In this document: positions 1 to 64,000 of the stretch, in pieces
Layout of the letters: each line of letters opens with the position of its first letter
Numbering within the stretch: position 1 is the stretch's first letter
Virus record (IMG/VR): IMGVR_UViG_3300020034_000005
Coordinates: 26,319-90,318 of that record
Reading direction: 5' to 3' (one strand)
DNA from: a virus
DNA: 64,000 nt
The notes under the pieces: generated by a model
Seen by the model: the letters and a program-made list of their open reading frames with translations, nothing else
What the model was told of the DNA's origin: nothing
Database searches by the model: none
Position numbers and translations under genes: made by a program

Positions 1-321
1 GTCGCACGCTTCGATGACCGCGCCGGCGAGCCCCTCCCGCGCGCTGTCGGCGTCGATGGCGAGCGTCCCGATCCCGTCGTCGCGTACCCAGCAGTCGGGC
101 CCGTGGAGGATGGGCGGCCGGCCGTGGCGGGTCTGGGTGACGTAAGGCGGCCGGGGCAGCGGGGCGCGCGTTGGTTCCGGCGGGGGCTTGGGTTTCTGCT
201 GGTCGGCAAGTTGCTGTTCGGCTTGGGCGATCCACCGGTCGGTGCGGGCGAGGTCATCAACCTGGACGCGGCGCAGGAGACGGAGCGCGGTGAGTCGCTC
301 CTCGGCGGATGGTTCGATCAT
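1..321 (-). CDS. DUF6233-like protein (runs off window start)
   Basis: My translation: MIEPSAEERLTALRLLRRVQ...LHGPDCW...IDADSAREGLAGAVIEACD; HxxxC..AC pattern; not in supplied ORF track. Confidence 0.65.
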   Translation of the reverse strand, partial: MIEPSAEERLTALRLLRRVQVDDLARTDRWIAQAEQQLADQQKPKPPPEPTRAPLPRPPYVTQTRHGRPPILHGPDCWVRDDGIGTLAIDADSAREGLAGAVIEACD

Positions 322-329
322 GTGTTCGA
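314..329. promoter_or_regulatory. LexA (SOS) box-like site
   Basis: TCGAACACATGATCGA on minus strand, one mismatch to actinobacterial TCGAAC-N4-GTTCGA; overlaps start codon at 321. Confidence 0.65.
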
Positions 330-415
330 GTCTACGGTCACGGCGATCCACCACCATCCGAGCCCGCACACCCCCGCCCGCCTGCCACACTGGCCGGACA
401 CCCCAGGAGGACGCC

Positions 416-655
416 GTGCCGTACCGCCCGTACCCCAACGCCGACCGTGCGCTCCGGCAGATCGACCGCCACTACCCGCCGCAGCCGGTGCAGGTCTCCG
501 AGGCCACGCTCAAGCTGGCCGAGCAGGCGAACCTCGCACTCGCGAGGGCGGCTGAGGTCGTGCGGCCGATAGCGGAGGCCGCCGCGCGCATGATGGTCGC
601 GCCGCCTCGGATCCAGTTCGGCGACGCGCTGGCCAAGATTCGCCGCACCGCCTGA
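416..655 (+). CDS. Hypothetical protein (PYRPYPNADRAL N-terminus)
   Basis: GGAGG RBS then GTG. Confidence 0.6.
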   Translation: MPYRPYPNADRALRQIDRHYPPQPVQVSEATLKLAEQANLALARAAEVVRPIAEAAARMMVAPPRIQFGDALAKIRRTA

Positions 656-799
656 CCCGCCGCACCGCCGTTGTCGTCCCCGCCTCTACTCTGGAGGCAT
701 CAACAACCCCTAGCCAGAGTGGGGGTTGCTCGCTGGCTGCGAGGTCGCCCCGTCACCGGTTCAGCGCCCGGGGGCGGGGCGCTCAGGCATCATGGGCGC

Positions 800-1030
800 A
801 TGCCGCCGTTCCTCTGGTTCATCCTGCCCGCCGAGCTGATCTACTGCGCTGCGTGCGTCTATTTCGGTGCGCGGTATGGTGCGCCGCTCTGGTTGCGATG
901 GCCGCACCTTCTGTGGGCTCGCATGCTGGGCACCGTCCCGCCTGAGGTTGGTCGCGTGCGGCCCGACTACCCGAAGATCCGGCGGCTTGAGCGGGAGCTC
1001 GGCATCAGCGATGAACGCCCGGCGCTGTGA
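800..1030 (+). CDS. Small membrane protein
   Basis: Hydrophobic N-terminal stretch. Confidence 0.45.
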   Translation: MPPFLWFILPAELIYCAACVYFGARYGAPLWLRWPHLLWARMLGTVPPEVGRVRPDYPKIRRLERELGISDERPAL

Positions 1031-1207
1031 CCACCGTTCCGGCATCATGAACCCATGACGACACAGACCCTTCGCGGAGCCCGCCAGCGTGTCCCGCTGA
1101 CCGAGATCGATGTCCGTGGCGCTGTCGCGGCCCGGCAGCTCGGCCGGATCCTCCCCGCGTCCACGGGCCGTTCTCTGCGGGTGTCGACGTTCAACTCGGC
1201 GCTGTAG

Positions 1208-1432
1208 ATGGACCGGTACGAATTCTGGGAGCGCGCGCACCGGCTCAAGGCAGCCGCCCACCGTGCTGCCGCCGCGCGTGAGGACATGGCGGCTGAAATG
1301 GTCAAGGCGACGAAGCCCATGCGGAACTTCGCTGCGATCATGCAGGGAGGTTTCGACCGTGATCTCGGCATGCACCCCGACCTGGCCGAACTGAACGTCC
1401 AGCTCGACGGCTACTACGGTGGGCGGCCGTAG
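1208..1432 (+). CDS. Hypothetical protein
   Basis: Plausible composition and codon use. Confidence 0.55.
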   Translation: MDRYEFWERAHRLKAAAHRAAAAREDMAAEMVKATKPMRNFAAIMQGGFDRDLGMHPDLAELNVQLDGYYGGRP

Positions 1433-1433
1433 C

Positions 1434-1625
1434 TCACGTCTCCCGCGCCGCTTTCTTCGCCGCCATCTCCAGCTCGGTGTTCCCAGCGCTCCGTAGGAAC
1501 GCCTCGGCCGCCTCCAGCCACGGCGCCCAACCCTCCCGCGAGTACGGCTCGGACAGGGCTTTCACCCGCGCCGCCTCGGCCTCGCGCGCCAGCTTCATCA
1601 CATGATCAGGGATCTCAATAGTCAC
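1434..1625 (-). CDS. Hypothetical protein
   Basis: Helical, charged 63-aa ORF. Confidence 0.55.
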   Translation of the reverse strand: MTIEIPDHVMKLAREAEAARVKALSEPYSREGWAPWLEAAEAFLRSAGNTELEMAAKKAARET

Positions 1626-1668
1626 AGCCGGGGATCATAAACGGGGGCACTGACACCGGGGCAGAGGC

Positions 1669-1752
1669 TCAGGCGACGGGCCCGTTGGCGGCCTTCTTCA
1701 GCAGCCTGAGCTGCTCGCGCGTCCATCCGGTGATGCGCGCGACGTCAGGCAA
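1669..1752 (-). pseudogene. C-terminal remnant of a small HTH gene
   Basis: LPDVARITGWTREQLRLLKKAANGPVA resembles EVAKASGWTGAHVRKLAR in 48153..48446. Confidence 0.4.
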
Positions 1753-2224
1753 CGAGCTGCAGGTGTGGGCCGTGCCGTCGCCACAGGGCCGCCCAAGTTG
1801 TTTTCGCCAGAGTGCGATCATGCGCGTTGAATCGCACCCACCTCTCGCCCTGTCGGCGCCAGACCCTACCTTGACGCGTCCGAACCTCGACCCCCTCGGA
1901 AGGTTCGGGCATGCGATCCCAGGTTGGGCCGTGGCCGCAGAGCATTACCTTGTACCAGGGTTCGGACAGGTAGCGCTTCACGGCCCCCTGTTCCAGAACG
2001 TGGACGTGCGAGTCGAGCATCGTGTTGCAGCGAGAGCACAGCAGTCCGCGAACCGCCCAGTCGCCGGCTGTCGCGTCGTGGTCAATCACGAGAAATCCGT
2101 GCGGTGTCTCGGTGCCCGGGGTGCCGCAGATTTCGCAGCACCGTTGTGCACGCACTTGTAGAGCCTCGTAGTCGGCGCAGCTGAGCTGGTACTTCTTGTG
2201 TTGGCAGCGGGCGTGACGGTTCAC
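1745..2224 (-). CDS. Endonuclease VII-family (His-Me finger) protein
   Basis: CEICG...IDHD...VRGLLCSRCN motif. Confidence 0.85.
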   Translation of the reverse strand: MNRHARCQHKKYQLSCADYEALQVRAQRCCEICGTPGTETPHGFLVIDHDATAGDWAVRGLLCSRCNTMLDSHVHVLEQGAVKRYLSEPWYKVMLCGHGPTWDRMPEPSEGVEVRTRQGRVWRRQGERWVRFNAHDRTLAKTTWAALWRRHGPHLQLVA

Positions 2225-2415
2225 CGGTCCGCTTCTCCGCTGGCCTCCATCTCGGGTCGATGAGGCAGCTTCGCGCCGGGGCGTCGCAGGTACCAGGCGA
2301 CGAGTTCCTTGATGGCCGCCGACCGGTCGCCGCCGGGTGCACGCTCGGCCAGCTCCTTCCAGTCCTCGTCGGAGATCCGGACGGATCGGTGCTGAGTGCG
2401 CGGGGCGTTTGGCAT
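2221..2415 (-). CDS. Ribbon-helix-helix DNA-binding protein
   Basis: RSVRISDEDW...RSAAIKELV pattern. Confidence 0.7.
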   Translation of the reverse strand: MPNAPRTQHRSVRISDEDWKELAERAPGGDRSAAIKELVAWYLRRPGAKLPHRPEMEASGEADR

Positions 2416-2431
2416 GCGTCGATGCTAACCG

Positions 2432-2503
2432 GGTGTACGTACAAAAAGCTAGCCCAAAGGGGTTGTGGTGTACGTACGCCCCGGGTTACGGTGTACGTAC
2501 ACC
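2432..2503. promoter_or_regulatory. Triple operator GGTGTACGTAC in divergent promoter region
   Basis: Copies at 2432, 2467 and 2490; the third is the perfect palindrome GGTGTACGTACACC. Confidence 0.75.
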
Positions 2504-2527
2504 AAGCGGCGAGCAGGGGAGACGGAA

Positions 2528-3193
2528 ATGACGCAGACCATGACCAACCTGGGGACCGTCACCTACAACGGTGAGCCGCTTGCCCTGGTCGAGTCCAGCT
2601 GGAACTCCTGGACCGCCGACGGCATCACCCTCCACATCCTCCCGACCGGCCTGTGGGGAGCCAGCCGCACGGGCAGCTACCCCACCGGTGCCGACACCCC
2701 GCAGGAAGCCCTCGACAACCTCGTCGACCAGGAGCGCAAGGCAGCCCGCGCCGCGACCATCCGGGCCGGGCTCACCGACGGGCAGAGGTTCGCCCGAGAC
2801 ATGCGCCGCTACCTCGCCATCGGCGCCACCACCCGCCGCTACCGCAAAGGCGCCGACCTCCACGCAGAGATCCTGCGCCTTGGAATGGAACTGGTCACCA
2901 GCGGAACCGAGTACGGATACAGCGAGGACCTGATCAACGCCATCCGTCCGGCCTTCGGCGCGCTGCGGTCCTACGACTCGCACATCACGACCGGACGGCT
3001 CGGCGGGCTCATCTGCCAGTACATCAACGCGATGTCCCCGTGGCAGCTGCTGGATCTGCTCGCGGAGATGACCGACGCCGGAATCACCCACACTGGTGGC
3101 GGCGAGCGGTGGCTCCAGGACCTGGCCAAGACCCTCGTCGTCGCCGACGTCAACGCCCTTACCGGACGTCAGACCATCCGCCGCGCCGCTTAA
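2528..3193 (+). CDS. Hypothetical protein
   Basis: GGAG RBS, ATG, good codon bias. Confidence 0.75.
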   Translation: MTQTMTNLGTVTYNGEPLALVESSWNSWTADGITLHILPTGLWGASRTGSYPTGADTPQEALDNLVDQERKAARAATIRAGLTDGQRFARDMRRYLAIGATTRRYRKGADLHAEILRLGMELVTSGTEYGYSEDLINAIRPAFGALRSYDSHITTGRLGGLICQYINAMSPWQLLDLLAEMTDAGITHTGGGERWLQDLAKTLVVADVNALTGRQTIRRAA

Positions 3194-3218
3194 TCCGAGC
3201 CACCTCAGAGGCGGAGGC

Positions 3219-3401
3219 TCACGCCGCGCGCCCGACCTCGGCCTTCCACGCCTCCGTGTACCCGTGCCGCAACCGCTCGTACTCCACCCGCTCCACCGAC
3301 GACAGCGACCGCCCGTGCCGGGACCGCAGGAACACGCGGATCGCCTCATTCCACACGGACGACGGCCGTGAAGGGCCAGACGAGGTGGGGGTGGGGGGCA
3401 T
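3219..3401 (-). CDS. Hypothetical protein
   Basis: Short ORF (NEAIR...EYERL). Confidence 0.5.
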   Translation of the reverse strand: MPPTPTSSGPSRPSSVWNEAIRVFLRSRHGRSLSSVERVEYERLRHGYTEAWKAEVGRAA

Positions 3402-3476
3402 GGATCAAGAATACGACGGCGGGCCGCAGATCAGGGCGTCGCAGACGAGACGGCATATGCCGGGTTGGGGCTTTCG

Positions 3477-3722
3477 TCAGGCCCGCGGCGGGTGGTCAAC
3501 CACGAACGTCCCGATGCCGCTCTCGCCACGCAGCCACCCCTCCGCACGCAGATGCGCCAAGGCTTTCTGGCTGGTGGAACTGGCGATCCCCAGCTCGGTG
3601 GCCAGACCAAGCGTCGACGGGACACGGCTCCCCGGCGGATAGGTGCCGTCCTCGATCCGTGCAATGACGATCGCGACGACCTGCCGCCACATCGCCCGCG
3701 TCCGGTCCAACTCTCCGCTCAT
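3477..3722 (-). CDS. GntR-family wHTH regulator
   Basis: IEDGTYPPGSRVPS...LATELGI...L..EG......GIGTFV. Confidence 0.85.
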   Translation of the reverse strand: MSGELDRTRAMWRQVVAIVIARIEDGTYPPGSRVPSTLGLATELGIASSTSQKALAHLRAEGWLRGESGIGTFVVDHPPRA

Positions 3723-3870
3723 GATCCAGACCGTGCCATCCCGCACCCTGCCGCGCGACCGCAGCAACCATCGCCATGGCGCGGTATGCCGCAGTAAGGT
3801 TGCGGGACGAATTGCCCCCGCGACCGATGACGCGGCCCGGGGGTACGGACGACACCGGAGGAGCGCCGCC

Positions 3871-4059
3871 ATGAAGCAGACTACCCACCGCCCCGCGCAC
3901 GCGGCAGAGCCCGCCACCGGGTGGTGCCACTGGCACAAAGGCGCATCCGAGACCGCGGTCCTGGTCCAGATCATCGAGCAGGCGTCGGCGTCCGGGGCCC
4001 GCCTGTACGCGTGCACCCCGTGCAGGGAACAGCACCACTTGGTCCCGGAGGCGTCATGA
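3871..4059 (+). CDS. Small Zn-binding protein
   Basis: CHWH...CTPC; RBS GGAGGAG. Confidence 0.6.
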   Translation: MKQTTHRPAHAAEPATGWCHWHKGASETAVLVQIIEQASASGARLYACTPCREQHHLVPEAS

Positions 4060-4268
4060 CCGAGGGCTACAAGATCGGCGACTGGGTGTTCAGTGAGGAC
4101 TACGGGCGCGGCGCCGGCGAGGTCATCATGGACCTCGGCGACGGACTGCTGCGCGCCGTGTTCGCGCGCGCCGAGGCCACGGTCCGCACCTACGCTGTAC
4201 GCCGGGCGACCGATGAGGAGATCGCGGCGGCCCGTCAGGTACGCCAGGCCCGTGAGGCCTCCCGGTGA
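4056..4268 (+). CDS. Hypothetical protein
   Basis: ATGA overlap with upstream gene. Confidence 0.55.
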   Translation: MTEGYKIGDWVFSEDYGRGAGEVIMDLGDGLLRAVFARAEATVRTYAVRRATDEEIAAARQVRQAREASR

Positions 4269-4435
4269 GCGCCCCCACCGGGTACCGCAGCCCCGAATGC
4301 CGGGCCGCGGGCACCGACTGGCCGGACGGACACCGCCTCTGCCACGGACCCTGCGCCACCCCTGCGCCCGGTGGCGGGATACCCGTTCAGGTCCTGCACT
4401 GCGCCTGCCCCTGCCATCGCAGGCCGCGCCCCTGA
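4265..4435 (+). CDS. Small Cys/His-rich protein
   Basis: GTGA overlap; C..H..C...CACPCH. Confidence 0.45.
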   Translation: MSAPTGYRSPECRAAGTDWPDGHRLCHGPCATPAPGGGIPVQVLHCACPCHRRPRP

Positions 4436-4697
4436 ACTCCCCGCCCGCGCGTCCGACGGCGGTCCCGCGGGCGGGGTCAACCGCTTCACCGGTGGCCTAG
4501 ACCTCTGCTGTTGATGAAGGCTCTGGCCAGCGGTTTATACGGTGCGCGATCAGTTCACACCCCCTGAGTGCCGTGTGCATATATCTGCATGTAGGCGCCC
4601 TTGCGCTTACCGTCACAACAAGGAATGGTCAAGGCAAAGAAGCTGACTCCCCAGTCAGCTCATGCACCCCGGACCCCGGTGCGCGCGTCCATGCATG

Positions 4698-4925
4698 TCA
4701 GCTCAGGAGGTCCTTCACGTGCACCCGCAGCGCACGCGCGATCCGCAACAAGTGGCTGGTCTTCGACTCCCCGCCGTACTCGATGCGCTGAATCGTGCTG
4801 CGGTCCAACTCCGACAGCTCGGCAAGCCGCTCCTGGGTCATGTCGAGGTACAGCCGGCGCACGCGCACGCGGTCGCCGATGGCCCGTCGGGCATCGAGGA
4901 TCCACTGCGGCTGGTCGGCTGGCAT
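4698..4925 (-). CDS. XRE-family HTH regulator
   Basis: MTQERLAELSELDRSTIQRIEYG. Confidence 0.85.
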   Translation of the reverse strand: MPADQPQWILDARRAIGDRVRVRRLYLDMTQERLAELSELDRSTIQRIEYGGESKTSHLLRIARALRVHVKDLLS

Positions 4926-5099
4926 CAGACAAACGCTCGACCGCAGATGATCTTATGTCAGCAGCAGATTTGCGGCATCTTTCGATCATGAAGAGCTGAC
5001 CGGGCGCCCCAGACCCCGCCGCCCGGTCTCACCACCCATACCGCTCCAGCCCTGCGGCGCTCTGGCATATGCCGCAGGGCTGGGGCTAGTGTCCATAAA

Positions 5100-5115
5100 T
5101 CGAACGTGCGTTCAC
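5100..5115. promoter_or_regulatory. LexA box-like site
   Basis: TCGAACGTGCGTTCAC (GAAC-N4-GTTC core) in an intergenic region. Confidence 0.5.
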
Positions 5116-5249
5116 TCGAAAGGATGAACAACCACGTGGGAACCGCATCCGTTGGACAGGGAAATTTGGTAGCGCTCTGGCTCAGGCCGGCGCGCCCACA
5201 CGGGACCGCCGCTCCTGCCGCGGCGGTCCACGCCGACGGAGAGACACCG

Positions 5250-5480
5250 ATGACCCCCGACGCAATCCTCGCCCTCTACCCCTGGACGACCGGGTCGTGC
5301 TTCCGCTGCAGCGAGGACGACGTGTTCGTCACGCACATCGACGACATCGTCACCCCCTCCGGCGACGTCTACCGGCTGAGCGCCTGCGGCAGCTGCGTCA
5401 TCATCCTCGAGACCGAGCGCTGGCGGCACGCCCTCCGCAAGGGAGAGGTGTACGAGCCGGGCCTACTCGGCGCATCGTAG
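5250..5480 (+). CDS. Hypothetical Zn-binding protein
   Basis: CFRC...CGSC; RBS GGAG. Confidence 0.55.
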   Translation: MTPDAILALYPWTTGSCFRCSEDDVFVTHIDDIVTPSGDVYRLSACGSCVIILETERWRHALRKGEVYEPGLLGAS

Positions 5481-5558
5481 AGACACCCCGCCCATCACGC
5501 CGCCCCGCAGACCGCGAGGCGGCTTTCCGCTGGAGACACCCTGGCGGAGGGCCCGTTT

Positions 5559-5838
5559 CTGGGGAGCGCCTGGGGAGAATCTGGGGGTGGGCGGCACCTG
5601 GGGAGAGGTGGATCGGAACCCAACGACCCACCATCGGAACTCAACGCAACGCATCGGAACAGTCAAAAGGGCAGTTCAGCACCATCCCGCAAAACGATTG
5701 AGGGGAACCCGCAGGCCCAGGATGCACGGCTAACAAAACCCGGCGTACAGGCCGACTCGTCCGCTGTCTGAACCTCTGACCTGGGAACTCTTGCCGAGTT
5801 CCTAGATCAACTGGGGTGCTGGGGAGAATCTGGGGAGA
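5559..5838. other. attP: arm-type repeats flanking a core matching the rnpB 3' end (5733..5763)
   Basis: CTGGGG(AG) repeats at 5559, 5570, 5581, 5598 and 5811, 5819, 5830; ATCGGAAC at 5612, 5633, 5653; core ACAAAACCCGGCGTACAGGCCGACTCGTCCG; abuts integrase stop. Confidence 0.8.
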
Positions 5839-5845
5839 TCCATTT

Positions 5846-7183
5846 CTAAATGGAGTCCTCGGGCGCCTCATCCGCTCCACCGGCGTCATCCGAGCCGACG
5901 TCGGGGGTGAGCCACCGGCCGAGCGCCGTCAGCCCCATTGTCCCAGACGTCGGCAAGAAGTGGGCGTAGGTCCGCAACGTGAACGCCGGATCTCCATGGC
6001 CGAGCCACGACGCCAGCTGAGTGATCGTCTCACCGGCCGCCAGCACGATCGACGAGAACGTATGGCGGGTGACGTGAAACCCGTCCTCCCGCGGCATGGC
6101 CCACTTCTTGCGCAGCGCGCGCTTGCCCTTCGCCGTCACGCTCTCCACGACCGTCGGCTCGGGCAGCACACCCGCCCGGCCGAGCGCCGGCTTCCACTGC
6201 TTCTCATCGAAGGTCGACCGGTTGATCGCGCCCCCGGCGCCGCCGTTGATCCTGGAGGTGACCACAAGAAGACGTACTGTCCGCATCGGCCGGCTCGTCC
6301 ACGCGATGTTCGGCCGGTCGGGGTCAACCCAGCGCAGCGTCACCTCGACCGTGGGGTACGAGTTCGCGTACTCCTTCACCGCCGCGGCGAGCTCTACAGG
6401 GCACGGTGCGTCACGCAGCTTCCCCCGCTTCGGCGGGGCGAACGCCAGCTTCCCCCCGACCTTCACGATCTGCCGACGGACATGGATGATCTCACCGTCG
6501 ATGTCGTCGGGGGAGAAGCCGAAGCATTCGCCCTGACGGAGGCCGGCCGCCACGCCCAGGTCCAGCAGGATCCGGTAACGCGCATCGAGCCCAGCTCGCA
6601 CAGCGGCCACAGTCTCTGGCGACCAGGCCTTTGCCGTCGACGGTGGTGACGCAGGCGGCGACAAGTCCTCGTCGCGGAAAGGGTTCTCCGCAATCCGCTT
6701 CGCCTTGTGCGCGGCCTGGAGAATCGACGAGAAGTACCGCCACGTGGTGCGCACCGTGTTGACGTCGACATCCTCCTCGACCCGGATCAACCAACCCTTG
6801 ATCTCGTCCGAGCCGATGCGGTTCAGAGGCATGCTGCCCATGTGCGGCAGGATGTGCTTGAACACTCGCGGGCGCATCGACTCCTTGGTCGTCGGAGGCA
6901 CCCGCAGGTTCGGCCACCACGTTTTGCGCACGTACTCGTCGAGGGTGATGTTGCCGTCCCGCGGGTCGTAGAACGTGCCGCGGGTCGAGTCGGTGGCGGA
7001 CGCCTTCAACCAGGCCTTGGCCGGGACTTCCTTGGTGAACGAACGGTCGCGCACTCCGGGGATCCCGGCGACCCGCCAGCGTTTGCCCTTGCCGTGCCGG
7101 TCCGTGGGAACCCGGGTCGGCTTGCCCGTCTCAGGGTCTGCGGGGCCCTTCTTGTACCAGCGGTCCTCGATATACCCGGCCAT
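5846..7183 (-). CDS. int: Tyrosine integrase
   Basis: GLRQGE (R), HVTRH (HxxR), LGH and TYAH (Y) catalytic motifs; SAM-like core domain. Confidence 0.95.
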   Translation of the reverse strand: MAGYIEDRWYKKGPADPETGKPTRVPTDRHGKGKRWRVAGIPGVRDRSFTKEVPAKAWLKASATDSTRGTFYDPRDGNITLDEYVRKTWWPNLRVPPTTKESMRPRVFKHILPHMGSMPLNRIGSDEIKGWLIRVEEDVDVNTVRTTWRYFSSILQAAHKAKRIAENPFRDEDLSPPASPPSTAKAWSPETVAAVRAGLDARYRILLDLGVAAGLRQGECFGFSPDDIDGEIIHVRRQIVKVGGKLAFAPPKRGKLRDAPCPVELAAAVKEYANSYPTVEVTLRWVDPDRPNIAWTSRPMRTVRLLVVTSRINGGAGGAINRSTFDEKQWKPALGRAGVLPEPTVVESVTAKGKRALRKKWAMPREDGFHVTRHTFSSIVLAAGETITQLASWLGHGDPAFTLRTYAHFLPTSGTMGLTALGRWLTPDVGSDDAGGADEAPEDSI

Positions 7184-7415
7184 GACGCGCCCCCTTGAAC
7201 GCCGGTGAGCGCGCCGTTATGACCTCGCCACGCCACAGTTGGAACCACTGTCCCCCGGCGAGGAGCTGCGTGACGGCCGAATTGAGAGCCGCTACCCCTT
7301 CCGGGAGGAACAGTCCGCCGGCGAGCTCGTAGTTCACCCACCCCCGGCCTTCCTTGATACGGACGGGCGCGTCCTCGGAAAGGCTGGCCGACAACTCGAA
7401 GTTGATATTGAGCAC
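7131..7415 (-). CDS. Hypothetical protein between repressor and integrase
   Basis: GAGGGG RBS then GTG. Confidence 0.6.
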   Translation of the reverse strand: MLNINFELSASLSEDAPVRIKEGRGWVNYELAGGLFLPEGVAALNSAVTQLLAGGQWFQLWRGEVITARSPAFKGARHGRVYRGPLVQEGPRRP

Positions 7416-7570
7416 GATCTACCCCCTCTGGGGCAATCAGGGAGGTGGGGGACCCCTGTGGTGAAAGTGTCCGGACCCGGAAACATAACCCGACTTGGGT
7501 CGGTCTTCAACGGTCTGTTATGGATCCAGTTCAGGCATCAAGTAGAACCGCAGGCCAGCGACTTGTATGA

Positions 7571-8029
7571 CTATTCGGCGTCCCGTTTTGCGCGCTCGTC
7601 GGCCTCGATCATCGCCTTCCAGCGGCGGATCTCACCCTTCTCCATGCCCGCGAGGTGGGCGACGATGACGCGCACGTCCTCGTCGTAGCCGGCGAGCTCA
7701 GTGGCCTTGTAGTTCAGAAACTGGATCGCGGCGGCGCGCTGCACCACGGTGAGCGGCCTCTGGAGGCCGAAGGAGATGGCTTCCAGTCGCTCAGGAGTGG
7801 GGGCGGTGGCAATGGAGTTCGTGGCCATCTTCTGGAAATACGGCTTGGACAGCGGGACGCCGGCTGCTGCCGAGCGGTCGGCCATCTGCCGGTAGGAGAC
7901 GCCGCGCCCGTCGTCGTTGATCTCGCGGATCATCTGGCTCAGGGCGTCGCGGTCCATGTCCCTGACAAGGTTGTCGGGAAGACCGGACGTGGTGTCGTCG
8001 CGGGTGGGGGTGGGGGCAGGTGCCTCCAT
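7571..8029 (-). CDS. Immunity repressor (XRE-like HTH); start uncertain
   Basis: SYRQMADRS...LSKPYFQKM...PTPERLEAIS; divergent from cro-like gene. Confidence 0.75.
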   Translation of the reverse strand: MEAPAPTPTRDDTTSGLPDNLVRDMDRDALSQMIREINDDGRGVSYRQMADRSAAAGVPLSKPYFQKMATNSIATAPTPERLEAISFGLQRPLTVVQRAAAIQFLNYKATELAGYDEDVRVIVAHLAGMEKGEIRRWKAMIEADERAKRDAE

Positions 8030-8137
8030 GCCGCTGTCTCCTCGGGTCTCATTCACACCGACTGTCTCTCGTGTAGTCCGCGCTGACTCTACAAATGGCA
8101 GGCCAGGCCGTACAACCATCGACGCACAAAGACGAAT

Positions 8138-8210
8138 CGTCTACAGGTTGATGGTAACTAAGCGGTCGGTTCAGGGAAACTTCACTTCCGGCCGTTCGGA
8201 TCTGTAGACG
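8138..8210. promoter_or_regulatory. Lysis/lysogeny switch region with inverted CGTCTACAG/CTGTAGACG sites
   Basis: 9-bp inverted pair at 8138 and 8202 in an AT-richer divergent intergenic region. Confidence 0.45.
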
Positions 8211-8271
8211 CAGCGGGTTTGATCTGATTCACTGTTCCCATCGAGAGCCGCACCGTTCCGATGGAGATCCT

Positions 8272-8592
8272 TTGAACGTCCGCTATAACCTCCGCGCCCC
8301 ACACATCCTGAGATGGGTGATGGATCACCCCGGGAGAGGGGTGCCCTACAGCACGCGAGAGCTCGCCAAGGAGATCGGACTCAGCTACCACAGCCTGATC
8401 GGACACCTCCTCACCGGCAAGCTCACCGACTGCCCCATCGAAGTCGCCCACCGCATCGCGGAGGTCACCGGCGTCGCCGTACTGGTGCTTTTCGCGCCCC
8501 CAGCGTCTCCAGAACAGAACGAATCGGATCAAGACCGCAGTCGAAAGTCAGATGCGCTGCCCCCGCCCCCACCCCCAGGAGTACCCCAGTGA
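8272..8592 (+). CDS. Cro-like HTH protein
   Basis: YSTRELAKEIGLSYHSLIGHLLTG. Confidence 0.75.
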   Translation: MNVRYNLRAPHILRWVMDHPGRGVPYSTRELAKEIGLSYHSLIGHLLTGKLTDCPIEVAHRIAEVTGVAVLVLFAPPASPEQNESDQDRSRKSDALPPPPPPGVPQ

Positions 8593-8924
8593 CGAAGACC
8601 AGGAAGTTGGCCCAGCAGAAGCCCCCGCCCGGGGTTGTCTGGATCTACGACTACACGGACCCCGAGACCGGTGAAGTACTCCTCCCCGGAATCGCGACCC
8701 GTCTGGGCATCTCCCCGAACACCTTCCGGAAGTGGCGGATGGCCGACAAAGGGCCGAAGTCGTTCCTTCTCGGCAAGCCCGTCGCCGCGTTCATCGAGGA
8801 CATAGACGCCTGGATCGCAGAGCAGGGCGGCCGGGAGTACGCGGCGGCAGTAGAGGCCCGCGCCGAGGGCCGGCCGCCGGAGCCCCGCCGCTCCACCGCC
8901 AAGCCGCTCGTACCTGCCGCCTGA
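8589..8924 (+). CDS. Excisionase-like (AlpA/MerR-type HTH) protein
   Basis: IATRLGISPNTFRKWRMADKGPKSF...EDIDAWI; GTGA overlap. Confidence 0.75.
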   Translation: MTKTRKLAQQKPPPGVVWIYDYTDPETGEVLLPGIATRLGISPNTFRKWRMADKGPKSFLLGKPVAAFIEDIDAWIAEQGGREYAAAVEARAEGRPPEPRRSTAKPLVPAA

Positions 8925-9022
8925 CGCGGCAAACAGCCCCAACCACCGGTGGTCAGAGACCGGCAGCCGGGGCCTAGAGGACTCCCTCACCTGCAACTAC
9001 CTGCAAGCGAAAGAAGACCGTC

Positions 9023-9430
9023 GTGTCTCCATCCAACCAGAACCCTGACCCTGCCGCCTTCTTCGGCCTGGTCGAAGACATCCCTGAGCTGTCCGTGTGG
9101 GAGGCGTCGTTCGATGCCGCCGAGGACTTTCTGACGGAGACCCGTCCGGAGGGCTTCCAGGTCGAGGACATCGGCCGCCACGCCTGGGACCGCCTGCCCG
9201 AGAGGGACCGTCCGGCCGCGCTGAACGCCCTGTTCTACACGTACTGGTCGGCGATGGTGAGTGACCGCGAGGAGTTGGCCCGGTTCGAGCGGGACAACGA
9301 CATGCGGGTCCTCCTCCGGGGCCGCCTGGATGAGTACGAGGACCTGGCCGCGGTCTCGATCCCCGCGCCTGCCGCCCTCGTCGCGGACATCGCAGCACTG
9401 GCCCGCCAGCTCGTCGGAGGTGCGGCATGA
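9023..9430 (+). CDS. Hypothetical early protein
   Basis: Coupled early operon. Confidence 0.7.
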   Translation: MSPSNQNPDPAAFFGLVEDIPELSVWEASFDAAEDFLTETRPEGFQVEDIGRHAWDRLPERDRPAALNALFYTYWSAMVSDREELARFERDNDMRVLLRGRLDEYEDLAAVSIPAPAALVADIAALARQLVGGAA

Positions 9431-9990
9431 ACGCCGTGAAGTGCAGCTGCATGTTCGGCCCGCGCACGGTCGACGGCGAAGTTGTCCACGAGGATGGCTG
9501 CCGGGTGACCCACCCGGTCCGTCACGCCTCCTGGCAGTCCATCCTCACGCTGGTCGCCGACCTGCCGGAGGGGACGGGTGGCACGTCCCGGAGCATCGGG
9601 GAGTTCACCGAGGACGGCTTGGGCGGCAGTGCGATGCACGCCGCTTACACAGTGGGTCAGCCGGACGGTTCCGACACGGTCTACACGATCACCGTGGCTG
9701 TCGAGCGGTCTGTCGACCATAACGACTCGTTCTGGGGTCCGGGCGGCACCCGTGACGGCGACGACCCGACGAAGCGGGTTGTGGTCGACGGGACGCACTA
9801 CATCCTCGGTGACGACCGCCCCGGCGACACCTTCAAGGGATTCAGTGGGCACCGCTTCGACATCGAGTTCTTCGACGGCCGCACAGTTGCCACTCGGGAT
9901 CTCTGGTACCAGGGCGTGATCCCGCCGAAGTGGCGCGAGCGCTACCCCGACAACGCTCGCTTCATCCCCGCATCGGCGGTGACGTCATGA
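9427..9990 (+). CDS. Hypothetical early protein
   Basis: ATGA overlap; LWYQGVIP...PDNA C-terminus. Confidence 0.7.
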   Translation: MNAVKCSCMFGPRTVDGEVVHEDGCRVTHPVRHASWQSILTLVADLPEGTGGTSRSIGEFTEDGLGGSAMHAAYTVGQPDGSDTVYTITVAVERSVDHNDSFWGPGGTRDGDDPTKRVVVDGTHYILGDDRPGDTFKGFSGHRFDIEFFDGRTVATRDLWYQGVIPPKWRERYPDNARFIPASAVTS

Positions 9991-10289
9991 GCGCCCGCAA
10001 GGCCTTGTATGCCGCGCTGATGGTGGGCGGCCCGCACTCTCCGGAGCGATCCGACCGGGCGAGCGCACGGATCGATGCCTACCGCGCCGAGATCGTGGCC
10101 GCCACTCTCGCCGAGGTCGACCGCCTGCGCGCCGAGCTGGCCCGCCGGACTCCGGACACCTACCTGGCTGCTGCTGCTCTGATCGAGGACCGGGCGTGCG
10201 ACGCCGATTTCACCCACACCCCGCAGCACATTGCCGGGCTGCGTGAGGCCGTCGAGCTGCTGACCCGACGGGCCGGTGAAGTCCGATGA
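9987..10289 (+). CDS. Hypothetical early protein
   Basis: ATGA overlap. Confidence 0.6.
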   Translation: MSARKALYAALMVGGPHSPERSDRASARIDAYRAEIVAATLAEVDRLRAELARRTPDTYLAAAALIEDRACDADFTHTPQHIAGLREAVELLTRRAGEVR

Positions 10290-10335
10290 GCGCCCGAGCT
10301 GACAACCTGCGCCGCCAGACCGAGGAGGCGACCTC

Positions 10336-10551
10336 ATGAGTGTGCGAACTGTCCGCTTCCTGGACTGCGAGGGGCACGCCCTCCGCAACGACATCTCACT
10401 GTGCGGCGAGACGGAGCAGGGATTCCCCTGGGAGGCCGCCGTCGAACTGCGCCGCCGGGCTCGCTCTGAGGGGTGGCGGCGGATCGACGGGCGCGACATT
10501 GGCCCCGAGTGTGCCGAGGTCCTCACCCAAGCGACGGAGGCGTCCCGATGA
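10336..10551 (+). CDS. Hypothetical early protein
   Basis: GAGGAGG RBS. Confidence 0.6.
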   Translation: MSVRTVRFLDCEGHALRNDISLCGETEQGFPWEAAVELRRRARSEGWRRIDGRDIGPECAEVLTQATEASR

Positions 10552-10760
10552 CTGCCGCCGACATCGCCCGCCTGGACGTACCGCAGGCCTCGCTGGAGCA
10601 GCAGATCGCGGAGCTGCGGGCGCACGCCGAGCAGCACCTCGCCGAGCGCGGAGAGTCCCCGTCGTCCTATCTCCTCGTCGACTGGCACGACTTCCTCGAC
10701 ATCGACCCCGACCTGCGGGGCCGCAACTACACGCCACCGGAGGCGTCCGATGAGCACTGA
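10548..10760 (+). CDS. Hypothetical early protein
   Basis: ATGA overlap, RBS. Confidence 0.6.
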   Translation: MTAADIARLDVPQASLEQQIAELRAHAEQHLAERGESPSSYLLVDWHDFLDIDPDLRGRNYTPPEASDEH

Positions 10761-10986
10761 ACCGAATCTCCCCGACGTCCCGTCAGGGCCGGTGGAGTCC
10801 TCACCGGGGCCGTGGCTGGACGGCAACGGCAACACGGCGGTCCTGCACCACGTGCTGGCGCAAGCCGGAGTCGAGCTGGGCGCCTATGACCTGTCGACGC
10901 TCGCCTGGCTCGCCGGGTGGGAGTCCTCGACGGTCCTCACCATCGCCTCCTGGGTACACCGCGCATCGGCTGGAGGCCCGGCATGA
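10750..10986 (+). CDS. Hypothetical early protein
   Basis: GVELGAYD...WL.GWE motif. Confidence 0.6.
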   Translation: MSTEPNLPDVPSGPVESSPGPWLDGNGNTAVLHHVLAQAGVELGAYDLSTLAWLAGWESSTVLTIASWVHRASAGGPA

Positions 10987-11585
10987 CCGACTACCCCGAG
11001 GCGGCTGCCCGCTTCGCCCGCGAGACCCGTGGCCACGAGATGACCGTCCTGCACGACGACGGCCTGTACCGGCACCTCGTGTTCGCCGACCCTGACGGCG
11101 GCTTCTACCGCTTCGACCTGATCACCTGGCCGCACAACGCGTTCCTGCGCGGCGACGGCTTCAGCTTCGGCTTCTCGATCTACCCGACCAAGGACATCTT
11201 CGACGTGTTCCGGGGTTCGAGCAGCGGCGGCATCAACCCCGGCTACTGGCAGGAGAAGGTGACTGCCGGGAAGGTTCAGGACTGGTCGGAGGACCTCTTC
11301 CGCACCTGGGTGATCGGCGAGGCCGCAAAGGGCGAGAGTCGCCATCCGGGTCTGGTCGAAGCGGTCGGCAAGCAGATCCTGCACTCGGACGAGCACAGCC
11401 TGGAGTACCGGGGCACCGCCGAGTACGCGGTTGCCTCGTTCCGCCACGGCGACTACCGGCTGCGCTTCCCGAACGACTGGGAGAAGGACTTCGAGGACTT
11501 CTCGTGGGAGTACCTGTTCGCCTGCCACGCCATCCTGTTCGGCATCCGCCAGTACGACGCCGCACGTCAGGCGGTGGCCGCATGA
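10983..11585 (+). CDS. Conserved phage hypothetical protein
   Basis: HEMTVLHDDGLYRHL...FDLITWP...INPGYW.EK pattern. Confidence 0.75.
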   Translation: MTDYPEAAARFARETRGHEMTVLHDDGLYRHLVFADPDGGFYRFDLITWPHNAFLRGDGFSFGFSIYPTKDIFDVFRGSSSGGINPGYWQEKVTAGKVQDWSEDLFRTWVIGEAAKGESRHPGLVEAVGKQILHSDEHSLEYRGTAEYAVASFRHGDYRLRFPNDWEKDFEDFSWEYLFACHAILFGIRQYDAARQAVAA

Positions 11586-11830
11586 CCGCCACCTTCCGGC
11601 TCCGCGTCGGCACGGACATCCGCATCGAGCACGACGACTACACCAACGCAGCCCCGGCACTCACCTTCCTGAACCCGGGCCACCAGATCGCTGTGACCCT
11701 CCTCGCCGCGTTCGATGACGAGGACGCAGTAGCCGGAGCTGATCGGCTGGTTGCGGCCGTCAGCGAGTGGCGCGACGGAGTACGAGCAGCCGTCGCCAAG
11801 CAGGCCGCAGCAGTGAAGGCGGCGGCGTGA
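11582..11830 (+). CDS. Hypothetical early protein
   Basis: ATGA overlap. Confidence 0.6.
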   Translation: MTATFRLRVGTDIRIEHDDYTNAAPALTFLNPGHQIAVTLLAAFDDEDAVAGADRLVAAVSEWRDGVRAAVAKQAAAVKAAA

Positions 11831-12006
11831 TGGTCACCCTCACGAAGCTCCCCGCCGCTGACCTCGAAGTTTTCCAACTCGCCCAGGCCGACCACCGGTT
11901 CCTCGCCGAGCACGGCCGGGAGGCGGGCTGGCAGCCCTGCGAGCGCGAGCACTACGAGGCGCTCATGGACGTCATCCACAACCAGCGCAGGCGGAGGGCG
12001 GCATGA
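11830..12006 (+). CDS. Hypothetical early protein
   Basis: TGATG overlap. Confidence 0.55.
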   Translation: MVTLTKLPAADLEVFQLAQADHRFLAEHGREAGWQPCEREHYEALMDVIHNQRRRRAA

Positions 12007-12266
12007 CGATCCTCCGCCCCGAGACGACCATCCTGGCCGCCGCCCTATGCGACCTCCCCGACGCCGACCCGGCCGTTCAGCAGCGGCTAGGCGCCGGGCT
12101 GGTCCGGGCGCTCCACGTCACCAACCGCGACCCCGACTTCGAGGACAGCTACAACTCCGGCCACGTCGAGACCGACCTCGACGCCTGGGCGGCCCGCGTC
12201 GACACGAAAAACCACCGGCACAAGCCGCCCGCCCCGACACTCCGCCGCACCGGGGGGACCGCATGA
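12003..12266 (+). CDS. Hypothetical early protein
   Basis: ATGA overlap. Confidence 0.55.
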   Translation: MTILRPETTILAAALCDLPDADPAVQQRLGAGLVRALHVTNRDPDFEDSYNSGHVETDLDAWAARVDTKNHRHKPPAPTLRRTGGTA

Positions 12267-12469
12267 GCATCCGCCGCACCCACGGCATCGGCCCGGAGAT
12301 CGTCGCCACGGAAGCCACGCTCATCGGCACCAGCGAGCTGGAGGCCCGCGACATGGCCGCCGCAGCCCGCACCGTCCGCGCCCACGCCCGTGATGAAGAC
12401 GACCGCGCCATGTTGCTCGCCGTCCTCGGGCTCACCGCATACGACCGCACCAGGGGGAACCGATCATGA
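12263..12469 (+). CDS. Hypothetical early protein
   Basis: ATGA overlap. Confidence 0.55.
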   Translation: MSIRRTHGIGPEIVATEATLIGTSELEARDMAAAARTVRAHARDEDDRAMLLAVLGLTAYDRTRGNRS

Positions 12470-12828
12470 GCACTGAGACCTGCACCTGCGGCGAGATCGC
12501 TGAGGCTGTCGAGATCGCCCGGATCCGTGAGGCTCAGACGCTGCGCCTCGACGCAGAGGTTGCCCGGCTGGCTAAGGAGCTCGCGGACACCACAGAATCC
12601 CGCGACTTCTACGCCCGCTCCGCCCGGCACATCGCGGCGAAACGGAACCTGGCCGAGGTCGTCATCTGCCTGTGGGACTCGGGCGATCTGCCCGCCGACA
12701 CGGCGCTGCGAATGATCCGGTCCGCGCTCGATGTCGGGGACGTCCAGACGTTCGACGCGCTGACGGCGGCAACCACCTGCGCCAACTCCCGTACCCAGCA
12801 GGACCAGCGGAAGGCGGCGGAACTGTGA
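12466..12828 (+). CDS. Hypothetical early protein
   Basis: ATGA overlap. Confidence 0.6.
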   Translation: MSTETCTCGEIAEAVEIARIREAQTLRLDAEVARLAKELADTTESRDFYARSARHIAAKRNLAEVVICLWDSGDLPADTALRMIRSALDVGDVQTFDALTAATTCANSRTQQDQRKAAEL

Positions 12829-13343
12829 GCACCGTAGACACCGTGAAGGCCGTCGCCCGGCACCGGAAGCTGTCGTGGTTGGGCCTCGCCGCACTCGCCG
12901 GCGTGCAGGGCAAGGAGCTGAACACACTCCGGCCGCGGGTCGCCGAACTGGAGGCGGCGCTGGACAACGCGGCGTTCCGCCTCGACGGGGCCCTGCTCCT
13001 CGCCGGGGGGCTCCGCCTGCAGCTCGACGAAGCCCACGACATCCGCGACGACATCAACGCCAAGGCCGTCCGCTACGACGAAGCCGAACACCGTGCCACC
13101 GCAGCCGAGCAGCAGCTCGCCGCTAAGGACGAAGAACTGATCGCGCTCCGCCAGTTCAAGGCCAACGTCCAGTCCGTCGACGTCACCCAGCTCGGCCACC
13201 GCGACATCGACCCCGGCGACGCGGTCACCGTGCCCGTCCCGATCGTCAAGACGCTCGCCGAGGCGTTCGGCCAGGGCCGCGCCAGCACCGACCCCGCACG
13301 CACCACCTGGGGCCGCCGCAACGAGCAGGCAGGGGTGGCGTAG
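12825..13343 (+). CDS. Coiled-coil hypothetical protein
   Basis: GTGA overlap. Confidence 0.6.
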   Translation: MSTVDTVKAVARHRKLSWLGLAALAGVQGKELNTLRPRVAELEAALDNAAFRLDGALLLAGGLRLQLDEAHDIRDDINAKAVRYDEAEHRATAAEQQLAAKDEELIALRQFKANVQSVDVTQLGHRDIDPGDAVTVPVPIVKTLAEAFGQGRASTDPARTTWGRRNEQAGVA

Positions 13344-14758
13344 TGGACGCCTACTGGGAGGACACGGACGCCGGGATCACCCTGTACCTCGGCGACTGCC
13401 TCACCGTGCTGCCCACCCTGGCCGACGCGTCCGTGGACTCCATCGTCACCGACCCGCCCTACGGGTTGACCGAGTTGGCAGCCGCGACGGTTCTGTCAGC
13501 GATAGCCGCATGGATGGCAGGCGACCGGACGCACGTGCCGGATGGGCGCGGGTTCATGGGCCGCGAGTGGGATCGTTTCGTGCCACCGCCTGGTGTGTGG
13601 GACGAGTGCCTACGGGTCCTGAAGCCGGGCGGTCACGTGCTGGCGTTCGCTGGTGCCCGCACCGTGGACCTGATGACGCTGTCGATCCGCATCGCCGGGT
13701 TCGAGATCCGCGACAGCATCGACTGGATCTACGGCAGTGGCTTCCCGAAATCACACGATGTTTCCAAGGCCATCGACAAGGCGGCCGGGGCGCAGCGCGA
13801 GGTAGTAGGGGCAAGCGCGCATAGCGCTAACCGGTCGGCCGGTTCCTGGCAGGCGGACGGCCGGGCCCCTACGAGAATGGCGAAAGGCAACGAGGGGGAA
13901 CGCCAGATCACCGCCCCGGCCACCGCCGATGCGGCCCGCTGGGACGGGTGGGGCACGGCACTCAAGCCCGCCCACGAGCCCATCGTTCTCGCCCGTAGGC
14001 CGCTCTCCGGGACCGTCGTCGTGAACGTCCTTCAGCACGGCACCGGGGCCCTCAACATCGACGACTGTCGGACCGTCGCCGGGCAGGACTACCGGCAGAA
14101 GTGCGCGTCCGTGGTGGGCATCGACAGTCCCCGCAACGGCGACACCGGCGGCGAACGGACCGGGGCCCGGGAGGACTCCGCGCACGTTGCGGGCCGTTGG
14201 CCGACGAACGTGATCCTCACCCACCCGCCGCTCCTCGATGACGACGGGCAGGTCGTGGGAGACGCGTGCGCAGACGGGTGCGTACCCGGCTGCCCCGTCG
14301 CGGAGATGGACGCGCAGAGCGGGGGCAGCACCAGCGCAGCAAAGGGCAAGGCCGGGGGCGCCTTCAAGTCCACGAGCCTGTACGCGCAGGACGCGACCTC
14401 GCGCGGCATGGCCCGGACCGAACGCCCGACACACGGCGACAAGGGCGGCGCATCCCGCTTCTTCACCGTCTTCCGCTACGAGGCGAAGGCCCCGGCCTCA
14501 GAGCGTCCCCGGCTGGCGGACGGCACCGCGCACACCACGGTCAAACCGCTCGCCCTGATGCGGTGGCTGATCCGGCTCGTCACCCCGCCCGGCGGAGCCG
14601 TCCTCGATCCGTTCGTCGGCTCCGGCACCACGCTGGAAGCGGCCCTCATCGAAGGGTTCCCCGCCATCGGTATCGAGCGCGAAGCCGACCACGCCGAACT
14701 GTGCGTGACCCGGCTCGCCAAGCCCATCACGTCGACCCTCTTCGGCGCCACCCCCTGA
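13343..14758 (+). CDS. DNA amino-methyltransferase (N6A/N4C, beta class)
   Basis: TDPPY motif IV, H.TVKP, DPFVGSGTT motif I. Confidence 0.92.
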   Translation: MDAYWEDTDAGITLYLGDCLTVLPTLADASVDSIVTDPPYGLTELAAATVLSAIAAWMAGDRTHVPDGRGFMGREWDRFVPPPGVWDECLRVLKPGGHVLAFAGARTVDLMTLSIRIAGFEIRDSIDWIYGSGFPKSHDVSKAIDKAAGAQREVVGASAHSANRSAGSWQADGRAPTRMAKGNEGERQITAPATADAARWDGWGTALKPAHEPIVLARRPLSGTVVVNVLQHGTGALNIDDCRTVAGQDYRQKCASVVGIDSPRNGDTGGERTGAREDSAHVAGRWPTNVILTHPPLLDDDGQVVGDACADGCVPGCPVAEMDAQSGGSTSAAKGKAGGAFKSTSLYAQDATSRGMARTERPTHGDKGGASRFFTVFRYEAKAPASERPRLADGTAHTTVKPLALMRWLIRLVTPPGGAVLDPFVGSGTTLEAALIEGFPAIGIEREADHAELCVTRLAKPITSTLFGATP

Positions 14759-14872
14759 CCGGGCGCGCTGTCGCGGATGTCACCGACCCCCACAGCGCGC
14801 CCTCACCACGTACCGCACCCGCCGAGGACAAGTCGGCGGGCGCCCACCCAGCACCCCAACAAGGAGATCACC

Positions 14873-15604
14873 GTGTTCCGTAAGACCCCCAGCGCCCCGC
14901 TCCCCACCCCGACCAGCACCGGTCCGGCGATCAGCTTCGACAAGGTGCCCGCCGGCCTCGTCAACCTGACCAAGACCGCCGCCGTCAGCCTGGAGAAGTC
15001 CGGGCTCACCGGGCAGCGCGCCGCCGTATACCTGGTCCTCGACCACTCCGGGAGCATGACCAGCTTCTACCGCGACGGGTCAGTGCAGCGCCTCGCCGAG
15101 CAGGCGCTCGGCCTGTCCGCGAACCTCGACGACGACGGCACCGTCCCCATCGGCTACTTCGGATCGACCGCCGAGCCCATGCTCGACGCCCGCCTCGACA
15201 ACTACGCGGGGATCGTCGACCGCACCCACCCCGCGGTCCGCTGGGGGTCCACCAACTACGTGGCCGCCATGCAGGCCGTCATCGACGAGCACCAGCGGTC
15301 CGGTGCCACAGACCCCGCGTTCGTGATCTTCCAGACGGACGGGTCCCCCGACGACCGTGGCGCAGCCGAGCGGATGCTCCGTGACGCCTCCCGGCTGCCG
15401 ATCTTCTGGGCGTTCGTCGGGTTCGGAAACAACATCCACTTCCTGGAGAAGCTCGACGACCTTCGCGGCAGGGCTGTCGACAACGCGTCGTTCTTCCACG
15501 CCGCGAACCCGCACCAGGTGACGGACGCCGACCTGTACGACGGCATCACGCACGAGTACGCGGGCTGGCTCGCCGCAGCGACGGCCGCCGGAATCGTCGC
15601 CTGA
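14873..15604 (+). CDS. vWA domain protein (TerF-associated type)
   Basis: MIDAS DHSGS, T (STNY), TDG; FWAFVGFG. Confidence 0.85.
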   Translation: MFRKTPSAPLPTPTSTGPAISFDKVPAGLVNLTKTAAVSLEKSGLTGQRAAVYLVLDHSGSMTSFYRDGSVQRLAEQALGLSANLDDDGTVPIGYFGSTAEPMLDARLDNYAGIVDRTHPAVRWGSTNYVAAMQAVIDEHQRSGATDPAFVIFQTDGSPDDRGAAERMLRDASRLPIFWAFVGFGNNIHFLEKLDDLRGRAVDNASFFHAANPHQVTDADLYDGITHEYAGWLAAATAAGIVA

Positions 15605-15727
15605 CAGCCCCCTGACCGCTGTGGTGCAGCGCCCCCCTTCGCGCGCCACGGCACCCAGGCCCGCCGAGCCCGAACCCCCCGCCCGGGCTCGGCGGGTCCC
15701 CATCACTGCACCCGAAAGGCACGGCAC

Positions 15728-16729
15728 ATGAGCACCACAGAGCAGGCGAGCTTCTCGCCGCCACTCACTTACCCGACCGGGGCGACGGTCATCCTCGAGC
15801 CCGGAGCACCCAGAGAGGACTGGCACGCCGCCCGCCAAGGGGGCATCGGAGGCTCCGACATGGCCGCCATCTGCGGCCTCAACCCCTACACCAGCCCGCT
15901 CGAGATCTGGTTCCAGAAGACCGGCCGGCCTGTCCCTCGCCGCGACAACCCGGTCCTCGACGAGGCCGCCATCTACGGCCACCTCCTCGAGCCCGTCGTC
16001 GCCACCCGCTTCCTCGCCATCACCGGCCTGTACGCAGCCGAAGGGCCCGGCACTCTGGGGCGCCCCGATAAGCCGTGGATCGCCAACCTCGACCGCGTCA
16101 CCCACGAAGACGGCCAGCCCGGCGTTGTCGAGATCAAGACCCGCTCGAGCTACGCCCTCAAGGACTGGCTCGACGAAGTGCCCGTCGCCGTCCAGATCCA
16201 GACCCAGTGGTATCTCGCCGTCACCGGCTGGCAGTTCGCCTACAGCGCCTGCTCCATCGGCGGCCAGCGCACGGTCATCCACCGCCTCGAGCGCGACGAC
16301 CAGATGATCGCAGACCTGGAGAAGATCGCAGACGAGTTCTGGGACCAGGTGCAGACCGGCACCCAGCCCGCCATCGACGGATCCGCGGCCACCGGCGACC
16401 TCCTCGACCGGCTTCACGCGAACCCTCTCGAGTCCGTGGTCGTCGCCGACGCGCTCGAGGTCGAGGGCTGGCTCAAGCAGCGCGCCCACGCCAAAGAACA
16501 GATGGCCGCTGCGGACCTCGCCCTCACCGACGCCGAGAACCACCTCAAGGCCATCGCCGGGGACGCCACCGACGTCCACATCCGCGGCGAACTCGCCTAC
16601 TCCTGGCGCCGCCGCAAAGGCCAGGTCTCGTGGAAGGCCGCAGCGCTCGAGGCCGACCCCGACATCAACCCCGAGGACTACCGGGGCGAACCCACCCGCG
16701 TCTTCAACATCCACCTGGAGAACCTGTGA
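15728..16729 (+). CDS. YqaJ-like viral recombinase exonuclease
   Basis: W...R..GIGGSD, G..LE, ANLDR, EIKT, Q.QWY. Confidence 0.92.
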   Translation: MSTTEQASFSPPLTYPTGATVILEPGAPREDWHAARQGGIGGSDMAAICGLNPYTSPLEIWFQKTGRPVPRRDNPVLDEAAIYGHLLEPVVATRFLAITGLYAAEGPGTLGRPDKPWIANLDRVTHEDGQPGVVEIKTRSSYALKDWLDEVPVAVQIQTQWYLAVTGWQFAYSACSIGGQRTVIHRLERDDQMIADLEKIADEFWDQVQTGTQPAIDGSAATGDLLDRLHANPLESVVVADALEVEGWLKQRAHAKEQMAAADLALTDAENHLKAIAGDATDVHIRGELAYSWRRRKGQVSWKAAALEADPDINPEDYRGEPTRVFNIHLENL

Positions 16730-17529
16730 CCGACGCCCGCAACGCCGTCGCCCGCCGCGCCGAGAACGTCGGCGCCGTCCAGCAGAACGGCGAGCAGCAG
16801 CAGCCGACCATGGCGCAGCAGATCGAGAAGATGAAGCCGGAGCTGGCCCGCGCGCTGCCCAAGCACATGGACGCCGACCGGATCGCCCGCATCGCCCTGA
16901 CGTTGATCCGCAAGAACCCCGACCTGGCCACCTGCAGCACTGCATCGTTCCTCGGCGCGCTGATGACCTGCTCGCAGCTGGGCTTCGAGCCGGGCTCGCC
17001 CACGCAGGAGGCATTCATCGTCCCCTACAAGGGGGAGGCCTCGTTCCAGCTCGGTTACCAGGGCATGGTGACGCTCTTCTACCAGCACCCGATGGCCTCG
17101 TCGGTGAAGGTCGAGACCGTCCGCGAGAACGACTACTTCGAGCACGAAGAGGGCCTCGAGGAGACGCTCGTCCACCGGCCGTTCGCCGGCGGGCCGCGGG
17201 GCCGCGCAGTCGCCTACTACTCCGTCGCCCGCCTCATCAACGGTGGCCGGACCTTCAAGGTCATGTACCCGTCGGAGATTGAGGAGCGGCGCCTGAAGAT
17301 GCCCTCCAAGAACAGCCCTGCCTGGCGGAACAGTTACGACGAGATGGCCAAGAAGACCGTCCTGCGTAACCACTTCAAGGCCCTGCCGAAGAGCGCATCC
17401 CTGGCCCGCGCCATGGCCCACGACGGGACCGTGCGCACCGACATCCAGGCCGACGCCATTGACGTCGCGCCCCAGCACGACGGGCCGCCCGAGCTCACCG
17501 CCGGGGCCTCGAGCGACCAGCAGCAGTAA
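16726..17529 (+). CDS. recT: RecT single-strand annealing protein
   Basis: ALPKHM..DR, S.LGALM...QLG, LGYQG, MAKKTV. Confidence 0.92.
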   Translation: MTDARNAVARRAENVGAVQQNGEQQQPTMAQQIEKMKPELARALPKHMDADRIARIALTLIRKNPDLATCSTASFLGALMTCSQLGFEPGSPTQEAFIVPYKGEASFQLGYQGMVTLFYQHPMASSVKVETVRENDYFEHEEGLEETLVHRPFAGGPRGRAVAYYSVARLINGGRTFKVMYPSEIEERRLKMPSKNSPAWRNSYDEMAKKTVLRNHFKALPKSASLARAMAHDGTVRTDIQADAIDVAPQHDGPPELTAGASSDQQQ

Positions 17530-17612
17530 CCGCCCCGTTGGGGCCCCCTGCCCGTCCGAAGCAGGCAGGGGGCCCCGGAACCCCATCGCACCACACCCGG
17601 AAGGAAACCGGC

Positions 17613-17891
17613 ATGACCGATCCCACCGCCACCCGCATGTACGACGCCGTTGAGTACGGGCTCTGGCAAGACCTCGCCGACGCACTCAACCGCATCGAGG
17701 AGTACGGCCTCGACCCCATCGCTCAACTCTGTGAGCAGCTCAACGCCAAGCCTGTTCAGGCCATCGACGCAGGTGACGTCATCCACGGGAGTGGTGTCCG
17801 CAAGCCCGGCGGCTACCTCCTGCGCCACCGGTCCAGCCGGTTCGGCTGGACCGTCCAGGACCGCGCCAAGGCCCCGGAGGTCACGTCATGA
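17613..17891 (+). CDS. Hypothetical protein
   Basis: AAGGA RBS, operon context. Confidence 0.55.
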   Translation: MTDPTATRMYDAVEYGLWQDLADALNRIEEYGLDPIAQLCEQLNAKPVQAIDAGDVIHGSGVRKPGGYLLRHRSSRFGWTVQDRAKAPEVTS

Positions 17892-18319
17892 CGACCCCCC
17901 TGTACGTCCTCGACATCCGCGAGGACGACGACGGCATCGAACAGCCCAACGAAGCCCTCTTCACCCCCACCCCGGAGAACGCCGCCGAGTACGGCTTCAT
18001 GACCCGCGACGGCATCCACCTCACCGGAGTCGGCGAGGAGGACGAGCCGCCCACCGAGTTCGTTGCCCTCGGCCACAACCACACCTGGACGGCGCTCGCG
18101 CTCCTCGCCGACGCATGGATGCGGAAGAACCACCCCGACGCCGACCTCCCCGTACACACCCGGCCGCCCGTCCGGAAGCACGCCGTGTTCATCACCCACC
18201 CCCACCCCGACCACCCGTGCGGCTGCGCATGGGACGGCCAGTGGCGGCTCGTCTACGCCCCCGCCACCGAACCCGGGGCTGTTGCGGTCACCGTCATCCC
18301 CGCAGGGAGGACGACATGA
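17888..18319 (+). CDS. Hypothetical protein
   Basis: ATGA overlap; ALGH...PGAVAVT. Confidence 0.65.
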   Translation: MTTPLYVLDIREDDDGIEQPNEALFTPTPENAAEYGFMTRDGIHLTGVGEEDEPPTEFVALGHNHTWTALALLADAWMRKNHPDADLPVHTRPPVRKHAVFITHPHPDHPCGCAWDGQWRLVYAPATEPGAVAVTVIPAGRTT

Positions 18320-18711
18320 GGGCCCTGACGATCAAGCAGCCGTGGGCGGGTGCCATCGCCCACCAGACGAAGCGCGTCGAAAACCGCACCTGGAAACTCC
18401 CCGCCAAGCACCACGGGGCCCGCATCCTCATCCACGCCGGCGCGGAACGAGACCGGTGGGCAGTCGTCCACGGCGACCACCTCGACGTGTACAGCGCGAT
18501 CGTCGCCGTCGCCACGCTCACCGGCTGCCACTGGGCCGAGAGCGACCGCCTGTGCAGCCCCTGGAGCCAGGACGACGCCTACCACTGGACGCTCGACGAC
18601 GTCATTGCCCTTCCGCAGCCCGTGCCCGCGAAGGGGCGGCTGGGTCTCTGGGCACCCGACGCCGAACTGATCACCGCCGTCGAGCAGCAGCTGCAGGCGG
18701 TGACCCGATGA
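18316..18711 (+). CDS. ASCH domain protein
   Basis: ALTIKQPWA...K.VENR.W...IHAG...KGRLGLW. Confidence 0.85.
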   Translation: MRALTIKQPWAGAIAHQTKRVENRTWKLPAKHHGARILIHAGAERDRWAVVHGDHLDVYSAIVAVATLTGCHWAESDRLCSPWSQDDAYHWTLDDVIALPQPVPAKGRLGLWAPDAELITAVEQQLQAVTR

Positions 18712-19466
18712 ACCGCTGGTACGTGGGTCAGCCCACGAAGCGTGGCGGCGTCCACCCTCCCCGCACGAAGACCAACCGGTACGGCGAGCACTCGTCCGCC
18801 ATGCGGCGCCAGGAGCAGCGCATCCACGACAAGGAGTTCCTCGCCAACTACGTGCAGCTCAAGCCCGGCATCCTCGTCGTCTGGGACGGGCAGCCGTACC
18901 GCGTCGTCGAGCTTGCCGAACGACCCCTCGACCTGTGGGGCGACAAGCATGAGGAGCGCTTCAAGGAAGCCCTCACCTACTGGGAGCGCTACCCGCGCGG
19001 CGACCGCCCCGAGAAGCTGACGTGGACCGGACGCCCCTACGCGTTCATCCTCGCCCCCGACGGCAGGCCGCAGGAGAAGCCCCTCCACCTGATCGGCCCC
19101 GCAGACCACTCCTGGGACGTGCTGCCCGAGCACTACGCGATCTGTTCCGCGTGCGGTGAACTCCCGCCCTGCCACGACGAACTCGCCGAACGTGAAGGCG
19201 ACCGGCAGGCCGCCCGCGCCGACGTCCTCATGGACATCGCACCCGGCCACTGCCTCGGCTGCGGCGAGTACGTCAACGCCCGCCAGAAGGCCGCCCGCTT
19301 CCCCGGCCCGAACCTGTGGCGGCCGGACCTCCCGGAGAACTCGGCGGTGTTCCACGCCCGGCAGGAGTGCTCCGACGAAGTCGACCGCTACCGCACCCAG
19401 TGGGAAGCGCGCGGCAACAACAACCCGCAGAGCAGCCTCTTCGCCGACGAGGAGAACACGTCATGA
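18708..19466 (+). CDS. Hypothetical protein with CxxC pairs
   Basis: ATGA overlap. Confidence 0.7.
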   Translation: MNRWYVGQPTKRGGVHPPRTKTNRYGEHSSAMRRQEQRIHDKEFLANYVQLKPGILVVWDGQPYRVVELAERPLDLWGDKHEERFKEALTYWERYPRGDRPEKLTWTGRPYAFILAPDGRPQEKPLHLIGPADHSWDVLPEHYAICSACGELPPCHDELAEREGDRQAARADVLMDIAPGHCLGCGEYVNARQKAARFPGPNLWRPDLPENSAVFHARQECSDEVDRYRTQWEARGNNNPQSSLFADEENTS

Positions 19467-19849
19467 CCATCACCTCCGCCGAGGCCCGCGACCTGGCGAA
19501 CGCCGCGCTGGCCCGCCTGTACGGCAACGTCACCCAGTACGACCGGCTCCTCCTGGAGCAGGCCATCGACTCCATCGCCGGAGACGGCAGCCGGTTCAGC
19601 ATGAACGAACTGCGCGCCGTGCTCCCCGAGATCGGCTACAAGGCCGCCGGCCTGTTCTTCCACGGCCTCGTCGCACCGCACAAGGTGCCGCTCGTCGAGA
19701 TCGTCGACGAAGTCACCTCGGTCAACAAGAAAGCCCACGGGAAGACCGTCAAGGTCTACGTCCTCACCCCGCACGGCCGCGTCGCGTTCAGCAAGCGGCG
19801 GCGCGAGCGGGCAGCCCTCCGGGACCAGAACGCGAGGGCCGCCGCATGA
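19463..19849 (+). CDS. Hypothetical protein
   Basis: FSMNELR...AHGK motif. Confidence 0.65.
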   Translation: MTITSAEARDLANAALARLYGNVTQYDRLLLEQAIDSIAGDGSRFSMNELRAVLPEIGYKAAGLFFHGLVAPHKVPLVEIVDEVTSVNKKAHGKTVKVYVLTPHGRVAFSKRRRERAALRDQNARAAA

Positions 19850-19931
19850 GCAACCTCGCCTGGATCATCCCCGCGCTCATCATCGCCGGGGCCCTCATCG
19901 CCGCAGCCGGAGCCTGGTTCAGGGGGCGGCG

Positions 19932-20093
19932 ATGAGCTTCGAGACCTACGTCAACACCTTCTTCATCATCGCGTTCGCCGGCGCCCTCATCGTCACCGCC
20001 ACCAAATGGCTGTTCGTCGCGACCGTCACCTTCTGGCTGCTGTACGGCCTCTGGTACGCCGCGATCCGCCTCGACACCTGGAGGCGGACGTGA
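19932..20093 (+). CDS. Small membrane protein
   Basis: Hydrophobic; coupled overlaps on both sides. Confidence 0.5.
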   Translation: MSFETYVNTFFIIAFAGALIVTATKWLFVATVTFWLLYGLWYAAIRLDTWRRT

Positions 20094-20344
20094 AGCTCCC
20101 CTGGTGGCTCCGACGGTCCTGGCAGCAAGCACAACGGACCGTGCACGAAGCCGAGATGAGCGTCGCCGCGTACCGGTTCCTCACCGCCATCGAAGCCGAA
20201 GCCGCATGCCTCGACCAGCTCGCCGACGGCGTACCCGCCGCACCCGACAACCGGCCCGGCATCAACCTCGCCGCACACGACACCTGCGAACTCATCTACG
20301 GCATGCCCGCCGACGACCACGACACCGAACGGGGGAAGCGATGA
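20090..20344 (+). CDS. Hypothetical protein
   Basis: GTGA overlap. Confidence 0.5.
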   Translation: MKLPWWLRRSWQQAQRTVHEAEMSVAAYRFLTAIEAEAACLDQLADGVPAAPDNRPGINLAAHDTCELIYGMPADDHDTERGKR

Positions 20345-21318
20345 CCACCGCAACCAACGAACCGCCCGCACACGGGACCTACGCCCGCGGCAACGGCGCC
20401 CCCGGCTACCGACCGCCGTGCGACTGCCCGCCCTGCCGCAAAGCCCGGCTGCGGACCAAGAAGCACAACAAGGCCATGCGAGACCTCGGCAAGGGCGCCC
20501 GCGTACCGGCAGACCAGGCCCGCACCCGACTCCAAGCCCTCTGCCAGACCATGACGTGGGACCAGATCGCCGCGGCCACCGGCTGCGAACCCGGCAACCT
20601 CCGCCTGATCAGCTCGGGCAGGCGGGCCGCGATCAACCGCAGCACCCAGAACAAGATCCTCGCCGTGGCACCGCAGCCCCCCAGCGCGCGCGGCAAATAC
20701 GTCGACGCCACCGGAAGCCGCCGCCGACTCCAAGCCCTCCGCGCACTCGGCTACTCCGCCCGCCACATCGCCGACATCGGCGGGTTCGCCACCAGCGAGA
20801 GCCGCGTACACACCATCTGCGCCACCCGCCAGCCCACCGTCCGCCACCACCTGGCCGCGAAGATCACCGCCGCCTACACCGTCCTCGCCGGAACACTCCC
20901 GCCGCCCAGCGCCGGAACCACCATCGCCCGCAACTACGCCGCGAAACAGGGCTGGGCACCGCCCGGGGCCTGGGACAACATCGACGACCCGGCCGCCGTC
21001 CCCGACTCAACAGGGCACTGCGGCACCGACCGAGGCTGGTGGACCCACCGCAATACACACCTCCCCGTCTGCCAGCGGTGCGAGGCCGCCCACCAGGAGT
21101 GGAAGCGGGACCACCAGCACCTGGCCAGGACCGAGTTCATGAAGGCCCTCACGGCCGCCCGCTCCGCCGCCTCCCACCGCGGCGCCGACATTGCCGACGA
21201 CGGCCGCGAACTCATCCGCCACGGCTGCGACTACGACACCGCCGCCGCCCGCATCGGCGTCACCCGCCAACACCTCCAACAAGAACTCCAACGCCACCCC
21301 GAAGGAGCCGCAGCATGA
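20341..21318 (+). CDS. Multi-HTH / Zn-finger DNA-binding protein
   Basis: CxCxxC, TWDQIAAATG, GYSARHIA, AAARIGVT HTH-like segments. Confidence 0.7.
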   Translation: MTTATNEPPAHGTYARGNGAPGYRPPCDCPPCRKARLRTKKHNKAMRDLGKGARVPADQARTRLQALCQTMTWDQIAAATGCEPGNLRLISSGRRAAINRSTQNKILAVAPQPPSARGKYVDATGSRRRLQALRALGYSARHIADIGGFATSESRVHTICATRQPTVRHHLAAKITAAYTVLAGTLPPPSAGTTIARNYAAKQGWAPPGAWDNIDDPAAVPDSTGHCGTDRGWWTHRNTHLPVCQRCEAAHQEWKRDHQHLARTEFMKALTAARSAASHRGADIADDGRELIRHGCDYDTAAARIGVTRQHLQQELQRHPEGAAA

Positions 21319-23003
21319 GCTACCGCAACGACGACGACGCGCTCACCGTCATGGACTGGTTCTGCGGGGCCGGCGGGTCTTCCCAGGGCATGCACTCGGT
21401 GCCCGGGGTGCGGGTGGAGCGGGCCGCGAACCACTGGGCCAAGGCCATCGAGTCGCACGCAGCGAACTTCCCCCTCGTCGACCACTACCGCGGCGACATC
21501 CGCGAGGCCCCGGTCGAGCGGTGGCCCGTCACCGACATCTTCTGGGCCAGCCCCGAGTGCCCGCAGTGGTCGAACGCCCGCGGCAAGAAGCGGGACTTCG
21601 CGAACACCCTGCAGGGCGACCTGTTCGGCGACGGCGCCCCCTCCGAAGAGGTCGAACGCTCCCGCGCCCTCATGGAGGAAGTCCCCATGTACCTGCGCGG
21701 GGTGCAGCAGCGCGGCGGACTCGTCAAGGCGGGCGTCGTCGAGAACGTCGTCGACGTCCGGGCCTGGGACCAGTGGGACCGGTGGATCGGCGAGATCAAG
21801 AAGCTCGGGTACGAGACCCGCACCATCGCCCTGAACTCCATGCACGCCGACCCGCGCACCGTCCACCAAGCACCCCAGTCCCGCGACCGCCTGTACGTCG
21901 CCTACTGGCACCAGTCCCTGGGCCGCACCCCCGACTGGAACAAGTGGCTCCGCCCGCGCGCCTGGTGCACCGGCTGCCAGGAATGGGTGCGCGCCGTCCA
22001 GGTCTTCAAGGACCCCACCCGCGACATGGGCCGCTACCGCCAGCAGTACGTCTACCGCTGCCCTGAGGTGAAGTGCCGCAACCAGATCGTCGAACCCTCC
22101 ACCCTGCCCGCCGCCGTCGCCATCGACTGGAACCTCCCCGGCCAGCGCATCGGGGACAGGGCCAAACCGCTCGCCGACAAGACCCTCGCCCGCATCCAGG
22201 CCGGCCTCGACAAGTTCGCCCGCCCCATGGTCGTCCCCGCTGGAGGGACCTGGCGCAACGACCCGGTGCCGCTCGACCAGCCCATGCCGACCCGCACCAC
22301 CCGGGAGAACGACGGCCTCGCCATACCGCCCTTGCTCATCCCTGTTGAAGGACGGGACGGGAAGGAGCCCGCCTCCGCGAACAACCCGCTCCGCACGCAG
22401 ACCGCCCGCAACGAAACCGGCCTGGCCTGGCTGCCATTCATGGTCACCATGCGCGGCGGCGGCGACCAGCTCCGCGGTAAGTCCATCGGTGAGGCGCTCG
22501 GCACGGTCTCCGCGAACGGCAACCACCACGGGCTCGTCGCCCCGAACGTTCCCGCCATGGTCATGCGGAACAACGGCTCCAAAGGCGACGGCGGCGAACA
22601 CTGCACCAGCGCCGCCGACTACCTCCGCACCATGACGACAGCCGGCCACCAGTCCCTCATCACCTGGGAGCACCTCCTCGTCCCCTACTACGGCACCGGA
22701 ACCGCGCGCCCCGTCGCCGACCCGATCGGCACCCTGTCCACCCGCGACCGGTACGCCCTCGTCAAGGGCGACGTCGACATCAACGACGTGCTCTTCCGGA
22801 TGCTGGAGCCCCACGAGATCGGCCGGGCCATGAGCTTCGCCGACGAGTACGTGGTCCTCGGCAACAAGCGGGAGAAAGTCCGCCAGTACGGCAACGCCGT
22901 CACCCCGCCCGCCGCCGAAGTCATCGTCGCCGCCCTCGTCGAAGCCATCACCGGCGAAGAGATGTCCCGGCACGCGGCGCCCGAGCTGGCAGCCGCCGCA
23001 TGA
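21315..23003 (+). CDS. C5-cytosine DNA methyltransferase
   Basis: FCGAGG, SPEC, ENV, PQSRDR, GNAV motifs. Confidence 0.92.
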   Translation: MSYRNDDDALTVMDWFCGAGGSSQGMHSVPGVRVERAANHWAKAIESHAANFPLVDHYRGDIREAPVERWPVTDIFWASPECPQWSNARGKKRDFANTLQGDLFGDGAPSEEVERSRALMEEVPMYLRGVQQRGGLVKAGVVENVVDVRAWDQWDRWIGEIKKLGYETRTIALNSMHADPRTVHQAPQSRDRLYVAYWHQSLGRTPDWNKWLRPRAWCTGCQEWVRAVQVFKDPTRDMGRYRQQYVYRCPEVKCRNQIVEPSTLPAAVAIDWNLPGQRIGDRAKPLADKTLARIQAGLDKFARPMVVPAGGTWRNDPVPLDQPMPTRTTRENDGLAIPPLLIPVEGRDGKEPASANNPLRTQTARNETGLAWLPFMVTMRGGGDQLRGKSIGEALGTVSANGNHHGLVAPNVPAMVMRNNGSKGDGGEHCTSAADYLRTMTTAGHQSLITWEHLLVPYYGTGTARPVADPIGTLSTRDRYALVKGDVDINDVLFRMLEPHEIGRAMSFADEYVVLGNKREKVRQYGNAVTPPAAEVIVAALVEAITGEEMSRHAAPELAAAA

Positions 23004-23076
23004 CCGCCGCCGGGCCCTGACCGGCCGGCCACCACCGCACCTCCTATCCGCACCGTACTTTCGAGAGAAGCTGCAC

Positions 23077-23994
23077 ATGCCTTGGGCCAAGTTCGACGAC
23101 CGGTTCCCGATGAACCGCAAGGTGCGTCCGCTCTCCGACCGCGCCTTCCGCCTGTACGTCTCCGCGATCTGCTGGTCCGCCGAGAACCTCACGGACGGCT
23201 TCGTCGCCGAGACCGAACTGCGCCTCGTCGCCGACATCCGGGGAGCCAAAGGTGCGGCCGCGGAGCTCGTTGACGTCGGCCTGTGGGTGCCGTCGACGCG
23301 CGTTCGTGCCGCGTTCGTGCCGCCGTCGCGTCAAGTTCGTGCCGCCGTCGTGTCGAAGTCGCGTCAAAGTCGCGTCGAAGTTCGTGCCGCGAACAACGAC
23401 ACGAAAGTACGCGGTTGGGAGATCCACGACTACCACGAGTACAACCCCACCGCCGAGCAGGTTCGCGCCGAGCGTGAGGCCAAGTCTGCACGTCAGCAGC
23501 GGTGGCGGAAGAAGTCCCGGGGCAACGGACCTGAGCCGGAACCGCCTGCCGACGACCAGGATGTAGACGCATCTACAGATGCGTCTCAAGACGCGTCGCG
23601 AGACGGTGCCGGAGACGCTGCCCCGCGCACGCGCGTTCCCGACCCGACCCGTACCCGTACCCCTTCTATGGCTGATGTAGGTGGGGAGGGTGCAGGTAGT
23701 AGTGCGCGCGAGTCCGCGCCGCCCGGCGAAGCCCCCATCGACGACGCAGGCTTCGCCGTCACCGACACGATGCGCCGCTGGGCGAACCTCACCTTCGGGG
23801 CGGCCGTCGACATCGAGCACTCCACGCAGCAGTTCGTCAGCCACTACCGATCCACCGGCGTCGACCGCCGCTCCTGGCCCGACGCCTGGCAGAAGTGGAT
23901 CAGGGATGACGCGAAGAAGACCGCCGACCGACAGCAGCGTTCCCATCTCCGCGCCGTCGCCGGCCAGAGCCCCGAAGAACGAGGGATCTTCTGA
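23077..23994 (+). CDS. Phage replication initiator
   Basis: MPWAKFDD...TDGF...GLW...GW.IHDY N-terminal domain; F..HY...W..AW..W C-terminal domain; precedes helicase. Confidence 0.75.
   Translation: MPWAKFDDRFPMNRKVRPLSDRAFRLYVSAICWSAENLTDGFVAETELRLVADIRGAKGAAAELVDVGLWVPSTRVRAAFVPPSRQVRAAVVSKSRQSRVEVRAANNDTKVRGWEIHDYHEYNPTAEQVRAEREAKSARQQRWRKKSRGNGPEPEPPADDQDVDASTDASQDASRDGAGDAAPRTRVPDPTRTRTPSMADVGGEGAGSSARESAPPGEAPIDDAGFAVTDTMRRWANLTFGAAVDIEHSTQQFVSHYRSTGVDRRSWPDAWQKWIRDDAKKTADRQQRSHLRAVAGQSPEERGIF
23302..23389 (+). repeat. Iteron-like repeats inside the initiator gene (putative ori)
   Basis: GTTCGTGCCG at 23302, 23313, 23335, 23380; AAGTCGCGTC at 23356, 23367. Confidence 0.6.
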
Positions 23995-25322
23995 TGACCA
24001 CCGACCTCGAACCCACCGACGACCTCGACACCCCGCGCACCCCACCCCAGGACATCTCCGCCGAGATCACCGCGCTGGGCTCCAGCCTCTTCAGCCGCCC
24101 CGCCCTGCGCGCCGTCCTCGACCGCCTCGACCCCGCCGCCTGCTACCAGCCCGCCCACACGCTGATCCTCACCGCCATGGGCGAGATGGCCGCGGCCGGC
24201 AAGGCAGTCGACCCGATCACCCTGTCCAAGCACCTTGGCGACACCGGACGCCTCACCCGGGCCGGCGGGCCCTCGTACATCCACCAGCTGGCCAGCTGGA
24301 CATTTACCGCGACCAGCCCCGCGAACGCCGCCGAGTACGCGGACATCGTCATGGACCGTGCGCAGCGCCGGGCCGTCATCAGTCTCGCCACCGACCTCAG
24401 CGAAACCGCCTACGGCACGACCACTGCAACGCCCGAGCTCGTCGAGCGGGCCGTCACCCAGATCCGCGAACTCCGCGACCAGGGCGCCGCAGCCGAAGAA
24501 CTGCCCACCGAGGACATTCTCGACTTCGTCAACCACGAGGACACCTACGACTGGGTCGTCCCCGGCCTCCTCGAACACCAGGACCGGCTGATCCTCACCG
24601 CGTCCGAAGGCGGCGGGAAGTCCACCCTGCTGCGCCAGATCTCCGTCACCCTCGCCGCGGGCCTCCACCCGTTCCGGACCGGGGAGACCATCGAGCCCGT
24701 CCGCGTCCTGACCCTCGACTGCGAGAACGGGGCGCCCGCCTCCCGCCGCAAGTTCCGGCCCATGCTCGCCGCTGCCGAGTCCGTCGAACGGCCCGTCAAG
24801 CGCGGCCAGTTCCACATCGAGTGCCGCCCCCAGGGCCTCGACCTGACCCGCCCCGCAGACCGGGCGTGGCTGATGCGCCGCATCGAGAAGATCAAACCCC
24901 AGGTGCTGATCATCGGCCCCGTCTACCGGCTGCACGCCGGGAACCCCAACGACGAAGAGCTCGCCCGCAAGGTGTCCGTCGTGATCGACGAGGCCCGCGC
25001 CACCGCCGGATGCGCCGTCCTCATGGAAGCCCACGCCCCCCACGGCAACGGCATCGGACCCCGCAGCCTGCGCCCCCTCGGCAGCTCGCTGTGGATGCGC
25101 TGGCCCGAGTTCGGGTTCGGCCTGCGACCCGTCGACGACGAGAAGTCCGCACAGAACCACGAAGGCGCCCGTGGCCGGGCCGTCGTCCCCTGGCGCGGTA
25201 TGCGCGACGAACGCGACTGGCCCAAGTTCATCAAGCAGGGCATCGCCTGGCCGTGGACCTCCTACCAGCCCATCGACGCCGACCCGTACACGGGCTACTC
25301 CCCGACAGGAGCGATCTGGTGA
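23994..25322 (+). CDS. Replicative helicase (DnaB N-terminal domain + AAA/RecA-like ATPase)
   Basis: PPQD..AE...G, Y.PAH, D.ITL; Walker A ASEGGGKST. Confidence 0.85.
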   Translation: MTTDLEPTDDLDTPRTPPQDISAEITALGSSLFSRPALRAVLDRLDPAACYQPAHTLILTAMGEMAAAGKAVDPITLSKHLGDTGRLTRAGGPSYIHQLASWTFTATSPANAAEYADIVMDRAQRRAVISLATDLSETAYGTTTATPELVERAVTQIRELRDQGAAAEELPTEDILDFVNHEDTYDWVVPGLLEHQDRLILTASEGGGKSTLLRQISVTLAAGLHPFRTGETIEPVRVLTLDCENGAPASRRKFRPMLAAAESVERPVKRGQFHIECRPQGLDLTRPADRAWLMRRIEKIKPQVLIIGPVYRLHAGNPNDEELARKVSVVIDEARATAGCAVLMEAHAPHGNGIGPRSLRPLGSSLWMRWPEFGFGLRPVDDEKSAQNHEGARGRAVVPWRGMRDERDWPKFIKQGIAWPWTSYQPIDADPYTGYSPTGAIW

Positions 25323-26041
25323 GCCAACGCAACGCCTTCGAAGCCTTCCTCGACCGCATCGAATCAAGGCATGCCCGACAGGAGAACCCGGCCGGCAGCC
25401 CCGGCGCCCTCGCCGGCGGCATGACCATCGAGGCCCTGCCCACCGTCTACCGCGGCACGACGTTCCGCTCAGCCCTGGAGGCGTCGTGGGCGTGCACCCT
25501 CGATGAGCTCAACGTCGCCTGGGAGTACGAACCGCAGACGATCGACCTCCCCTCGGGAGCCCGGTACATACCCGACTTCTGGCTCCCGCTGACAGGCACT
25601 TGGATCGAGGTCAAAGGGCCAGGCGTCCCGAGGATCGAGAAGGCCTACGAGCTTGGATCAACCAGGGCGTGCGATTGCCACGGCCTCACCTGCGACTGCC
25701 CGTTCCCCGGCGGTGAACTGGTCCTCATAGGCCACCCGCCCAAGTCGCTGGACACCACGGCCGGCGGCCCGTTCAACCACTGGCCGCTGCACTCCCTGGC
25801 CAGACTTCGCCGCCGCCACGGTGGCCACCCCACCTGGACATCCACGCGCCGCAGCAACGCCTGGCTGACCCGATGCCCCGACTGCGCCCAGGTCACCTGG
25901 TTCGACTCGCCGTGCTGCCGGGCCTGCCGCGGCCCGCTCGCGGGCGCACACGGGGCCAGCTCCGGCGACCCCGACTTCACGTTCCACCGCGTCACCGGAC
26001 CTCGCGCCGACACCGACGACCCAGAGGAGATGTCCGCATGA
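25319..26041 (+). CDS. PD-(D/E)XK nuclease-like protein
   Basis: FRS.LEA.WA, YEP, YIPDF, IEVKG. Confidence 0.75.
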   Translation: MSQRNAFEAFLDRIESRHARQENPAGSPGALAGGMTIEALPTVYRGTTFRSALEASWACTLDELNVAWEYEPQTIDLPSGARYIPDFWLPLTGTWIEVKGPGVPRIEKAYELGSTRACDCHGLTCDCPFPGGELVLIGHPPKSLDTTAGGPFNHWPLHSLARLRRRHGGHPTWTSTRRSNAWLTRCPDCAQVTWFDSPCCRACRGPLAGAHGASSGDPDFTFHRVTGPRADTDDPEEMSA

Positions 26042-27297
26042 CCACCATCTGCGCCCGCTGCAAGGGCACGAAGATCGACCCGGTGTTCGCCGCCATGGAG
26101 GACCACGGCAACGGTGATGTCCGGGAGGTCCCGGAGCCGTGCGCGGACTGCCAGGTCCCCGCCCCGGCGCCTGAGTTCGGCACTGACGGCTGTACGTGTG
26201 TCCCGTGGACCCGGCAGGGCGGCGAGCCCCGGCTGTGCGGGCCGAACGACACCGTCGACATGATCGGCGGCTGGCATTTCGGGAGCGACTGCCCGCACCA
26301 CGCGCCGCGCAAGCCGTCGGACTCCGATCACCGCCTGGCCCTGTCGGAGGCGTTGGGTCTCGGGACGGGTGCGCCGTGGGATGCGATCGAGGAGCGGGCG
26401 GCGGAGTTGACGGCGGCCGCCCTCACCGCACCCGCCGACCGGGCGCACCGCAGAGCGTGCCCGTCCCGTGAGCCGCTGCTCGACGTCCAGTGCGCGAAGG
26501 AGGCCGGGCACGAGACGCACTCGGACCGGCCGGGGCGGATCTGGTATCCCGCACCCGCCGAACGGGCGGCCGTCAAGATGGGGGCCACCATCACGCGGCT
26601 GCGGGCTGAACGCGCCGAGCTCAACCGCCAGCTGGCCTGCATTCGTGGGGACATGCGGGACATGGAGGCCCACCTGCGCGAGCAGGACGCCGAGTTCGAG
26701 CGCCTCCGCGGGGGCCGGGCGGCTGTGCTGGCGGATGCCGAGGAACTGGCCGAACTCGACCGCGAGGGCGCGGAACTGGTCTGCGTGGACACGTGCGGCA
26801 GCTGCGACGCCTGCGGGATGGAGCCCTTCGGCACCCCCGCAGAGGGCTGGCGCGAGGCGGCCCGCTTCCTGCGCCGCACGGACCGCGACTCGCCGGACTT
26901 CCTCGGCGCGATCCGGGGGGCCCGCCTCATCGAGACCGAGCTCCGCCGCCGGGCCGACGAGGCACAGCAGACCAAGCCCGACGCGGATGATCTGACCGCC
27001 GAGGAGAACCGCGATCTCGCCGACGACCTTGGCCTCCAGCTGTACCGCGCGCAGGACGCCCTGGCGTTCGTCGCCGAATGCTGCGACATCGCCGACCGGG
27101 AACAGCGGCCTGTCACCACGGGCGTCGTGCGGGAGTGGTTGAAGGGCGCGCGCTGCGGACGGGAGTTGCGGGCCGACGAGGCGCAGCAGGGCGAGGCGGA
27201 GCGACCTGTCCAGCACGCTCCCGGGATCGCGATCCGGTGCCCTGCCTGCCGCTCCAAGGGCTACTCGGTCTGCCTGGCCGAGGGGGCGCAGCGATGA
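26038..27297 (+). CDS. Mosaic hypothetical protein
   Basis: ATGA overlaps; several CxxC micro-domains and a coiled coil. Confidence 0.65.
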   Translation: MTTICARCKGTKIDPVFAAMEDHGNGDVREVPEPCADCQVPAPAPEFGTDGCTCVPWTRQGGEPRLCGPNDTVDMIGGWHFGSDCPHHAPRKPSDSDHRLALSEALGLGTGAPWDAIEERAAELTAAALTAPADRAHRRACPSREPLLDVQCAKEAGHETHSDRPGRIWYPAPAERAAVKMGATITRLRAERAELNRQLACIRGDMRDMEAHLREQDAEFERLRGGRAAVLADAEELAELDREGAELVCVDTCGSCDACGMEPFGTPAEGWREAARFLRRTDRDSPDFLGAIRGARLIETELRRRADEAQQTKPDADDLTAEENRDLADDLGLQLYRAQDALAFVAECCDIADREQRPVTTGVVREWLKGARCGRELRADEAQQGEAERPVQHAPGIAIRCPACRSKGYSVCLAEGAQR

Positions 27298-28187
27298 GCG
27301 AGCAGCCGCCCTACTACCAGGACGAGCAAGTGACGCTCCTCCTCGGCGACGCGCTGGAGCAGCTGCGTACCCTCCCCGACGGGTCCGTGGACTGCATCGT
27401 CACCAGCCCGCCCTACTACGGGCTCCGCTCATACGGCATCGACGGGCAGTACGGGCTGGAGGCAACGCTTCCGGAGTATGTCGCCACCATGCGTGCCGTA
27501 TTCACCGAAGCGCGCCGGGTGTTGACCGATGACGGAACGCTGTGGTTGAACCTCGGCGACTCCTACAGCGCTGGCGGGCAAGGCGGCAACCGCGGCGGCA
27601 GGCTCATAGGCGGCGCACACCTGGATCGCGTCCCCGGTCGAACCCGGGTCCCAGGCTTCGCCCCGAAAAACCTGCTCATGATTCCGGCGCGGGTAGCCAT
27701 GGCGCTCCAGGACGACGGATGGGTCCTCCGTAACGAGATCGCCTGGCACAAGATCAACGCCAAGCCTGAGCCGGTCCGTGACCGCATGTCCAGCAGGCAC
27801 GAGAAGCTCTATCTGCTGACCAAGAGCCAGCGGTATGCGTTCAACCTTGACGCGGTCCGGGAGCCCTACACCTGCCCCAACGACTCGCGGCTGAATCCGG
27901 AGCAGGTGGCTCGGGGCCGTAATCCCGGCGACGTGTGGGCCATCCCTACGGGTTCTTATCCGGGAGCCCATGAGGCTGTGTTCCCCATCGACCTGCCGCT
28001 GCGCTGCATTCGGGCTGGTTGCCGTCCTGGCGGAACCGTGCTGGATCTGTTCTCCGGGTCTGGGACGACGGGCGCTGCAGCCGTACAGCTCGGATGCCAG
28101 TACGTCGGTATCGACCTCAACGCGGCGTACCACGACCTCGCCAGAGAGCGGTTCACGCAGGGCGTTCTCGCGTTCGACACCCCGTGA
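27294..28187 (+). CDS. DNA amino-methyltransferase (N4C/N6A, beta class)
   Basis: TSPPY, H.AVFP, DLFSGSGTT. Confidence 0.92.
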   Translation: MSEQPPYYQDEQVTLLLGDALEQLRTLPDGSVDCIVTSPPYYGLRSYGIDGQYGLEATLPEYVATMRAVFTEARRVLTDDGTLWLNLGDSYSAGGQGGNRGGRLIGGAHLDRVPGRTRVPGFAPKNLLMIPARVAMALQDDGWVLRNEIAWHKINAKPEPVRDRMSSRHEKLYLLTKSQRYAFNLDAVREPYTCPNDSRLNPEQVARGRNPGDVWAIPTGSYPGAHEAVFPIDLPLRCIRAGCRPGGTVLDLFSGSGTTGAAAVQLGCQYVGIDLNAAYHDLARERFTQGVLAFDTP

Positions 28188-28264
28188 CCCCACCCCACAC
28201 TGCCCCGGCTGCCGACCGGGGCGGCGCCCACCCAGCATCCCAACCCGACCCGAAGGAGAACCCC

Positions 28265-28486
28265 ATGCCCGAGAACATCACCGCCCTCGCGTACTTCATC
28301 CAGTCCCGCCCCGCCCCGGGTCAGCCGTGGCAGCAGGCGTCAGGGGTCCACTTCACCTGGAGGTCCAAGCCCCAGGCCCTGGCGAAGCTCGCCGCCCGCC
28401 GCGAGCAGCAGCCGAGTTGGGAGCACCGGCTGATGGAGCGGATCACCACCGTCACTGAGCGGCCCGCCGCGGAAGAGGGCCAGTGA
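28265..28486 (+). CDS. Hypothetical protein
   Basis: AAGGAG RBS. Confidence 0.6.
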   Translation: MPENITALAYFIQSRPAPGQPWQQASGVHFTWRSKPQALAKLAARREQQPSWEHRLMERITTVTERPAAEEGQ

Positions 28487-28671
28487 CCGACCGAACCCCG
28501 GCCCGCCGTCCGCAGGCCCGCAGCCTCCTGACCTCCCAGTCGGAGGCCATCCTCACGACCCTGTACCCGGGGCAGGTGCGGGCTGTCGTCATCGAGCGGG
28601 CGCTGCAGTGTCTGGCCGCCGCCGACCGGAAGCGGGCACGGCGGGCGGCACGTGAAGGGGCGGGGTCGTGA
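28483..28671 (+). CDS. Hypothetical protein
   Basis: GTGA overlap. Confidence 0.5.
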   Translation: MTDRTPARRPQARSLLTSQSEAILTTLYPGQVRAVVIERALQCLAAADRKRARRAAREGAGS

Positions 28672-28940
28672 GCGGGCCGACGATCGCCGAGCTCCTGCAT
28701 CTCGTCGACCGGGCGGAGCGGGGCACGTTGCTCGCCGGGGAGGCGGTTCAGCTCCGGGCGGGGATACGGGCGCTGGGGGCGGCTCGGGTCGCATCCGAGG
28801 ATCCGGTCGGACCGCAGGAGGCCCGGGAGTGTGGCTGTGCGCCCGCCTCCCGGCCTCAGGACCAGAAAACGCAAAGCTCTAGCGGTCAACGAACTACAGG
28901 CCCCTCAGGGGCCCCTGAGGGGATTCGGCAGTGGAAGTAG
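28668..28940 (+). CDS. Hypothetical protein
   Basis: GTGA overlap. Confidence 0.5.
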   Translation: MSGPTIAELLHLVDRAERGTLLAGEAVQLRAGIRALGAARVASEDPVGPQEARECGCAPASRPQDQKTQSSSGQRTTGPSGAPEGIRQWK

Positions 28941-29350
28941 ATCGGCACCTGAAGCACTGGACCGACACTCAGCGATGGATCATCGCCGCGGAAACGGGTT
29001 TCGCCTGCGCCTACTGCCAGATCATCTTCGGGTCGGTCGTCAGCAGGCCCGGCCATGAACCGCGCGTCCTTCGGATGCAGGTCGACCACTTCATCCCCGT
29101 CTCCTGGACCGGCCGGGAGGGCGACAGAGCGAACTGCGTCGCGGCCTGCCAGATATGCAACGCCCTCAAGCAAGACGCGATCTTCGACTCTGTGGTCAAC
29201 GCGCGCCGGCAACTTGACCGGCTGTGGGTCAAAGGCGGGTACCGGGTCGAGTTCATACCCGCGCGGTCCAACTTCGAGGACCCCGACGGATGGGCTCGTG
29301 ACTACGCGCGATACCTGCGGACCGTCGGCGTCCGGATGGATGCCGAGTAG
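28931..29350 (+). CDS. HNH endonuclease
   Basis: CAYC...VDHFIP...N.VAAC..CN..K. Confidence 0.85.
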   Translation: MEVDRHLKHWTDTQRWIIAAETGFACAYCQIIFGSVVSRPGHEPRVLRMQVDHFIPVSWTGREGDRANCVAACQICNALKQDAIFDSVVNARRQLDRLWVKGGYRVEFIPARSNFEDPDGWARDYARYLRTVGVRMDAE

Positions 29351-29387
29351 CGCCAGCCACCACCAACTCGACCTGAATGGAACCGAT

Positions 29388-29867
29388 ATGACCGACCCCA
29401 CGATCACCGACCTCCGCCGCGAACTGGAGAAAGCGCAGATCGCCCTGATCGCCGCGCTGAAACATCTCGGCGCGCACGCCGAAATGAACGCCGCCCTCCA
29501 CTGCGCGGACCGCGTCATGTATTCACCACTCCACGCCAAGATCGAAAGCACCATCGACGGCATCGACCACGCCCTCGCCCGCACCGAACAGACCGAACCC
29601 TCCACGCTGTTCGCGCGGTCTCTCGCGGACACCGCCGGACTCGTCAAGATCCTCACGGACCTCGACCGGTGCCAGCACGGCCGCCACCAAGGCGACGACT
29701 GCGGGCCCGCCGACGCCTGCACCGGCACCTCCGCAGGCAACCCGCACATGCAGCCGGGCGACGTCATCGGCTACGGCCTGCGTCGCGACACCATCGTCAT
29801 GCCCGACCGCGACCACAAACACGACCCGAAGGCGTGGCGCGGCACGGACATCGAGGAGCCGAAGTGA
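29388..29867 (+). CDS. Hypothetical protein
   Basis: DLDRCQHGRH.GD motif. Confidence 0.65.
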   Translation: MTDPTITDLRRELEKAQIALIAALKHLGAHAEMNAALHCADRVMYSPLHAKIESTIDGIDHALARTEQTEPSTLFARSLADTAGLVKILTDLDRCQHGRHQGDDCGPADACTGTSAGNPHMQPGDVIGYGLRRDTIVMPDRDHKHDPKAWRGTDIEEPK

Positions 29868-30190
29868 TCACACCGCCGCTCGGCCGGGAGATGGACACCA
29901 GCCGCCAGCCCTGCGGGTACTCGCCCGGCGACACCGACGCCGACACCTGCATGCGGCCCGCCACCTGGCACATCGCCTGGGACGTCGCGATGGAGAACGG
30001 GCTCGCCTGCGACGAACACATGGCATCCGCCAAGAAGTTCGCCTACGTCGACCGGCACCCCGTCGGCGCCGACTGCTCCATGCCCGGCAGTGCCTGGTTC
30101 TTCGAGGAACAGCGCTGCGGATACCCCGATGAGGCTCCGGTTCTGCAACTGGCCGAAGCCCTCACAGTGCCCACCAAGGAGCCGAAGTGA
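29864..30190 (+). CDS. Cys/His-rich hypothetical protein
   Basis: GTGA overlap, RBS. Confidence 0.6.
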   Translation: MITPPLGREMDTSRQPCGYSPGDTDADTCMRPATWHIAWDVAMENGLACDEHMASAKKFAYVDRHPVGADCSMPGSAWFFEEQRCGYPDEAPVLQLAEALTVPTKEPK

Positions 30191-30573
30191 CCGACCCCCG
30201 CCAGCCTGCGTCCTTCACCTGTCCGACCTGCACCGAGACGTATCAGCCGCACTGGCGTGACCCAGGCTCCGACCTGTGCCGCTCGTGCGGCCAAAGCCGC
30301 GACGGGTTCTGCAAGTGGGCCGACGAACACCCCCAGCACCTCGACCAGCATCCGTGCAGCGGCAGCAGTGAGGAACCCGGTAGTCCGTGCCGGTACTGCG
30401 CGGCCCCGGTACCGCTCAACGGTGATCCATGCCCGCACTGTTGGCAGACCTTCGACGGCATGAGCATCGCCGACGTCAAGGCCGTGTTCGCGGCCGACGC
30501 GGAGGCCATGGAGGGAGAGCCCGTCTTCAACATCACGCCCATCCTCGACGCGCCCACCGAGGAGACCCGATGA
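30187..30573 (+). CDS. Zn-finger hypothetical protein
   Basis: Four CxxC pairs. Confidence 0.65.
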   Translation: MTDPRQPASFTCPTCTETYQPHWRDPGSDLCRSCGQSRDGFCKWADEHPQHLDQHPCSGSSEEPGSPCRYCAAPVPLNGDPCPHCWQTFDGMSIADVKAVFAADAEAMEGEPVFNITPILDAPTEETR

Positions 30574-31442
30574 CCGACCAGCCGACCTCCGACCCGATCA
30601 CCGCCCTCCTCGCCCACCTGGAGGCGGAGCAGGCGAAAGCCCAACGCACCGCCGACGAGGCGGGTCGGCGCCCTGCGGATGACCTCACCGCCGTCGAGGC
30701 CCTGTACGCGGCCGGCGGGATGGCGTGCGGGTTCCGGCAGGCCGCGGTCCTCGCCGTCCACCACCTGCGCGGGCCGGAAGCCCGGGACGCGTACATCGCC
30801 GCGACCGAGGGGCAGCAGGCGGTGGGGACCGACGCCACCCCCGTCGGCCGATGCGTGTCCAGCCACTGCGTCGAAGGCGATCACATCTTCATGAGCCCCG
30901 AAGAGACGCCCGCGACCAGCACGGACACGCCGGACACCTGCTGCTCCTGCGGCGGCACCCCGGTCGTCTACCGGAACTACCGCGACCTGTCGTTCTGCGC
31001 CCACTGCGCGAACTGTGCGTGCGGGGAACGGCCGTGCGTGCGGGCGACCGACATAGCTGGCGACGACAGCGAGCTGGCCCAGCTGCGTGCCGAGCTGGCC
31101 CGGATGCAGGAGGCGGGCGACCACCACCTCGGCGGCGCCGAACGGGAACGCGCCGACGTCCAGCGGGACCGCGACCAGCACGCCGCCGTACTCACCGACG
31201 TACTGGGCCGGTTCTCACGCGACGCCAACGAGGAGGGCGCCGCCGGGTACCAGTGCCTCCTGACCGTTCCGGGCCCGATCTTCGAGCGCTGGCGCAGCAT
31301 GGTCGCGCCGACCGTCGAGCGCCCGTGGTGGGAACAGGTCAGGCAGTACGAGCAGGCGGCCGTCGACGCCACACGCCACGTGCTGGAGCTGAAGGCCATC
31401 ATCAACGCCGTCCGCGCCGCCCTCGACGGAGACCCGAAGTGA
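30570..31442 (+). CDS. Mosaic hypothetical protein
   Basis: ATGA overlap. Confidence 0.65.
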   Translation: MTDQPTSDPITALLAHLEAEQAKAQRTADEAGRRPADDLTAVEALYAAGGMACGFRQAAVLAVHHLRGPEARDAYIAATEGQQAVGTDATPVGRCVSSHCVEGDHIFMSPEETPATSTDTPDTCCSCGGTPVVYRNYRDLSFCAHCANCACGERPCVRATDIAGDDSELAQLRAELARMQEAGDHHLGGAERERADVQRDRDQHAAVLTDVLGRFSRDANEEGAAGYQCLLTVPGPIFERWRSMVAPTVERPWWEQVRQYEQAAVDATRHVLELKAIINAVRAALDGDPK

Positions 31443-31669
31443 TCGCCGACCTGGCGGGCCGTCTCGCCATCCACCTCACCCGGTACGCACACCGCCACGG
31501 GGTGCACCGGTACCTGGCCACGTCGTGTTTGCACGGTGATCACGCGTACTGCGCCGGGGAGACCGGCCGGGTCGGGGCGAAGGCGCCGGCGCGGTGCAAG
31601 TTCTGCCCGGACGGTGCGGGCAGCTGCGTCTGCCCGTGCCACCGGATCGGGGTGGCCGACCATGCCTGA
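31439..31669 (+). CDS. Small Cys/His protein
   Basis: YLATSCLH..H..C...CKFC...CVCPCH. Confidence 0.6.
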   Translation: MIADLAGRLAIHLTRYAHRHGVHRYLATSCLHGDHAYCAGETGRVGAKAPARCKFCPDGAGSCVCPCHRIGVADHA

Positions 31670-31841
31670 CCCGATCGCGTTGATGCCGCCGGGGGTCGAC
31701 CTCTGGCTGAACGCCGGCGAGAGGTGGATCCACATCCCCGCGCCGCCCACCCCCGCCGAGAAGGCGTTGGCCATCCTGCGCCCGCACCTCGCCTGGCAGC
31801 CCCGGTACCGCCCCACCCCCTGACCCACCAGGAGACCCACC

Positions 31842-32252
31842 GTGACCAAACCGGCAGCAACCGACCCGCTGGCCAAGTCCAACGAGTCCTGCCCCTTCTG
31901 CCTGATCAACCTCGGCCGCGCGCCCGCCACGTTCGTGGGCGAGTGGGCCGACGCCTTCGCGATCGTCCCGCGCCAACCGGTGGTCGAGGGGCACATCCTC
32001 GTCATCCCGAAGAGCCACGTCGTCGATTTCGCGGACGACCCCGACGTGACCGGGGCGACCGCGCGGCGGGCGGCGCAGCTCTGCCGCGACCTGGACCTGG
32101 TGCACGCCAACCTGATCACCAGCCGAGGCGTACACGCCACGCAGTCCGTTTCCCACCTTCACCTGCACCTGATTCCCCGGACGGAGAACGACGGACTGGC
32201 CCTGCCCTGGCACTCCGGCCGCACCCGGCGCACCTCGGGAGACGCGCCATGA
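31842..32252 (+). CDS. HIT-family hydrolase
   Basis: CPFC, GH.LVIP..H, HLHLHLIP triad. Confidence 0.9.
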   Translation: MTKPAATDPLAKSNESCPFCLINLGRAPATFVGEWADAFAIVPRQPVVEGHILVIPKSHVVDFADDPDVTGATARRAAQLCRDLDLVHANLITSRGVHATQSVSHLHLHLIPRTENDGLALPWHSGRTRRTSGDAP

Positions 32253-32419
32253 AGCGGCAACCGCCCCCGTGCCCGTCGGGGAAGTGGCGCTACCGCGACC
32301 GCATCGCCGCCATGTTCGCGCTCGCGGGTATCGACCGCACTGGATCGAAGCGGCGCGAGCAGCGCGCGTACCGGTGTTCCGCCTGCCGCGGCTGGCACCT
32401 CACCAGCCGACCTGCCTGA
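32249..32419 (+). CDS. Small Zn-ribbon protein
   Basis: CPSGK...RAYRC..C.GWHLTS. Confidence 0.6.
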   Translation: MKRQPPPCPSGKWRYRDRIAAMFALAGIDRTGSKRREQRAYRCSACRGWHLTSRPA

Positions 32420-32571
32420 CCCACCGCGCCTGCGTAGGAACCCCTACGCAGGCCACGGCCCGCACCCTCATCACCCAGGCGCAACAACCGAACCCATTCA
32501 CCCCAACAGCCCGCAAGCCGCCACCACAACCTGATGCACTCCCACATTCAACAGAAAGCCCGGGGGAACCC

Positions 32572-32742
32572 ATGTCAGACCACGGCCAACTCGCACACAC
32601 CGGAATCGGCACCGTCGTCATCGGCGGCACCGCCTACTACATCGGCGGCTGGATGATCCTCGCCGCGCTCCTCCTCGTCGCCACCGGAACCCTCCTCATC
32701 CGCCTCCGCTTCCGCCGCGGACGCACCGTCGGTGAGAAGTGA
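32572..32742 (+). CDS. 56-aa peptide consisting almost wholly of an LAxTG-type sorting signal
   Basis: LAHTG, hydrophobic stretch, RLRFRRGR tail; GTGA overlap with GT2. Confidence 0.6.
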   Translation: MSDHGQLAHTGIGTVVIGGTAYYIGGWMILAALLLVATGTLLIRLRFRRGRTVGEK

Positions 32743-34232
32743 CCGGACGCCGCCGCCGGACCCCGGTACTGGCCGCCCACCAGCACCGCTCCGGCACCAT
32801 CCTCATCGGCATCGTCGTCCTCGGATGCGCCGCCGCCTGGGCCGCACAACACGCCCTCGCCGCCTCCGATTACGCCCACACAAGCAGCCGCCTCAGCCTC
32901 GTCTGGGTGGCCCTGTTCTTCGCGTTCATGACGCAGACGCTCATGTACCACCTGGAGCGCCCCAGGAAGGTCAGCGCCCGGCAGCAGCGGTATCTCGACA
33001 GCCTCCACATATCGATCCTCGTGCCCGTCTACAACGAGGACCCCGGATACCTGCGCCTCGGTCTGGAATCGTTCCTCCGCCAGACCCGCATGCCGGACTC
33101 CGTGCACATCGTCGACGACGGCAGCACCAGCTCCGACTACACCCACATCCGCACCTGGTGGCAGCAGGCAGCCCGTAACGCCGGACTTCACACCACCTGG
33201 CAGCGCATCCCCAACGCGGGGAAACGGCACGCCCAGGCCAACGCCGTCGACCGCAGCGGCGACGCGGACATTTACATCACGTGCGACTCCGACAGCTGCT
33301 TTGCCCCCAACGCTGTTGCCGAAGCCCTCGCCCCGTTCGCCCGGCCGCGCGTGCAGTCGGTCGCCGGGATCGTCATCGCCACGAACAACCACGCCAGTCT
33401 CCTGGCCCGTGTCACTGACCTGTGGTTCACCACCACCCAGCTCGTCGACCGGTCCGGGCAGTCCGCGGTCGGCGCCGTCATGGTGAACTCCGGTCCCCTC
33501 GCCGCGTACCGGGCGGGCATCATCCGCGACAACCTCGGCAGCTATTTGAACGAAACGTTCATGGGCCGCCCGGTGATGTTCTCCGACGACAGCCTCCTCA
33601 CCCTGTACGCGCAGGAGCGCGGCCTGACCGTTCAGCAGCCGTCCGCGGTGGTGTTCACGGCGATGCCGGAGAGCTGGGGGCATTTCTCCCGCATGTACCT
33701 GCGGTGGATGCGCGGCTCCACGATCCGGTCGGTGTGGCGGATGCGGTACCTGTCGGTGGCGCGGCCTGCGTTCTGGCTGCACCTGCTGCGCTGGTTCCAG
33801 GTGTTCCTCGTCCAGATGGTCACCGTGTGGCTGGTGCTCGTCGAGCCGATCGCGTACACGAATCTGCCGCCGTTGAGCATGCTGTGGGTGCCGTTCCTCA
33901 TCGGCTGGGCGCAGGGGTTGCGCTACCTGAGTGTGATCCGCAGCGATGAGCGGATCCGGTCGCGGGCGGTGACGTGGCTCCTGATGCCCCTGGCGATCGT
34001 CCTGGCGTGGACGGCGCTGCGGTGGTTGCGCTGGTACGGCATCGCGACGTGCGCCCGCACCGGCTGGGGGACCCGCCAGAACGGCGCCGAAGTGTCCCTC
34101 GCCACCGCGGTCGGCCCGCAGCCCCTGGCGGCGGCGATGCTCGCAGACTTCCCGACGGCGCGAGTGCGGGCCGTCAAGCTCCTCGATGTGGACACCGAGA
34201 CCACCCTGCAAACCGCCCTGCCCCGCCGGTAG
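32739..34232 (+). CDS. Processive GT2 glycosyltransferase (hyaluronan synthase/NodC-like)
   Basis: VPVYNE, DDGS, GKR.A, DSD, SGPL..YR, SDD, xxxRW (MYLRW), WGTR; multiple TMs. Confidence 0.88.
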   Translation: MTGRRRRTPVLAAHQHRSGTILIGIVVLGCAAAWAAQHALAASDYAHTSSRLSLVWVALFFAFMTQTLMYHLERPRKVSARQQRYLDSLHISILVPVYNEDPGYLRLGLESFLRQTRMPDSVHIVDDGSTSSDYTHIRTWWQQAARNAGLHTTWQRIPNAGKRHAQANAVDRSGDADIYITCDSDSCFAPNAVAEALAPFARPRVQSVAGIVIATNNHASLLARVTDLWFTTTQLVDRSGQSAVGAVMVNSGPLAAYRAGIIRDNLGSYLNETFMGRPVMFSDDSLLTLYAQERGLTVQQPSAVVFTAMPESWGHFSRMYLRWMRGSTIRSVWRMRYLSVARPAFWLHLLRWFQVFLVQMVTVWLVLVEPIAYTNLPPLSMLWVPFLIGWAQGLRYLSVIRSDERIRSRAVTWLLMPLAIVLAWTALRWLRWYGIATCARTGWGTRQNGAEVSLATAVGPQPLAAAMLADFPTARVRAVKLLDVDTETTLQTALPRR

Positions 34233-34244
34233 GCCCCATGCGAT

Positions 34245-34278
34245 TGCGGCCCCCGACCCGTGTGGGCCGGGGGCCGCA
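34245..34278. terminator. Hairpin between convergent genes
   Basis: TGCGGCCCCCG...CGGGGGCCGCA. Confidence 0.6.
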
Positions 34279-34305
34279 GACGTGTACGGACGGTGAGGGT
34301 CGCCG

Positions 34306-34491
34306 CTACTCCGACGGCAGCCGGCCCGCGATCTGCCCGGCCAGGATGTGCGCGTCCGTGGCGTGCTCGCCGGATCCGCCGGCCAGCACCTGCAGCAGCC
34401 GGACCGCCTCCCGCGCCTCGTCCAATGTGATCAGCGGGAGGCGGGTGGGCTCGGGGAAGTCGCCGGTGACCGGGGGTGCGATGCCGTCCAT
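34306..34491 (-). CDS. Hypothetical protein
   Basis: Short helical ORF. Confidence 0.5.
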   Translation of the reverse strand: MDGIAPPVTGDFPEPTRLPLITLDEAREAVRLLQVLAGGSGEHATDAHILAGQIAGRLPSE

Positions 34492-34522
34492 GACCAGGGC
34501 AACGGGGCGGGGGAGGGTCCGG

Positions 34523-34810
34523 TTACGGCACGTCGACGATCCTCACGTAGCCCGCCGCGTCCAGCTCGGCCAGCAGCTCGTCGATGTCCTCCGGTGGCAG
34601 CCCCGTGGCGCGCCGCTCCAGCTCAGCAGCCCGCGCGTCCTCGATGCTCCAGTCGCCAGCTGCCGCGAGGAGCTCGCTGAGGAGACCGACCGCACCGAGG
34701 CTCAACGGGGCGTTCTGGATCAAGTCGTTGGGGATGTACGTCACCGGCCTCTCCGGATCACGGAGCACGCTGTCGAGGATGTGCGGCTGTACGTGGACTT
34801 CCTTCGTCAC
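34523..34810 (-). CDS. wHTH protein (replication-initiator N-terminal-like)
   Basis: IPNDLIQ...LS..A.GLL..LL...W....LAELDAAGYV. Confidence 0.6.
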   Translation of the reverse strand: MTKEVHVQPHILDSVLRDPERPVTYIPNDLIQNAPLSLGAVGLLSELLAAAGDWSIEDARAAELERRATGLPPEDIDELLAELDAAGYVRIVDVP

Positions 34811-35029
34811 GGTCGTTCGCCCCTTCGTTGCCAGCCTGCAATCGATCAAGCCTCGCGCGCACGCACTAAGGCCGAAGGGCCACCACGGGCGTGTTGGCAA
34901 GCCGGATATTGATGCCTTCTCCGTATTGGGTAACCCGTCTTGGTAGTGAAGACCCCGGACCGCCGAACCCCTCGCCCGTGACACCTTCGCCGAAGGCGTC
35001 GTCACCGAAGGTGTCGCCAGTGGCGACCT

Positions 35030-35374
35030 CTAAATGTCCGGTTTCGTGGAGCGGTTGTAGACCGTCAACGTCGTCACGAAGCCGCCCCCACCCGGCTGTC
35101 CCGCAGGAACCTTCGATCGCACACGGGTCAGGTAGCCGTACTCCTCCAGCTCGGCGAACGCCATACGGAAAGCCCTCTTGCTCTCCGCCCGATCACCCCG
35201 ATGCCGGTGGGCCTTCTCCCACATCTTCTGGGCGTTCGTCTGCCATCCCGGCGGCCGCGCCAGGATCTCGACCAGCACCATGCGGGACAGCATCCCGAGC
35301 CGCTCGTCGAACACCATCTCGTTCGGGGGCTGGGAGAAGCCCTTCTTGATCTCGGACCGTTGGACTATCAGCAC
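35030..35374 (-). CDS. wHTH protein (replication-initiator N-terminal-like)
   Basis: PNE...D.RL...L..ILARPPGW...ELEEYGYL. Confidence 0.65.
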   Translation of the reverse strand: MLIVQRSEIKKGFSQPPNEMVFDERLGMLSRMVLVEILARPPGWQTNAQKMWEKAHRHRGDRAESKRAFRMAFAELEEYGYLTRVRSKVPAGQPGGGGFVTTLTVYNRSTKPDI

Positions 35375-35599
35375 CTTTCGGCCTCCGTCTGGCAGGCGGA
35401 GGCCGGGGCGGCTATCGTCATGAGAGGTGCCTTACTTCGAGGTGGGACACTGACGAGGCGGGCTGGTAACCCGCTCCATACGCACAGCGGCCGGACGGAG
35501 AACCCCCGTCCGGCCGCTGCCGTTTTGCTGACATTCTACGTGGCGCATGTGACCCAAGTGGCATATTCACGCGGGCAGTTACGCCTGATCCGCACCGCT

Positions 35600-35911
35600 C
35601 TACAGCTCGGTGATCTCGAACGGTTCTGGCAGTGGCAGCAACGGCACGCCCAGCGCCGTCCCGATCAGTGCGCGGGCCAGAATGTCGTGCTCGACCGGGT
35701 CGCGGCCAGGCGGCATCAGCACGCAGAACGACCCGTCCGCGCGGACCGCGACACCACCGCAGAACGTCCGGTCGGTGATCGAGGACGTCACCAGGGCCAC
35801 ACCCAGCTCGGCCAGCAGGTCCGGCAGCGGGGCGTTGAGGAGGTGGGCGGGGGTCGGCCGAGGTCCCACAGGGGTGCGGGTTGTAGACGGCGTTGCTAAG
35901 GTTGCAGACAC
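35600..35911 (-). CDS. Hypothetical protein
   Basis: AAGGAG RBS then GTG. Confidence 0.6.
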   Translation of the reverse strand: MSATLATPSTTRTPVGPRPTPAHLLNAPLPDLLAELGVALVTSSITDRTFCGGVAVRADGSFCVLMPPGRDPVEHDILARALIGTALGVPLLPLPEPFEITEL

Positions 35912-36047
35912 GAGTGCTCCTTCTTCGCGGTAGGAACTCACTGATCAGCAGGTGGCAACCCGCTGGTTGGGCTGGCCGGACGTTCGCAGCGTCCGGCCTT
36001 TCACGTCCCCCCCAATTCAACGACGTGGGCGGGGATGCGTCTCGGTG

Positions 36048-36461
36048 TCAGTGCGGGAGTACGCCATCGAGGTACTCCTGCACCGGTCCGAACAGCCCGT
36101 AGGGCACGTACTCCGCGATCTCCGAGTGCGCGATCCAGGCGACCGCGTCCAACTCCTCGTCGTCAGCGACCCGGGCCTCACCGCCGACGGGGCGGACCGC
36201 GACGTAGTGCATCGGCACCTTCGACTTCGGGTGGACTCGATCACCGAGCACCTTGATCACTTCCACCTTCAGGCCGGTCTCCTCGTCGACCTCGCGGACC
36301 GCCGCCTCCTCCGGGGACTCGCCGGCCTCGATCGCGCCCCCCGGGAAGACCCAGGAGATCTCACCCTCAGAGGCGCGGCGGCGGGCCATGAGGACCTTCC
36401 CGCCATCGGTGATGATCGCCACCGACACGGGGGGCTTCTCGGCAGTCGTCTCGGTCGTCAT
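36048..36461 (-). CDS. Nudix hydrolase
   Basis: Nudix box PGGAIEAGESPEEAAVREVDEETGL. Confidence 0.92.
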   Translation of the reverse strand: MTTETTAEKPPVSVAIITDGGKVLMARRRASEGEISWVFPGGAIEAGESPEEAAVREVDEETGLKVEVIKVLGDRVHPKSKVPMHYVAVRPVGGEARVADDEELDAVAWIAHSEIAEYVPYGLFGPVQEYLDGVLPH

Positions 36462-37096
36462 ACGGTGGCCTCCAGGGCGTCCAGGATCGGCGGGTAGATG
36501 CGGTCGGCGGGGATGTAGCGGGAGAGCTCCGCTATGGGAGCCCATGCCACGTCGGCGTTTTCGGAAGCGTCCCCATTGACCGCTTCGCCGCGCACGAAAT
36601 CGCAGAGATAGTAGTTGCAGTAGGCGCGGGTTACGGGATGAAGTCGTTCACCGAGGTGCTCACGGACCATGCAGTGGATGCCTGTTTCGTCGAGCGTTTC
36701 GCGGACCGCGACCTTGGTGGCGGATCCGCCCGGCTTGACGATTCCGGCAGGGAACTGCCAGGTGATGTCCGTGCCGTCCTGCCTGCAGACGAGGAGCACC
36801 TCACCCCCGCGGCGCACCACGGCGATGGCTACACGCAAGGCCTGTGCCTGCATCTGCTGGGGCTGGGCGCGCGTGTAGTGGATGAACCGCCGACGCACCG
36901 CATCACCTGCCTTCTCCGTGTAGGCCGTATTCAGAATCCGGCGGGTTTCCAACTTCGGGACCATGTCCGGCGACTTGTGCCATGACGCGACACTCCGGAC
37001 GGAGACCCCGAGGCGCGCAGCGAATTCCTCCTGCGAGTCCTCGAATGCGTCCTGGAGACAGCACGCGTGTCGTCCGGTCCACTGGGTGACATCCAC
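36458..37096 (-). CDS. XRE-HTH + Nudix fusion
   Basis: SQEEFAARLGVSVRSVASW; PAG.VKPG....VAVRETLDETGI. Confidence 0.88.
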   Translation of the reverse strand: MDVTQWTGRHACCLQDAFEDSQEEFAARLGVSVRSVASWHKSPDMVPKLETRRILNTAYTEKAGDAVRRRFIHYTRAQPQQMQAQALRVAIAVVRRGGEVLLVCRQDGTDITWQFPAGIVKPGGSATKVAVRETLDETGIHCMVREHLGERLHPVTRAYCNYYLCDFVRGEAVNGDASENADVAWAPIAELSRYIPADRIYPPILDALEATV

Positions 37097-37139
37097 TATC
37101 GGCTCCTTGGCCGCGCCTGTGGGGGCTGTTGCGGCGAAG

Positions 37140-37200
37140 CTGCAGGGTGCCTGCATGTCCGCTGCATGATCACTGCATGTTGCTGCAGGGTGACTTCATG
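37140..37200. repeat. Helically phased CTGCA(T/G)G repeats (putative operator)
   Basis: Copies at 37140, 37151, 37162, 37173, 37183; variant at 37194. Confidence 0.65.
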
Positions 37201-37246
37201 GTCCAGGGACGCGCACGCGCGTTGACTCGATCCCATGAAGCCACCG

Positions 37247-37501
37247 TCACTCTCCCTTGCCGTACTGGAAGGCGCGTTGGTACGTGACGCCTCCCATGAT
37301 CTTGCCGATCTGCTTCCAGGTCGTCGTGGGGGTCTTGAGCCCCTGGGCGATCTCTTGGCGTTGGCGTCTGCGGAACAGTTCGAGTTCCTCTTCGAGGTGC
37401 TTGGCGAGGTTGACGAATGCGGCCCAGCGCTCGGGGAGGTCTTCGATCGCGCGCAGCTCGTCGTCGTAGCGCGTGTAGGGAGCGTCGGAAGAGATGGCCA
37501 T
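37247..37501 (-). CDS. Small HTH regulator
   Basis: TWKQIGKIMGGVTYQRAFQY. Confidence 0.7.
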   Translation of the reverse strand: MAISSDAPYTRYDDELRAIEDLPERWAAFVNLAKHLEEELELFRRRQRQEIAQGLKTPTTTWKQIGKIMGGVTYQRAFQYGKGE

Positions 37502-37565
37502 GACGTGAGAGTACGGGCGATCCGACGCTCACTCAAGACTCAGCTAGAGAAAGTGAGTTGGGTGC

Positions 37566-37594
37566 TTGACTCCCCGTCGTGCGACCTCTACGGT
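37566..37594 (+). promoter_or_regulatory. Principal-sigma-type promoter of the transfer-like operon
   Basis: TTGACT-N17-TACGGT. Confidence 0.55.
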
Positions 37595-37751
37595 CGAGAC
37601 ATCGAAGCCTCAAGCTGCGATTTGAGAATGATCGTCGTCCACTCCTACCGGACCCAGTCCGCGGACGATGAACAACCAAACAAAGCGGGCCGGCCGCGAC
37701 TCCTACATCGCAGGCCGACCCTGACCAACAGGCTCTAACGAGGAGACCCTG

Positions 37752-38066
37752 ATGGGTAAGCCGTACTCTAACGCGCCGCTCAAGGGCGCCGATCATGTGG
37801 CGTCCCGCCCCGGCCGCACGCCGCAATCCCACTATGCGGCGGCGCGGTCTGCCGAGGATGTTGCTCGCGGTCTGTCGCTTCGCTTCACGGTCCGTAGCTT
37901 CACGGGCAGGTTCGCCGACGACGTCGACGCGGTCGCCGTCGAGCGGGCGGAGTTGAAGGCGGCGCGCGACAGCTACAGCCTGCTGGCCGCGGCGCACCGG
38001 TCGGCGGCTCGCCGGATGGAGCGCGTTCAGCGCCTGCGGTCGCTGGTTCGCCGGGCGGTGGCCTGA
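37752..38066 (+). CDS. Hypothetical protein
   Basis: GAGGAG RBS. Confidence 0.6.
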   Translation: MGKPYSNAPLKGADHVASRPGRTPQSHYAAARSAEDVARGLSLRFTVRSFTGRFADDVDAVAVERAELKAARDSYSLLAAAHRSAARRMERVQRLRSLVRRAVA

Positions 38067-38248
38067 TGCCCTCCACCGACAAGCGCAAGGTCCTGAAGGA
38101 GTTCCCTGCCGGCGACCCGCGCGGCTCCTGGCCGGCGGAGCGGTATGCCGACAAGCAGCGTGCGAACGGACGGCGGGTCGAGGTCGTCTTGGACCTGGCC
38201 AGCGACAAGTTCGTGGTCTTCATCCCGGCCGGGGCGGTGTCGTCGTGA
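38066..38248 (+). CDS. Hypothetical protein
   Basis: TGATG overlap. Confidence 0.6.
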   Translation: MPSTDKRKVLKEFPAGDPRGSWPAERYADKQRANGRRVEVVLDLASDKFVVFIPAGAVSS

Positions 38249-38685
38249 TGCACCCGCCGAACTTTTCGCTCCCGTTGACGCAGGTGGATGTCAAGACCGC
38301 CCCGGTTCCGGTTGTCTCGCTCGCCGAGCTGTGGGACGGCATGACGGCGTCGGTGGCTGCGACGGTCACCACCGTGGATCGGCGGGCGACCGGATATGGC
38401 AGCCCGTGGGCGGTCGTGACCCTGGAGGACGACTCGGGTTCGGTCAAGTGCGCGGTGTTCCCAGCCACGTACCGGGTTGTCGCCGAGTCCCTCACTGTCG
38501 GCGCCCGTCTGGTCGTCCGTGGCCGGGTTGACGCCCGTGAGGCCGAGGTCCGGCTCATCGCGATGACCGTGACTAAGGCGGAGATGGCTGCTGCGGAGCG
38601 GTGGCGCTGCCCGGGCTGCGACACGTGGAACACGGCCAAGCGCGATCCGAAGCGCTGTCACGTGTGCGGCGAGAAGCGCAACTAA
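38245..38685 (+). CDS. OB-fold nucleic-acid-binding protein with Zn ribbon
   Basis: WAVVTLED.SG.V.C.VFP..Y...G..L.V.GRVD; CPGC...CHVC. Confidence 0.75.
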   Translation: MMHPPNFSLPLTQVDVKTAPVPVVSLAELWDGMTASVAATVTTVDRRATGYGSPWAVVTLEDDSGSVKCAVFPATYRVVAESLTVGARLVVRGRVDAREAEVRLIAMTVTKAEMAAAERWRCPGCDTWNTAKRDPKRCHVCGEKRN

Positions 38686-38774
38686 CCCCCGATCCAGCCG
38701 CGGGCGAATCACCCCCCGCTTCCGCCCGCGGCTTCCACCCCACCCCACCGTCCCGAGAGGATCCGTGATTCCCC

Positions 38775-39020
38775 ATGTCTCCATCCGTTCTGTCCGACGC
38801 CGATCTGGCTGCCACGACCGCGCTGGGTGCCCGTCGCAGGGCTGCTGTGTCGGTGGCTGAGGCGCACGACGAGCACGTCGCGGAGTTGCTCACCGACTTC
38901 GCTGTGGCGCGTGCCGCTGGCCGTTTCGACGTGATGCAGCTGATCCGTGACCACGCGGCTGCGATCGATCCCGGGCTCGTCGCCGAGCTCGACGGGTTCG
39001 ACTACCTCGCGGCTGCGTGA
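38775..39020 (+). CDS. Hypothetical protein
   Basis: Operon context. Confidence 0.55.
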   Translation: MSPSVLSDADLAATTALGARRRAAVSVAEAHDEHVAELLTDFAVARAAGRFDVMQLIRDHAAAIDPGLVAELDGFDYLAAA

Positions 39021-39280
39021 CTGCCATGGACACCGTCTACCGGTACGCCGCGGTCCTGGCCGCGATCTGCACGCTGCTCGTCGCGGACGCTGCGCTCGGC
39101 GCACACACCTGGTGGTGCCGACTGCGCGGTGCGCACGACGAGACCCCGATGTTCTTGCGGCTCAACCGGGCCGTGGGGTGGGCCGATCGCGACCCGAACC
39201 TCCCTGACCGGTGGCGCGACCCCCGCGACGTCGCCGCAGCCCGGCAGGGCAGTGACGCCTACAACGCCCTGGAGGGCTGA
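39017..39280 (+). CDS. ETPxFLRLN-family small protein with hydrophobic N-terminus
   Basis: Aligns with 45098 and 45578 ORFs. Confidence 0.65.
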   Translation: MTAMDTVYRYAAVLAAICTLLVADAALGAHTWWCRLRGAHDETPMFLRLNRAVGWADRDPNLPDRWRDPRDVAAARQGSDAYNALEG

Positions 39281-39283
39281 CCC

Positions 39284-39493
39284 ATGCCGATCACGTTCCG
39301 TAAGTCCTTCCAGGTCTTCCCCGGCATCCGCCTCAACATCAACGCGAAGTCGATCTCCCGGACGTTCGGGCTCAAGGGCGGCCCGCACCACACCCGCAGC
39401 AGCACCGGGCGCCACACCACGTCGATGAATCTTCCCGGCCCGTTCGGATACCGCTCGACCAGCACCCGCAGCCGTCGCCGGCGGGGGGAGTGA
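39284..39493 (+). CDS. DUF4236-like basic protein
   Basis: FRKS.Q.FPG.RLN....S.S..G. Confidence 0.7.
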   Translation: MPITFRKSFQVFPGIRLNINAKSISRTFGLKGGPHHTRSSTGRHTTSMNLPGPFGYRSTSTRSRRRRGE

Positions 39494-40014
39494 TCGGCAT
39501 GAAGCTGACCACCCACCGTCTCAGCCGGAAGCACCAGCCCGTCGTGGACCGCGTGACGTTGATCCTCGATGAGGCGGCGCGGGTCGTGAAGCGCCACAGC
39601 GGATGCGGCGTCGGCCGGACCGAGGTCGCGGTCACGACGAGGCGCGGCGTGACCGATCTGGCGTGCAGGGCGCATGAGGGTCTGTTCGGCGTGAGTGATC
39701 CGGACGACTGGGACAACTCGGCCGGGACGACGACGTTGACCCGCACCGGAACCCTGGTGATCGTCAACGCTGATGCGCACCTGCGACACCTCGAGGAGGT
39801 CGACAGGACTCTCCTCCATGAGCTGGCGCATGCCGCGCAGTTCAACCGGCCCGGTGCCCGCAAGCAGAACCTGCGCGCCATCGAGTATGGCCTCGGCCTC
39901 CGCGAACTGTCGGCCACCGAATGCAGGGCCGGAACGCGGCGGATGGACGCCGACGAGCTGGAAGCGGAGCGGGCCGAGGACCTGCTCCGGCAGCTCGCGA
40001 AGGCGGTGCGCTGA
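39490..40014 (+). CDS. HEXXH metallopeptidase-like protein
   Basis: TLLHELAHAAQ, downstream E. Confidence 0.7.
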   Translation: MIGMKLTTHRLSRKHQPVVDRVTLILDEAARVVKRHSGCGVGRTEVAVTTRRGVTDLACRAHEGLFGVSDPDDWDNSAGTTTLTRTGTLVIVNADAHLRHLEEVDRTLLHELAHAAQFNRPGARKQNLRAIEYGLGLRELSATECRAGTRRMDADELEAERAEDLLRQLAKAVR

Positions 40015-40187
40015 TGCCGACCTGGATCCTCACCGTGACCTCCCGCACCGGCGCCAAGGTCGAACCGCTCACCGGTGCTCCGTCGCACAGCTTCGCCGTC
40101 TACGACCGGGACGTCCTCGAGCAGCACCTCGACGCCGCGAAGTACGACCCGCGTGACCTGCACATCGACGTCCGCAAGATCGCCTGA
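40014..40187 (+). CDS. Hypothetical protein
   Basis: TGATG overlap. Confidence 0.5.
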   Translation: MPTWILTVTSRTGAKVEPLTGAPSHSFAVYDRDVLEQHLDAAKYDPRDLHIDVRKIA

Positions 40188-40222
40188 CCACCCAGCCCGT
40201 CACCACACCGAAGGGATCACCG

Positions 40223-41584
40223 ATGAGCAGCGGATTCCGCTCCTGGGAGGAGCGCAACGCGGACACGGCGAGGACCCGTGCCGAAGCCGCGAAGCTCACC
40301 GCCGAAGCCAAGACCGCCGAGCAGAACGCCACCGTCGGGGCTGCGAAGGTTGTCACCGATCAGCTCGCCGAGCAGATCAAGCAGACGAAGCTCCGCAACC
40401 AGCTCGCCGATGTCAAAGGCCGCGCCGATGATGACAAGGACCGGCGCCAGGCCAGGCGTCGCGAGCAGCGGGCCGACGACGGCACCACGTTCAAGGTCCT
40501 CGTCAACATCGTCATGACGCTGGGCCTGCTCGCCGCGCTGCCCGCCCAGATGTCGTACTTCCTCACCCTGCACCGCAAGGACGACCAGCACCCCGGCTAC
40601 GCCTGGACGCTCACCCCCGTCCCGTTCTTCCTCGAACTCCTCGCCTGGGTCGGCGTCATGGGCACCCGGTGGGCGCACCGCAAAGGTCTGCCCCGCTGGC
40701 CGTTCTGGCTGATGACCGCAGCGCTCGCCTCGGTCGCCGGCTACATCAACCTGGCGCACGGCAGCACCGAGTACGGGATCGTCGCCGGGATCGCCCTGGC
40801 CGCGACGTCGATCATCGGTCCGCTGCTCGCGGAGGTCCGCCAGTTCCTGGAGACCAAGGCCGCCGAAGACGGGCGGACCCTACAGCAGCGGGCCCGAGAC
40901 CGTCGTACCGCCCGTGAAGAGTCGAAGCAGCGGCGTGCGCAGGAGCGCATCGAGAAGGACGAAGACGGCCGACGCAAGGAACTCTTCAAGGACGAGTTCG
41001 ACGAGTTCCGGCGGATCATCGCCGCGCACCCCACCGGAGGCATCAGCCGCGAGTCGGCGTGGGAGCAGGCGTGGGACACCATGCACCTCCTCCCGCTGTC
41101 CGTGACGGTGGAGAGCCTCGCCTCACGGGAGGTCGCCAGGGAGGCCATCGAAGAGGTCATGGCGGACCACGGGTCCACCCGCGAAAGCCTCGCCGTCGAC
41201 CTCTGGCTCGCTGAGATTTTCCCACCCGACCGCGGCGACGACGGACCCGCAGGAGCGCCCGCAGAGGGTGCGCCCATCGAGCCCACGGGGGGAGGGTCAC
41301 GGGCCCGCAGTGAGAGGCACCCCGAGGGCACCGAAGGCCTTGTGGGGAAAAGGAAGCAGGCACCTCGCGGCTCGACAAACGGCGCCGCCCTGAAGCCCCT
41401 TGATGACGCGGACTTGGAGAAGGTCCGGAAGCTCGCCGCCGCCCTCGGGTCGGCAGCACATCTCTCCCATAGCGCCGTGAAGAAAGCGGTCGGCGGGGGC
41501 CGCAACGAGTACCTCGCTCGGCTCCGCAAGACCGTGCAGGCGGAAGCGCGACAGGGGCAAGCCAAGCCCGGAACAGACGACTGA
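40223..41584 (+). CDS. Spd-like membrane coiled-coil protein (DUF2637-like) with C-terminal HTH-like end
   Basis: About four TMs flanked by coiled coils; LSHSAVKKAVGGG. Confidence 0.7.
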   Translation: MSSGFRSWEERNADTARTRAEAAKLTAEAKTAEQNATVGAAKVVTDQLAEQIKQTKLRNQLADVKGRADDDKDRRQARRREQRADDGTTFKVLVNIVMTLGLLAALPAQMSYFLTLHRKDDQHPGYAWTLTPVPFFLELLAWVGVMGTRWAHRKGLPRWPFWLMTAALASVAGYINLAHGSTEYGIVAGIALAATSIIGPLLAEVRQFLETKAAEDGRTLQQRARDRRTAREESKQRRAQERIEKDEDGRRKELFKDEFDEFRRIIAAHPTGGISRESAWEQAWDTMHLLPLSVTVESLASREVAREAIEEVMADHGSTRESLAVDLWLAEIFPPDRGDDGPAGAPAEGAPIEPTGGGSRARSERHPEGTEGLVGKRKQAPRGSTNGAALKPLDDADLEKVRKLAAALGSAAHLSHSAVKKAVGGGRNEYLARLRKTVQAEARQGQAKPGTDD

Positions 41585-41612
41585 TCCACAACCCTCAACC
41601 AGGAGACCCCTC

Positions 41613-42197
41613 ATGAACACCACCATCCGCCGGATCGCCGTCTCGGGCAGTGCGGCCGTCGCCCTCCTAGGAGGCGCCGCCGCGATCAACATGAGCGCCG
41701 CGCCCGACGCGTCCGCCACCGAAATCAGCACCGCCATCGACCAGGCCACCGGCGCCCCCGTCAACCTCCCCGACGGGCGGGTCATGCACATCCGCGGCCT
41801 CGACACGGCCGGCTACCAGGCCGACGCCGCCCACCACACCGCAGTCGTGCGACTCGCCGCCGACACCAACCCCGGCACCACCGGCGGTACGTACAACGAC
41901 CAGACCGGGACCGGCACCGGCCAGCAGAACCCGACGGTGGGGAACGGGGTCAGTTACACCCCCGCGCAGGTGCAGACCCAGGCGGGCGGCGGCACCATCG
42001 CCATCGGCATCGTCGTGATCATCGTTCTCGGCACCATTGCCTTCTTCCGGGTCAAGGGCAGCGCCAAGGTCGGCGACGCAGTCCTCTTCGCCTTCCTGGG
42101 TGTTGCCATGTCGGGAACGGTCTTCGGAGTCATGGCGAAGACGATGTCGGAGCAGGGAGTCGGCTCCCTCGGCGGCATCCTCGGCGGCCTCGGCTAA
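41613..42197 (+). CDS. Secreted/membrane protein upstream of traB
   Basis: Signal peptide, G/T/Q linker, two C-terminal TMs. Confidence 0.7.
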   Translation: MNTTIRRIAVSGSAAVALLGGAAAINMSAAPDASATEISTAIDQATGAPVNLPDGRVMHIRGLDTAGYQADAAHHTAVVRLAADTNPGTTGGTYNDQTGTGTGQQNPTVGNGVSYTPAQVQTQAGGGTIAIGIVVIIVLGTIAFFRVKGSAKVGDAVLFAFLGVAMSGTVFGVMAKTMSEQGVGSLGGILGGLG

Positions 42198-42235
42198 CCC
42201 CCACCACCCCCAACCACTCTGAAAGGACTTGGCCA

Positions 42236-44425
42236 GTGGCCACCGACCAGAAGCCCACCCCCGAGCCGACCAAGCAGGAAACCACCTGGCGGGACAAGCT
42301 GCGCGGCCGCGGCGCCGACCAGGCAGCGAAAGCGCGCGCCGCCCTCGCCGTACAGCGCGACCACGCCAAAGCCCGCACCGGGGACTGGCTGAAGGGCGCC
42401 GACCTCACCGACGAGGACCTTCAGCAGATGGTGACAGAGAAGGCCCGGGAACACCGCGCTCAGCGGGTGGCGGAAGCCGAGCAGCAGGTCGCCATCCTGG
42501 AGAACCGTCTCGACATGGCCCGGTCCATGGGGAAACGCGGCAAGGACATGGTCTCGCAGCTCAAGATGCAACTCGTTGTTGCCGAGGACGCCCTGGACGC
42601 GGTCGCCAGCGAGCCGGACCCGCCCCCCACCCAGCGTCAGCTCAACTCGGCCCGGCTGAAGAAGCGCGCCACCCGGGCCGGCTACCTGGTCGGCGGCGGG
42701 CTCCTGGCCCTGAAAGGTGCGGCCACCGACCCGACGCTACTCGGCTTCCTGGGCGTCGCGGGCGGCTACGGCTGGTACCTGGTGTCGCGCCCTTTCACCG
42801 ACGGCCAGACCCCTGCACCTGCACCGAGCACCCCGCAGGGACTGGCCACCCCGCAGAGTCCGGCACCTTCGATCAACCTGACCAAGCCCGAACCGGCGCC
42901 CGGGGTGAGGGAGTTCAACGCCCCACCGCCGCCCGCGCTCACAGTTAGCCAGTTGGACGAAGCCCTCCGCAGTGTCGGCATGGTGCGACCAGGCGAGAAG
43001 ATCCAGATCCTGGCCGTGCCGCAGCGAGAGAAGGACGGCAACACTACCGTCGTTTTCGATCTGCCCGCAGGCCAGAAAGTCGCCAACCTCCAGCTGAAGA
43101 TCGAGGAGTTCGCCGGGGCGCTCGGCCGCGACTCCACCATGGTCGACATCGAGAAGGCGGGCAGTGCGGTCCGCACCAGCCTGTGGATCACCGACGAGGA
43201 CCCGTTCGCGAACACCCGCCCCTCACCGCTGATCACGCACCCGACGCAGATCGACGCGTTCAGAGACGGCATCCCGGTCGGGTGGGGGAAGCGCGGGAAC
43301 ACCATCAAGCTCCCCATCAGCAGCTCGAACATCGTGATCGGCGGCGGTGCCCGCTCCGGCAAGGGCGTCGGCGCCTCGAACCTCGCCGTCGGCGCCACCT
43401 TCGACCCGCGCATCAACCCCCGGATCGTCGCGGGCAAGCAGAACGCCGAATGGGACGCCTACGCCCGTGCCGGAATCGCCTGCACGTACTTCAAGCCGGA
43501 CCCGGCCCGGCTTCTGGCACTTCTCGATGCCGAGATCGCGGACAAGGACCGGCGCGAGGCGGCGCTGGGCAGGCTCGGCAAGAGCAAGCTGGTCGGCCCC
43601 GCGATCGAGCAACTCGGAGGCATCGAGCTCATCATCATCGACGAGCTCGCCACATACACACGCCCCGGAAAACCGCTCCGGGACGAGATCCTGGAACGCC
43701 TCGTACTCCTCGCGTCCGTAGCACCGGCCGCCGGGATCCTCCTGGTCGTCCTCACCCAGTACCCGGGCGTCGACATCTTTCCGACCGAGCTGGCCGTGAA
43801 CTTCACCACGAAGTGGGCGATGCGCGTCGACACGGCGACGCAGTCCAACGCGATCCTCGGCGCCGGTTCGTCCGGCATGGGCCGCGATGCATCCAAGTTC
43901 GACCCTCCCCGGCCGGGCTTGGGCTGGCTCGTCAACCCCTTCGTCGGGGTCACCGACCGGGCTCGCAGCTTCGACATTGACGAGGATGAGCGCGGCGAAA
44001 TCAGCATGCTGCAGGAGAAGGCCGCGAAGATCCGTGAAGCTGCGGGGCGTCTCGCCGGGCAGTGGGACGACCCGATCGAGCGACACCTCCTCAACGCAAC
44101 CGGACTGTCCTCGGCGGCCGGCGGACCGAAGCGCGACGGCATCCCGGGACGGAACGTTCTGAATCACACGCCGGACCAGAAGTTCCAGATCGGCTGCTGC
44201 CGTCAGGCACTTGAGGCCATGGATCAGCTGGGTCGTGATGTGGCGCAGCTCGACGAGATGGCTCAGATCATCGGTGCGATCCAGAGCGACGAGCTTGGGA
44301 GGGCGCTTCGTTCCGCAGGCGCCGGCGGAACCGTGAAGATCACGGTTCCCGGCCGGGAGGGGCAGGTTCGCGGCTACCAGCGGGCCGACGTCAAGGACGC
44401 GCTGGACTTGCTGCTCGGCTCCTGA
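42236..44425 (+). CDS. traB: TraB-like FtsK/SpoIIIE DNA translocase
   Basis: Two TMs, alpha domain, Walker A GGARSGKG, Walker B IIIDE, LTQYP, C-terminal wHTH ending GYQRAD. Confidence 0.8.
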   Translation: MATDQKPTPEPTKQETTWRDKLRGRGADQAAKARAALAVQRDHAKARTGDWLKGADLTDEDLQQMVTEKAREHRAQRVAEAEQQVAILENRLDMARSMGKRGKDMVSQLKMQLVVAEDALDAVASEPDPPPTQRQLNSARLKKRATRAGYLVGGGLLALKGAATDPTLLGFLGVAGGYGWYLVSRPFTDGQTPAPAPSTPQGLATPQSPAPSINLTKPEPAPGVREFNAPPPPALTVSQLDEALRSVGMVRPGEKIQILAVPQREKDGNTTVVFDLPAGQKVANLQLKIEEFAGALGRDSTMVDIEKAGSAVRTSLWITDEDPFANTRPSPLITHPTQIDAFRDGIPVGWGKRGNTIKLPISSSNIVIGGGARSGKGVGASNLAVGATFDPRINPRIVAGKQNAEWDAYARAGIACTYFKPDPARLLALLDAEIADKDRREAALGRLGKSKLVGPAIEQLGGIELIIIDELATYTRPGKPLRDEILERLVLLASVAPAAGILLVVLTQYPGVDIFPTELAVNFTTKWAMRVDTATQSNAILGAGSSGMGRDASKFDPPRPGLGWLVNPFVGVTDRARSFDIDEDERGEISMLQEKAAKIREAAGRLAGQWDDPIERHLLNATGLSSAAGGPKRDGIPGRNVLNHTPDQKFQIGCCRQALEAMDQLGRDVAQLDEMAQIIGAIQSDELGRALRSAGAGGTVKITVPGREGQVRGYQRADVKDALDLLLGS

Positions 44426-44433
44426 GTGCCTCG

Positions 44434-44577
44434 TTTGCCCCGTCTTGTCGGGTGGCGATCGGTCGTTTTGCCCCGTCTTGTCGGGTGGCCGCTGGGTGGA
44501 TTCCATCCGGCTGCTATCCACCCTCGAAGATCGACTATCCACCCCCCAAGGCGGGGCGAATGATCCCATAACCACCC
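44434..44577. repeat. clt-like repeat cluster downstream of traB
   Basis: 23-bp direct repeat at 44434 and 44467; CTATCCACCC at 44514 and 44535; GGGTGG x3 then CCACCC x3. Confidence 0.6.
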
Positions 44578-44648
44578 TGTTTAGTGCGCAGATCGCCCGA
44601 CATCAGCTCTAACTGTCCAGCAGGGATCACTACTCGAAGGAGATCGAC

Positions 44649-45059
44649 ATGAAAGAGATTTACGAGCGTTCGAAGCGCGGCGCCAAGCAGCTCGAACGTG
44701 ATGTTCGGATCGGCACCGTCCTCTACACCGTCGTGGACGTCGCCCAGAACTACGCCCCGTGGGAGGACGCGCAGCTGTACAGCCGCTGCGTCGTGACCTT
44801 CAGGAGCCGCGTCACCGGCAACCTGATGATCAGCGGCAGCATGTCGGTGATCGGCCTGGCCCTCCGCGAAGGCCCCGTCTACACGGAGAAGCCCAAGGGT
44901 CTGCGGAACCTCGCCAAGCCCGGACGGCAGGTCTCCGGCCCGCTGCCCGACGGCTATGAGGGTGTCCTCGACGAGGCCGAACTCAAGGGCCTGGAGAAGC
45001 GGGTCCGCAACGGCAGTGACCCCCGTAAGCGCCGCCGCCTCGGCGGCTGGCGCGTCTGA
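44649..45059 (+). CDS. Hypothetical protein
   Basis: AAGGAG RBS. Confidence 0.7.
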   Translation: MKEIYERSKRGAKQLERDVRIGTVLYTVVDVAQNYAPWEDAQLYSRCVVTFRSRVTGNLMISGSMSVIGLALREGPVYTEKPKGLRNLAKPGRQVSGPLPDGYEGVLDEAELKGLEKRVRNGSDPRKRRRLGGWRV

Positions 45060-45097
45060 CCGCACCGGAACAACCACCAACCCCCGAGAAGGAGCAC

Positions 45098-45286
45098 GTG
45101 ATGCCGAAGCAACCGCGGGCCGACCGTAAGGCCGTCAACCGGGCGAGCCGTGAGGCGGACGCCGCCCTGCATGAGAACCAGCGCAAGGAGAAGGCTGCCG
45201 GTGTCACCGAGGTGACACCGGAGTTCCTCCGCCTGAACGCGATCGCCACCGAGGCCGCGAGCAACGCCTCCTGGTACCGCCGCTAG
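45098..45286 (+). CDS. ETPxFLRLN-family small protein
   Basis: AAGGAG RBS; paralogy. Confidence 0.7.
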   Translation: MMPKQPRADRKAVNRASREADAALHENQRKEKAAGVTEVTPEFLRLNAIATEAASNASWYRR

Positions 45287-45339
45287 ATCCGTATGACGAC
45301 CAGTACGACCGTCGCCAACACACACCCAAGGAGCCAGAT

Positions 45340-45549
45340 ATGAGCAACGAACCGCAGAAGTACGCCGACGGCCTCACCGACGCTCAGCACCGGGCACTGA
45401 GGGCGTCGCGCCAGGAAGACACGAAGCATGCACGCCGCGAGGCGAGCGGCGACGTCCCCATGCACTGCGGGGAGTCGATGGGGCACGCCGGAGACGGCTA
45501 TTACCGGTGCGTGAACTGCCCCACGAACTTCGACGTCAACAGTTTCTGA
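45340..45549 (+). CDS. Small Zn-ribbon protein
   Basis: HCG...C..C; AAGGAG RBS. Confidence 0.6.
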   Translation: MSNEPQKYADGLTDAQHRALRASRQEDTKHARREASGDVPMHCGESMGHAGDGYYRCVNCPTNFDVNSF

Positions 45550-45577
45550 ATCCGTACACAACCCGAAGGGGAGACCG

Positions 45578-45781
45578 ATGGGCATCCGCGAACGCCGCGC
45601 CGCCATTAAGGCGTACAAGGCCGCTGACAAGGCGCTTGAGGAGAAAGGGCAGCGCGACCAAGCAGCCGGGATCGACTACGAAACCCCGGAATTCCTTCGA
45701 CTCAACCGTGCGGTCGCCGAGGCAGAGGACAACCCGCACCTGCCCGACCGCTACCGCGACCCCCGCGACCTGCACGACTGA
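45578..45781 (+). CDS. ETPxFLRLN-family small protein
   Basis: GGAG RBS; paralogy. Confidence 0.7.
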   Translation: MGIRERRAAIKAYKAADKALEEKGQRDQAAGIDYETPEFLRLNRAVAEAEDNPHLPDRYRDPRDLHD

Positions 45782-45868
45782 TGACCGGGGGCGTCCCCTC
45801 CGCCTGGACAGCAACGGGACGCCCCCACCACCCCAGCACAGCCCAACGACCGTGAGGAGCACTACGAC

Positions 45869-46486
45869 ATGACCACGCCCGTCACCACGGCGGCAACCCC
45901 GCACGCACCGCCCGACGCCACCAGCACGCTGATCGTCGAGATTGAGCAGTACCTCGCCGACCACGCCCCGCAGGCCGCGCCCCCGCAGCCGCGCCCGGCG
46001 ACCGCACACCAGCTCGTCACCAAGACCACCGCGGAGTTGGTCGCCGAAGCGTTGGGCGCCCCTGTGGCGGCGGCCGTGCCCGCGGCGCCCGTACTCCAGC
46101 CGCCGCCCGCCTTCCTGCGGCGCCTTCCGGACTGGGCACTCACCCTGCCCATGATCCGCAACCGGTTCGGTGGCGGCGGGCAGGACGTCACTGTTGCCCA
46201 GCACCTCCAGTTGACCGCCATGGTCATCGAGCGCTGGGGATGGGCCCAGGGCACCCTCCGCAAGAGCGGGTGCATCTGCATCGAGGGCGCCCAGTTCGTG
46301 CTCCTGCGCCTCGGCTACGGCAACGGCGACACCCTCCACGCCGCCACCCTCCACCTCCACCAGCTCCTCGCCAACGTCGGCGCCGGATCCCTCACCGCCT
46401 GGAACGACCACCCCGGCCGCACCCAGCAGGAAGTCCTCCAACTCATCCGCATGGCCGCCACCAGCGCACAGGAGATCCGACGATGA
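45869..46486 (+). CDS. DUF6197-like protein
   Basis: GW.QG...C..GA...WND.PGRT..EV. Confidence 0.7.
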   Translation: MTTPVTTAATPHAPPDATSTLIVEIEQYLADHAPQAAPPQPRPATAHQLVTKTTAELVAEALGAPVAAAVPAAPVLQPPPAFLRRLPDWALTLPMIRNRFGGGGQDVTVAQHLQLTAMVIERWGWAQGTLRKSGCICIEGAQFVLLRLGYGNGDTLHAATLHLHQLLANVGAGSLTAWNDHPGRTQQEVLQLIRMAATSAQEIRR

Positions 46487-46674
46487 CGAAGAAACGCGAC
46501 CTGAAGATCGACACGTTCGAAACGGTCCGCCCCGGCAAGAGCAACGTGCAGTGGGTGTCCGCGATCCACGACGAGAACGACCCGTGGTTCAGCCTGCAGT
46601 CCGAACCCCACACCACCAGGCAGGCATCCATCGACGACGTCACCCGCAAGGCCCGGAAGGCGGGGGTGGCCTGA
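46483..46674 (+). CDS. Hypothetical protein
   Basis: ATGA overlap. Confidence 0.55.
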   Translation: MTKKRDLKIDTFETVRPGKSNVQWVSAIHDENDPWFSLQSEPHTTRQASIDDVTRKARKAGVA

Positions 46675-46973
46675 TGGGCGCGAGGATCAGCCACTACGAC
46701 GGGGCACCCTCCTGGCACACCATCGAGAACCTCGGCGTACAGCTCGAGCACGTCACCACGTCCGGTCAGTGGCGGCACCTCAAGCCGCTCTTCGACGGGA
46801 GTCTCCGCGGCCCCGTCTCCGTGTCGCCCCGCGACGCCGCCCGCATCGGCGACTACCTCGAGTCCGCCGCCGGCCACCGCTTGATGCCCGGCAACTGGGC
46901 CGACCTCGCCCGCAAGATCGCCAAGGCCGCCCACCGGGCCGCCAACCGCAACCAGCAATGGACCTGGGAGTGA
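46674..46973 (+). CDS. Hypothetical protein
   Basis: TGATG overlap. Confidence 0.65.
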   Translation: MGARISHYDGAPSWHTIENLGVQLEHVTTSGQWRHLKPLFDGSLRGPVSVSPRDAARIGDYLESAAGHRLMPGNWADLARKIAKAAHRAANRNQQWTWE

Positions 46974-46978
46974 CCTGC

Positions 46979-47404
46979 ATGCCTGCCGAGACCACGACGA
47001 TCACCCTGACCCCGCTGACTGCCGATGAAGTATTCGAAGGCGGTGCCTTCCGCAGCGACGGAGGCCTCGATGAAGGACGCTGGTTCTTCCGCGGGCACCT
47101 CACCGCCGGACAGGTCGACAAGGTCTACTTCGAGGCGTACCCGGAGCAGCGCTTCCCAGATGTGCTTGACGCCGACAGCGTTGAGCAGGTCTGGCAGGTG
47201 TTCACCGCCCACGGGGACGACTGCTACCTCGTCGGCGAGAACAACTCGGACACCCCGTTCACCGACACCGACTGCATGCTCTGCACCTGCGAGTCCGGCC
47301 CCGCCATGGACCACGACGGGGTCGAGTACCGGCACCCGCATAAGGCAGACGCCACCACCCCGGGCGCCATCGCCGTCACCTGGGCAACCATCCGCGCCGT
47401 CTGA
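46979..47404 (+). CDS. Hypothetical protein
   Basis: FRGH...PGAIAVT, similar end to 17888 ORF. Confidence 0.65.
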   Translation: MPAETTTITLTPLTADEVFEGGAFRSDGGLDEGRWFFRGHLTAGQVDKVYFEAYPEQRFPDVLDADSVEQVWQVFTAHGDDCYLVGENNSDTPFTDTDCMLCTCESGPAMDHDGVEYRHPHKADATTPGAIAVTWATIRAV

Positions 47405-47605
47405 TCACCCAGAAGCGGAAGGGCCCCGGCCGTCTCGCTCGGTCGGGGCCTTCGTTGTGGGTGCGGGTACGGCGCGGGCGATCCACCGGCCGGCCGTCAC
47501 CATCCGCGGGTCCATGGCCGGCTCCAGCCCCAACGCGACCAACGCCCGCAGCCCTTCGGCGCATTCGTGTTCGTCGTCACCCTGCACCGTGAAACGCAAC
47601 GCCAT
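47405..47605 (-). CDS. Hypothetical protein
   Basis: Short ORF. Confidence 0.45.
   Translation of the reverse strand: MALRFTVQGDDEHECAEGLRALVALGLEPAMDPRMVTAGRWIARAVPAPTTKAPTERDGRGPSASG
47418..47453. terminator. Hairpin at convergence of transcription units
   Basis: GGCCCCGGCCG...CGGTCGGGGCC. Confidence 0.5.
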
Positions 47606-47653
47606 ACGGGGAGTGTGCCCGGGGCGGGTGATGCGGCGGGGCGGAACGTGGAT

Positions 47654-47977
47654 TCAGCCCCGGATCTCGGAGGACTGGGCGTCCAGGCGCGCCCGCACCT
47701 TGGCGACCCTGTCCATGTCTGGCTGTACTTCCGGAGCGTCGATGTCGAGCTCAGCGTGGATGCGCTGATAGATGCCGAGTTCGAGGAGCGGGATCTGGAT
47801 CTCGTCCCAGGGCGTCGGGCCGACCGCCGCGGTCAGGTCCTTGATCCGCTGGGTGATGTCGTCGCAGCTGACGGACCAGGTACCGTTGATGGCGGACCGC
47901 CTGGCGATCTCCAGATCGCCCCACAGGCAGGCCAGTTCCTCGCGGGCCACAACTTCGAGCTTCATTGTGTCGATCAT
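47654..47977 (-). CDS. Hypothetical protein
   Basis: ATGA overlap, GGAG RBS. Confidence 0.6.
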   Translation of the reverse strand: MIDTMKLEVVAREELACLWGDLEIARRSAINGTWSVSCDDITQRIKDLTAAVGPTPWDEIQIPLLELGIYQRIHAELDIDAPEVQPDMDRVAKVRARLDAQSSEIRG

Positions 47978-48156
47978 TCGGACTCCCCGCGGTCGGGTAG
48001 CGGCCCGTAGCCTGCCTGTTGGAGTTCGTACATGAGGTCCCCGACGTCCGAGCCGAGCCCGTCGTTGGCGTCCTCGATCCACTTCCAGACGATGCCGAGC
48101 AGCGCGCGAGCGTCGTTGCCGTTCAGCGGCTGCGATCCCATCTGGCCTTCGGTCAC
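47974..48156 (-). CDS. Hypothetical protein
   Basis: GTGA overlap. Confidence 0.55.
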   Translation of the reverse strand: MTEGQMGSQPLNGNDARALLGIVWKWIEDANDGLGSDVGDLMYELQQAGYGPLPDRGESE

Positions 48157-48446
48157 GACTGCGCATCCGTGACCGGCGTCTTCTTCATTCGGTCGGCTCG
48201 GTCCCGGTATCGCTCGTCAGGTTCGATGTCTGCTGCGCGTGCCAGCTTCCGGACGTGGGCGCCGGTCCAGCCAGACGCCTTCGCGACTTCGGTCGGCTTC
48301 AAGTGGCCCTCGCGTAGCGCGGCGAGGACAAGGTCTTTCAGGTCGTCGCTGGACTTCTTGAGGCGGTCGGCGTCGCGCTGGCGGCGGGTGCCAGCTGCGG
48401 CGATGTCCTCCAGTGAAGGCGGCTCGACGGGCGGGGTCGGGTTCAT
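48153..48446 (-). CDS. Small HTH regulator
   Basis: KPTEVAKASGWTGAHVRKLAR. Confidence 0.7.
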   Translation of the reverse strand: MNPTPPVEPPSLEDIAAAGTRRQRDADRLKKSSDDLKDLVLAALREGHLKPTEVAKASGWTGAHVRKLARAADIEPDERYRDRADRMKKTPVTDAQS

Positions 48447-48587
48447 GGCATCAATCTAGCGCAAGTGGGTTGTGGTGCCCATGCCTCAGGCGTACTGTCG
48501 GAGTCATCGCCAGCGCAACCGATGATCGCTAGTCGGTGGTGATGGTGATTAAGTGAATCGCCACGGAAGACCGACCGAGGAGACGCC

Positions 48588-48821
48588 ATGAAGACCAGGG
48601 CCCGCATCAACTGGATCGCCGGAACCGTCGCCAACTTCGACAACTACGGGTCCCTTTGGGGCTACGAGGCGGTTGAGCAGGCCGAGATCGGCATCGCCAA
48701 CGAGCGCGCCGCCGGCACCGTCGTCGACGAGTGGAACGTCACCGATCGCGACGGCCGGCCGATGCGCATCGTCCGCATGGCCGACCCCGAGTTCCTGAAC
48801 ACCATCGCCGTCTTCGCCTGA
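48588..48821 (+). CDS. Hypothetical protein
   Basis: GAGGAG RBS. Confidence 0.6.
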   Translation: MKTRARINWIAGTVANFDNYGSLWGYEAVEQAEIGIANERAAGTVVDEWNVTDRDGRPMRIVRMADPEFLNTIAVFA

Positions 48822-48883
48822 CGCACCCAGGGCCCGGTCCGCCGGCCGGGCCCGCCGATCCACCGCACTCAGGGGGGAACCTG

Positions 48884-49612
48884 ATGATCGTCTCGAACCG
48901 CATCCGCCGCCAGCCGCCGAGGATCCATGCGACTGCCCAGCTGATCGGCGGCCGTTCCCACCAGTGCGACGTCACCGCCACCTACACCCACAACGGTGCC
49001 CGCGCCTACACCCTCCTCGACGGCATCGGCAGCTCCGACGAGATCCGCGACTGGACGCGTACCGCCGCCCGACAGGTCGCCCGTGCTGCGGCCCGCCGCG
49101 GCGACGCCGAAGCCGGGCTGCGGGCCGTGTACAACCGGTACGCGGCCGACCCGGAACGCCACGACGTGTGGGCGGACCTGCCGGACGCGTGCGCGGTCGT
49201 CGCAGTCCACACCCCCGGCCTACTGACCGTCGCCTGGTGTGGTGACGTCCGGGCTTACGTACTCGCCGGCGGGACCCTGCACCGGCTCACCAACGACCAC
49301 AACATGCGGCGCGTCATCGGTGGGTCCCGGAACCGGGTCACGTCGTGGCTCGGCTCCGAACTCACCGAGGAGCAGGTCCTCGACCAGGTGGGGCATCCGG
49401 CGATCGAAACCGCCACCCGGCACCCGGTGCGGGAGCGGCTGATCCTCGCTTCGGACGGGGCTTACGAACCGCTCGAGGACAACGGGTGCCGTCTCCCTGA
49501 CTACCTCATCGGCACACCTGCCGAAGCGGCTGCCGACTTCACCGAGTCCGCTATCGCTTTCGCCGGCGGGCACGCCGACAACGCCACTGTCCTCGTCGCC
49601 GACCTCGGCTGA
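48884..49612 (+). CDS. PP2C/PPM-family phosphatase
   Basis: QCD, LLDGIG, GDVRAY, LTNDH, ASDG, DNATV. Confidence 0.85.
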   Translation: MIVSNRIRRQPPRIHATAQLIGGRSHQCDVTATYTHNGARAYTLLDGIGSSDEIRDWTRTAARQVARAAARRGDAEAGLRAVYNRYAADPERHDVWADLPDACAVVAVHTPGLLTVAWCGDVRAYVLAGGTLHRLTNDHNMRRVIGGSRNRVTSWLGSELTEEQVLDQVGHPAIETATRHPVRERLILASDGAYEPLEDNGCRLPDYLIGTPAEAAADFTESAIAFAGGHADNATVLVADLG

Positions 49613-49653
49613 GGCGGCCTGCCAGAACGCCACCGATAGGAGAAATCGTCACC

Positions 49654-50400
49654 ATGGAACGCATTTTCAACACCCGCACGAGCGGCCCGGTCGTACTGGT
49701 CCTGCCGATCGGAACCGCCCGAGTGAAGGTCGACCAGACCGTCAAGACCGCGACCATCCGTCTCCACACCGTCGACAGTGAGGGTCCGTCCGTCGACGCG
49801 ATCAACCGCGCCGCCGCTGGCACTGTCGAAGGCCTCAGCGTCACCGTCTCCAAGATTCCGGGCAGTGGCGGCGGCGTGACCATCATCAACGGCGGTCGAG
49901 GCGGCAGCTACAGCAGCGTCGTCTCCTCCGGGGGCGGCACCGTTATCGTCAACGGGCAGGTCATCAGTGGAAGCGGCATCTCCAACGGCATCACCGCCGA
50001 GGTGACCATGCCCCCCGGTACGGCTCTGAGGTTCCGATCCGAGTCCGCCAACCTGCACGCCAGCGGACCGCTCCCGTCGCTGGATGCAACCAGCATCTCG
50101 GGCGACATCGAAGCAGGCGTCGTCGGTACCGCATCAGCCAAGACCACGTCCGGGGATGTCGACATCGACGTCGTCACGCACCAGATCGTCGCGACCAGCG
50201 TCTCCGGCGACATCGAAGTCGGCTCCTACAGCGGCGAGAGCGCTGTTCTGTCCTCCGCGTCGGGCGACATCGCGCTGTCGGCTACCCGTGAGGCCAGGGG
50301 GGCCCTCTCCGCCTCTTCCATCTCCGGGGATGTCCGACTGCGCGGAGCCGCTCACCTCAACCCGCAGGCCTCCAGCGTTTCCGGTCGGGTTCGTGCGTGA
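49654..50400 (+). CDS. DUF4097-like beta-solenoid (putative adhesin fold)
   Basis: Repeated SGD(I/V) turns. Confidence 0.75.
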   Translation: MERIFNTRTSGPVVLVLPIGTARVKVDQTVKTATIRLHTVDSEGPSVDAINRAAAGTVEGLSVTVSKIPGSGGGVTIINGGRGGSYSSVVSSGGGTVIVNGQVISGSGISNGITAEVTMPPGTALRFRSESANLHASGPLPSLDATSISGDIEAGVVGTASAKTTSGDVDIDVVTHQIVATSVSGDIEVGSYSGESAVLSSASGDIALSATREARGALSASSISGDVRLRGAAHLNPQASSVSGRVRA

Positions 50401-50545
50401 CCGCCACCCCCTCAGATGTAACCGTCGGCGACGAGCCGCCGCCTGCTCCCCGCCCCTTCGAGGAGTCCCTGCGTGAGGTGATTCGCGCCGACCGCGCCCA
50501 CTTCGACCGCGACGACGATGACGACGACCGAGACGAGGACTGACC

Positions 50546-50674
50546 ATGGACGACTGCCCCGAGTGCGACGGAACCGGCCCCGACCCTGCATGTGACGGTG
50601 ACGGCTGCGACGGCTGCGACCAGACCGGGGACTGCCAGAACTGTGACGGCTCCGGAGAGGACCCCGAGGGATGA
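50546..50674 (+). CDS. 42-aa DnaJ-type CxxCxGxG zinc-finger miniprotein
   Basis: MDDCPECDGTG...CDGDGCDGCDQTGDCQNCDGSG; GAGG RBS; ATGA overlap downstream. Confidence 0.5.
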   Translation: MDDCPECDGTGPDPACDGDGCDGCDQTGDCQNCDGSGEDPEG

Positions 50675-50901
50675 CCGCCCCGAAGAAGCCGTCGCAGCCC
50701 TGGCGCGTGAAGATGATCACGGCAGGCAGCATCCTGGAGAGCAAGTACCGCTCCGAGCCCGCCACCTACCGGGCCGTTGCTGCCGAGAAGGAACGGATCG
50801 CCAACGGGGCCAGCCGCGTTACCCGCATCCGAGTCGAGAAGTGGAACGTCGACTACGGGCGCTGGGAGCACTTCGAGCCTGCGTACCCGGAGAAGCCGTG
50901 A
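50671..50901 (+). CDS. Hypothetical protein
   Basis: Operon context. Confidence 0.6.
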   Translation: MTAPKKPSQPWRVKMITAGSILESKYRSEPATYRAVAAEKERIANGASRVTRIRVEKWNVDYGRWEHFEPAYPEKP

Positions 50902-51113
50902 CCGCCCCCGCCCCGTCGCCCGCCGAGGTGTACCCGATCCGTCAGGCCCGGTTCGTCAACGGCCGCACCTGGCACCGGGTCAAGACCCCCGAGGCCTGGC
51001 ATGACCTCCTCGAAGCGGCCTGCGGGAAGTCGGGGTACCAGGCCCGCGGGTACCCGGGCGGGAACGTCACCGAATGCCGAGGATGTATCCGCGCGATCGG
51101 CGCCGACACCTGA
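50898..51113 (+). CDS. Hypothetical Zn-binding protein
   Basis: H...ACG...CRGC. Confidence 0.55.
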   Translation: MTAPAPSPAEVYPIRQARFVNGRTWHRVKTPEAWHDLLEAACGKSGYQARGYPGGNVTECRGCIRAIGADT

Positions 51114-51138
51114 CCCCCGATGCCACACTGACCGGACT

Positions 51139-51172
51139 GGCCCGCCTCGCGTCCCCCGACGAGGCGGGCCTT
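51139..51172 (+). terminator. Hairpin terminator
   Basis: GGCCCGCCTCG...CGAGGCGGGCC-TT. Confidence 0.6.
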
Positions 51173-51257
51173 CACTGTGCCAATGGCCCACCGTGTCAAC
51201 CCTCTGGTGCACAATTGGCTCAGCATCGCCTCCCGTACTGCTGCCGAGGAGCCTGCC

Positions 51258-52076
51258 GTGCACGACCGCGCCGACGACGACATCTACGAGTGGCCGATAT
51301 GCGTGACCCCCCGGTGCAAGCGCCGGATGTGGGTCACCGAAACCGGGCGGCAAGCGTGCCGGCCGTGTGAGACCCAGGCGGCCGGTCATCTGGCCGAACT
51401 CTCGGGCCTGTTCGCCCGCCTCGACACCACCGCGGCCCTCATGCGCGGCTCCCGCACCGGTGGGGGCGCCACGTCCGGGAGCAGGGTCCCGCCGATCCCG
51501 CCCCGCATGGAAGTCCTCGCACTGACCGGGCCGGGCGGGGTCGCGGCCCGGCTCCAGGCCATTGAGGACGCGTGGCGGCAGGCCCTCGACTGGGCCACCC
51601 CGTTGACCGTCGAGCACTGCACCACATTCCCGGTGCGCCGGGACGACGACGGCACCGTGCTCGTCGGCCGGCCGGGGCACGGTGACCGGGTCTACCCCCA
51701 CTGGCGCACACAGCGCCCCGCCGTTGCCGTCCCGAAACGTGTCACGTTCTTGGCCAACAACCTGCTGTGGGCTTGCTCGTCATACGAGTCCGTCGGGCAG
51801 GACATCGTCGACCTGAGGCGAATGCACGGCGAAATGCAAGCCATCGTCCAGGGTAAGCAGCGGCACGGAGATGTGAAGATCGGCCTGTGTCCGGTCCTCA
51901 CCGAAGAGCAGCGTTGCGCCGAGCAGCTGTACGCCAGCGCGCGCAGCTACAAGACCGCCTGCGGCGCCTGCCGTACCCGCTGGGAGGGTGACGAAGAGTG
52001 GCGGGCACTGAGGGCCGCGCAGGAAGCCGTACTGCGAGCCGACGCGCTTCCGGACGATGTTGGGGTAGCGGCATGA
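51258..52076 (+). CDS. Putative late-gene regulator (Zn-finger protein)
   Basis: N-terminal CxxxxC..CxxC; C-terminal G.CP...C...L......C..C...W; sits at end of early region. Confidence 0.55.
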   Translation: MHDRADDDIYEWPICVTPRCKRRMWVTETGRQACRPCETQAAGHLAELSGLFARLDTTAALMRGSRTGGGATSGSRVPPIPPRMEVLALTGPGGVAARLQAIEDAWRQALDWATPLTVEHCTTFPVRRDDDGTVLVGRPGHGDRVYPHWRTQRPAVAVPKRVTFLANNLLWACSSYESVGQDIVDLRRMHGEMQAIVQGKQRHGDVKIGLCPVLTEEQRCAEQLYASARSYKTACGACRTRWEGDEEWRALRAAQEAVLRADALPDDVGVAA

Positions 52077-52339
52077 GCCGTATCAGCCTCAGTCCGTCGC
52101 AGCTCAACGACATGGGGGAAGCCATTCGTGATCGTGAACGGACGATCCTTGCGGGGGCACCTCAGCGCCCGGACTACCCGCCCCTGCCGCCCTGCCCCGA
52201 GTGCGGGGCCGTGGCGGAACGGGTGGAGTCGATGATGGAGCTACCGAGCTTCGGCGTGTACGAGCAGGTGGTTCTGATCGACCTGACCCCATGCGGACAC
52301 CGATTCAAGGCCACCCTGGAACTTGACGAGTCGCCGTGA
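52073..52339 (+). CDS. Zn-ribbon protein
   Basis: CPECG...PCGH.F. Confidence 0.55.
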   Translation: MSRISLSPSQLNDMGEAIRDRERTILAGAPQRPDYPPLPPCPECGAVAERVESMMELPSFGVYEQVVLIDLTPCGHRFKATLELDESP

Positions 52340-52731
52340 CGGACCTCGCGGACTTCCTCCGTGCCCGGTACGCCGAACGCCGCGCCCTGGCCGAAGCGGC
52401 ACCGCCCTGGCCCTGGAAGCTGAACCCCGACGACCCCGACCAAGTCCTTGCCGCTGACGGCGTCCTCGTCGCCGAAGTGTTCGCGCTCAGCGGCCGTCAG
52501 CTCCGCGCCACCGTGGCATTCGTTGAAACCAACGACCCGGCGGACGTCCTCGCCGACTGCGACGCCAAGCTGGCGATCATCAATCTGGCAGACGAGACGC
52601 TTCGGTACGCCGAAGGAGACTCGGAAGTCGACCACTACGGTGCGCTGGATATGGCCGAACGAGCCCTCTGTCTGCTCGCCCAGCCGTTCGCCGGGCATCC
52701 GGACGACAAAGGGGAGGAGTGGGCGCCGTGA
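52336..52731 (+). CDS. DUF6221-like protein
   Basis: DL..FLRAR...DPADVLA.C.AK...LA.PF..HP...EW. Confidence 0.7.
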   Translation: MTDLADFLRARYAERRALAEAAPPWPWKLNPDDPDQVLAADGVLVAEVFALSGRQLRATVAFVETNDPADVLADCDAKLAIINLADETLRYAEGDSEVDHYGALDMAERALCLLAQPFAGHPDDKGEEWAP

Positions 52732-52882
52732 GCGACACCGTGCGGATTGCCTTCGGCGTGTGCGGACTGGTCGGCGGGACCGCCGGACTGATCGGCGCCT
52801 ACATCGTCTGGAGAACAGGGCGGCGTTCCATCGACAACTTGAAGAAGCGGCTCGGCCTCACCGGCTGACCTGCGTGATCTGC

Positions 52883-52912
52883 TTGTCAAGCGCCTGTCGC
52901 GAACTGTATCGT
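52883..52912 (+). promoter_or_regulatory. Putative late promoter
   Basis: TTGTCA-N18-TATCGT. Confidence 0.55.
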
Positions 52913-52951
52913 CCGTATTCGACGCTGGAAGATCCGTCACAACAGCCACTG

Positions 52952-52988
52952 AGGCCCCCGCCGGGAGCATATCCGCGGGGGTCTTTTG
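52952..52988 (+). terminator. Intrinsic terminator about 40 nt after the promoter
   Basis: AGGCCCCCGC...GCGGGGGTCT followed by T-run. Confidence 0.7.
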
Positions 52989-53007
52989 CGTACCCGTGGG
53001 AGGTGTT

Positions 53008-53289
53008 GTGGTCGCCTACTCGAACCCCGACGGGCTCGACATCCATTTCGCTCAACTGGCAGGCGACGACAGCATCGGCGACCTCTGGGAAGCGGCACGC
53101 CACGCCGGAGTCAAACCCGGCACCATCAAGGTCTGGATGACCCGAGGGAAGATCGAGCCCATCCTCGACGGTGAAGCGGGCCAGTACTTTCACCTCCCCA
53201 CCATCCGGCAGGCAGCAGCAGGCGGCGCCAAGCACAAGCCCGCCGATCCCGCCGCCAACAGTCGCGGCCCCCACGCTCACGCCGCCTGA
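53008..53289 (+). CDS. MerR/Xis-like HTH protein
   Basis: EAARHAGVKPGTIKVWMTRGKI. Confidence 0.65.
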   Translation: MVAYSNPDGLDIHFAQLAGDDSIGDLWEAARHAGVKPGTIKVWMTRGKIEPILDGEAGQYFHLPTIRQAAAGGAKHKPADPAANSRGPHAHAA

Positions 53290-53388
53290 CCCCCAAACTC
53301 GGGGCGACCTTCACCCCCCAGGTGTGCGCCCCGATGTCCCGCCGTCCCCTCCGGCGCGGCGGGACCCCTACGTGATGGAGGCGCCCCT

Positions 53389-53505
53389 GTGGCCGACCAC
53401 GTGATCGTGCTGACCATCGAGGCGTCCGCCGAAGTGACGCCCGCACCAAAGACAGAAACCACTGAGGCCGAGCCTCGCGAGGATGAGGAGCTGACCGATG
53501 GCTGA
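53389..53505 (+). CDS. 38-aa acidic peptide
   Basis: GGAGG RBS then GTG; overlaps next start. Confidence 0.45.
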   Translation: MADHVIVLTIEASAEVTPAPKTETTEAEPREDEELTDG

Positions 53506-53896
53506 GGGCCTGTCAACGACGCTGGTCTCCAACCTGCTCAACACGCTGCGGGCTGCGGGTGCGGCCTTCGGTCCGGTGGCGGCCGAGTACGTGCAACTCC
53601 ATACCGCCAACCCGGGCGCCGCGGGCACCACCGCGGTCAGTGCGGGTTCCGCGACCCGCGTCATCTGCACGCACGCCGCATCCGCTGCTGGCTCGGCGCT
53701 GGCGCTCACCGGCACGAACCCTGCGTGGACGAACGGCGGCACGTCGGAGACGGTCACCGACGTCTCCGTGTGGACGGCGATCACCGGCGGAACGTTCCTT
53801 TTCTCCGTCGCGCTGACCGCGTCTAAGGCGTGGGCGAGTGCGGACGTGATCACGCTGAATTCGCTTGGTGTCAGCCTCGGTGCTCAGGCATCTTGA
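53498..53896 (+). CDS. Small virion fibre-associated protein
   Basis: YVQLHTANPG..G...R...W.A.TGG.FL pattern seen in phage fibre-base proteins. Confidence 0.7.
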   Translation: MAEGLSTTLVSNLLNTLRAAGAAFGPVAAEYVQLHTANPGAAGTTAVSAGSATRVICTHAASAAGSALALTGTNPAWTNGGTSETVTDVSVWTAITGGTFLFSVALTASKAWASADVITLNSLGVSLGAQAS

Positions 53897-53934
53897 CCCC
53901 CTGGGCGGTGTAGTGGCTGATCGGAGGCGTCGCC

Positions 53935-55671
53935 GTGACGACCTTCACCGACGACTTCAACCGCGCCGACTCCACCAGCCTGGGCGCCAACTGGGTTGAG
54001 GTGTCCGGCGACTGGTCGATCATCTCCAACCAGCTCAGCTCAGGATCCGCAGGCGGGACGATCATCCTGCGGGCCGCCGGGACGATGGCCACCAACGACA
54101 ACTCGGCGCAGGTGACGATCTCCACCACCGCAGCCGTCAGCCACGGGGTGTGGTGTCGCGGCAACACGAACATCACCTCCGGCTACCTGTGGCGCAACGA
54201 CGGATCATCGTGGACCTTGTTCAGCGTCGTCGGCGGCAGTTTCGTCAGCATCGGGACCTTCGCCGGAGCAGCCGTCAGCGGCGACGTCGCCAAGGTCCAG
54301 GCGGTCGGTTCGACGATCAAAGCTTTCGTCGGCGGCGTCCAACGCGTCTCCGTCACCAACACCGCTGTCACCACCGGAACCAGCGTCGGCCTCCGAGCCG
54401 AATCCGTCGCAGCCCTACGCTTCGACGACTTCACTGCCACGGACGTCACCTCCGGCACAACAGGCGATGCGGCACTCGCCGTCACCGCCACATCGACAGC
54501 CACAGGCCTTCGCAGCACCTCGGGAGCCTCGGCTCTCGCCGCCACCGCGACCCTGTCCGCAGCAGGCGTGCGAGCCACCACAGGCAGCGCGGCAGCGACC
54601 GCGACAGCCGGACTCGCAGCAACCGGCGTGCGCGCCACAACAGGCGACGCCAGTGCGACCGTTACGGTCGGCCTCACCGCCACGGGCACCCGGGGCACAG
54701 TCGGGGCGGCAGGTCTCACCGCGTCGGCGTCCCTGACGGCCGCCGGGCGGATCGCCACCACCGGGGCCGCCGGGCTCACCGCGACCGCAGCCCTGACCGC
54801 TGACGGACAGAGAACAGCCGTCGGCAACGCCCAGCTCGGGGCCACCGCCACCCTGGCAGCCACCGGGCAGCGCGACACCACCGGCAGTGCAGACCTCGCT
54901 GCGGCAGCCGCCTTCACCGCCAGCGGAGTACGCGGCACGCAGGCCGACGCAGGCCTCAGCGCCGCGGCCGCCCTGACCGCATCCGCCCTGACCGGAGTCT
55001 CCGGCGACGCCGCACTCGCGGGCGCCGCGACTCTCACGGCGAGCGGGCAACGCGAAGCGGCCGCCGGGGCGAGCCTCACCTCCATCGCCACCCTGGCCGC
55101 GACGGGGCAGGTCGACCACACCGGTACGGCAGCCCTGACCGCCATCGCCACCCTCACCGGTGACGCCGTTCGCAGCACCTCCGCCACCGCCGCAGCGACC
55201 GTCGCCGCCGAGCTCACCGCAGCGGCCACCGTCGGCACCCAGAGCAGCGCCGCAGTCACCATCAGCGCAGCCCTGACGGCCGCCGGCACCGTGTCCTCGG
55301 CGAGCGGCGCCACCGCCACCCTCGATGCCACAGCGACCCTCACCGCAGTCGCCCATACCGACATCACCGGCCAGACGGCCGTGGCCGGGATCGCGCAACT
55401 GACCGCTGCCGCAGCCCTCGGCGCCAACGCCACCACCGTGTGCGCTGTCACCGCGGGCCTCACCGCGGCTGCCAGCGCCGCCAGGACCGTCTCCGTGGGC
55501 CTCGCCGTCACGGCGACGCTCACGGCAGCCGTCACGACGACCTCCGCCCGCGACAACGCCGACATCACCATCGGACCGCCCGTCGGACGCTGGACCGCAT
55601 CCATCGGCCAACCCCGGTACAGCGCGGGCATCGGACCGAAACGGTGGGAGGTGGGCGAGCCATCGAGATAG
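53935..55671 (+). CDS. Fibre protein: N-terminal lectin-like beta-sandwich plus about 18 x 20-aa Ala/Thr repeats
   Basis: FTDDFNR...W...G.W.I N-terminus; repeat GxAxLxAxAxLxAxGxRxxx from about 54463. Confidence 0.75.
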   Translation: MTTFTDDFNRADSTSLGANWVEVSGDWSIISNQLSSGSAGGTIILRAAGTMATNDNSAQVTISTTAAVSHGVWCRGNTNITSGYLWRNDGSSWTLFSVVGGSFVSIGTFAGAAVSGDVAKVQAVGSTIKAFVGGVQRVSVTNTAVTTGTSVGLRAESVAALRFDDFTATDVTSGTTGDAALAVTATSTATGLRSTSGASALAATATLSAAGVRATTGSAAATATAGLAATGVRATTGDASATVTVGLTATGTRGTVGAAGLTASASLTAAGRIATTGAAGLTATAALTADGQRTAVGNAQLGATATLAATGQRDTTGSADLAAAAAFTASGVRGTQADAGLSAAAALTASALTGVSGDAALAGAATLTASGQREAAAGASLTSIATLAATGQVDHTGTAALTAIATLTGDAVRSTSATAAATVAAELTAAATVGTQSSAAVTISAALTAAGTVSSASGATATLDATATLTAVAHTDITGQTAVAGIAQLTAAAALGANATTVCAVTAGLTAAASAARTVSVGLAVTATLTAAVTTTSARDNADITIGPPVGRWTASIGQPRYSAGIGPKRWEVGEPSR

Positions 55672-55955
55672 CCGAGACCTCCCGGGAGTTCATCCGGGTT
55701 GCAGCGTCCGCCAAGGCCACGATCGACGGTGCACCGATCGACCTGACCGAGGCGCCGAAGCTCGCCTTCCTGATCGGCAGCGACAACCCGGACGACGCCG
55801 ATTGGCATGACGCAACATGGGACGACGGATACGCCCGGCTGATGCTCGGCCCCGACGACGCCGGGCTCGGCGTCGGCAACTACTGGGTGTGGATCACCTT
55901 CGCCGCCGGAGCCGAACAACCCGTGGAGCGAGCCGGACGGCTCCGCGTTTTCTGA
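55644..55955 (+). CDS. Small Ig-like virion adaptor protein (start uncertain)
   Basis: W..A.W...L.LGP...G.Y.VW...E.PV...G.L.V. Confidence 0.6.
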   Translation: MGGGRAIEIAETSREFIRVAASAKATIDGAPIDLTEAPKLAFLIGSDNPDDADWHDATWDDGYARLMLGPDDAGLGVGNYWVWITFAAGAEQPVERAGRLRVF

Positions 55956-55980
55956 CCAACCACCACCAGGAGCCCGCGCC

Positions 55981-56769
55981 ATGCCCGACGACCTGCTCGT
56001 CATCATCCCCACCCGAGGCCGACCCGACAGCGTGACCGCGATCGTGCAGGCCTGGAACGACACCGGGGCAACCGCAGACCTGCTGTTCGCCGTCGACACC
56101 GACGACCCCGAACTCGCCGGATACAAGAAGCAGGCGACCGAACTCAAGGGCGACAGCCGGATCCGGTTCACCTACGGCAAGCGGCTCCGCCTGTGCGGCA
56201 CCCTGAACGCCCAGGCGGTCAAGGCTGCGAAGAAGTACCGCTATCTGGCGTTCATGGGTGACGACCACCGGCCGCGACCGGCCGCCATGCCGTGGGACGC
56301 CCGGATCCGCGAGTGCCTGTCCGGTGGCCCCGGCGTCGTCTACGGCAACGACCTGCTGCAGGGCGAGAAGATGGCCACCGCTGTCGCGATGACCTCCGAC
56401 ATCGTCGACACGCTCGGGTATTTCAGCCCGCCCTGCCTGGTTCATCTCTGTATGGATCTTGTTTGGGTCGATTGGGGCCGCGGCATGGGGCGGATCACCT
56501 ACCTCGGCGACATGGTGATCGAGCACCTGCACCCCGCGGCGTCCAAGTCGGAGCTCGACCAGACCTACGAGGAGTGCAACAGCTCCGAGCAGGTCGCGAC
56601 CGATTCGGCCGCTTACTACGACTACCGCGACAACGGCGGGTTGGAAGCCGACCTCGTCAAGCTGCGGAGCCTCGTCGCTTACGACCAGGGCGACGTACCG
56701 GCCCCCGGCGCGACGCTCGCGACCAACAACACCGGCACCCCCGAGGCGGTCGTCGAGGGAGTCTCGTGA
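55981..56769 (+). CDS. GT2/GT-A glycosyltransferase
   Basis: IIPTRGR, VDTDD, FMGDDH, IEHLHP. Confidence 0.82.
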   Translation: MPDDLLVIIPTRGRPDSVTAIVQAWNDTGATADLLFAVDTDDPELAGYKKQATELKGDSRIRFTYGKRLRLCGTLNAQAVKAAKKYRYLAFMGDDHRPRPAAMPWDARIRECLSGGPGVVYGNDLLQGEKMATAVAMTSDIVDTLGYFSPPCLVHLCMDLVWVDWGRGMGRITYLGDMVIEHLHPAASKSELDQTYEECNSSEQVATDSAAYYDYRDNGGLEADLVKLRSLVAYDQGDVPAPGATLATNNTGTPEAVVEGVS

Positions 56770-57359
56770 CCGCCATCGACTACGACTTCGAGTTCCTGGA
56801 GAACGGCCGGACCATCGAGGTGATCTCGATCGGCATGGTCGCCGATGACGGCCGCGAGTACTACGCCGTCAACTCCGACGCCCCGTGGGATCGCATCAAG
56901 GGCCACCAATGGCTGATGGACAACGTCTGGCCGCACCTTCCCCTCCGGGGCCACAAGAGCGGCCTCGCCACCGTGGGCGACGGAATCGTCACGAAACTCC
57001 TTGAGCCCGGCGTTGTCGACACCAGCGACTCACGGGTCAAACCGCACTGGGTAATCGCCAACGAGGTCCGCGACTTCATCCAGGCCGCCCAGGAGGACGT
57101 GGATCAATCGACTGTGGAGCTCTGGGCGAACTACGGCGCCTACGACCACGTCGCGCTCGCCCAACTGTGGGGCCCGATGATCAGGCTCCCCAAGGGTGTG
57201 CCGATGTTCACCAACGACATTCAGCAGGAAGCTCGCCGTCTCCGTGTCGGCTGGGATGAGCTGCCGAAGCAGGAGTCCGGTGAGCACAACGCTCTCGCTG
57301 ACGCCCGTCACAACCAAGTCGTCCGGCGCTGGCTCGCGAGCAGGCAGGAGGCGTCGTGA
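56766..57359 (+). CDS. DEDD 3'-5' exoribonuclease (RNase AS/Rv2179c-like)
   Basis: YDFEF...ISIGMV..DGREYYA, AYDHV, HNALADA. Confidence 0.88.
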   Translation: MTAIDYDFEFLENGRTIEVISIGMVADDGREYYAVNSDAPWDRIKGHQWLMDNVWPHLPLRGHKSGLATVGDGIVTKLLEPGVVDTSDSRVKPHWVIANEVRDFIQAAQEDVDQSTVELWANYGAYDHVALAQLWGPMIRLPKGVPMFTNDIQQEARRLRVGWDELPKQESGEHNALADARHNQVVRRWLASRQEAS

Positions 57360-57952
57360 CCGCCGCTGACATCATCACCGCCTGGGATCAGGCAGCCCCG
57401 GACGCGATCCACCCGACACGCCGGATATCCGAGGACGCCTACTGGCAGTCCGGTGAAGCCCAGGCCAGCATGCTCGCCACCGTCATCCCCGACGGGGCGA
57501 AGGTCCTCGACTTCGGTTGTGGTGACGGCCGGGTCGCCATCCCCATGGCCGCCCTCGGCTACGAGGTCACCGCCGCCGATTCGTCGCAGCGCATGCTCGA
57601 CCGGCTCACCGAACGCGCACCCGACGTCACCACCGTGCACGCCGCAGCAGACGGGCTCGCCGGACACCTCGGCCGCCGGAAGATGGACGCCGTGTACTGC
57701 CTGGCCGTCCTCATCCACCACAGCTACGCGGACTGCCTCGACGTCATCGGCCGGCTGCGGGCGGCGACGAAGCTCGGCGGGATCCTCGTCCTCGACTGGC
57801 CCGTCTCCGACCGGCCCGAGGAGGGAACTGTCTGGTTGGACGTCACCACCTGGTCGGCGCAGCAGCAGGCCGACGCCTGCGCGCGGATCGGGCTGGAGCC
57901 CATCGACAACGGCCTGCCGTGGGGCGTCTACCGGGCCGTGAAGGCGGGCTGA
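57356..57952 (+). CDS. Class I SAM methyltransferase
   Basis: VLDFGCGDGR, D.S..ML, VLIH. Confidence 0.88.
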   Translation: MTAADIITAWDQAAPDAIHPTRRISEDAYWQSGEAQASMLATVIPDGAKVLDFGCGDGRVAIPMAALGYEVTAADSSQRMLDRLTERAPDVTTVHAAADGLAGHLGRRKMDAVYCLAVLIHHSYADCLDVIGRLRAATKLGGILVLDWPVSDRPEEGTVWLDVTTWSAQQQADACARIGLEPIDNGLPWGVYRAVKAG

Positions 57953-57960
57953 CGACACGC

Positions 57961-58548
57961 ATGGCCGAATGGAAGCTGTTCGCAGGCAGAGATCCTCACG
58001 TCGCCACCCTCGATTTTCACCACGACCGTGAACGCGCACCCCACCTCGAACAGGCCGACCACCGAGCCCGCTTGAAACGCTGCGCTGGACTGATCCGGAA
58101 GGTCGGGCCCGCCAGCGTTGTCGACCTCGGATGCGGTGACGGCGGCCTCCTCAGCCTCATCAAGGACGTCCCGTCCTGGGGCTACGACTTCCAACCCAGC
58201 AACGAACCAGCCTGGGCCGAGCGAGGCGTCAGCGCCGAGCGCCGCGACGTCTTCAACACCCGCGACGTACCACGCTGGGGCCAACTCGCAGTCCTCACCG
58301 AAGTCCTCGAACACGTCGCCGACCCTCACGACACCGTCGAATGGGTCGCCCGCAACGCGTCCTGGATCGTCGCCTCATCGCCCCGACACGAGACCGCCGA
58401 CTTTCACGGCGACTGCCACGCATGGGCGTGGGACGAAGCCGGCTACCAAGCGCTGATCGAGCCGCATTTCGAGATCACCACTCATATCGGCCTGGACTGG
58501 TCGCAAATCATCGTCGCAAGGAGTCGCCGTCATGGCGCTGTGGGCTGA
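57961..58548 (+). CDS. Class I SAM methyltransferase
   Basis: VVDLGCGDGG, EVLEHV.DP. Confidence 0.85.
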   Translation: MAEWKLFAGRDPHVATLDFHHDRERAPHLEQADHRARLKRCAGLIRKVGPASVVDLGCGDGGLLSLIKDVPSWGYDFQPSNEPAWAERGVSAERRDVFNTRDVPRWGQLAVLTEVLEHVADPHDTVEWVARNASWIVASSPRHETADFHGDCHAWAWDEAGYQALIEPHFEITTHIGLDWSQIIVARSRRHGAVG

Positions 58549-58777
58549 AGACCAGGCTGGTAACTACCTCAACCTCGACCACTTCTTCAAGGTCACCGCG
58601 AACGATGAAGGCGCCGGTACGTTCCGCCTTTACGCGCTCCTCGCCGAGGAGACGACCACGACCTCCGAGGACTACGTCAAGCTCGCCGGAACCTGGTCCT
58701 CGCTGGCCGACGCACGCGAAGCGTTTCGTCGGCTTGCACGCGCCGAGGATCCGTCCACCTACGGCGACCTGGACTAG
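58532..58777 (+). CDS. Hypothetical protein
   Basis: AAGGAG RBS. Confidence 0.55.
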   Translation: MALWAEDQAGNYLNLDHFFKVTANDEGAGTFRLYALLAEETTTTSEDYVKLAGTWSSLADAREAFRRLARAEDPSTYGDLD

Positions 58778-58780
58778 CCA

Positions 58781-59662
58781 GTGCGCGTCCTTCTAACCGG
58801 TGCCTCCGGATTCGTAGGCCGTCACCTGCACCGCGCGCTCCTGGACCGGGGCGATTTGGTCCTCGGGATCGATCTCAACGCCACCCTGCTGGCCCGCAGC
58901 GGTGACGCCCTCGACTTCTTCCGTACCGACGACCGCTCCTGGGACCTCGCCATCCACGCGGCGGCAATCGTCGGCGGGCGGGCCAGCATCGACGGCTCCC
59001 CGCTCGGAGTCGCAACGAACCTGGCGCTCGACAGCTGGTACTTCCGGTGGCTGGTCCGCAACAAGATTCCCCGCGCCGTGTACTTCAGCAGCAGCGCCGC
59101 GTACCCGGTCGACCTGCAGCAGCCGGGCGAGATCCACCGGCTCGTCGAGGACGACATCGACTACGAGCGGCCGGGACGGCCTGACTCGACCTACGGGCTC
59201 GCCAAGCTGGCCGGTGAACAGCTCTGCCAGTACGCCGAAGCTGAGGGCACCCGCATGACGGTCCTGCGCCCGTTCTCCGGGTTTGGAGAGGACCAGGACG
59301 AGGCGTACCCGTTCCCCGCGTTCATCCGGCGCGCGCGCGAGCGGCAGGATCCGTTCGAGGTGTGGGGCGACGGCGGCTCAACGCGGGATTGGATCCACAT
59401 CAGCGACCTCGTCGGCGCGACCCTCGCCGCCGTCGACCAGGACGTGCACGGACCGGTCAACCTCGGGTGGGGCAGAGCCACGAGCTTCGATGAGCTTGCC
59501 CAGTACGTCACCCAGGCCGCCGGGTACAGCCCGGTCATCAAGCACCGGGCGTCGGCGCCACAGGGCGTCCACCACCGGGTGTGCGACCCCAAGCAAATGC
59601 TCGCGTTCTACAACCCGCAGGTGACCTTGGAAGAGGGCATCCGGCGGGCACTCACAGGGTGA
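58781..59662 (+). CDS. NAD-dependent nucleotide-sugar epimerase/dehydratase (extended SDR)
   Basis: TGASGFVG, SSSA.Y, YGLAK, RDWIH..D. Confidence 0.92.
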   Translation: MRVLLTGASGFVGRHLHRALLDRGDLVLGIDLNATLLARSGDALDFFRTDDRSWDLAIHAAAIVGGRASIDGSPLGVATNLALDSWYFRWLVRNKIPRAVYFSSSAAYPVDLQQPGEIHRLVEDDIDYERPGRPDSTYGLAKLAGEQLCQYAEAEGTRMTVLRPFSGFGEDQDEAYPFPAFIRRARERQDPFEVWGDGGSTRDWIHISDLVGATLAAVDQDVHGPVNLGWGRATSFDELAQYVTQAAGYSPVIKHRASAPQGVHHRVCDPKQMLAFYNPQVTLEEGIRRALTG

Positions 59663-59675
59663 TCGGGGAGCCGAC

Positions 59676-59936
59676 GTGACGCGCTCGATCTACCGCTACG
59701 AGATCCCCGTCGACGACCAGTGGCACGCCCTCGACCTCACCGGCGACATCGTCCACGTCGACTCCCGCAGCGTGCACACCGTCGAACTGTGGGCCATCCA
59801 CGGAGACCGGCCACCCACCCGGCGCGGCTTCCGCGTCTACGGCACAGGCCAGCCCATCCCAGGCGACGTCACCCATGTCGGCACCACCATCCCGCCAGGC
59901 GGCCAACCCGTCTGGCACCTCATGGAACTGCCCTAA
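59676..59936 (+). CDS. Conserved phage hypothetical protein
   Basis: IYRYEI...LWA...GTG...VWHL.E. Confidence 0.7.
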   Translation: MTRSIYRYEIPVDDQWHALDLTGDIVHVDSRSVHTVELWAIHGDRPPTRRGFRVYGTGQPIPGDVTHVGTTIPPGGQPVWHLMELP

Positions 59937-59952
59937 TCGGAAGGCCCGCGCC

Positions 59953-60237
59953 ATGGCTGAATCCCCCGTGCCCGACCTGCCCCTCTGGGCGTGGGACCTC
60001 ACCATCGCCATGCTCAACCACGAAGACGAACACGGCGCCGACAAGACCTGCCTCAACGCAGTCGTCAGCGCCATCCCCGTCGACGTCCGCGACCAGGCCG
60101 AAGCCATCCGCGCCTACGTCCAAGCCGCCGCGCAGAGCACGACGAAAGACCACATCGAGTCGACGTGGAGCGCGCTGGCAGACGCCTTCTCCCTGCCCCA
60201 GAGCCCGGACGGGGCCAGCGTAAAGGAGACGCCGTGA
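59953..60237 (+). CDS. Hypothetical protein
   Basis: Operon context. Confidence 0.55.
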   Translation: MAESPVPDLPLWAWDLTIAMLNHEDEHGADKTCLNAVVSAIPVDVRDQAEAIRAYVQAAAQSTTKDHIESTWSALADAFSLPQSPDGASVKETP

Positions 60238-60794
60238 CGGATCTCCACGGCTGGATCACCCAGCAAGTCGACCGCGTTGAAGAGACCGCCCATGCAGTCG
60301 AAGACCACAGCGCCCCATGGGATGGCCAGTGGATGGCGGACGGCAACAGCGCGGTGCGCACCGTCAACGGGCACGTGCTGTTCTACCGGCACGGCCCCGA
60401 CCCGCTGAAGCCCGGTCTCGCCGGCCATGTCGCCCTACACGACCCGGCCGCCGCCCTCCGCCGCTGCGAGGCAGACCGCCGCATCCTCGAACGCCACCAC
60501 CTCGCCACCGAGTGGACTTGGCAACGCGATCCCGCCTGCCACGGCTGCGGTACCCAAGGCGACTGCGACGACCCCGTCACCGACAACCTCAACCAATGCC
60601 CGGAACTCTGGGACCTCGCCCACGCCCACGGGATCACCGACGAGATCCGCGCCGGGCTCGACATGCCAGAGATGCCGCCACGGCCCGAGCCGAAGCCGAT
60701 CGCCTCCCGGTACGCCAACGGCGGCTTCCTCACCCGCCCGATCACCACCAGCGATGTGCCCGAAGCGCTACGCGGGCACCGCTGGAAGCCGTAA
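60234..60794 (+). CDS. DUF6221-like protein
   Basis: H.ALHDPAA.LRRCEADRRIL. Confidence 0.7.
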   Translation: MTDLHGWITQQVDRVEETAHAVEDHSAPWDGQWMADGNSAVRTVNGHVLFYRHGPDPLKPGLAGHVALHDPAAALRRCEADRRILERHHLATEWTWQRDPACHGCGTQGDCDDPVTDNLNQCPELWDLAHAHGITDEIRAGLDMPEMPPRPEPKPIASRYANGGFLTRPITTSDVPEALRGHRWKP

Positions 60795-60818
60795 CCCGAC
60801 TATCAGGAGCCCGCGCCC

Positions 60819-61127
60819 ATGGCTCAGTACCGCAAGAAGCCGATCGATATCGATGCCCACCAGTGGCACCAGAACGGCGACCACCCTGAGGACGGCCCCG
60901 CCGATCGAGAAGGCAGCGTCGTTCGCTACTACCGACACCCCTACGTGCCCGGCACGGCCGTGTGCCCCGGATGCCAGAAGACCGTCCACGAACACGGCTG
61001 GATCGACTCGGGCGACGACGGCCGCACCGTGTGCCCAAACGACTGGGTCATCACAACCGCCCAGGGCGAGCACTACCCCCTGAAACCTGACGTCTTCGCC
61101 GCCATCTTCGAGGCGGTGACCGGCTGA
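60819..61127 (+). CDS. Conserved phage protein
   Basis: YRKKP..I.A.QW...DWVI....GE.YP.KPD.F. Confidence 0.75.
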   Translation: MAQYRKKPIDIDAHQWHQNGDHPEDGPADREGSVVRYYRHPYVPGTAVCPGCQKTVHEHGWIDSGDDGRTVCPNDWVITTAQGEHYPLKPDVFAAIFEAVTG

Positions 61128-61705
61128 TGGCCCGCCTGCAGATCCTCGAACTCCCCGAAGGCAGCAACGACGAACGGCCGCCGTTCGTGCTCGTCGTCGA
61201 CCAGGTGCCCAGCGACGAGGCAGCGTTCGACGCAATCCGCCGCGACTTGCTCGCCGACGGAGACCTTGCCGAACGGGTCGGCGCCCGCGCCGTCCTCGTC
61301 TTCGAAGACACCATCGACATCCCCGCCAACGACCTCACCGGTTATAGCGGCATCCCGGGTGGCGACTACACCGCCTTCACCGCGACCGTGGAACGCGCCC
61401 TCGGCATCGACACCAGCGCATGCGCACCCGACGTCGCAGGGTGGCTCCTCACCGCCTGCCGCGAACTGGAGAAGTCCGAAGCCGCCCGGGAACAGCTCCG
61501 TCAGGAACGTGACGCGCAAACCGCAGCAACGGACCGCGTCCGCAACCTGCATCGACCAGTCGAGCACCGAGACCAGGTCATCTGCTGGGAATGCTCGGCC
61601 TACGACTTCGCACGCCTCACCACCGACAACACGCCCGTCGCCCACGACCAGTGCGGCACGATGCGGGCGCTCAACAGCGACTCCGAACACAGCCCCGAGG
61701 AGTAG
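61127..61705 (+). CDS. Hypothetical protein
   Basis: MARLQILELP...PF.LV.D. Confidence 0.65.
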   Translation: MARLQILELPEGSNDERPPFVLVVDQVPSDEAAFDAIRRDLLADGDLAERVGARAVLVFEDTIDIPANDLTGYSGIPGGDYTAFTATVERALGIDTSACAPDVAGWLLTACRELEKSEAAREQLRQERDAQTAATDRVRNLHRPVEHRDQVICWECSAYDFARLTTDNTPVAHDQCGTMRALNSDSEHSPEE

Positions 61706-61707
61706 CC

Positions 61708-61950
61708 GTGGCCGACCAGCAGATCGGGCAGCTCCTCGACACGCTCGGCGTCACAGCAGACCTCGACGACGGCGACATGGTCACCGACGCCCACGTCACC
61801 CTGAAAGTCATCAAGGCCGACGGCGGGGTCACGCTCATCAAAGCCACATCCGAAGCCCTCGACTGGGTCACCGCCCTCGGCATGCTCACCGCCATCCTGG
61901 AAATCGAGAACGGTGGATACGTCAACAGTCGCGACGAGGAGGACGGATGA
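61708..61950 (+). CDS. Hypothetical protein
   Basis: GAGGAG RBS then GTG. Confidence 0.6.
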   Translation: MADQQIGQLLDTLGVTADLDDGDMVTDAHVTLKVIKADGGVTLIKATSEALDWVTALGMLTAILEIENGGYVNSRDEEDG

Positions 61951-62240
61951 GCGGCAGGTGGGCCGGTTCGGACCGAGTGAAGCGACTACCCCCGGGCTGG
62001 CCAAAGATCCGCGCGAAGATCTTGGAACGCGACCCGATCTGCATGGTCTGCCACGTGAGGCCGTCGGGGTTCTGCGATCACATCGTGGCCATGGCCGATG
62101 ATCACCGACCTGAAGGTCTTCAGGGACTTTGCGGTCCCTGTCATGATCAGAAATCTGCACGCGAAGGTGCAGCCGCAGCCAAAGCGAAAGGCTGGCCGAC
62201 GCGAGCCCGCCCAGGTGAGCGGCACCCCGGACTCCTGTAA
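61947..62240 (+). CDS. Small HNH endonuclease (packaging-associated type)
   Basis: LP..W...R..IL.RD..C..C...DHI...LC..CH..KS. Confidence 0.85.
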   Translation: MSGRWAGSDRVKRLPPGWPKIRAKILERDPICMVCHVRPSGFCDHIVAMADDHRPEGLQGLCGPCHDQKSAREGAAAAKAKGWPTRARPGERHPGLL

Positions 62241-62250
62241 GGCGGTGACC

Positions 62251-62466
62251 ATGCCCCGCTACCTGATCGTCCACAACGAGCGGCGCGGCGCCGACGTCCT
62301 CCTCGAAGACGACGCCCTCACCGTCGAGTTCACCCCCGACTGGGCCATCTTCCGAGATGAAGCCGGTGCCTGCTTCGCCGTACCGCGTGAGCAGATCCGC
62401 AGCGTCATGCGGGTAGACGAACCGACAGAACCCGAAGACCAGGAGCCCGCGCCGCAGAAGGAGTGA
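62251..62466 (+). CDS. Hypothetical protein
   Basis: Operon context. Confidence 0.55.
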   Translation: MPRYLIVHNERRGADVLLEDDALTVEFTPDWAIFRDEAGACFAVPREQIRSVMRVDEPTEPEDQEPAPQKE

Positions 62467-62726
62467 CCGCCATGGCCAACCGAGCCAAGAGCAGCCGGCG
62501 CATCGTCCGCGAAGGCAGGCGGTATTGGAGCGACCAGCCCACGTCCAGGGGCAAGGCGGCCGGCATCGGGTACGGGCTCCGGACCGGATCGTTCACACGC
62601 TGCGTATCCCGCGTGCAGCGCTTCATGGGGCCGCGGGCGAAAGGCTACTGCGCGCTCAGGTTCAAGGAATCGACTGGCGTATGGCCAGGCAGTAAAGCCA
62701 ACCGCAGCCGAACCCGCAAGCGCTGA
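62463..62726 (+). CDS. Basic hypothetical protein
   Basis: YW...G.FTRC...AKGYCA...TG.WPG. Confidence 0.6.
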   Translation: MTAMANRAKSSRRIVREGRRYWSDQPTSRGKAAGIGYGLRTGSFTRCVSRVQRFMGPRAKGYCALRFKESTGVWPGSKANRSRTRKR

Positions 62727-62828
62727 ACCCCGCGACTGTCAGCGGCAGATGGGACAATGAACGAAAGGACTCCGGCGGATGCTTCAACACCCCCGGAGCC
62801 ATGGCCAGCCTGAGCGAACAGGACCGAC

Positions 62829-63677
62829 ATGGCCCAAGCTACACGCCCAGACTTCATCACCTGCGCCCGCTGCGGCACCGACAAGCAGGTTGGACAGCGC
62901 GGTCCCGTCCCGACCTACTGCTCGGGCGCTTGCCGAGCAGCCAGCACCCACGACGCCCGCCTTGAGATCCAGTGCGCCCACTGTGGCAGCGCCGTGAGCG
63001 CGAGACCTGGGACGTCATACTGCTCGCCGCGGTGCAGGAACGCCAGCACCCACGAGCGGGCACGCGCGGACGGCAGGTATGACCAAGCACTCCGCGACAG
63101 GCGAGAAGCGACGCGCGCACGACAGGCGGCCAATGCTCGCCCCTGTCCGTACTGCTCAGCGCCGATGCTGTCTCCCCGCGCGAAGCAGTGCGGTGCGCCG
63201 TGCTGTAAACGGCAGTTCAATGCCGACCGCATGCGCGAATGGAACCGGGCCTACCGCCACGAACACGGCGCCTGGTACGCGGGTCGCAACTACCCCGAGG
63301 GACAGCGCGCCTACGAGAAGCGCCGGCGCCAGGAGAAGGGGCACTGGCGGAGCCTGTATCCGGAGCGCGCCGCAGCCTACGATGCGCGCCGACGTGCGCT
63401 CGTGGAGCAGGCTCGCACCACGGAGACGTTCGCCCCTATCGACGTGCATACGAGGGACGACTGGACCTGCAGGCTGTGCTCGCTGCCCATTGATCCTGCA
63501 GTCGCCTGGCCTGACCCGATGAGTCCGAGCGTTGACCATGTCATCCCCTTGTCGCGAGGTGGCGCACACGCGATGGGCAACGTGCAGAGCGCCCATCTTG
63601 GGTGCAACAGCAGCAAAGGCAACAGACTGTTGAGCGAACTGATTCTTGATCTTCAAGCCAAAGCGCTGAGCAAGTAA
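62829..63677 (+). CDS. HNH endonuclease with N-terminal Zn fingers
   Basis: CxxC...YCSxxC repeats; RD.W.C.LC, VDHVIPLSRGG.H...N...AH..CN..K. Confidence 0.88.
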   Translation: MAQATRPDFITCARCGTDKQVGQRGPVPTYCSGACRAASTHDARLEIQCAHCGSAVSARPGTSYCSPRCRNASTHERARADGRYDQALRDRREATRARQAANARPCPYCSAPMLSPRAKQCGAPCCKRQFNADRMREWNRAYRHEHGAWYAGRNYPEGQRAYEKRRRQEKGHWRSLYPERAAAYDARRRALVEQARTTETFAPIDVHTRDDWTCRLCSLPIDPAVAWPDPMSPSVDHVIPLSRGGAHAMGNVQSAHLGCNSSKGNRLLSELILDLQAKALSK

Positions 63678-63795
63678 CTTGAGGTCGACAGGCTAGGCGT
63701 GCCGCCCCTCACCCCCGAGGGGCAGGGCGTGGCGGCCGGGTAGGGTAGTGGGTCAGGTGCATGGTCATGGTCGTCGATGGTCATCTGCGTTAGGT

Positions 63796-63981
63796 GATCA
63801 ACGTTCGTGATCGTGAAGGAAGATCGAAGATCGATGATGAAGATCGATTCGAGTTGATCGAACAGTGATCGACCGAGCTTACGGATCTTGGGCAGAGATC
63901 AACACGGGAAGATCAACGATCATAAATCGGTGATCCAAACCGCAACTCTCCAGACCTGGGGGGAGATCCCCAAGGGTGATC
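63796..63981. repeat. GATC cluster (14 copies), candidate packaging site
   Basis: GATC at 63796, 63809, 63822, 63829, 63842, 63856, 63867, 63884, 63897, 63911, 63918, 63932, 63965, 63978; non-coding and lower GC. Confidence 0.7.
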
Positions 63982-64000
63982 TTCGGATATCGGACCCGTA

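Follow-up and report, generated by a model that had tools for sequence, protein, structure and literature searches.

Certain phages, plasmids and islands that carry tyrosine integrases use the 3' part of tRNA or tmRNA genes for integration, examples being Streptomyces phage VWB, pSAM2 and mycobacteriophage L5, and sites of this type have reportedly been surveyed by Reiter in 1989 and by Williams in 2002. The locus described here lies in a 64,000-nucleotide stretch of viral DNA (the window, meaning the whole stretch analysed) and resembles these systems in several respects: the integrase gene (int) adjoins the attP site, the latter holds a copy of a gene 3' end in the orientation that would rebuild the gene, arm-type repeats stand on both sides of the core, and the prophage of a relative is bounded by direct repeats with an intact gene at one end. 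It differs from them in its predicted target, rnpB, the gene of the RNase P ribozyme, and in the nature of the copied piece, which is not an acceptor/T arm but what we take to be a conserved segment of the catalytic core together with the closing strand of helix P1. As the target is neither a tRNA nor a tmRNA gene, the rnpB system would work like the stable-RNA-gene class but represent a variant of it.

A stable non-coding RNA gene of another kind is used by the Enterococcus phage phiEf11, which integrates into ffs, the 4.5S RNA gene, through a 27-nt identical core located 74 nt from the end of the integrase gene (PMC12540744). The 2025 paper on ffs calls its site novel and, in the portions of its text available to us, names only tRNA/tmRNA and csRNA as RNA targets (PMC12540744). 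Going by these portions, the window phage is like phiEf11 in that its predicted target, a stable non-coding RNA gene, is neither tRNA nor tmRNA and is matched by a short core near the end of int, but the gene, the host phylum and the integrase lineage are all different. No report of integration into rnpB was found in the literature searched, to which subscription journals and the supplements of island surveys could add, and the available portions of PMC2516327, PMC6582537, PMC2864759, PMC12540744, PMC4256840, PMC5462765, PMC2386152, PMC3937233 and PMC2705793 do not report rnpB as an attB. The comparisons presented below make it very likely that positions 5733-5767 of the window are the attP core of a temperate siphovirus of about 90 kb that integrates into the 3' end of rnpB.

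The core and its counterpart in rnpB

The attP core (5733-5767, plus strand) begins with the sequence ACAAAACCCGGCGTACAGGCCGACTCGTCCG at 5733-5763, the letters being identical to those quoted in the initial annotation, and these reproduce the final 31 nt of rnpB, the 3' strand of helix P1 included. An Rfam search at the gathering score gave no RNase P RNA gene in the 64-kb window, which indicates that the remainder of rnpB is missing from it. In a permissive Rfam scan of the region 5500-5900, only 5731-5763 can be aligned credibly, to the approximately 33 final positions of RF00010 (12.2 bits, E 0.086); with a cut-off of 100 bits for a full-length ribozyme, the segment is a fragment and not a gene. 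The structure line of the same scan places the 3' strand of P1 on CAGGCCGACUCG, and the conserved ‘ACAGAA-CCGGC’ core segment, presumably CR-V and the 3' strand of P4, also falls within the copy. A further, upstream piece of the permissive alignment is marked as non-canonical and was rejected as spurious.

A pattern of 25 nt taken from 5737-5761, with one N, was searched in a collection of species-representative genomes. At least 120 genome stretches were matched, mostly of Streptomyces, and Kitasatospora, Streptacidiphilus, Blastococcus, Modestobacter, Cellulosimicrobium and Longispora are also found among the listed matches. The body of rnpB lies directly upstream in 109 of the 122 listed matches (120 loci; BLAST to an Rfam-verified rnpB). 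Three of the 122 are too near the locus edge to be judged, and ten have at least 2 kb of upstream sequence yet lack an rnpB body by BLAST; nine of these ten are also RF00010-negative by Rfam, with the exception of L140, in which rnpB is cut by the locus edge, the Rfam set having omitted L041. A full RF00010 match ending at the pattern is present in eight of the 18 loci run through Rfam, and in all eight the gene ends two bases past the pattern. The reversed pattern, used as a control, gave no match in the 20 genomes or records searched. Judged by these comparisons, the match of the core to rnpB is far beyond chance. The initial annotation had identified the core as the end of rnpB with the P1 3' strand in it, had stated that the rest of the gene is absent, and had set the target apart from the usual tRNA and tmRNA genes; all of this holds, the last point through the assignment of both the core and the genomic loci to RF00010, RNase P RNA, in the Rfam scans.

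The variable base of the pattern is C in 87 of the 122 listed matches, G in 34 and A in one, and the window carries G. The Streptomyces rnpB end given in the initial annotation corresponds to the commoner C variant. The four bases ahead of the pattern read ACAG in 115 of the 122 listed matches and ACAA, the form of the window, in only three, so that the A at 5736 is rare, a point that counts against the integration proposed here. The best match to the core among those listed is the rnpB of Streptacidiphilus carbonis, which is identical to the window over 5733-5767 (35 of 35 nt), and the identity block shared with other G-variant rnpB genes spans 5737-5764 (28 nt). Read on the minus strand, the core (5740-5755) forms a 5-bp hairpin followed by GTTTTGTT, a terminator-like arrangement downstream of int, and the rare A at 5736 makes the T run after this hairpin longer.

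A search of cultured phages for the core gave nothing beyond an 86% match over 36 nt and a chance match of 20 nt, and plasmids gave partial matches only. The former lies at MT836823.1:3960-3995, in an unannotated 8.6-kb phage contig from human faeces, and might be another copy of an rnpB end, belonging to a different host group.

The arms, the integrase and the surrounding genes

Exact copies of CTGGGGAGA occur four times in the 64-kb window, all of them beside the core (at 5570 and 5598 on the left, at 5819 and 5830 on the right), and a copy with one mismatch lies at 5559. As one-mismatch copies are not enriched window-wide (14 found versus 21.9 expected), the arm-repeat signal is the clustering of the exact copies. 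The left (P) arm (5559-5606, plus strand) contains CTGGGGAG(A/C) as a direct repeat in three copies (5559, 5570 and 5598), presumed to be arm-type binding sites of the integrase, and the right (P') arm (5819-5838, plus strand) two tandem CTGGGGAGA repeats abutting the stop codon of int, which is 83 bp from the core. Putative arm-type sites are thus repeated on either side of the core, as in an attP of the lambda type, and the core does lie between arm repeats and beside int, as the initial annotation had described it. Two further elements accompany the arms. Three ATCGGAAC repeats (5612-5660, plus strand; families D2 and D6), spaced at 20-21 bp, might be bound by an accessory or bending factor; they have no conserved counterpart in the arm of the AHA2 prophage described below. 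Just past the copy of the rnpB end an inverted repeat (I2, 5777-5809, no strand assigned) forms a stem-loop, the folding of 5764-5830 giving -27.5 kcal/mol (z -3.1). The hybrid rnpB, or int on the other strand, could use this hairpin for termination or processing.

The int gene (5846-7183, minus strand) is transcribed toward the core and encodes a tyrosine integrase of 445 aa, with matches to PF00589 (33.1 bits, cut-off 27.1) and, at residues 96-171, to the core-binding, SAM-like domain PF22022, Phage_int_M (28.1 bits, cut-off 27). In an alignment to Tn1549 Int, its GLR214-216, H370-VT-R373, GH395-396 and Y406 coincide with the catalytic motifs (R216 and H396 included), so that the residues of a tyrosine recombinase (R...HxxR...H/W...Y) are all present at the level of sequence; the beta-hairpin lysine was not located in this alignment. 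The solved structures nearest in sequence are those of Tn1549 Int (6EN0 and others) and HP1 integrase (1AIH), both distant (E 1e-5 to 7e-4), with which the window integrase shares the GLR, HxxRH, GH and Y motifs but from which the phage differs in target and type of element. Identity to integrases of cultured phages is at most 29%, the best being those of mu1/6 and VWB (25-29%), and no DNA match to positions 5000-9000 was found among cultured phages.

The window corresponds to positions 1-63,990, reversed, of contig G000:C338 (90,308 bp). Beyond the left end of the window this contig encodes a large terminase, a portal, a major head protein and a tape measure protein of 1,556 aa, which identify it as a phage of the siphovirus type, and the attP-int module separates the late genes from a long early region. 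At the far left of the lysogeny region is the gene of a Cro/CI-type HTH protein of 75 aa (4698-4925, minus strand; PF01381), and the last gene before the core is an ORF of 124 aa without a Pfam match (5106-5480, plus strand). On the other side of int, a 203-aa ORF (8313-8924, plus strand) gives a weak, sub-threshold match to HTH_17, of the excisionase type (E 0.002), and is a possible recombination directionality factor. A second tyrosine recombinase gene, encoding 338 aa (PF00589; PHROG ‘integrase’), is located about 7 kb from int on the minus strand (L154:575-1591, equivalent to G000:C338:64565-65581), approximately 0.6-1.6 kb to the left of window position 1. A copy 77% identical occupies the same relative place in the AHA2 prophage, and dimer resolution or recombination at a second site are possibilities for its function. 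The early region further includes two large DNA methyltransferase genes and an FtsK/SpoIIIE-like gene (13343-14758, 20418-23003 and 42236-44425). The window extends 10 bases beyond the contig, the end of which (approximately window 63700-64000) is rich in GATC and low in GC (56% versus 69%).

Integrated relatives and the lineages of the integrase

In the mechanism proposed for this locus, the adjacent tyrosine integrase would bind the CTGGGGAGA arm repeats and the core, and would recombine the core with the identical last approximately 30 nt of the host rnpB. The body of rnpB would then be joined to the phage-borne 3' end, with the int gene converging on it (attL), and the essential rnpB would stay whole because of this joining; the displaced original end would be left at the far side of the prophage (attR). 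We infer the window phage's own integration, the exact crossover point and the working of the hybrid ribozyme; the crossover point would be bounded by the identity blocks, that is, to 28 nt with most G-variant genes and to 35 nt with S. carbonis and within the AHA2 prophage.

An integrated relative is found in Streptomyces sp. AHA2. Its prophage is bounded by exact 35-bp direct repeats of the rnpB end, 61.6 kb apart, with the full rnpB (289.8 bits, Rfam) at the left repeat, so that the whole gene stands on one side of the element, and its integrase, 68.8% identical to that of the window, converges on rnpB from a distance of 120 bp. Homologues of 18 proteins of the window phage are located between the repeats, a tail protein (55% identical) among them, and the gene order is that of the window phage opened at the core: int and its neighbours are at the left end, the structural genes are in the middle, and the last genes before the right repeat (attR) are homologues of 4698-4925 (68% identical) and 5106-5480 (36%). 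The CTGGGGAGAATCTGGGGAG motif is present in both arms of this prophage, the left arm at attR included, and CTGGGGAG[AG]ATCTGGGGAGA is found beside the int stop in the attL arm. The copy of the gene 3' end next to int in the window has the orientation of the AHA2 attL, the one suited to rebuilding rnpB. This layout is the footprint that integration through the proposed rnpB site would be expected to leave.

The relatives of the window phage were extended by a set of 28 IMG/VR viral contigs encoding an int homologue (43-75% identity). In 14 of the 28 the rnpB end is located 88-206 nt past the int stop, in the geometry of the window. One of the contigs, the provirus L175 (int 63% identical), contains a full rnpB (278.6 bits) and represents the integrated attL form, attL alone being seen. 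The central proposal of the initial annotation, that the phage integrates into the ribozyme gene and restores its 3' end, is therefore supported by two integrated relatives, the syntenic AHA2 prophage and L175, in which a close int homologue (69% and 63% identical, respectively) stands beside a full rnpB. The checks that the initial annotation had named as able to refute its proposal, carried out in silico, gave results in its favour throughout. Ten of the 14 carriers have at least 2.7 kb of downstream flank without rnpB and are for this reason taken to be in the attP form; two of these attP-form contigs, when examined, proved to belong to records of 87.6 kb and 69.9 kb whose termini are direct repeats, the latter repeating its ends. 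In L183 the core is inverted relative to int. The motif CTGGGGAG[AG]ATCTGGGGAGA lies beside the int stop in ten of the 15 IMG/VR relatives compared and in variant form in three more, and is absent there in L175 and L185.

In seven of the 28 relatives (L176-L180, L182 and L187) the segment beside int is not the rnpB end but the last approximately 100 nt of a coding sequence. In S. massasporeus this segment corresponds to the 3' end of a gene for a family-11 rhamnogalacturonan lyase (PF21348; L191:1503-3050, minus strand), and the integrases of the carriers (60-63% identity) keep the same arm motif. The six other relatives are without an assigned core type, one of them having a flank of 81 nt only. 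In the integrase tree the window integrase belongs to a clade of 11 (support 100/99), ten of which have the rnpB core, the eleventh having too little flank to tell. The lyase-targeting integrases constitute a single clade (96/93) nested among rnpB-targeting lineages, an apparent target switch between an RNA gene and a protein gene, the direction of which is left unclaimed as the tree was midpoint-rooted for drawing only.

Host, alternative readings and consequences

The variable base of the core falls in helix P1. The C-variant hosts have CGAGCCGGGC as the P1 5' strand and GCCCGACTCG as the 3' strand, and the G-variant hosts CGAGCCGGCC and GGCCGACTCG, as paired by inspection; since C-variant genes begin with CGAGCCGGGC and G-variant genes with CGAGCCGGCC, the G/C difference in the phage-borne strand concerns one partner of a P1 base pair. 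In the AHA2 prophage the base is C, as in its C-variant host, and in the window phage it is G, and such tracking of the host P1 helix by the attP variant fits a selection for a working hybrid gene. The natural host of the window phage is probably a member of the Streptomycetaceae with a G-variant P1 helix (Streptacidiphilus, Kitasatospora or the S. hygroscopicus-like group), and the closest likely host seen would be Streptacidiphilus. The rnpB of S. carbonis looks like an empty attB, as this genome contains the core once and gave no close integrase homologue (none at E 1e-20). In Streptacidiphilus melanogenes the core is present three times and a distant int-like ORF converges on rnpB, and no close int homologue was found.

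The window DNA is present in soil-metagenome runs. In the two likely source runs, continuous contigs cross 4500-7500 and show no joint at the core; a third soil run yields small pieces of low depth, broken in many places, between 5747 and 5790 among them, breaks to which no meaning is attached; and a fourth, a separate soil metagenome from 2025, contains a relative about 90% alike, with one contig across 5065-5930 in the attP form. No lysogen of the window phage was found, the bin assembly and the contigs of the likely source runs holding the attP form only. As contigs cannot show rare integrated forms, the unbroken ones are not evidence against integration.

The contig is filed with a genome bin, and it might be supposed that the phage infects the organism of this bin and integrates into its divergent rnpB or elsewhere in it. 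This is very improbable, since the ‘host genome’ is itself a bin from a soil metagenome, in which membership is not evidence of a host, and the GC content of the contig (68.6%) departs from that of the bin (72.4%). Moreover, nine of the 31 bases of the core are different in the bin's own rnpB (C210:158138-158500, 304 bits), the P1 5' strand of which would be a poor partner for the end supplied by the phage. Elsewhere in the bin the core found no match, the longest exact run being 16 nt, and the assembly of the bin holds the attP region in one copy only, with no second. A match to the core is likewise absent from the other genomes of the genus (3) and family (137) of the bin; one family member, L033, gave a match of 22 of 23 nt, which was rejected as it is not in rnpB. 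The bin that holds the contig is thus probably not the host. Hardly to be credited at all is a similarity to rnpB due to chance, or to a scrap of host DNA captured without a role in integration: the local Rfam match is indeed weak when taken alone, but the segment recurs at a fixed place beside int in half of the IMG/VR relatives and is the very direct repeat that bounds the AHA2 prophage.

A somewhat less remote, although still improbable, reading holds that an ancestral target has left the rnpB-like segment as a relic and that the phage, no longer integrating there, is lytic, episomal or dependent on another site. It would account for the attP form being the only one seen for the window phage, and retargeting does occur in this integrase family, as the sister clade apparently targets a protein gene, at its 3' end. 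Against such a relic, however, stand the intact core, with its perfect match over 35 nt to a living rnpB, the intact arm repeats and catalytic residues, and the grouping of the window integrase with the carriers of the rnpB core rather than with the switched clade.

Integration into rnpB thus being the preferred reading, we incline, by a modest degree, to the broader view that rnpB is a third general stable-RNA docking class for tyrosine integrases of Actinomycetota, undescribed in print, with a chimeric ribozyme, a co-varying P1 helix and a use in vectors as its corollaries. If this is true, lysogens would run on a chimeric ribozyme in which the conserved 3' core segment and the closing strand of P1 are phage-encoded, so that part of the conserved core of the ribozyme would come from the prophage. 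The phage copy must then co-vary with the host P1 5' strand (G:C versus C:G), and the attP sequence would help to set the host range, the covariation of P1 providing a simple and testable link between the two. The rule that integrases use the 3' ends of stable RNA genes would then cover, in addition to tRNA and tmRNA genes, an essential gene present in single copy, that of the RNase P ribozyme. As the rnpB site is single-copy and nearly invariant across Streptomyces, with the C variant prevailing among the listed matches, int-attP pairs could be made into broad integration vectors, and a cassette of this kind could be widely usable in antibiotic-producing actinomycetes. A more general consequence is that being binned together with a genome does not make that genome the host of a phage contig.

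The rnpB site may also be used by other elements. Core copies were counted in 15 genomes, picked for showing fragments or variants, for which reason the count gives no prevalence; two or three copies are present in 12 of the 15. In eight of these 12, namely AHA2 and seven further genomes, two copies are on one contig, always in direct orientation and 4.7 to 187.6 kb apart. The two copies of S. massasporeus are 31.6 kb apart, and an integrase 49% identical to that of the window adjoins the second copy and is transcribed toward it, so that the gene geometry is reversed. In several genomes the core is present three times, and a profile search with the integrase family located a distant member approximately 1.9 kb from rnpB in Blastococcus jejuensis. 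In many Streptomyces a conserved hairpin and GAAAGTCCCTCGGAAGT-like motifs are present just downstream of rnpB, the attR flank of AHA2 being among these sites, and similar GAAAGTCCCTCGGAAGT-like motifs adjoin the 49% identical integrase of the S. massasporeus element (loci L159, L161 and L162), which suggests a second family of elements at the rnpB site and an occupancy in tandem.

Follow-up and report, generated by a model that had tools for sequence, protein, structure and literature searches.

A candidate conjugative DNA-transfer module with a TraB-like translocase in a temperate siphophage genome

Can a temperate phage also carry the means to move its DNA by conjugation? The question is raised by a block of genes at positions 36048-47404 of the window, the 64,000-nucleotide stretch of a viral contig that was analysed (Table 1). 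The block is probably a Streptomyces-type conjugative DNA-transfer module within a temperate siphophage of ~90 kb; judged from sequence, its parts would be a TraB-like translocase of the hexameric type acting on double-stranded DNA, a cis-acting clt-like site and genes for membrane partners. If this is true, the phage may spread from hypha to hypha by conjugation besides using virus particles. The basis for this reading is homology, predicted fold, motif conservation, apparent co-variation of the repeat array with the wing, and conserved embedding in phage genomes; DNA binding, ATPase activity with a GKG P-loop, the timing of expression and any transfer are what we infer. The initial annotation had proposed an AICE-type TraB block in a temperate phage: its observations were confirmed overall and its interpretation was partly supported.

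Table 1. Features of the block and of the integration region (positions in the window)
Feature	Position	Strand	Remarks
Attachment-site (attP)-like core	5732-5764	.	Outside 36048-47404; match to RNase P RNA end
Phage tyrosine integrase	5846-7183	-	Pfam Phage_integrase and Phage_int_M; outside 36048-47404
Nudix hydrolase, 165 aa	36048-36545	-	Pfam NUDIX, E 2.7e-24
232-aa protein, C-terminal Nudix domain	36458-37156	-	Pfam NUDIX, E 2e-14, residues 108-219
Five CTGCA(G/T)G words, ~11-bp spacing	37140-37195	.	Adjoins start of 232-aa gene; sequence reading
84-aa small protein	37247-37501	-	GC3 0.84; no match in family searches
Divergent intergenic region	37502-37751	.	Candidate rightward promoter inside
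Small genes ahead of tra block	37752-40014	+	Includes the next two genes
OB-fold protein	38245-38685	+	Pfam tRNA_anti-codon OB-fold, E 5.4e-11
HExxH / SprT-like protein	39490-40014	+	SprT-like, E 5.7e-4, below its cut-off
453-aa membrane protein, distantly DUF2637-like	40223-41584	+	Hydropathy, pZL1 match, alignment members
194-aa protein, signal-like N-terminus and two C-terminal TM helices	41613-42197	+	Hydropathy peaks 8-26, 129-147, 156-174; no match in family searches
TraB-like FtsK-family dsDNA translocase, 729 aa	42236-44425	+	Homology, motifs, AlphaFold fold
clt-like site	44426-44648	.	Repeats directly 3' of translocase stop codon
136-aa basic protein	44649-45059	+	Directly downstream of tra; no match in family searches
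Three small ORFs (62, 69, 67 aa)	45098-45781	+	Translations
DUF6197 protein	45869-46486	+	Pfam E 3.7e-20; in 15/45 related loci
DUF7739 protein	46551-46973	+	Pfam E 7.2e-27; in 16/45 related loci

The translocase and its nucleotide site

Is the central gene product a TraB protein or a relative of chromosomal FtsK? It is colinear with TraB of plasmid pSG5, which is of similar length (738 versus 729 aa) and likewise joins an FtsK-type motor to a C-terminal DNA-binding domain (26% identity, residues 240-709, ~470 aa; E 7e-34), and it matches Tra of plasmid pZL1, the nearest non-phage relative found, at 44% identity (E 2e-90). By comparison, chromosomal FtsK of the bin aligned over 77 aa (E 2e-6). 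Matches were found in 52 plasmid records, 47 of them from Streptomyces, and to phrog_1358 (E 1.2e-21). The protein has no match to Pfam FtsK_SpoIIIE at E<=0.01, and scores 16 bits against NCBIfam plasmid_TraB, for which the cut-off is 800 and pSG5 TraB itself scores 32.8. These comparisons make the translocase a genuine homologue of TraB, far nearer to plasmid Tra proteins than to chromosomal FtsK, in agreement with the identity first proposed.

The protein begins with a coiled-coil, followed by a hydrophobic segment at about residues 147-185, a Pro-rich linker, the motor domain (~237-602) and a winged helix. A Foldseek search with the AlphaFold model gave the FtsK motor domain as best match (6t8o, 2iut; E 2e-12), and next the conjugation coupling protein TcpA and EssC/EccC. 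Residues 646-726 are predicted to fold as helix-strand-helix-helix-hairpin-helix, i.e., a winged helix, with block means of pLDDT from about 59 to 93, mostly above 77. Thus, of the FtsK-family translocase with TM segments and a C-terminal wHTH in the initial annotation, the fold and the winged helix stood, whereas the supposed membrane segment has no more than moderate hydrophobicity (maximum KD 1.24, similar to the 1.38 of pSG5 TraB). The weakness of this anchor is a point against the module reading.

Can such a protein hydrolyse ATP? In most P-loop NTPases the Ser/Thr that follows the Walker A Lys coordinates Mg2+. The Walker A motif here, GGGARSGKG (residues 370-377, GGARSGKG), has Gly in that place, and ATPase activity therefore cannot be assumed, a caveat already raised at the outset. 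Yet the stretch R373-S-G-K-G-V378 and N382 are unchanged in 119/119 relatives of 60-73% overall identity, G379-A-S381 varies only conservatively (106-111 of the 119), and Walker B D469-E470 is again the same in all 119; T507-Q508 is unchanged across a 42-sequence alignment. Since RSGKG is invariant and pZL1 Tra has the same deviation (RTGKG), the GKG form is a subfamily trait, not decay.

The GKG form would also fit an ATPase-dead DNA-binding or scaffold protein, serving as a site-specific membrane anchor for DNA or as a regulator that binds the repeats ahead of the downstream operon; the array is promoter-proximal to the next gene (44649) and could thus be an operator. We consider this very unlikely: the invariant P-loop, Walker B DE and TQ fit a working nucleotide site, the pZL1 protein shares the deviation, and pSG5 has the same repeat layout behind a TraB with a canonical GAGKS in place of RSGKG.

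The repeat array and the wing

TraB binds 8-bp TRS repeats within clt (PMC4170104). Is there such a site here? A repeat cluster right after the translocase gene, as had been noticed, is indeed present. It holds two perfect 23-nt direct repeats (at 44434 and 44467) and, within 128 bp, six GGGTGG cores, three forward (44450, 44483, 44494) and then three inverted (44518, 44539, 44572), making it the densest GGGTGG cluster of the 90-kb contig (Poisson expectation about 1e-4); no other place in the contig has such a set. By an exact-7-mer statistic the array counts three copies, which is not exceptional, as 128/632 windows reach the same count. After the pSG5 TraB stop codon, five copies of CCCGGAC occupy the same place in the same arrangement, forward copies then inverted, with a count that 0/110 background windows reach; the repeat word differs, being GGGTGG(A/C) in the window. 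Most relatives have an equivalent array in this position. Among 46 related loci, the 200-bp stretch behind the stop codon has the highest exact-7-mer count of the locus in 18 and a count in the top 1% in 21; by the same statistic no clear array was found after the tra stop in four loci (L009, L012, L038, L041).

The repeat word appears to co-vary with residues of the wing, a correlation that shared ancestry confounds and that comprises few independent groups. Most phage-borne relatives use the pSG5 core, CCCGGAC, which pairs with the wing GRVNGY (SRVSGY in pSG5). The pair of GGGTGGAT and GQVRGY is found in the window and in locus L007, whose translocase is only 64% identical overall to that of the window. 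GTAGGAC pairs with GRTTGY, and CTGCTCG with NPRG(Y/F). The pZL1 word, CCTGGGAC in three copies, is not exceptional by the exact-7-mer statistic; it and the C-terminal domain of pZL1 Tra are unlike those of the window.

Phage context, known systems and possible roles

Does the block belong to the phage or is it a guest? Just beyond the window, the contig has the complete set of genes for head, tail and lysis (TerL, portal, protease, scaffold, major capsid, tape measure, tail, endolysin), and phage genes flank the block as first described; a DnaB-like helicase gene is also present, and the tra block lies in the early region. In a relative, L016, the genes from either end of the contig are neighbours. 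At least eleven of 22 genome loci, plus one probable case, have a TerL or capsid gene on the same strand of the same contig, 5-25 kb downstream. Of the IMG/VR virus records, 24 contain a homologue; 13 of these also have TerL, and one 62.8-kb record with direct terminal repeats is rated 100% complete. With the terminase, portal and PF05065 capsid queries used, no such gene was found at five loci (L006, L012, L017, L019, L022); part of the family may thus belong to non-phage elements, or to phages whose virion modules are of another kind. A collection of 50,697 sequenced phage records gave no detectable homologue (tblastn, E<=1e-5).

No integrase or AICE Rep was seen inside the block by Pfam search, and no att-like direct repeats flank it; the sole long repeat links two small paralogous genes, which match at 73% over 95 nt (39135-39229 and 45675-45769). 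The initial statement that there is no separate integrase holds for the block and not for the phage, which elsewhere has two tyrosine integrases and a 33-nt attP-like core; together these suggest chromosomal integration. The core has a 91% match in a Streptomyces genome, precisely at the 3' terminus of the RNase P RNA. The contig is probably mis-binned, and the host is likely a member of the Streptomycetaceae. From this context we read the block as an integral, conserved part of the ~90-kb temperate siphophage genome, not a nested element.

Could the block instead have been picked up recently as cargo, by recombination with a plasmid or AICE, and be either a role-less moron or nested remnant, or a device for exclusion of, or defence against, incoming conjugative DNA? 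The nearest non-phage relatives are plasmid Tra proteins, the neighbours vary by locus, and Nudix genes are tied to conjugal immunity in pSAM2 and listed under "exclusion systems (nudix)" in PMC9513070. Only three genes recur: those for the 136-aa protein, the commonest co-conserved neighbour (directly downstream in 27/45 loci, 30-56% identity), the 194-aa protein (20/45, 37-59% identity) and the 453-aa protein (18/45). Capture is nevertheless distinctly improbable, given that no att-like repeats, integrase or Rep were seen in the block, that many phages diverged to 50-72% identity have the tra gene at the same position and in the same orientation, upstream of the late genes, that many columns including the whole P-loop are invariant, and that a cis site co-varying with the winged helix is kept, for which a gene in decay, or one serving exclusion only, would have no need.

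Which known systems come closest? The label "AICE-type" did not hold, as the nearest relatives found outside phages, all Tra proteins, come from large Streptomyces plasmids that share the gene order, and no AICE Rep was seen. AICEs span 9-24 kb and replicate by RepSA, RepAM or Prim-Pol without virion genes, whereas the phage has a full virion module and a DnaB-like helicase. They resemble it (pSAM2, SLP1, pMEA300) in having a single FtsK-like Tra, an integrase, integration at stable RNA genes and a Nudix gene (PMC3218068, PMC9513070). pSG5 is a 12-kb rolling-circle plasmid, in contrast to a phage genome with virion genes. pZL1 (NC_023316.1, 127.9 kb) has GntR, DUF2637, an 81-aa ORF and Tra in that order, followed by small ORFs and a Nudix gene; the local order DUF2637-small ORF-Tra is shared by the phage and similar large Streptomyces plasmids. 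Unlike the phage, pZL1 showed no phage late genes in the 41 kb inspected.

[quoted passage not shown] Two circular plasmids of ~90 kb with pZL12-like gene content share the virion module of the contig (portal 82%, capsid 82% identical). In the pZL12-like plasmid compared, Tra has 717 aa and a GSGKT-type motif, unlike the translocase. In contrast to pZL12 with its ParAB, the contig has no match to ParB_N and has signs of integration. FtsK/SpoIIIE-like genes are putatively annotated in the lytic Streptomyces phages Geonosis, Jaresh and AndoPrime (PMC11536984, PMC13587820), for which no link to clt or TraB has been reported; these proteins belong to another family, as the tblastn search of phage records found no similarity to the translocase.

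How might transfer work? The winged helix would bind the GGGTGG array immediately downstream of the translocase gene and so load the FtsK-like motor onto circular phage DNA, excised or replicating. Tethered to the membrane alongside the DUF2637-like and 2-TM proteins, the motor would pump phage DNA in double-stranded form into the next compartment of the hypha or into a mycelium in contact with it, needing neither relaxase nor T4SS. The phage would then have two routes, virion and cell-to-cell.

The same machinery and the same evidence would also suit a translocase that works only inside infected or lysogenic mycelium, moving phage DNA through vegetative cross-walls or to prespore compartments, much as Spd spreading or SffA/FtsK segregation does, with a bigger burst or secured inheritance as the gain. 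The membrane partner genes do resemble spread-associated neighbours of plasmid tra genes and, with ParB_N missing from the contig, an extrachromosomal stage would have no known partition system. Such a restriction is unlikely in our estimate; integration would already secure inheritance, and plasmid TraB performs both inter-mycelial transfer and spreading (PMC4170104), roles that sequence alone cannot separate.

Neighbouring genes of the block

The two proteins encoded ahead of the translocase were described correctly from the start, one as a TM/coiled-coil protein and the other as a signal-peptide protein with two TM segments. The 453-aa protein has charged or coiled ends and hydrophobic helices within ~90-203 (segments 90-108 and 185-203, with more between). 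It shares 31% identity over 80 aa with the pZL1 DUF2637 protein (E 4e-6), and DUF2637 (PF10935) is matched by 3/11 members of its alignment, which includes that annotated pZL1 protein (best E 1.9e-6); in position it corresponds to the DUF2637 gene that plasmids have upstream of tra.

Both Nudix domains of the reported Nudix and HTH-Nudix genes were recovered, and each gene has homologues in 10/45 related loci (upstream of tra for the 165-aa protein); for these genes a role in immunity like that of Pif would be hypothetical. No HTH family was detected by Pfam at E<=0.01 in the 232-aa protein, whose N-terminal region is HTH-like to the eye only, or in the 84-aa protein, taken initially for a divergent HTH. 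The promoter named with the latter is likewise readable by eye only, as TTGACT-17 nt-TACGGT at 37566-37594; a consensus scan of 36000-47500 gave 0 sites. Copies of the 84-aa protein with 67-74% identity occur in L009 and L038, and a 174-aa protein from the rightward small genes is found in 11/45 loci. The motif TPEFLRLN is common to the 62-aa and 67-aa ORFs downstream of tra and an 87-aa ORF at 39017-39280.

Gene block and translocase

The initial annotation had placed a TraB-like transfer block inside a temperate phage, and as a whole that observation is confirmed: the gene block, the repeats and the phage context are all present (see the table below). Homology, a cis site and conserved context give good support to the reading as a TraB-type transfer module that forms part of a temperate phage. 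Genes were chosen by third-position GC because the DNA is high in GC. None of the block proteins matched a Pfam HTH family at E ≤ 0.01, a promoter scan of the block returned no promoter-like sites, and Rfam at gathering scores gave nothing within 36000-47500.

Features of the transfer block (36048-47404) and related sites, in window coordinates unless marked. Conservation is the number of 45 related loci with a match, which needs at least 50% query coverage.
Feature	Position	Orientation	Remarks	Conservation
338-aa tyrosine integrase	L002:575-1591	-	coordinates in L002, just upstream of the window	
GntR-family regulator	3477-4016	-	Pfam E 8e-11	
attP-like core	5732-5764			
445-aa tyrosine integrase	5846-7183		adjoined by the attP-like core	
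Nudix hydrolase	36048-36545	leftward	Pfam NUDIX E 2.7e-24	10/45 (Nudix pair)
232-aa protein, Nudix domain C-terminal	36458-37156	leftward	Pfam NUDIX E 2e-14	
CTGCA(G/T)G words	37140-37195		five copies, ~11-bp phasing, at start of Nudix-domain gene	
84-aa protein	37247-37501	leftward		
Divergent gap			250 bp, between leftward and rightward genes	
Candidate promoter	37566-37594		TTGACT-17 nt-TACGGT, read by eye only	
Small ORFs, OB-fold protein, HExxH / SprT-like protein		rightward	first after divergent gap	
Three small paralogous ORFs	39017-39280, 45098-45286, 45578-45781			
69-aa ORF	39284-39493		starts MPITFRKSF..PGIRLN	
453-aa membrane protein	40223-41584	rightward		18/45
194-aa protein	41613-42197	rightward	signal-like N-terminus, 2 C-terminal TM helices	20/45
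FtsK-like protein P0001, 729 aa (tra gene)	42236-44425	rightward		42/45
Repeat-rich gap, 223 bp	44426-44648		between P0001 gene and 136-aa gene	
136-aa basic protein, 3 small ORFs, DUF6197 protein, DUF7739 protein		rightward	3' of repeat-rich gap	27/45 (136-aa gene)

Is P0001 closer to plasmid TraB or to chromosomal FtsK? The TraB of plasmid pSG5 (738 aa) is colinear with P0001, at 26% identity over residues 240-709 (E 7e-34), and the Tra of plasmid pZL1 matches it at 44% identity (E 2e-90), whereas the chromosomal FtsK of the metagenome bin that holds the contig matches around Walker B only, over 77 aa (E 2e-6). The initial annotation had proposed a check of TraB against chromosomal FtsK; by these alignments P0001 lies nearer to the plasmid proteins and is a homologue of the experimentally studied Streptomyces TraB. 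Among family models, phrog_1358 matches P0001 (E 1.2e-21) and Pfam PF01580 (FtsK_SpoIIIE) does not at E ≤ 0.01; a precomputed PF01580 match is present in only 2 of 120 homologues among the matches listed. Against the NCBIfam equivalog NF041214 (plasmid_TraB), P0001 scores 16.3 bits (E 0.0026), below the curated cut-off of 800 bits. The model is narrow and uninformative here because pSG5's own TraB, at 32.8 bits, likewise falls short.

An AlphaFold model of P0001 (42 homologues in the alignment, mean pLDDT 68) gives the order N-terminal coiled coil, helical segment, disordered Pro-rich linker, alpha/beta motor and C-terminal winged helix. Foldseek with this model returned FtsK motor domains first (E 2e-12), then TcpA, a conjugation coupling protein, and EssC/EccC; the predicted motor fold is of the FtsK type. 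The C-terminal elements (H646-665, E669-671, H672-679, H684-694, E700-703, E710-715 and H716-726) make up a predicted winged-helix DNA-binding domain, with a block-mean pLDDT of about 59-93 for the winged-helix part. An N-terminal stretch at about 147-185, a candidate for membrane association, is modelled as helix and is only moderately hydrophobic (maximum KD 1.24), close to the maximum KD of 1.38 for the hydrophobic segment of pSG5 TraB.

A deviant Walker A motif had been raised as a caveat. The deviation itself is present, the P-loop reading G-G-A-R-S-G-K-G, and decay is not borne out. R-S-G-K-G-V, like the Asn four positions on, is invariant in 119/119 relatives (650-780 aa, 60-73% overall identity); the three residues between them change only conservatively, and the Walker B D-E is invariant in the same 119/119. 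T507-Q508 is without variation across the 42-sequence alignment. The P-loop of pSG5 TraB is G-A-G-K-S and that of pZL1 Tra is R-T-G-K-G. The invariance among relatives and the pZL1 motif show the deviant loop to be a conserved subfamily trait rather than decay.

The gene order of pZL1 is GntR regulator, small ORFs, DUF2637 protein, 81-aa ORF, Tra and more small ORFs, with a Nudix gene about 6 kb further along. The 453-aa protein shows weak similarity to the TM part of the pZL1 DUF2637 protein (E 4e-6), and in the homologue alignment of the 453-aa protein 3 of the 11 members match PF10935.

The repeat array after the tra gene

A repeat cluster right after the translocase gene had also been reported, and the gap that follows the P0001 stop codon does contain one. 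It comprises a perfect 23-nt direct repeat in two copies and, within 128 bp, six GGGTGG cores, of which the first three are forward and the last three inverted. Nowhere else in the 90-kb contig are GGGTGG words so dense; the contig-wide Poisson expectation is about 1e-4. Another spot rich in GGGTGG, near 18.2 kb, was rejected as an array; it is a coding His-Pro run.

The plasmid pSG5 served as a positive control. In the 260 nt after its traB stop codon (L028, the pSG5 locus, 7411-7670) there are five copies of CCCGGAC, three forward then two inverted, in the same layout as in the window, and this count was reached by 0 of 110 background windows. CCCGGAC is the core word of most phage-borne relatives too; this or an overlapping word is used by about 26 of the 46 loci with a homologue. 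In 18 of the 46 loci the locus-wide maximum exact-7-mer count falls in the 200 bp that follow the tra stop codon, and in 21 these 200 bp rank within the top 1%; a clear array is absent in L009, L012, L038 and L041. The window's own array is unremarkable by exact 7-mers (3 copies, reached by 128 of 632 windows), unlike by the 6-mer count, which singles it out. According to published work, hexameric TraB assembles at clt via recognition of 8-bp TRS repeats (PMC4170104). The short-repeat array adjoining the tra gene is a putative cognate site of this clt-like kind.

Does the repeat word follow the protein that would bind it? CCCGGAC pairs with a winged-helix wing of G-R-V-N-G-Y (S-R-V-S-G-Y in pSG5), GTAGGAC with G-R-T-T-G-Y, and CTGCTCG with N-P-R-G-Y/F. 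The word GGGTGGAT pairs with G-Q-V-R-G-Y in the window and in L007, a locus whose overall identity (64%) is no closer than that of loci using the other word. Repeat word and wing co-vary, across few independent groups and confounded by shared ancestry; this co-variation offers a natural set for the study of how TraB specificity evolves.

Phage context and host

The contig is 90,308 bp long and the window is its final 64 kb. The other 26 kb encode TerL (PHROG E 4e-77), portal (7e-140) and major head protein (3e-39), together with a protease, a scaffold, a 1556-aa tape measure, a tail protein, an endolysin and a tyrosine integrase, assigned by PHROGs. The window itself holds a second tyrosine integrase, DNA methylases, a YqaJ exonuclease and a DnaB-like helicase. 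The phage genes that had been seen on both sides of the block are accompanied by a complete virion module elsewhere on the same contig, and with terminase, portal, capsid, tail, lysis genes, integrase and attP-like core the element is a temperate tailed phage. In L016, a related locus, genes from both contig ends are neighbours and are followed by TerL, which makes the contig a circularly permuted genome that is complete or nearly so. The ends of the contig share no overlap.

The 338-aa integrase gene immediately follows the lysis genes, just ahead of window position 1, and brings the integrases of the phage to two. With the integrase of NZ_CP108705.1, apparently a pZL12-like plasmid, the 338-aa protein shares 36% identity.

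Conservation of the block in related prophages had been suggested as a check, and the tra homologue is linked to TerL or a capsid gene in 11 of 22 genome loci, with one more probable. TerL is 5-10 kb downstream, within the flanks, in L011, L016, L018 and L021, while in L007, L008, L010 and L026 it is 17-25 kb downstream, with both genes on one contig and strand; L009, L014 and L020, and probably L015 as well, have a PF05065 capsid gene at a distance of 9-13 kb downstream. The terminase, portal and PF05065 capsid queries had no linked match in L006, L012, L017, L019 and L022, the only capsid match of L023 and L027 is on a different contig, and for L013 (15.7 kb) linkage was looked at in the flanks only. 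In IMG/VR, a set not independent of the genome loci because several proviruses duplicate them (for example, L052 = L022), 24 virus records carry a tra homologue at 50-72% identity, and a TerL of this family is encoded in 13 of the 24 as well. A record of 62.8 kb, with direct terminal repeats and a rating of 100% complete, carries the Nudix pair upstream of its tra homologue.

The duplicated locus L022/L052 (CP042280.1, 92,592 bp) is an unannotated Streptomyces plasmid that is also a 100%-complete virus record in IMG/VR. Its tra homologue (56-58% identity) comes with an array of 6 x CGAGCAG.

Which organism is the host? The contig (C338) was found in G000, which is a metagenome bin because the full sequence occurs only in runs from a single soil-metagenome sample. 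Of the 81 G000 contigs of at least 40 kb, C338 deviates most in tetranucleotide composition, and its GC is 68.6% against a median of 72.6%. P0001 was found in 0 of 3 other genomes of G000's GTDB genus and 0 of 137 of its family, and the named relatives are all Streptomyces or Kitasatospora. Of 5 Streptomyces/Kitasatospora genomes, 4 contain a match to the attP-like core (28-38 nt, 87-93%); in one Streptomyces genome the match (33 nt, 91%) ends exactly at the RNase P RNA 3' end (Rfam 288.7 bits), and the Rfam match in the window itself is weak (E 0.15). In G000, only 92.5% complete, nothing above 18 nt matches the core, and the bin's own rnpB may be missing. The composition, the absence of the gene from G000's family, the named relatives and the core matches indicate that the host is probably a member of the Streptomycetaceae. 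The contig is probably mis-binned, and the assignment of the host to G000 is therefore doubtful.

Known systems and a possible role in transfer

The block had been labelled AICE-type. AICEs combine Int, Rep (RepSA, RepAM or Prim-Pol) and Tra in a compact, att-bounded element without virion genes, whereas the block has neither att-like direct repeats at its boundaries nor an integrase within it, and the surrounding element has a complete virion module; the label does not apply. Could an AICE instead be nested in the phage? Att repeats of its own had been named as what would speak against a phage-embedded block, and the sole long direct repeat in the region (95 nt, 73%) comes from a pair of paralogous small genes, so a nested AICE was rejected.

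Plasmid-phages of the pZL12 type unite a virion module with ParAB, RepA and a tra locus; this contig has the virion module and the tra locus, and ParB_N had no match on it. Gene by gene, its virion module is 33-82% identical (portal 82%) to that of two circular Streptomyces plasmids of about 90 kb, NZ_CP108705.1 and NZ_CP109578.1 (88 and 92 kb, each with a complete virion module). Both carry ParAB, a type III PKS and a tyrosine integrase, and their candidate Tra (717 aa, GSGKT P-loop) is not close to P0001; NZ_CP108705.1 has no close P0001 homologue. The gene content described for pSLE1 and pZL12 (PMC4487206) matches that of these two plasmids, which we infer to be pZL12-like phage-plasmids.

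A conjugative Streptomyces phage-plasmid is already known, and the present version of this kind is widespread and largely unannotated. Its distinct TraB subfamily, mostly annotated as 'hypothetical protein', is accompanied by a recognisable clt-like site and by membrane partners, and it is conserved across many integrating Streptomyces prophages and among IMG/VR virus records. In open-access and bioRxiv text, no description was found of integrating prophages that conserve such a TraB subfamily together with clt. By tblastn, no P0001 homologue was found at E ≤ 1e-5 in 50,697 phage records, and the FtsK-like genes of lytic Streptomyces phages are unrelated to P0001. Megablast gave no match for window 30000-54000 against phages or for 36000-48000 against plasmids.

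Genes are usually taken to flow through Streptomyces by two separate routes, one being conjugation with a single TraB pump and the other tailed-phage infection. To our knowledge, the plasmid-phage pZL12 is the one known hybrid of both, and it has looked like a curiosity. It seems fairly probable that the module pumps phage dsDNA between hyphae, inter- and intra-mycelial roles being counted together. A bolder proposal, which we hold tentatively, is a widespread and truly dual-mode lineage of temperate Streptomyces phages, in which the excised circle would be recognised at its own clt by the phage TraB and pumped as dsDNA into neighbouring compartments or other mycelia. Such a lineage would colonise its multicellular host and reach new strains without virions or receptors, and its winged helix and clt would diversify as a pair, in the manner of a specificity (incompatibility) system. 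If the module works, the host range of phages and their spread among mycelial bacteria would be limited neither by receptors nor by virion production, chromosomal DNA could be mobilised by prophages via clt-like sites, and prophages would be misassigned in surveys that take FtsK-like Tra as a marker of AICEs or plasmids. Ordinary Streptomyces genetics can test the proposal directly.

The three small paralogous ORFs bracket the tra block and share the motif (T/E)P(E/M)FLRLN...PDR(W/Y)RDPRD, and the 69-aa ORF presumably resembles DUF4236-type small proteins. The CTGCA(G/T)G words may be an operator. GntR-type Kor/TraR proteins are the classical repressors of plasmid tra genes; the GntR-family regulator in the window is encoded 36 kb away from the tra gene.
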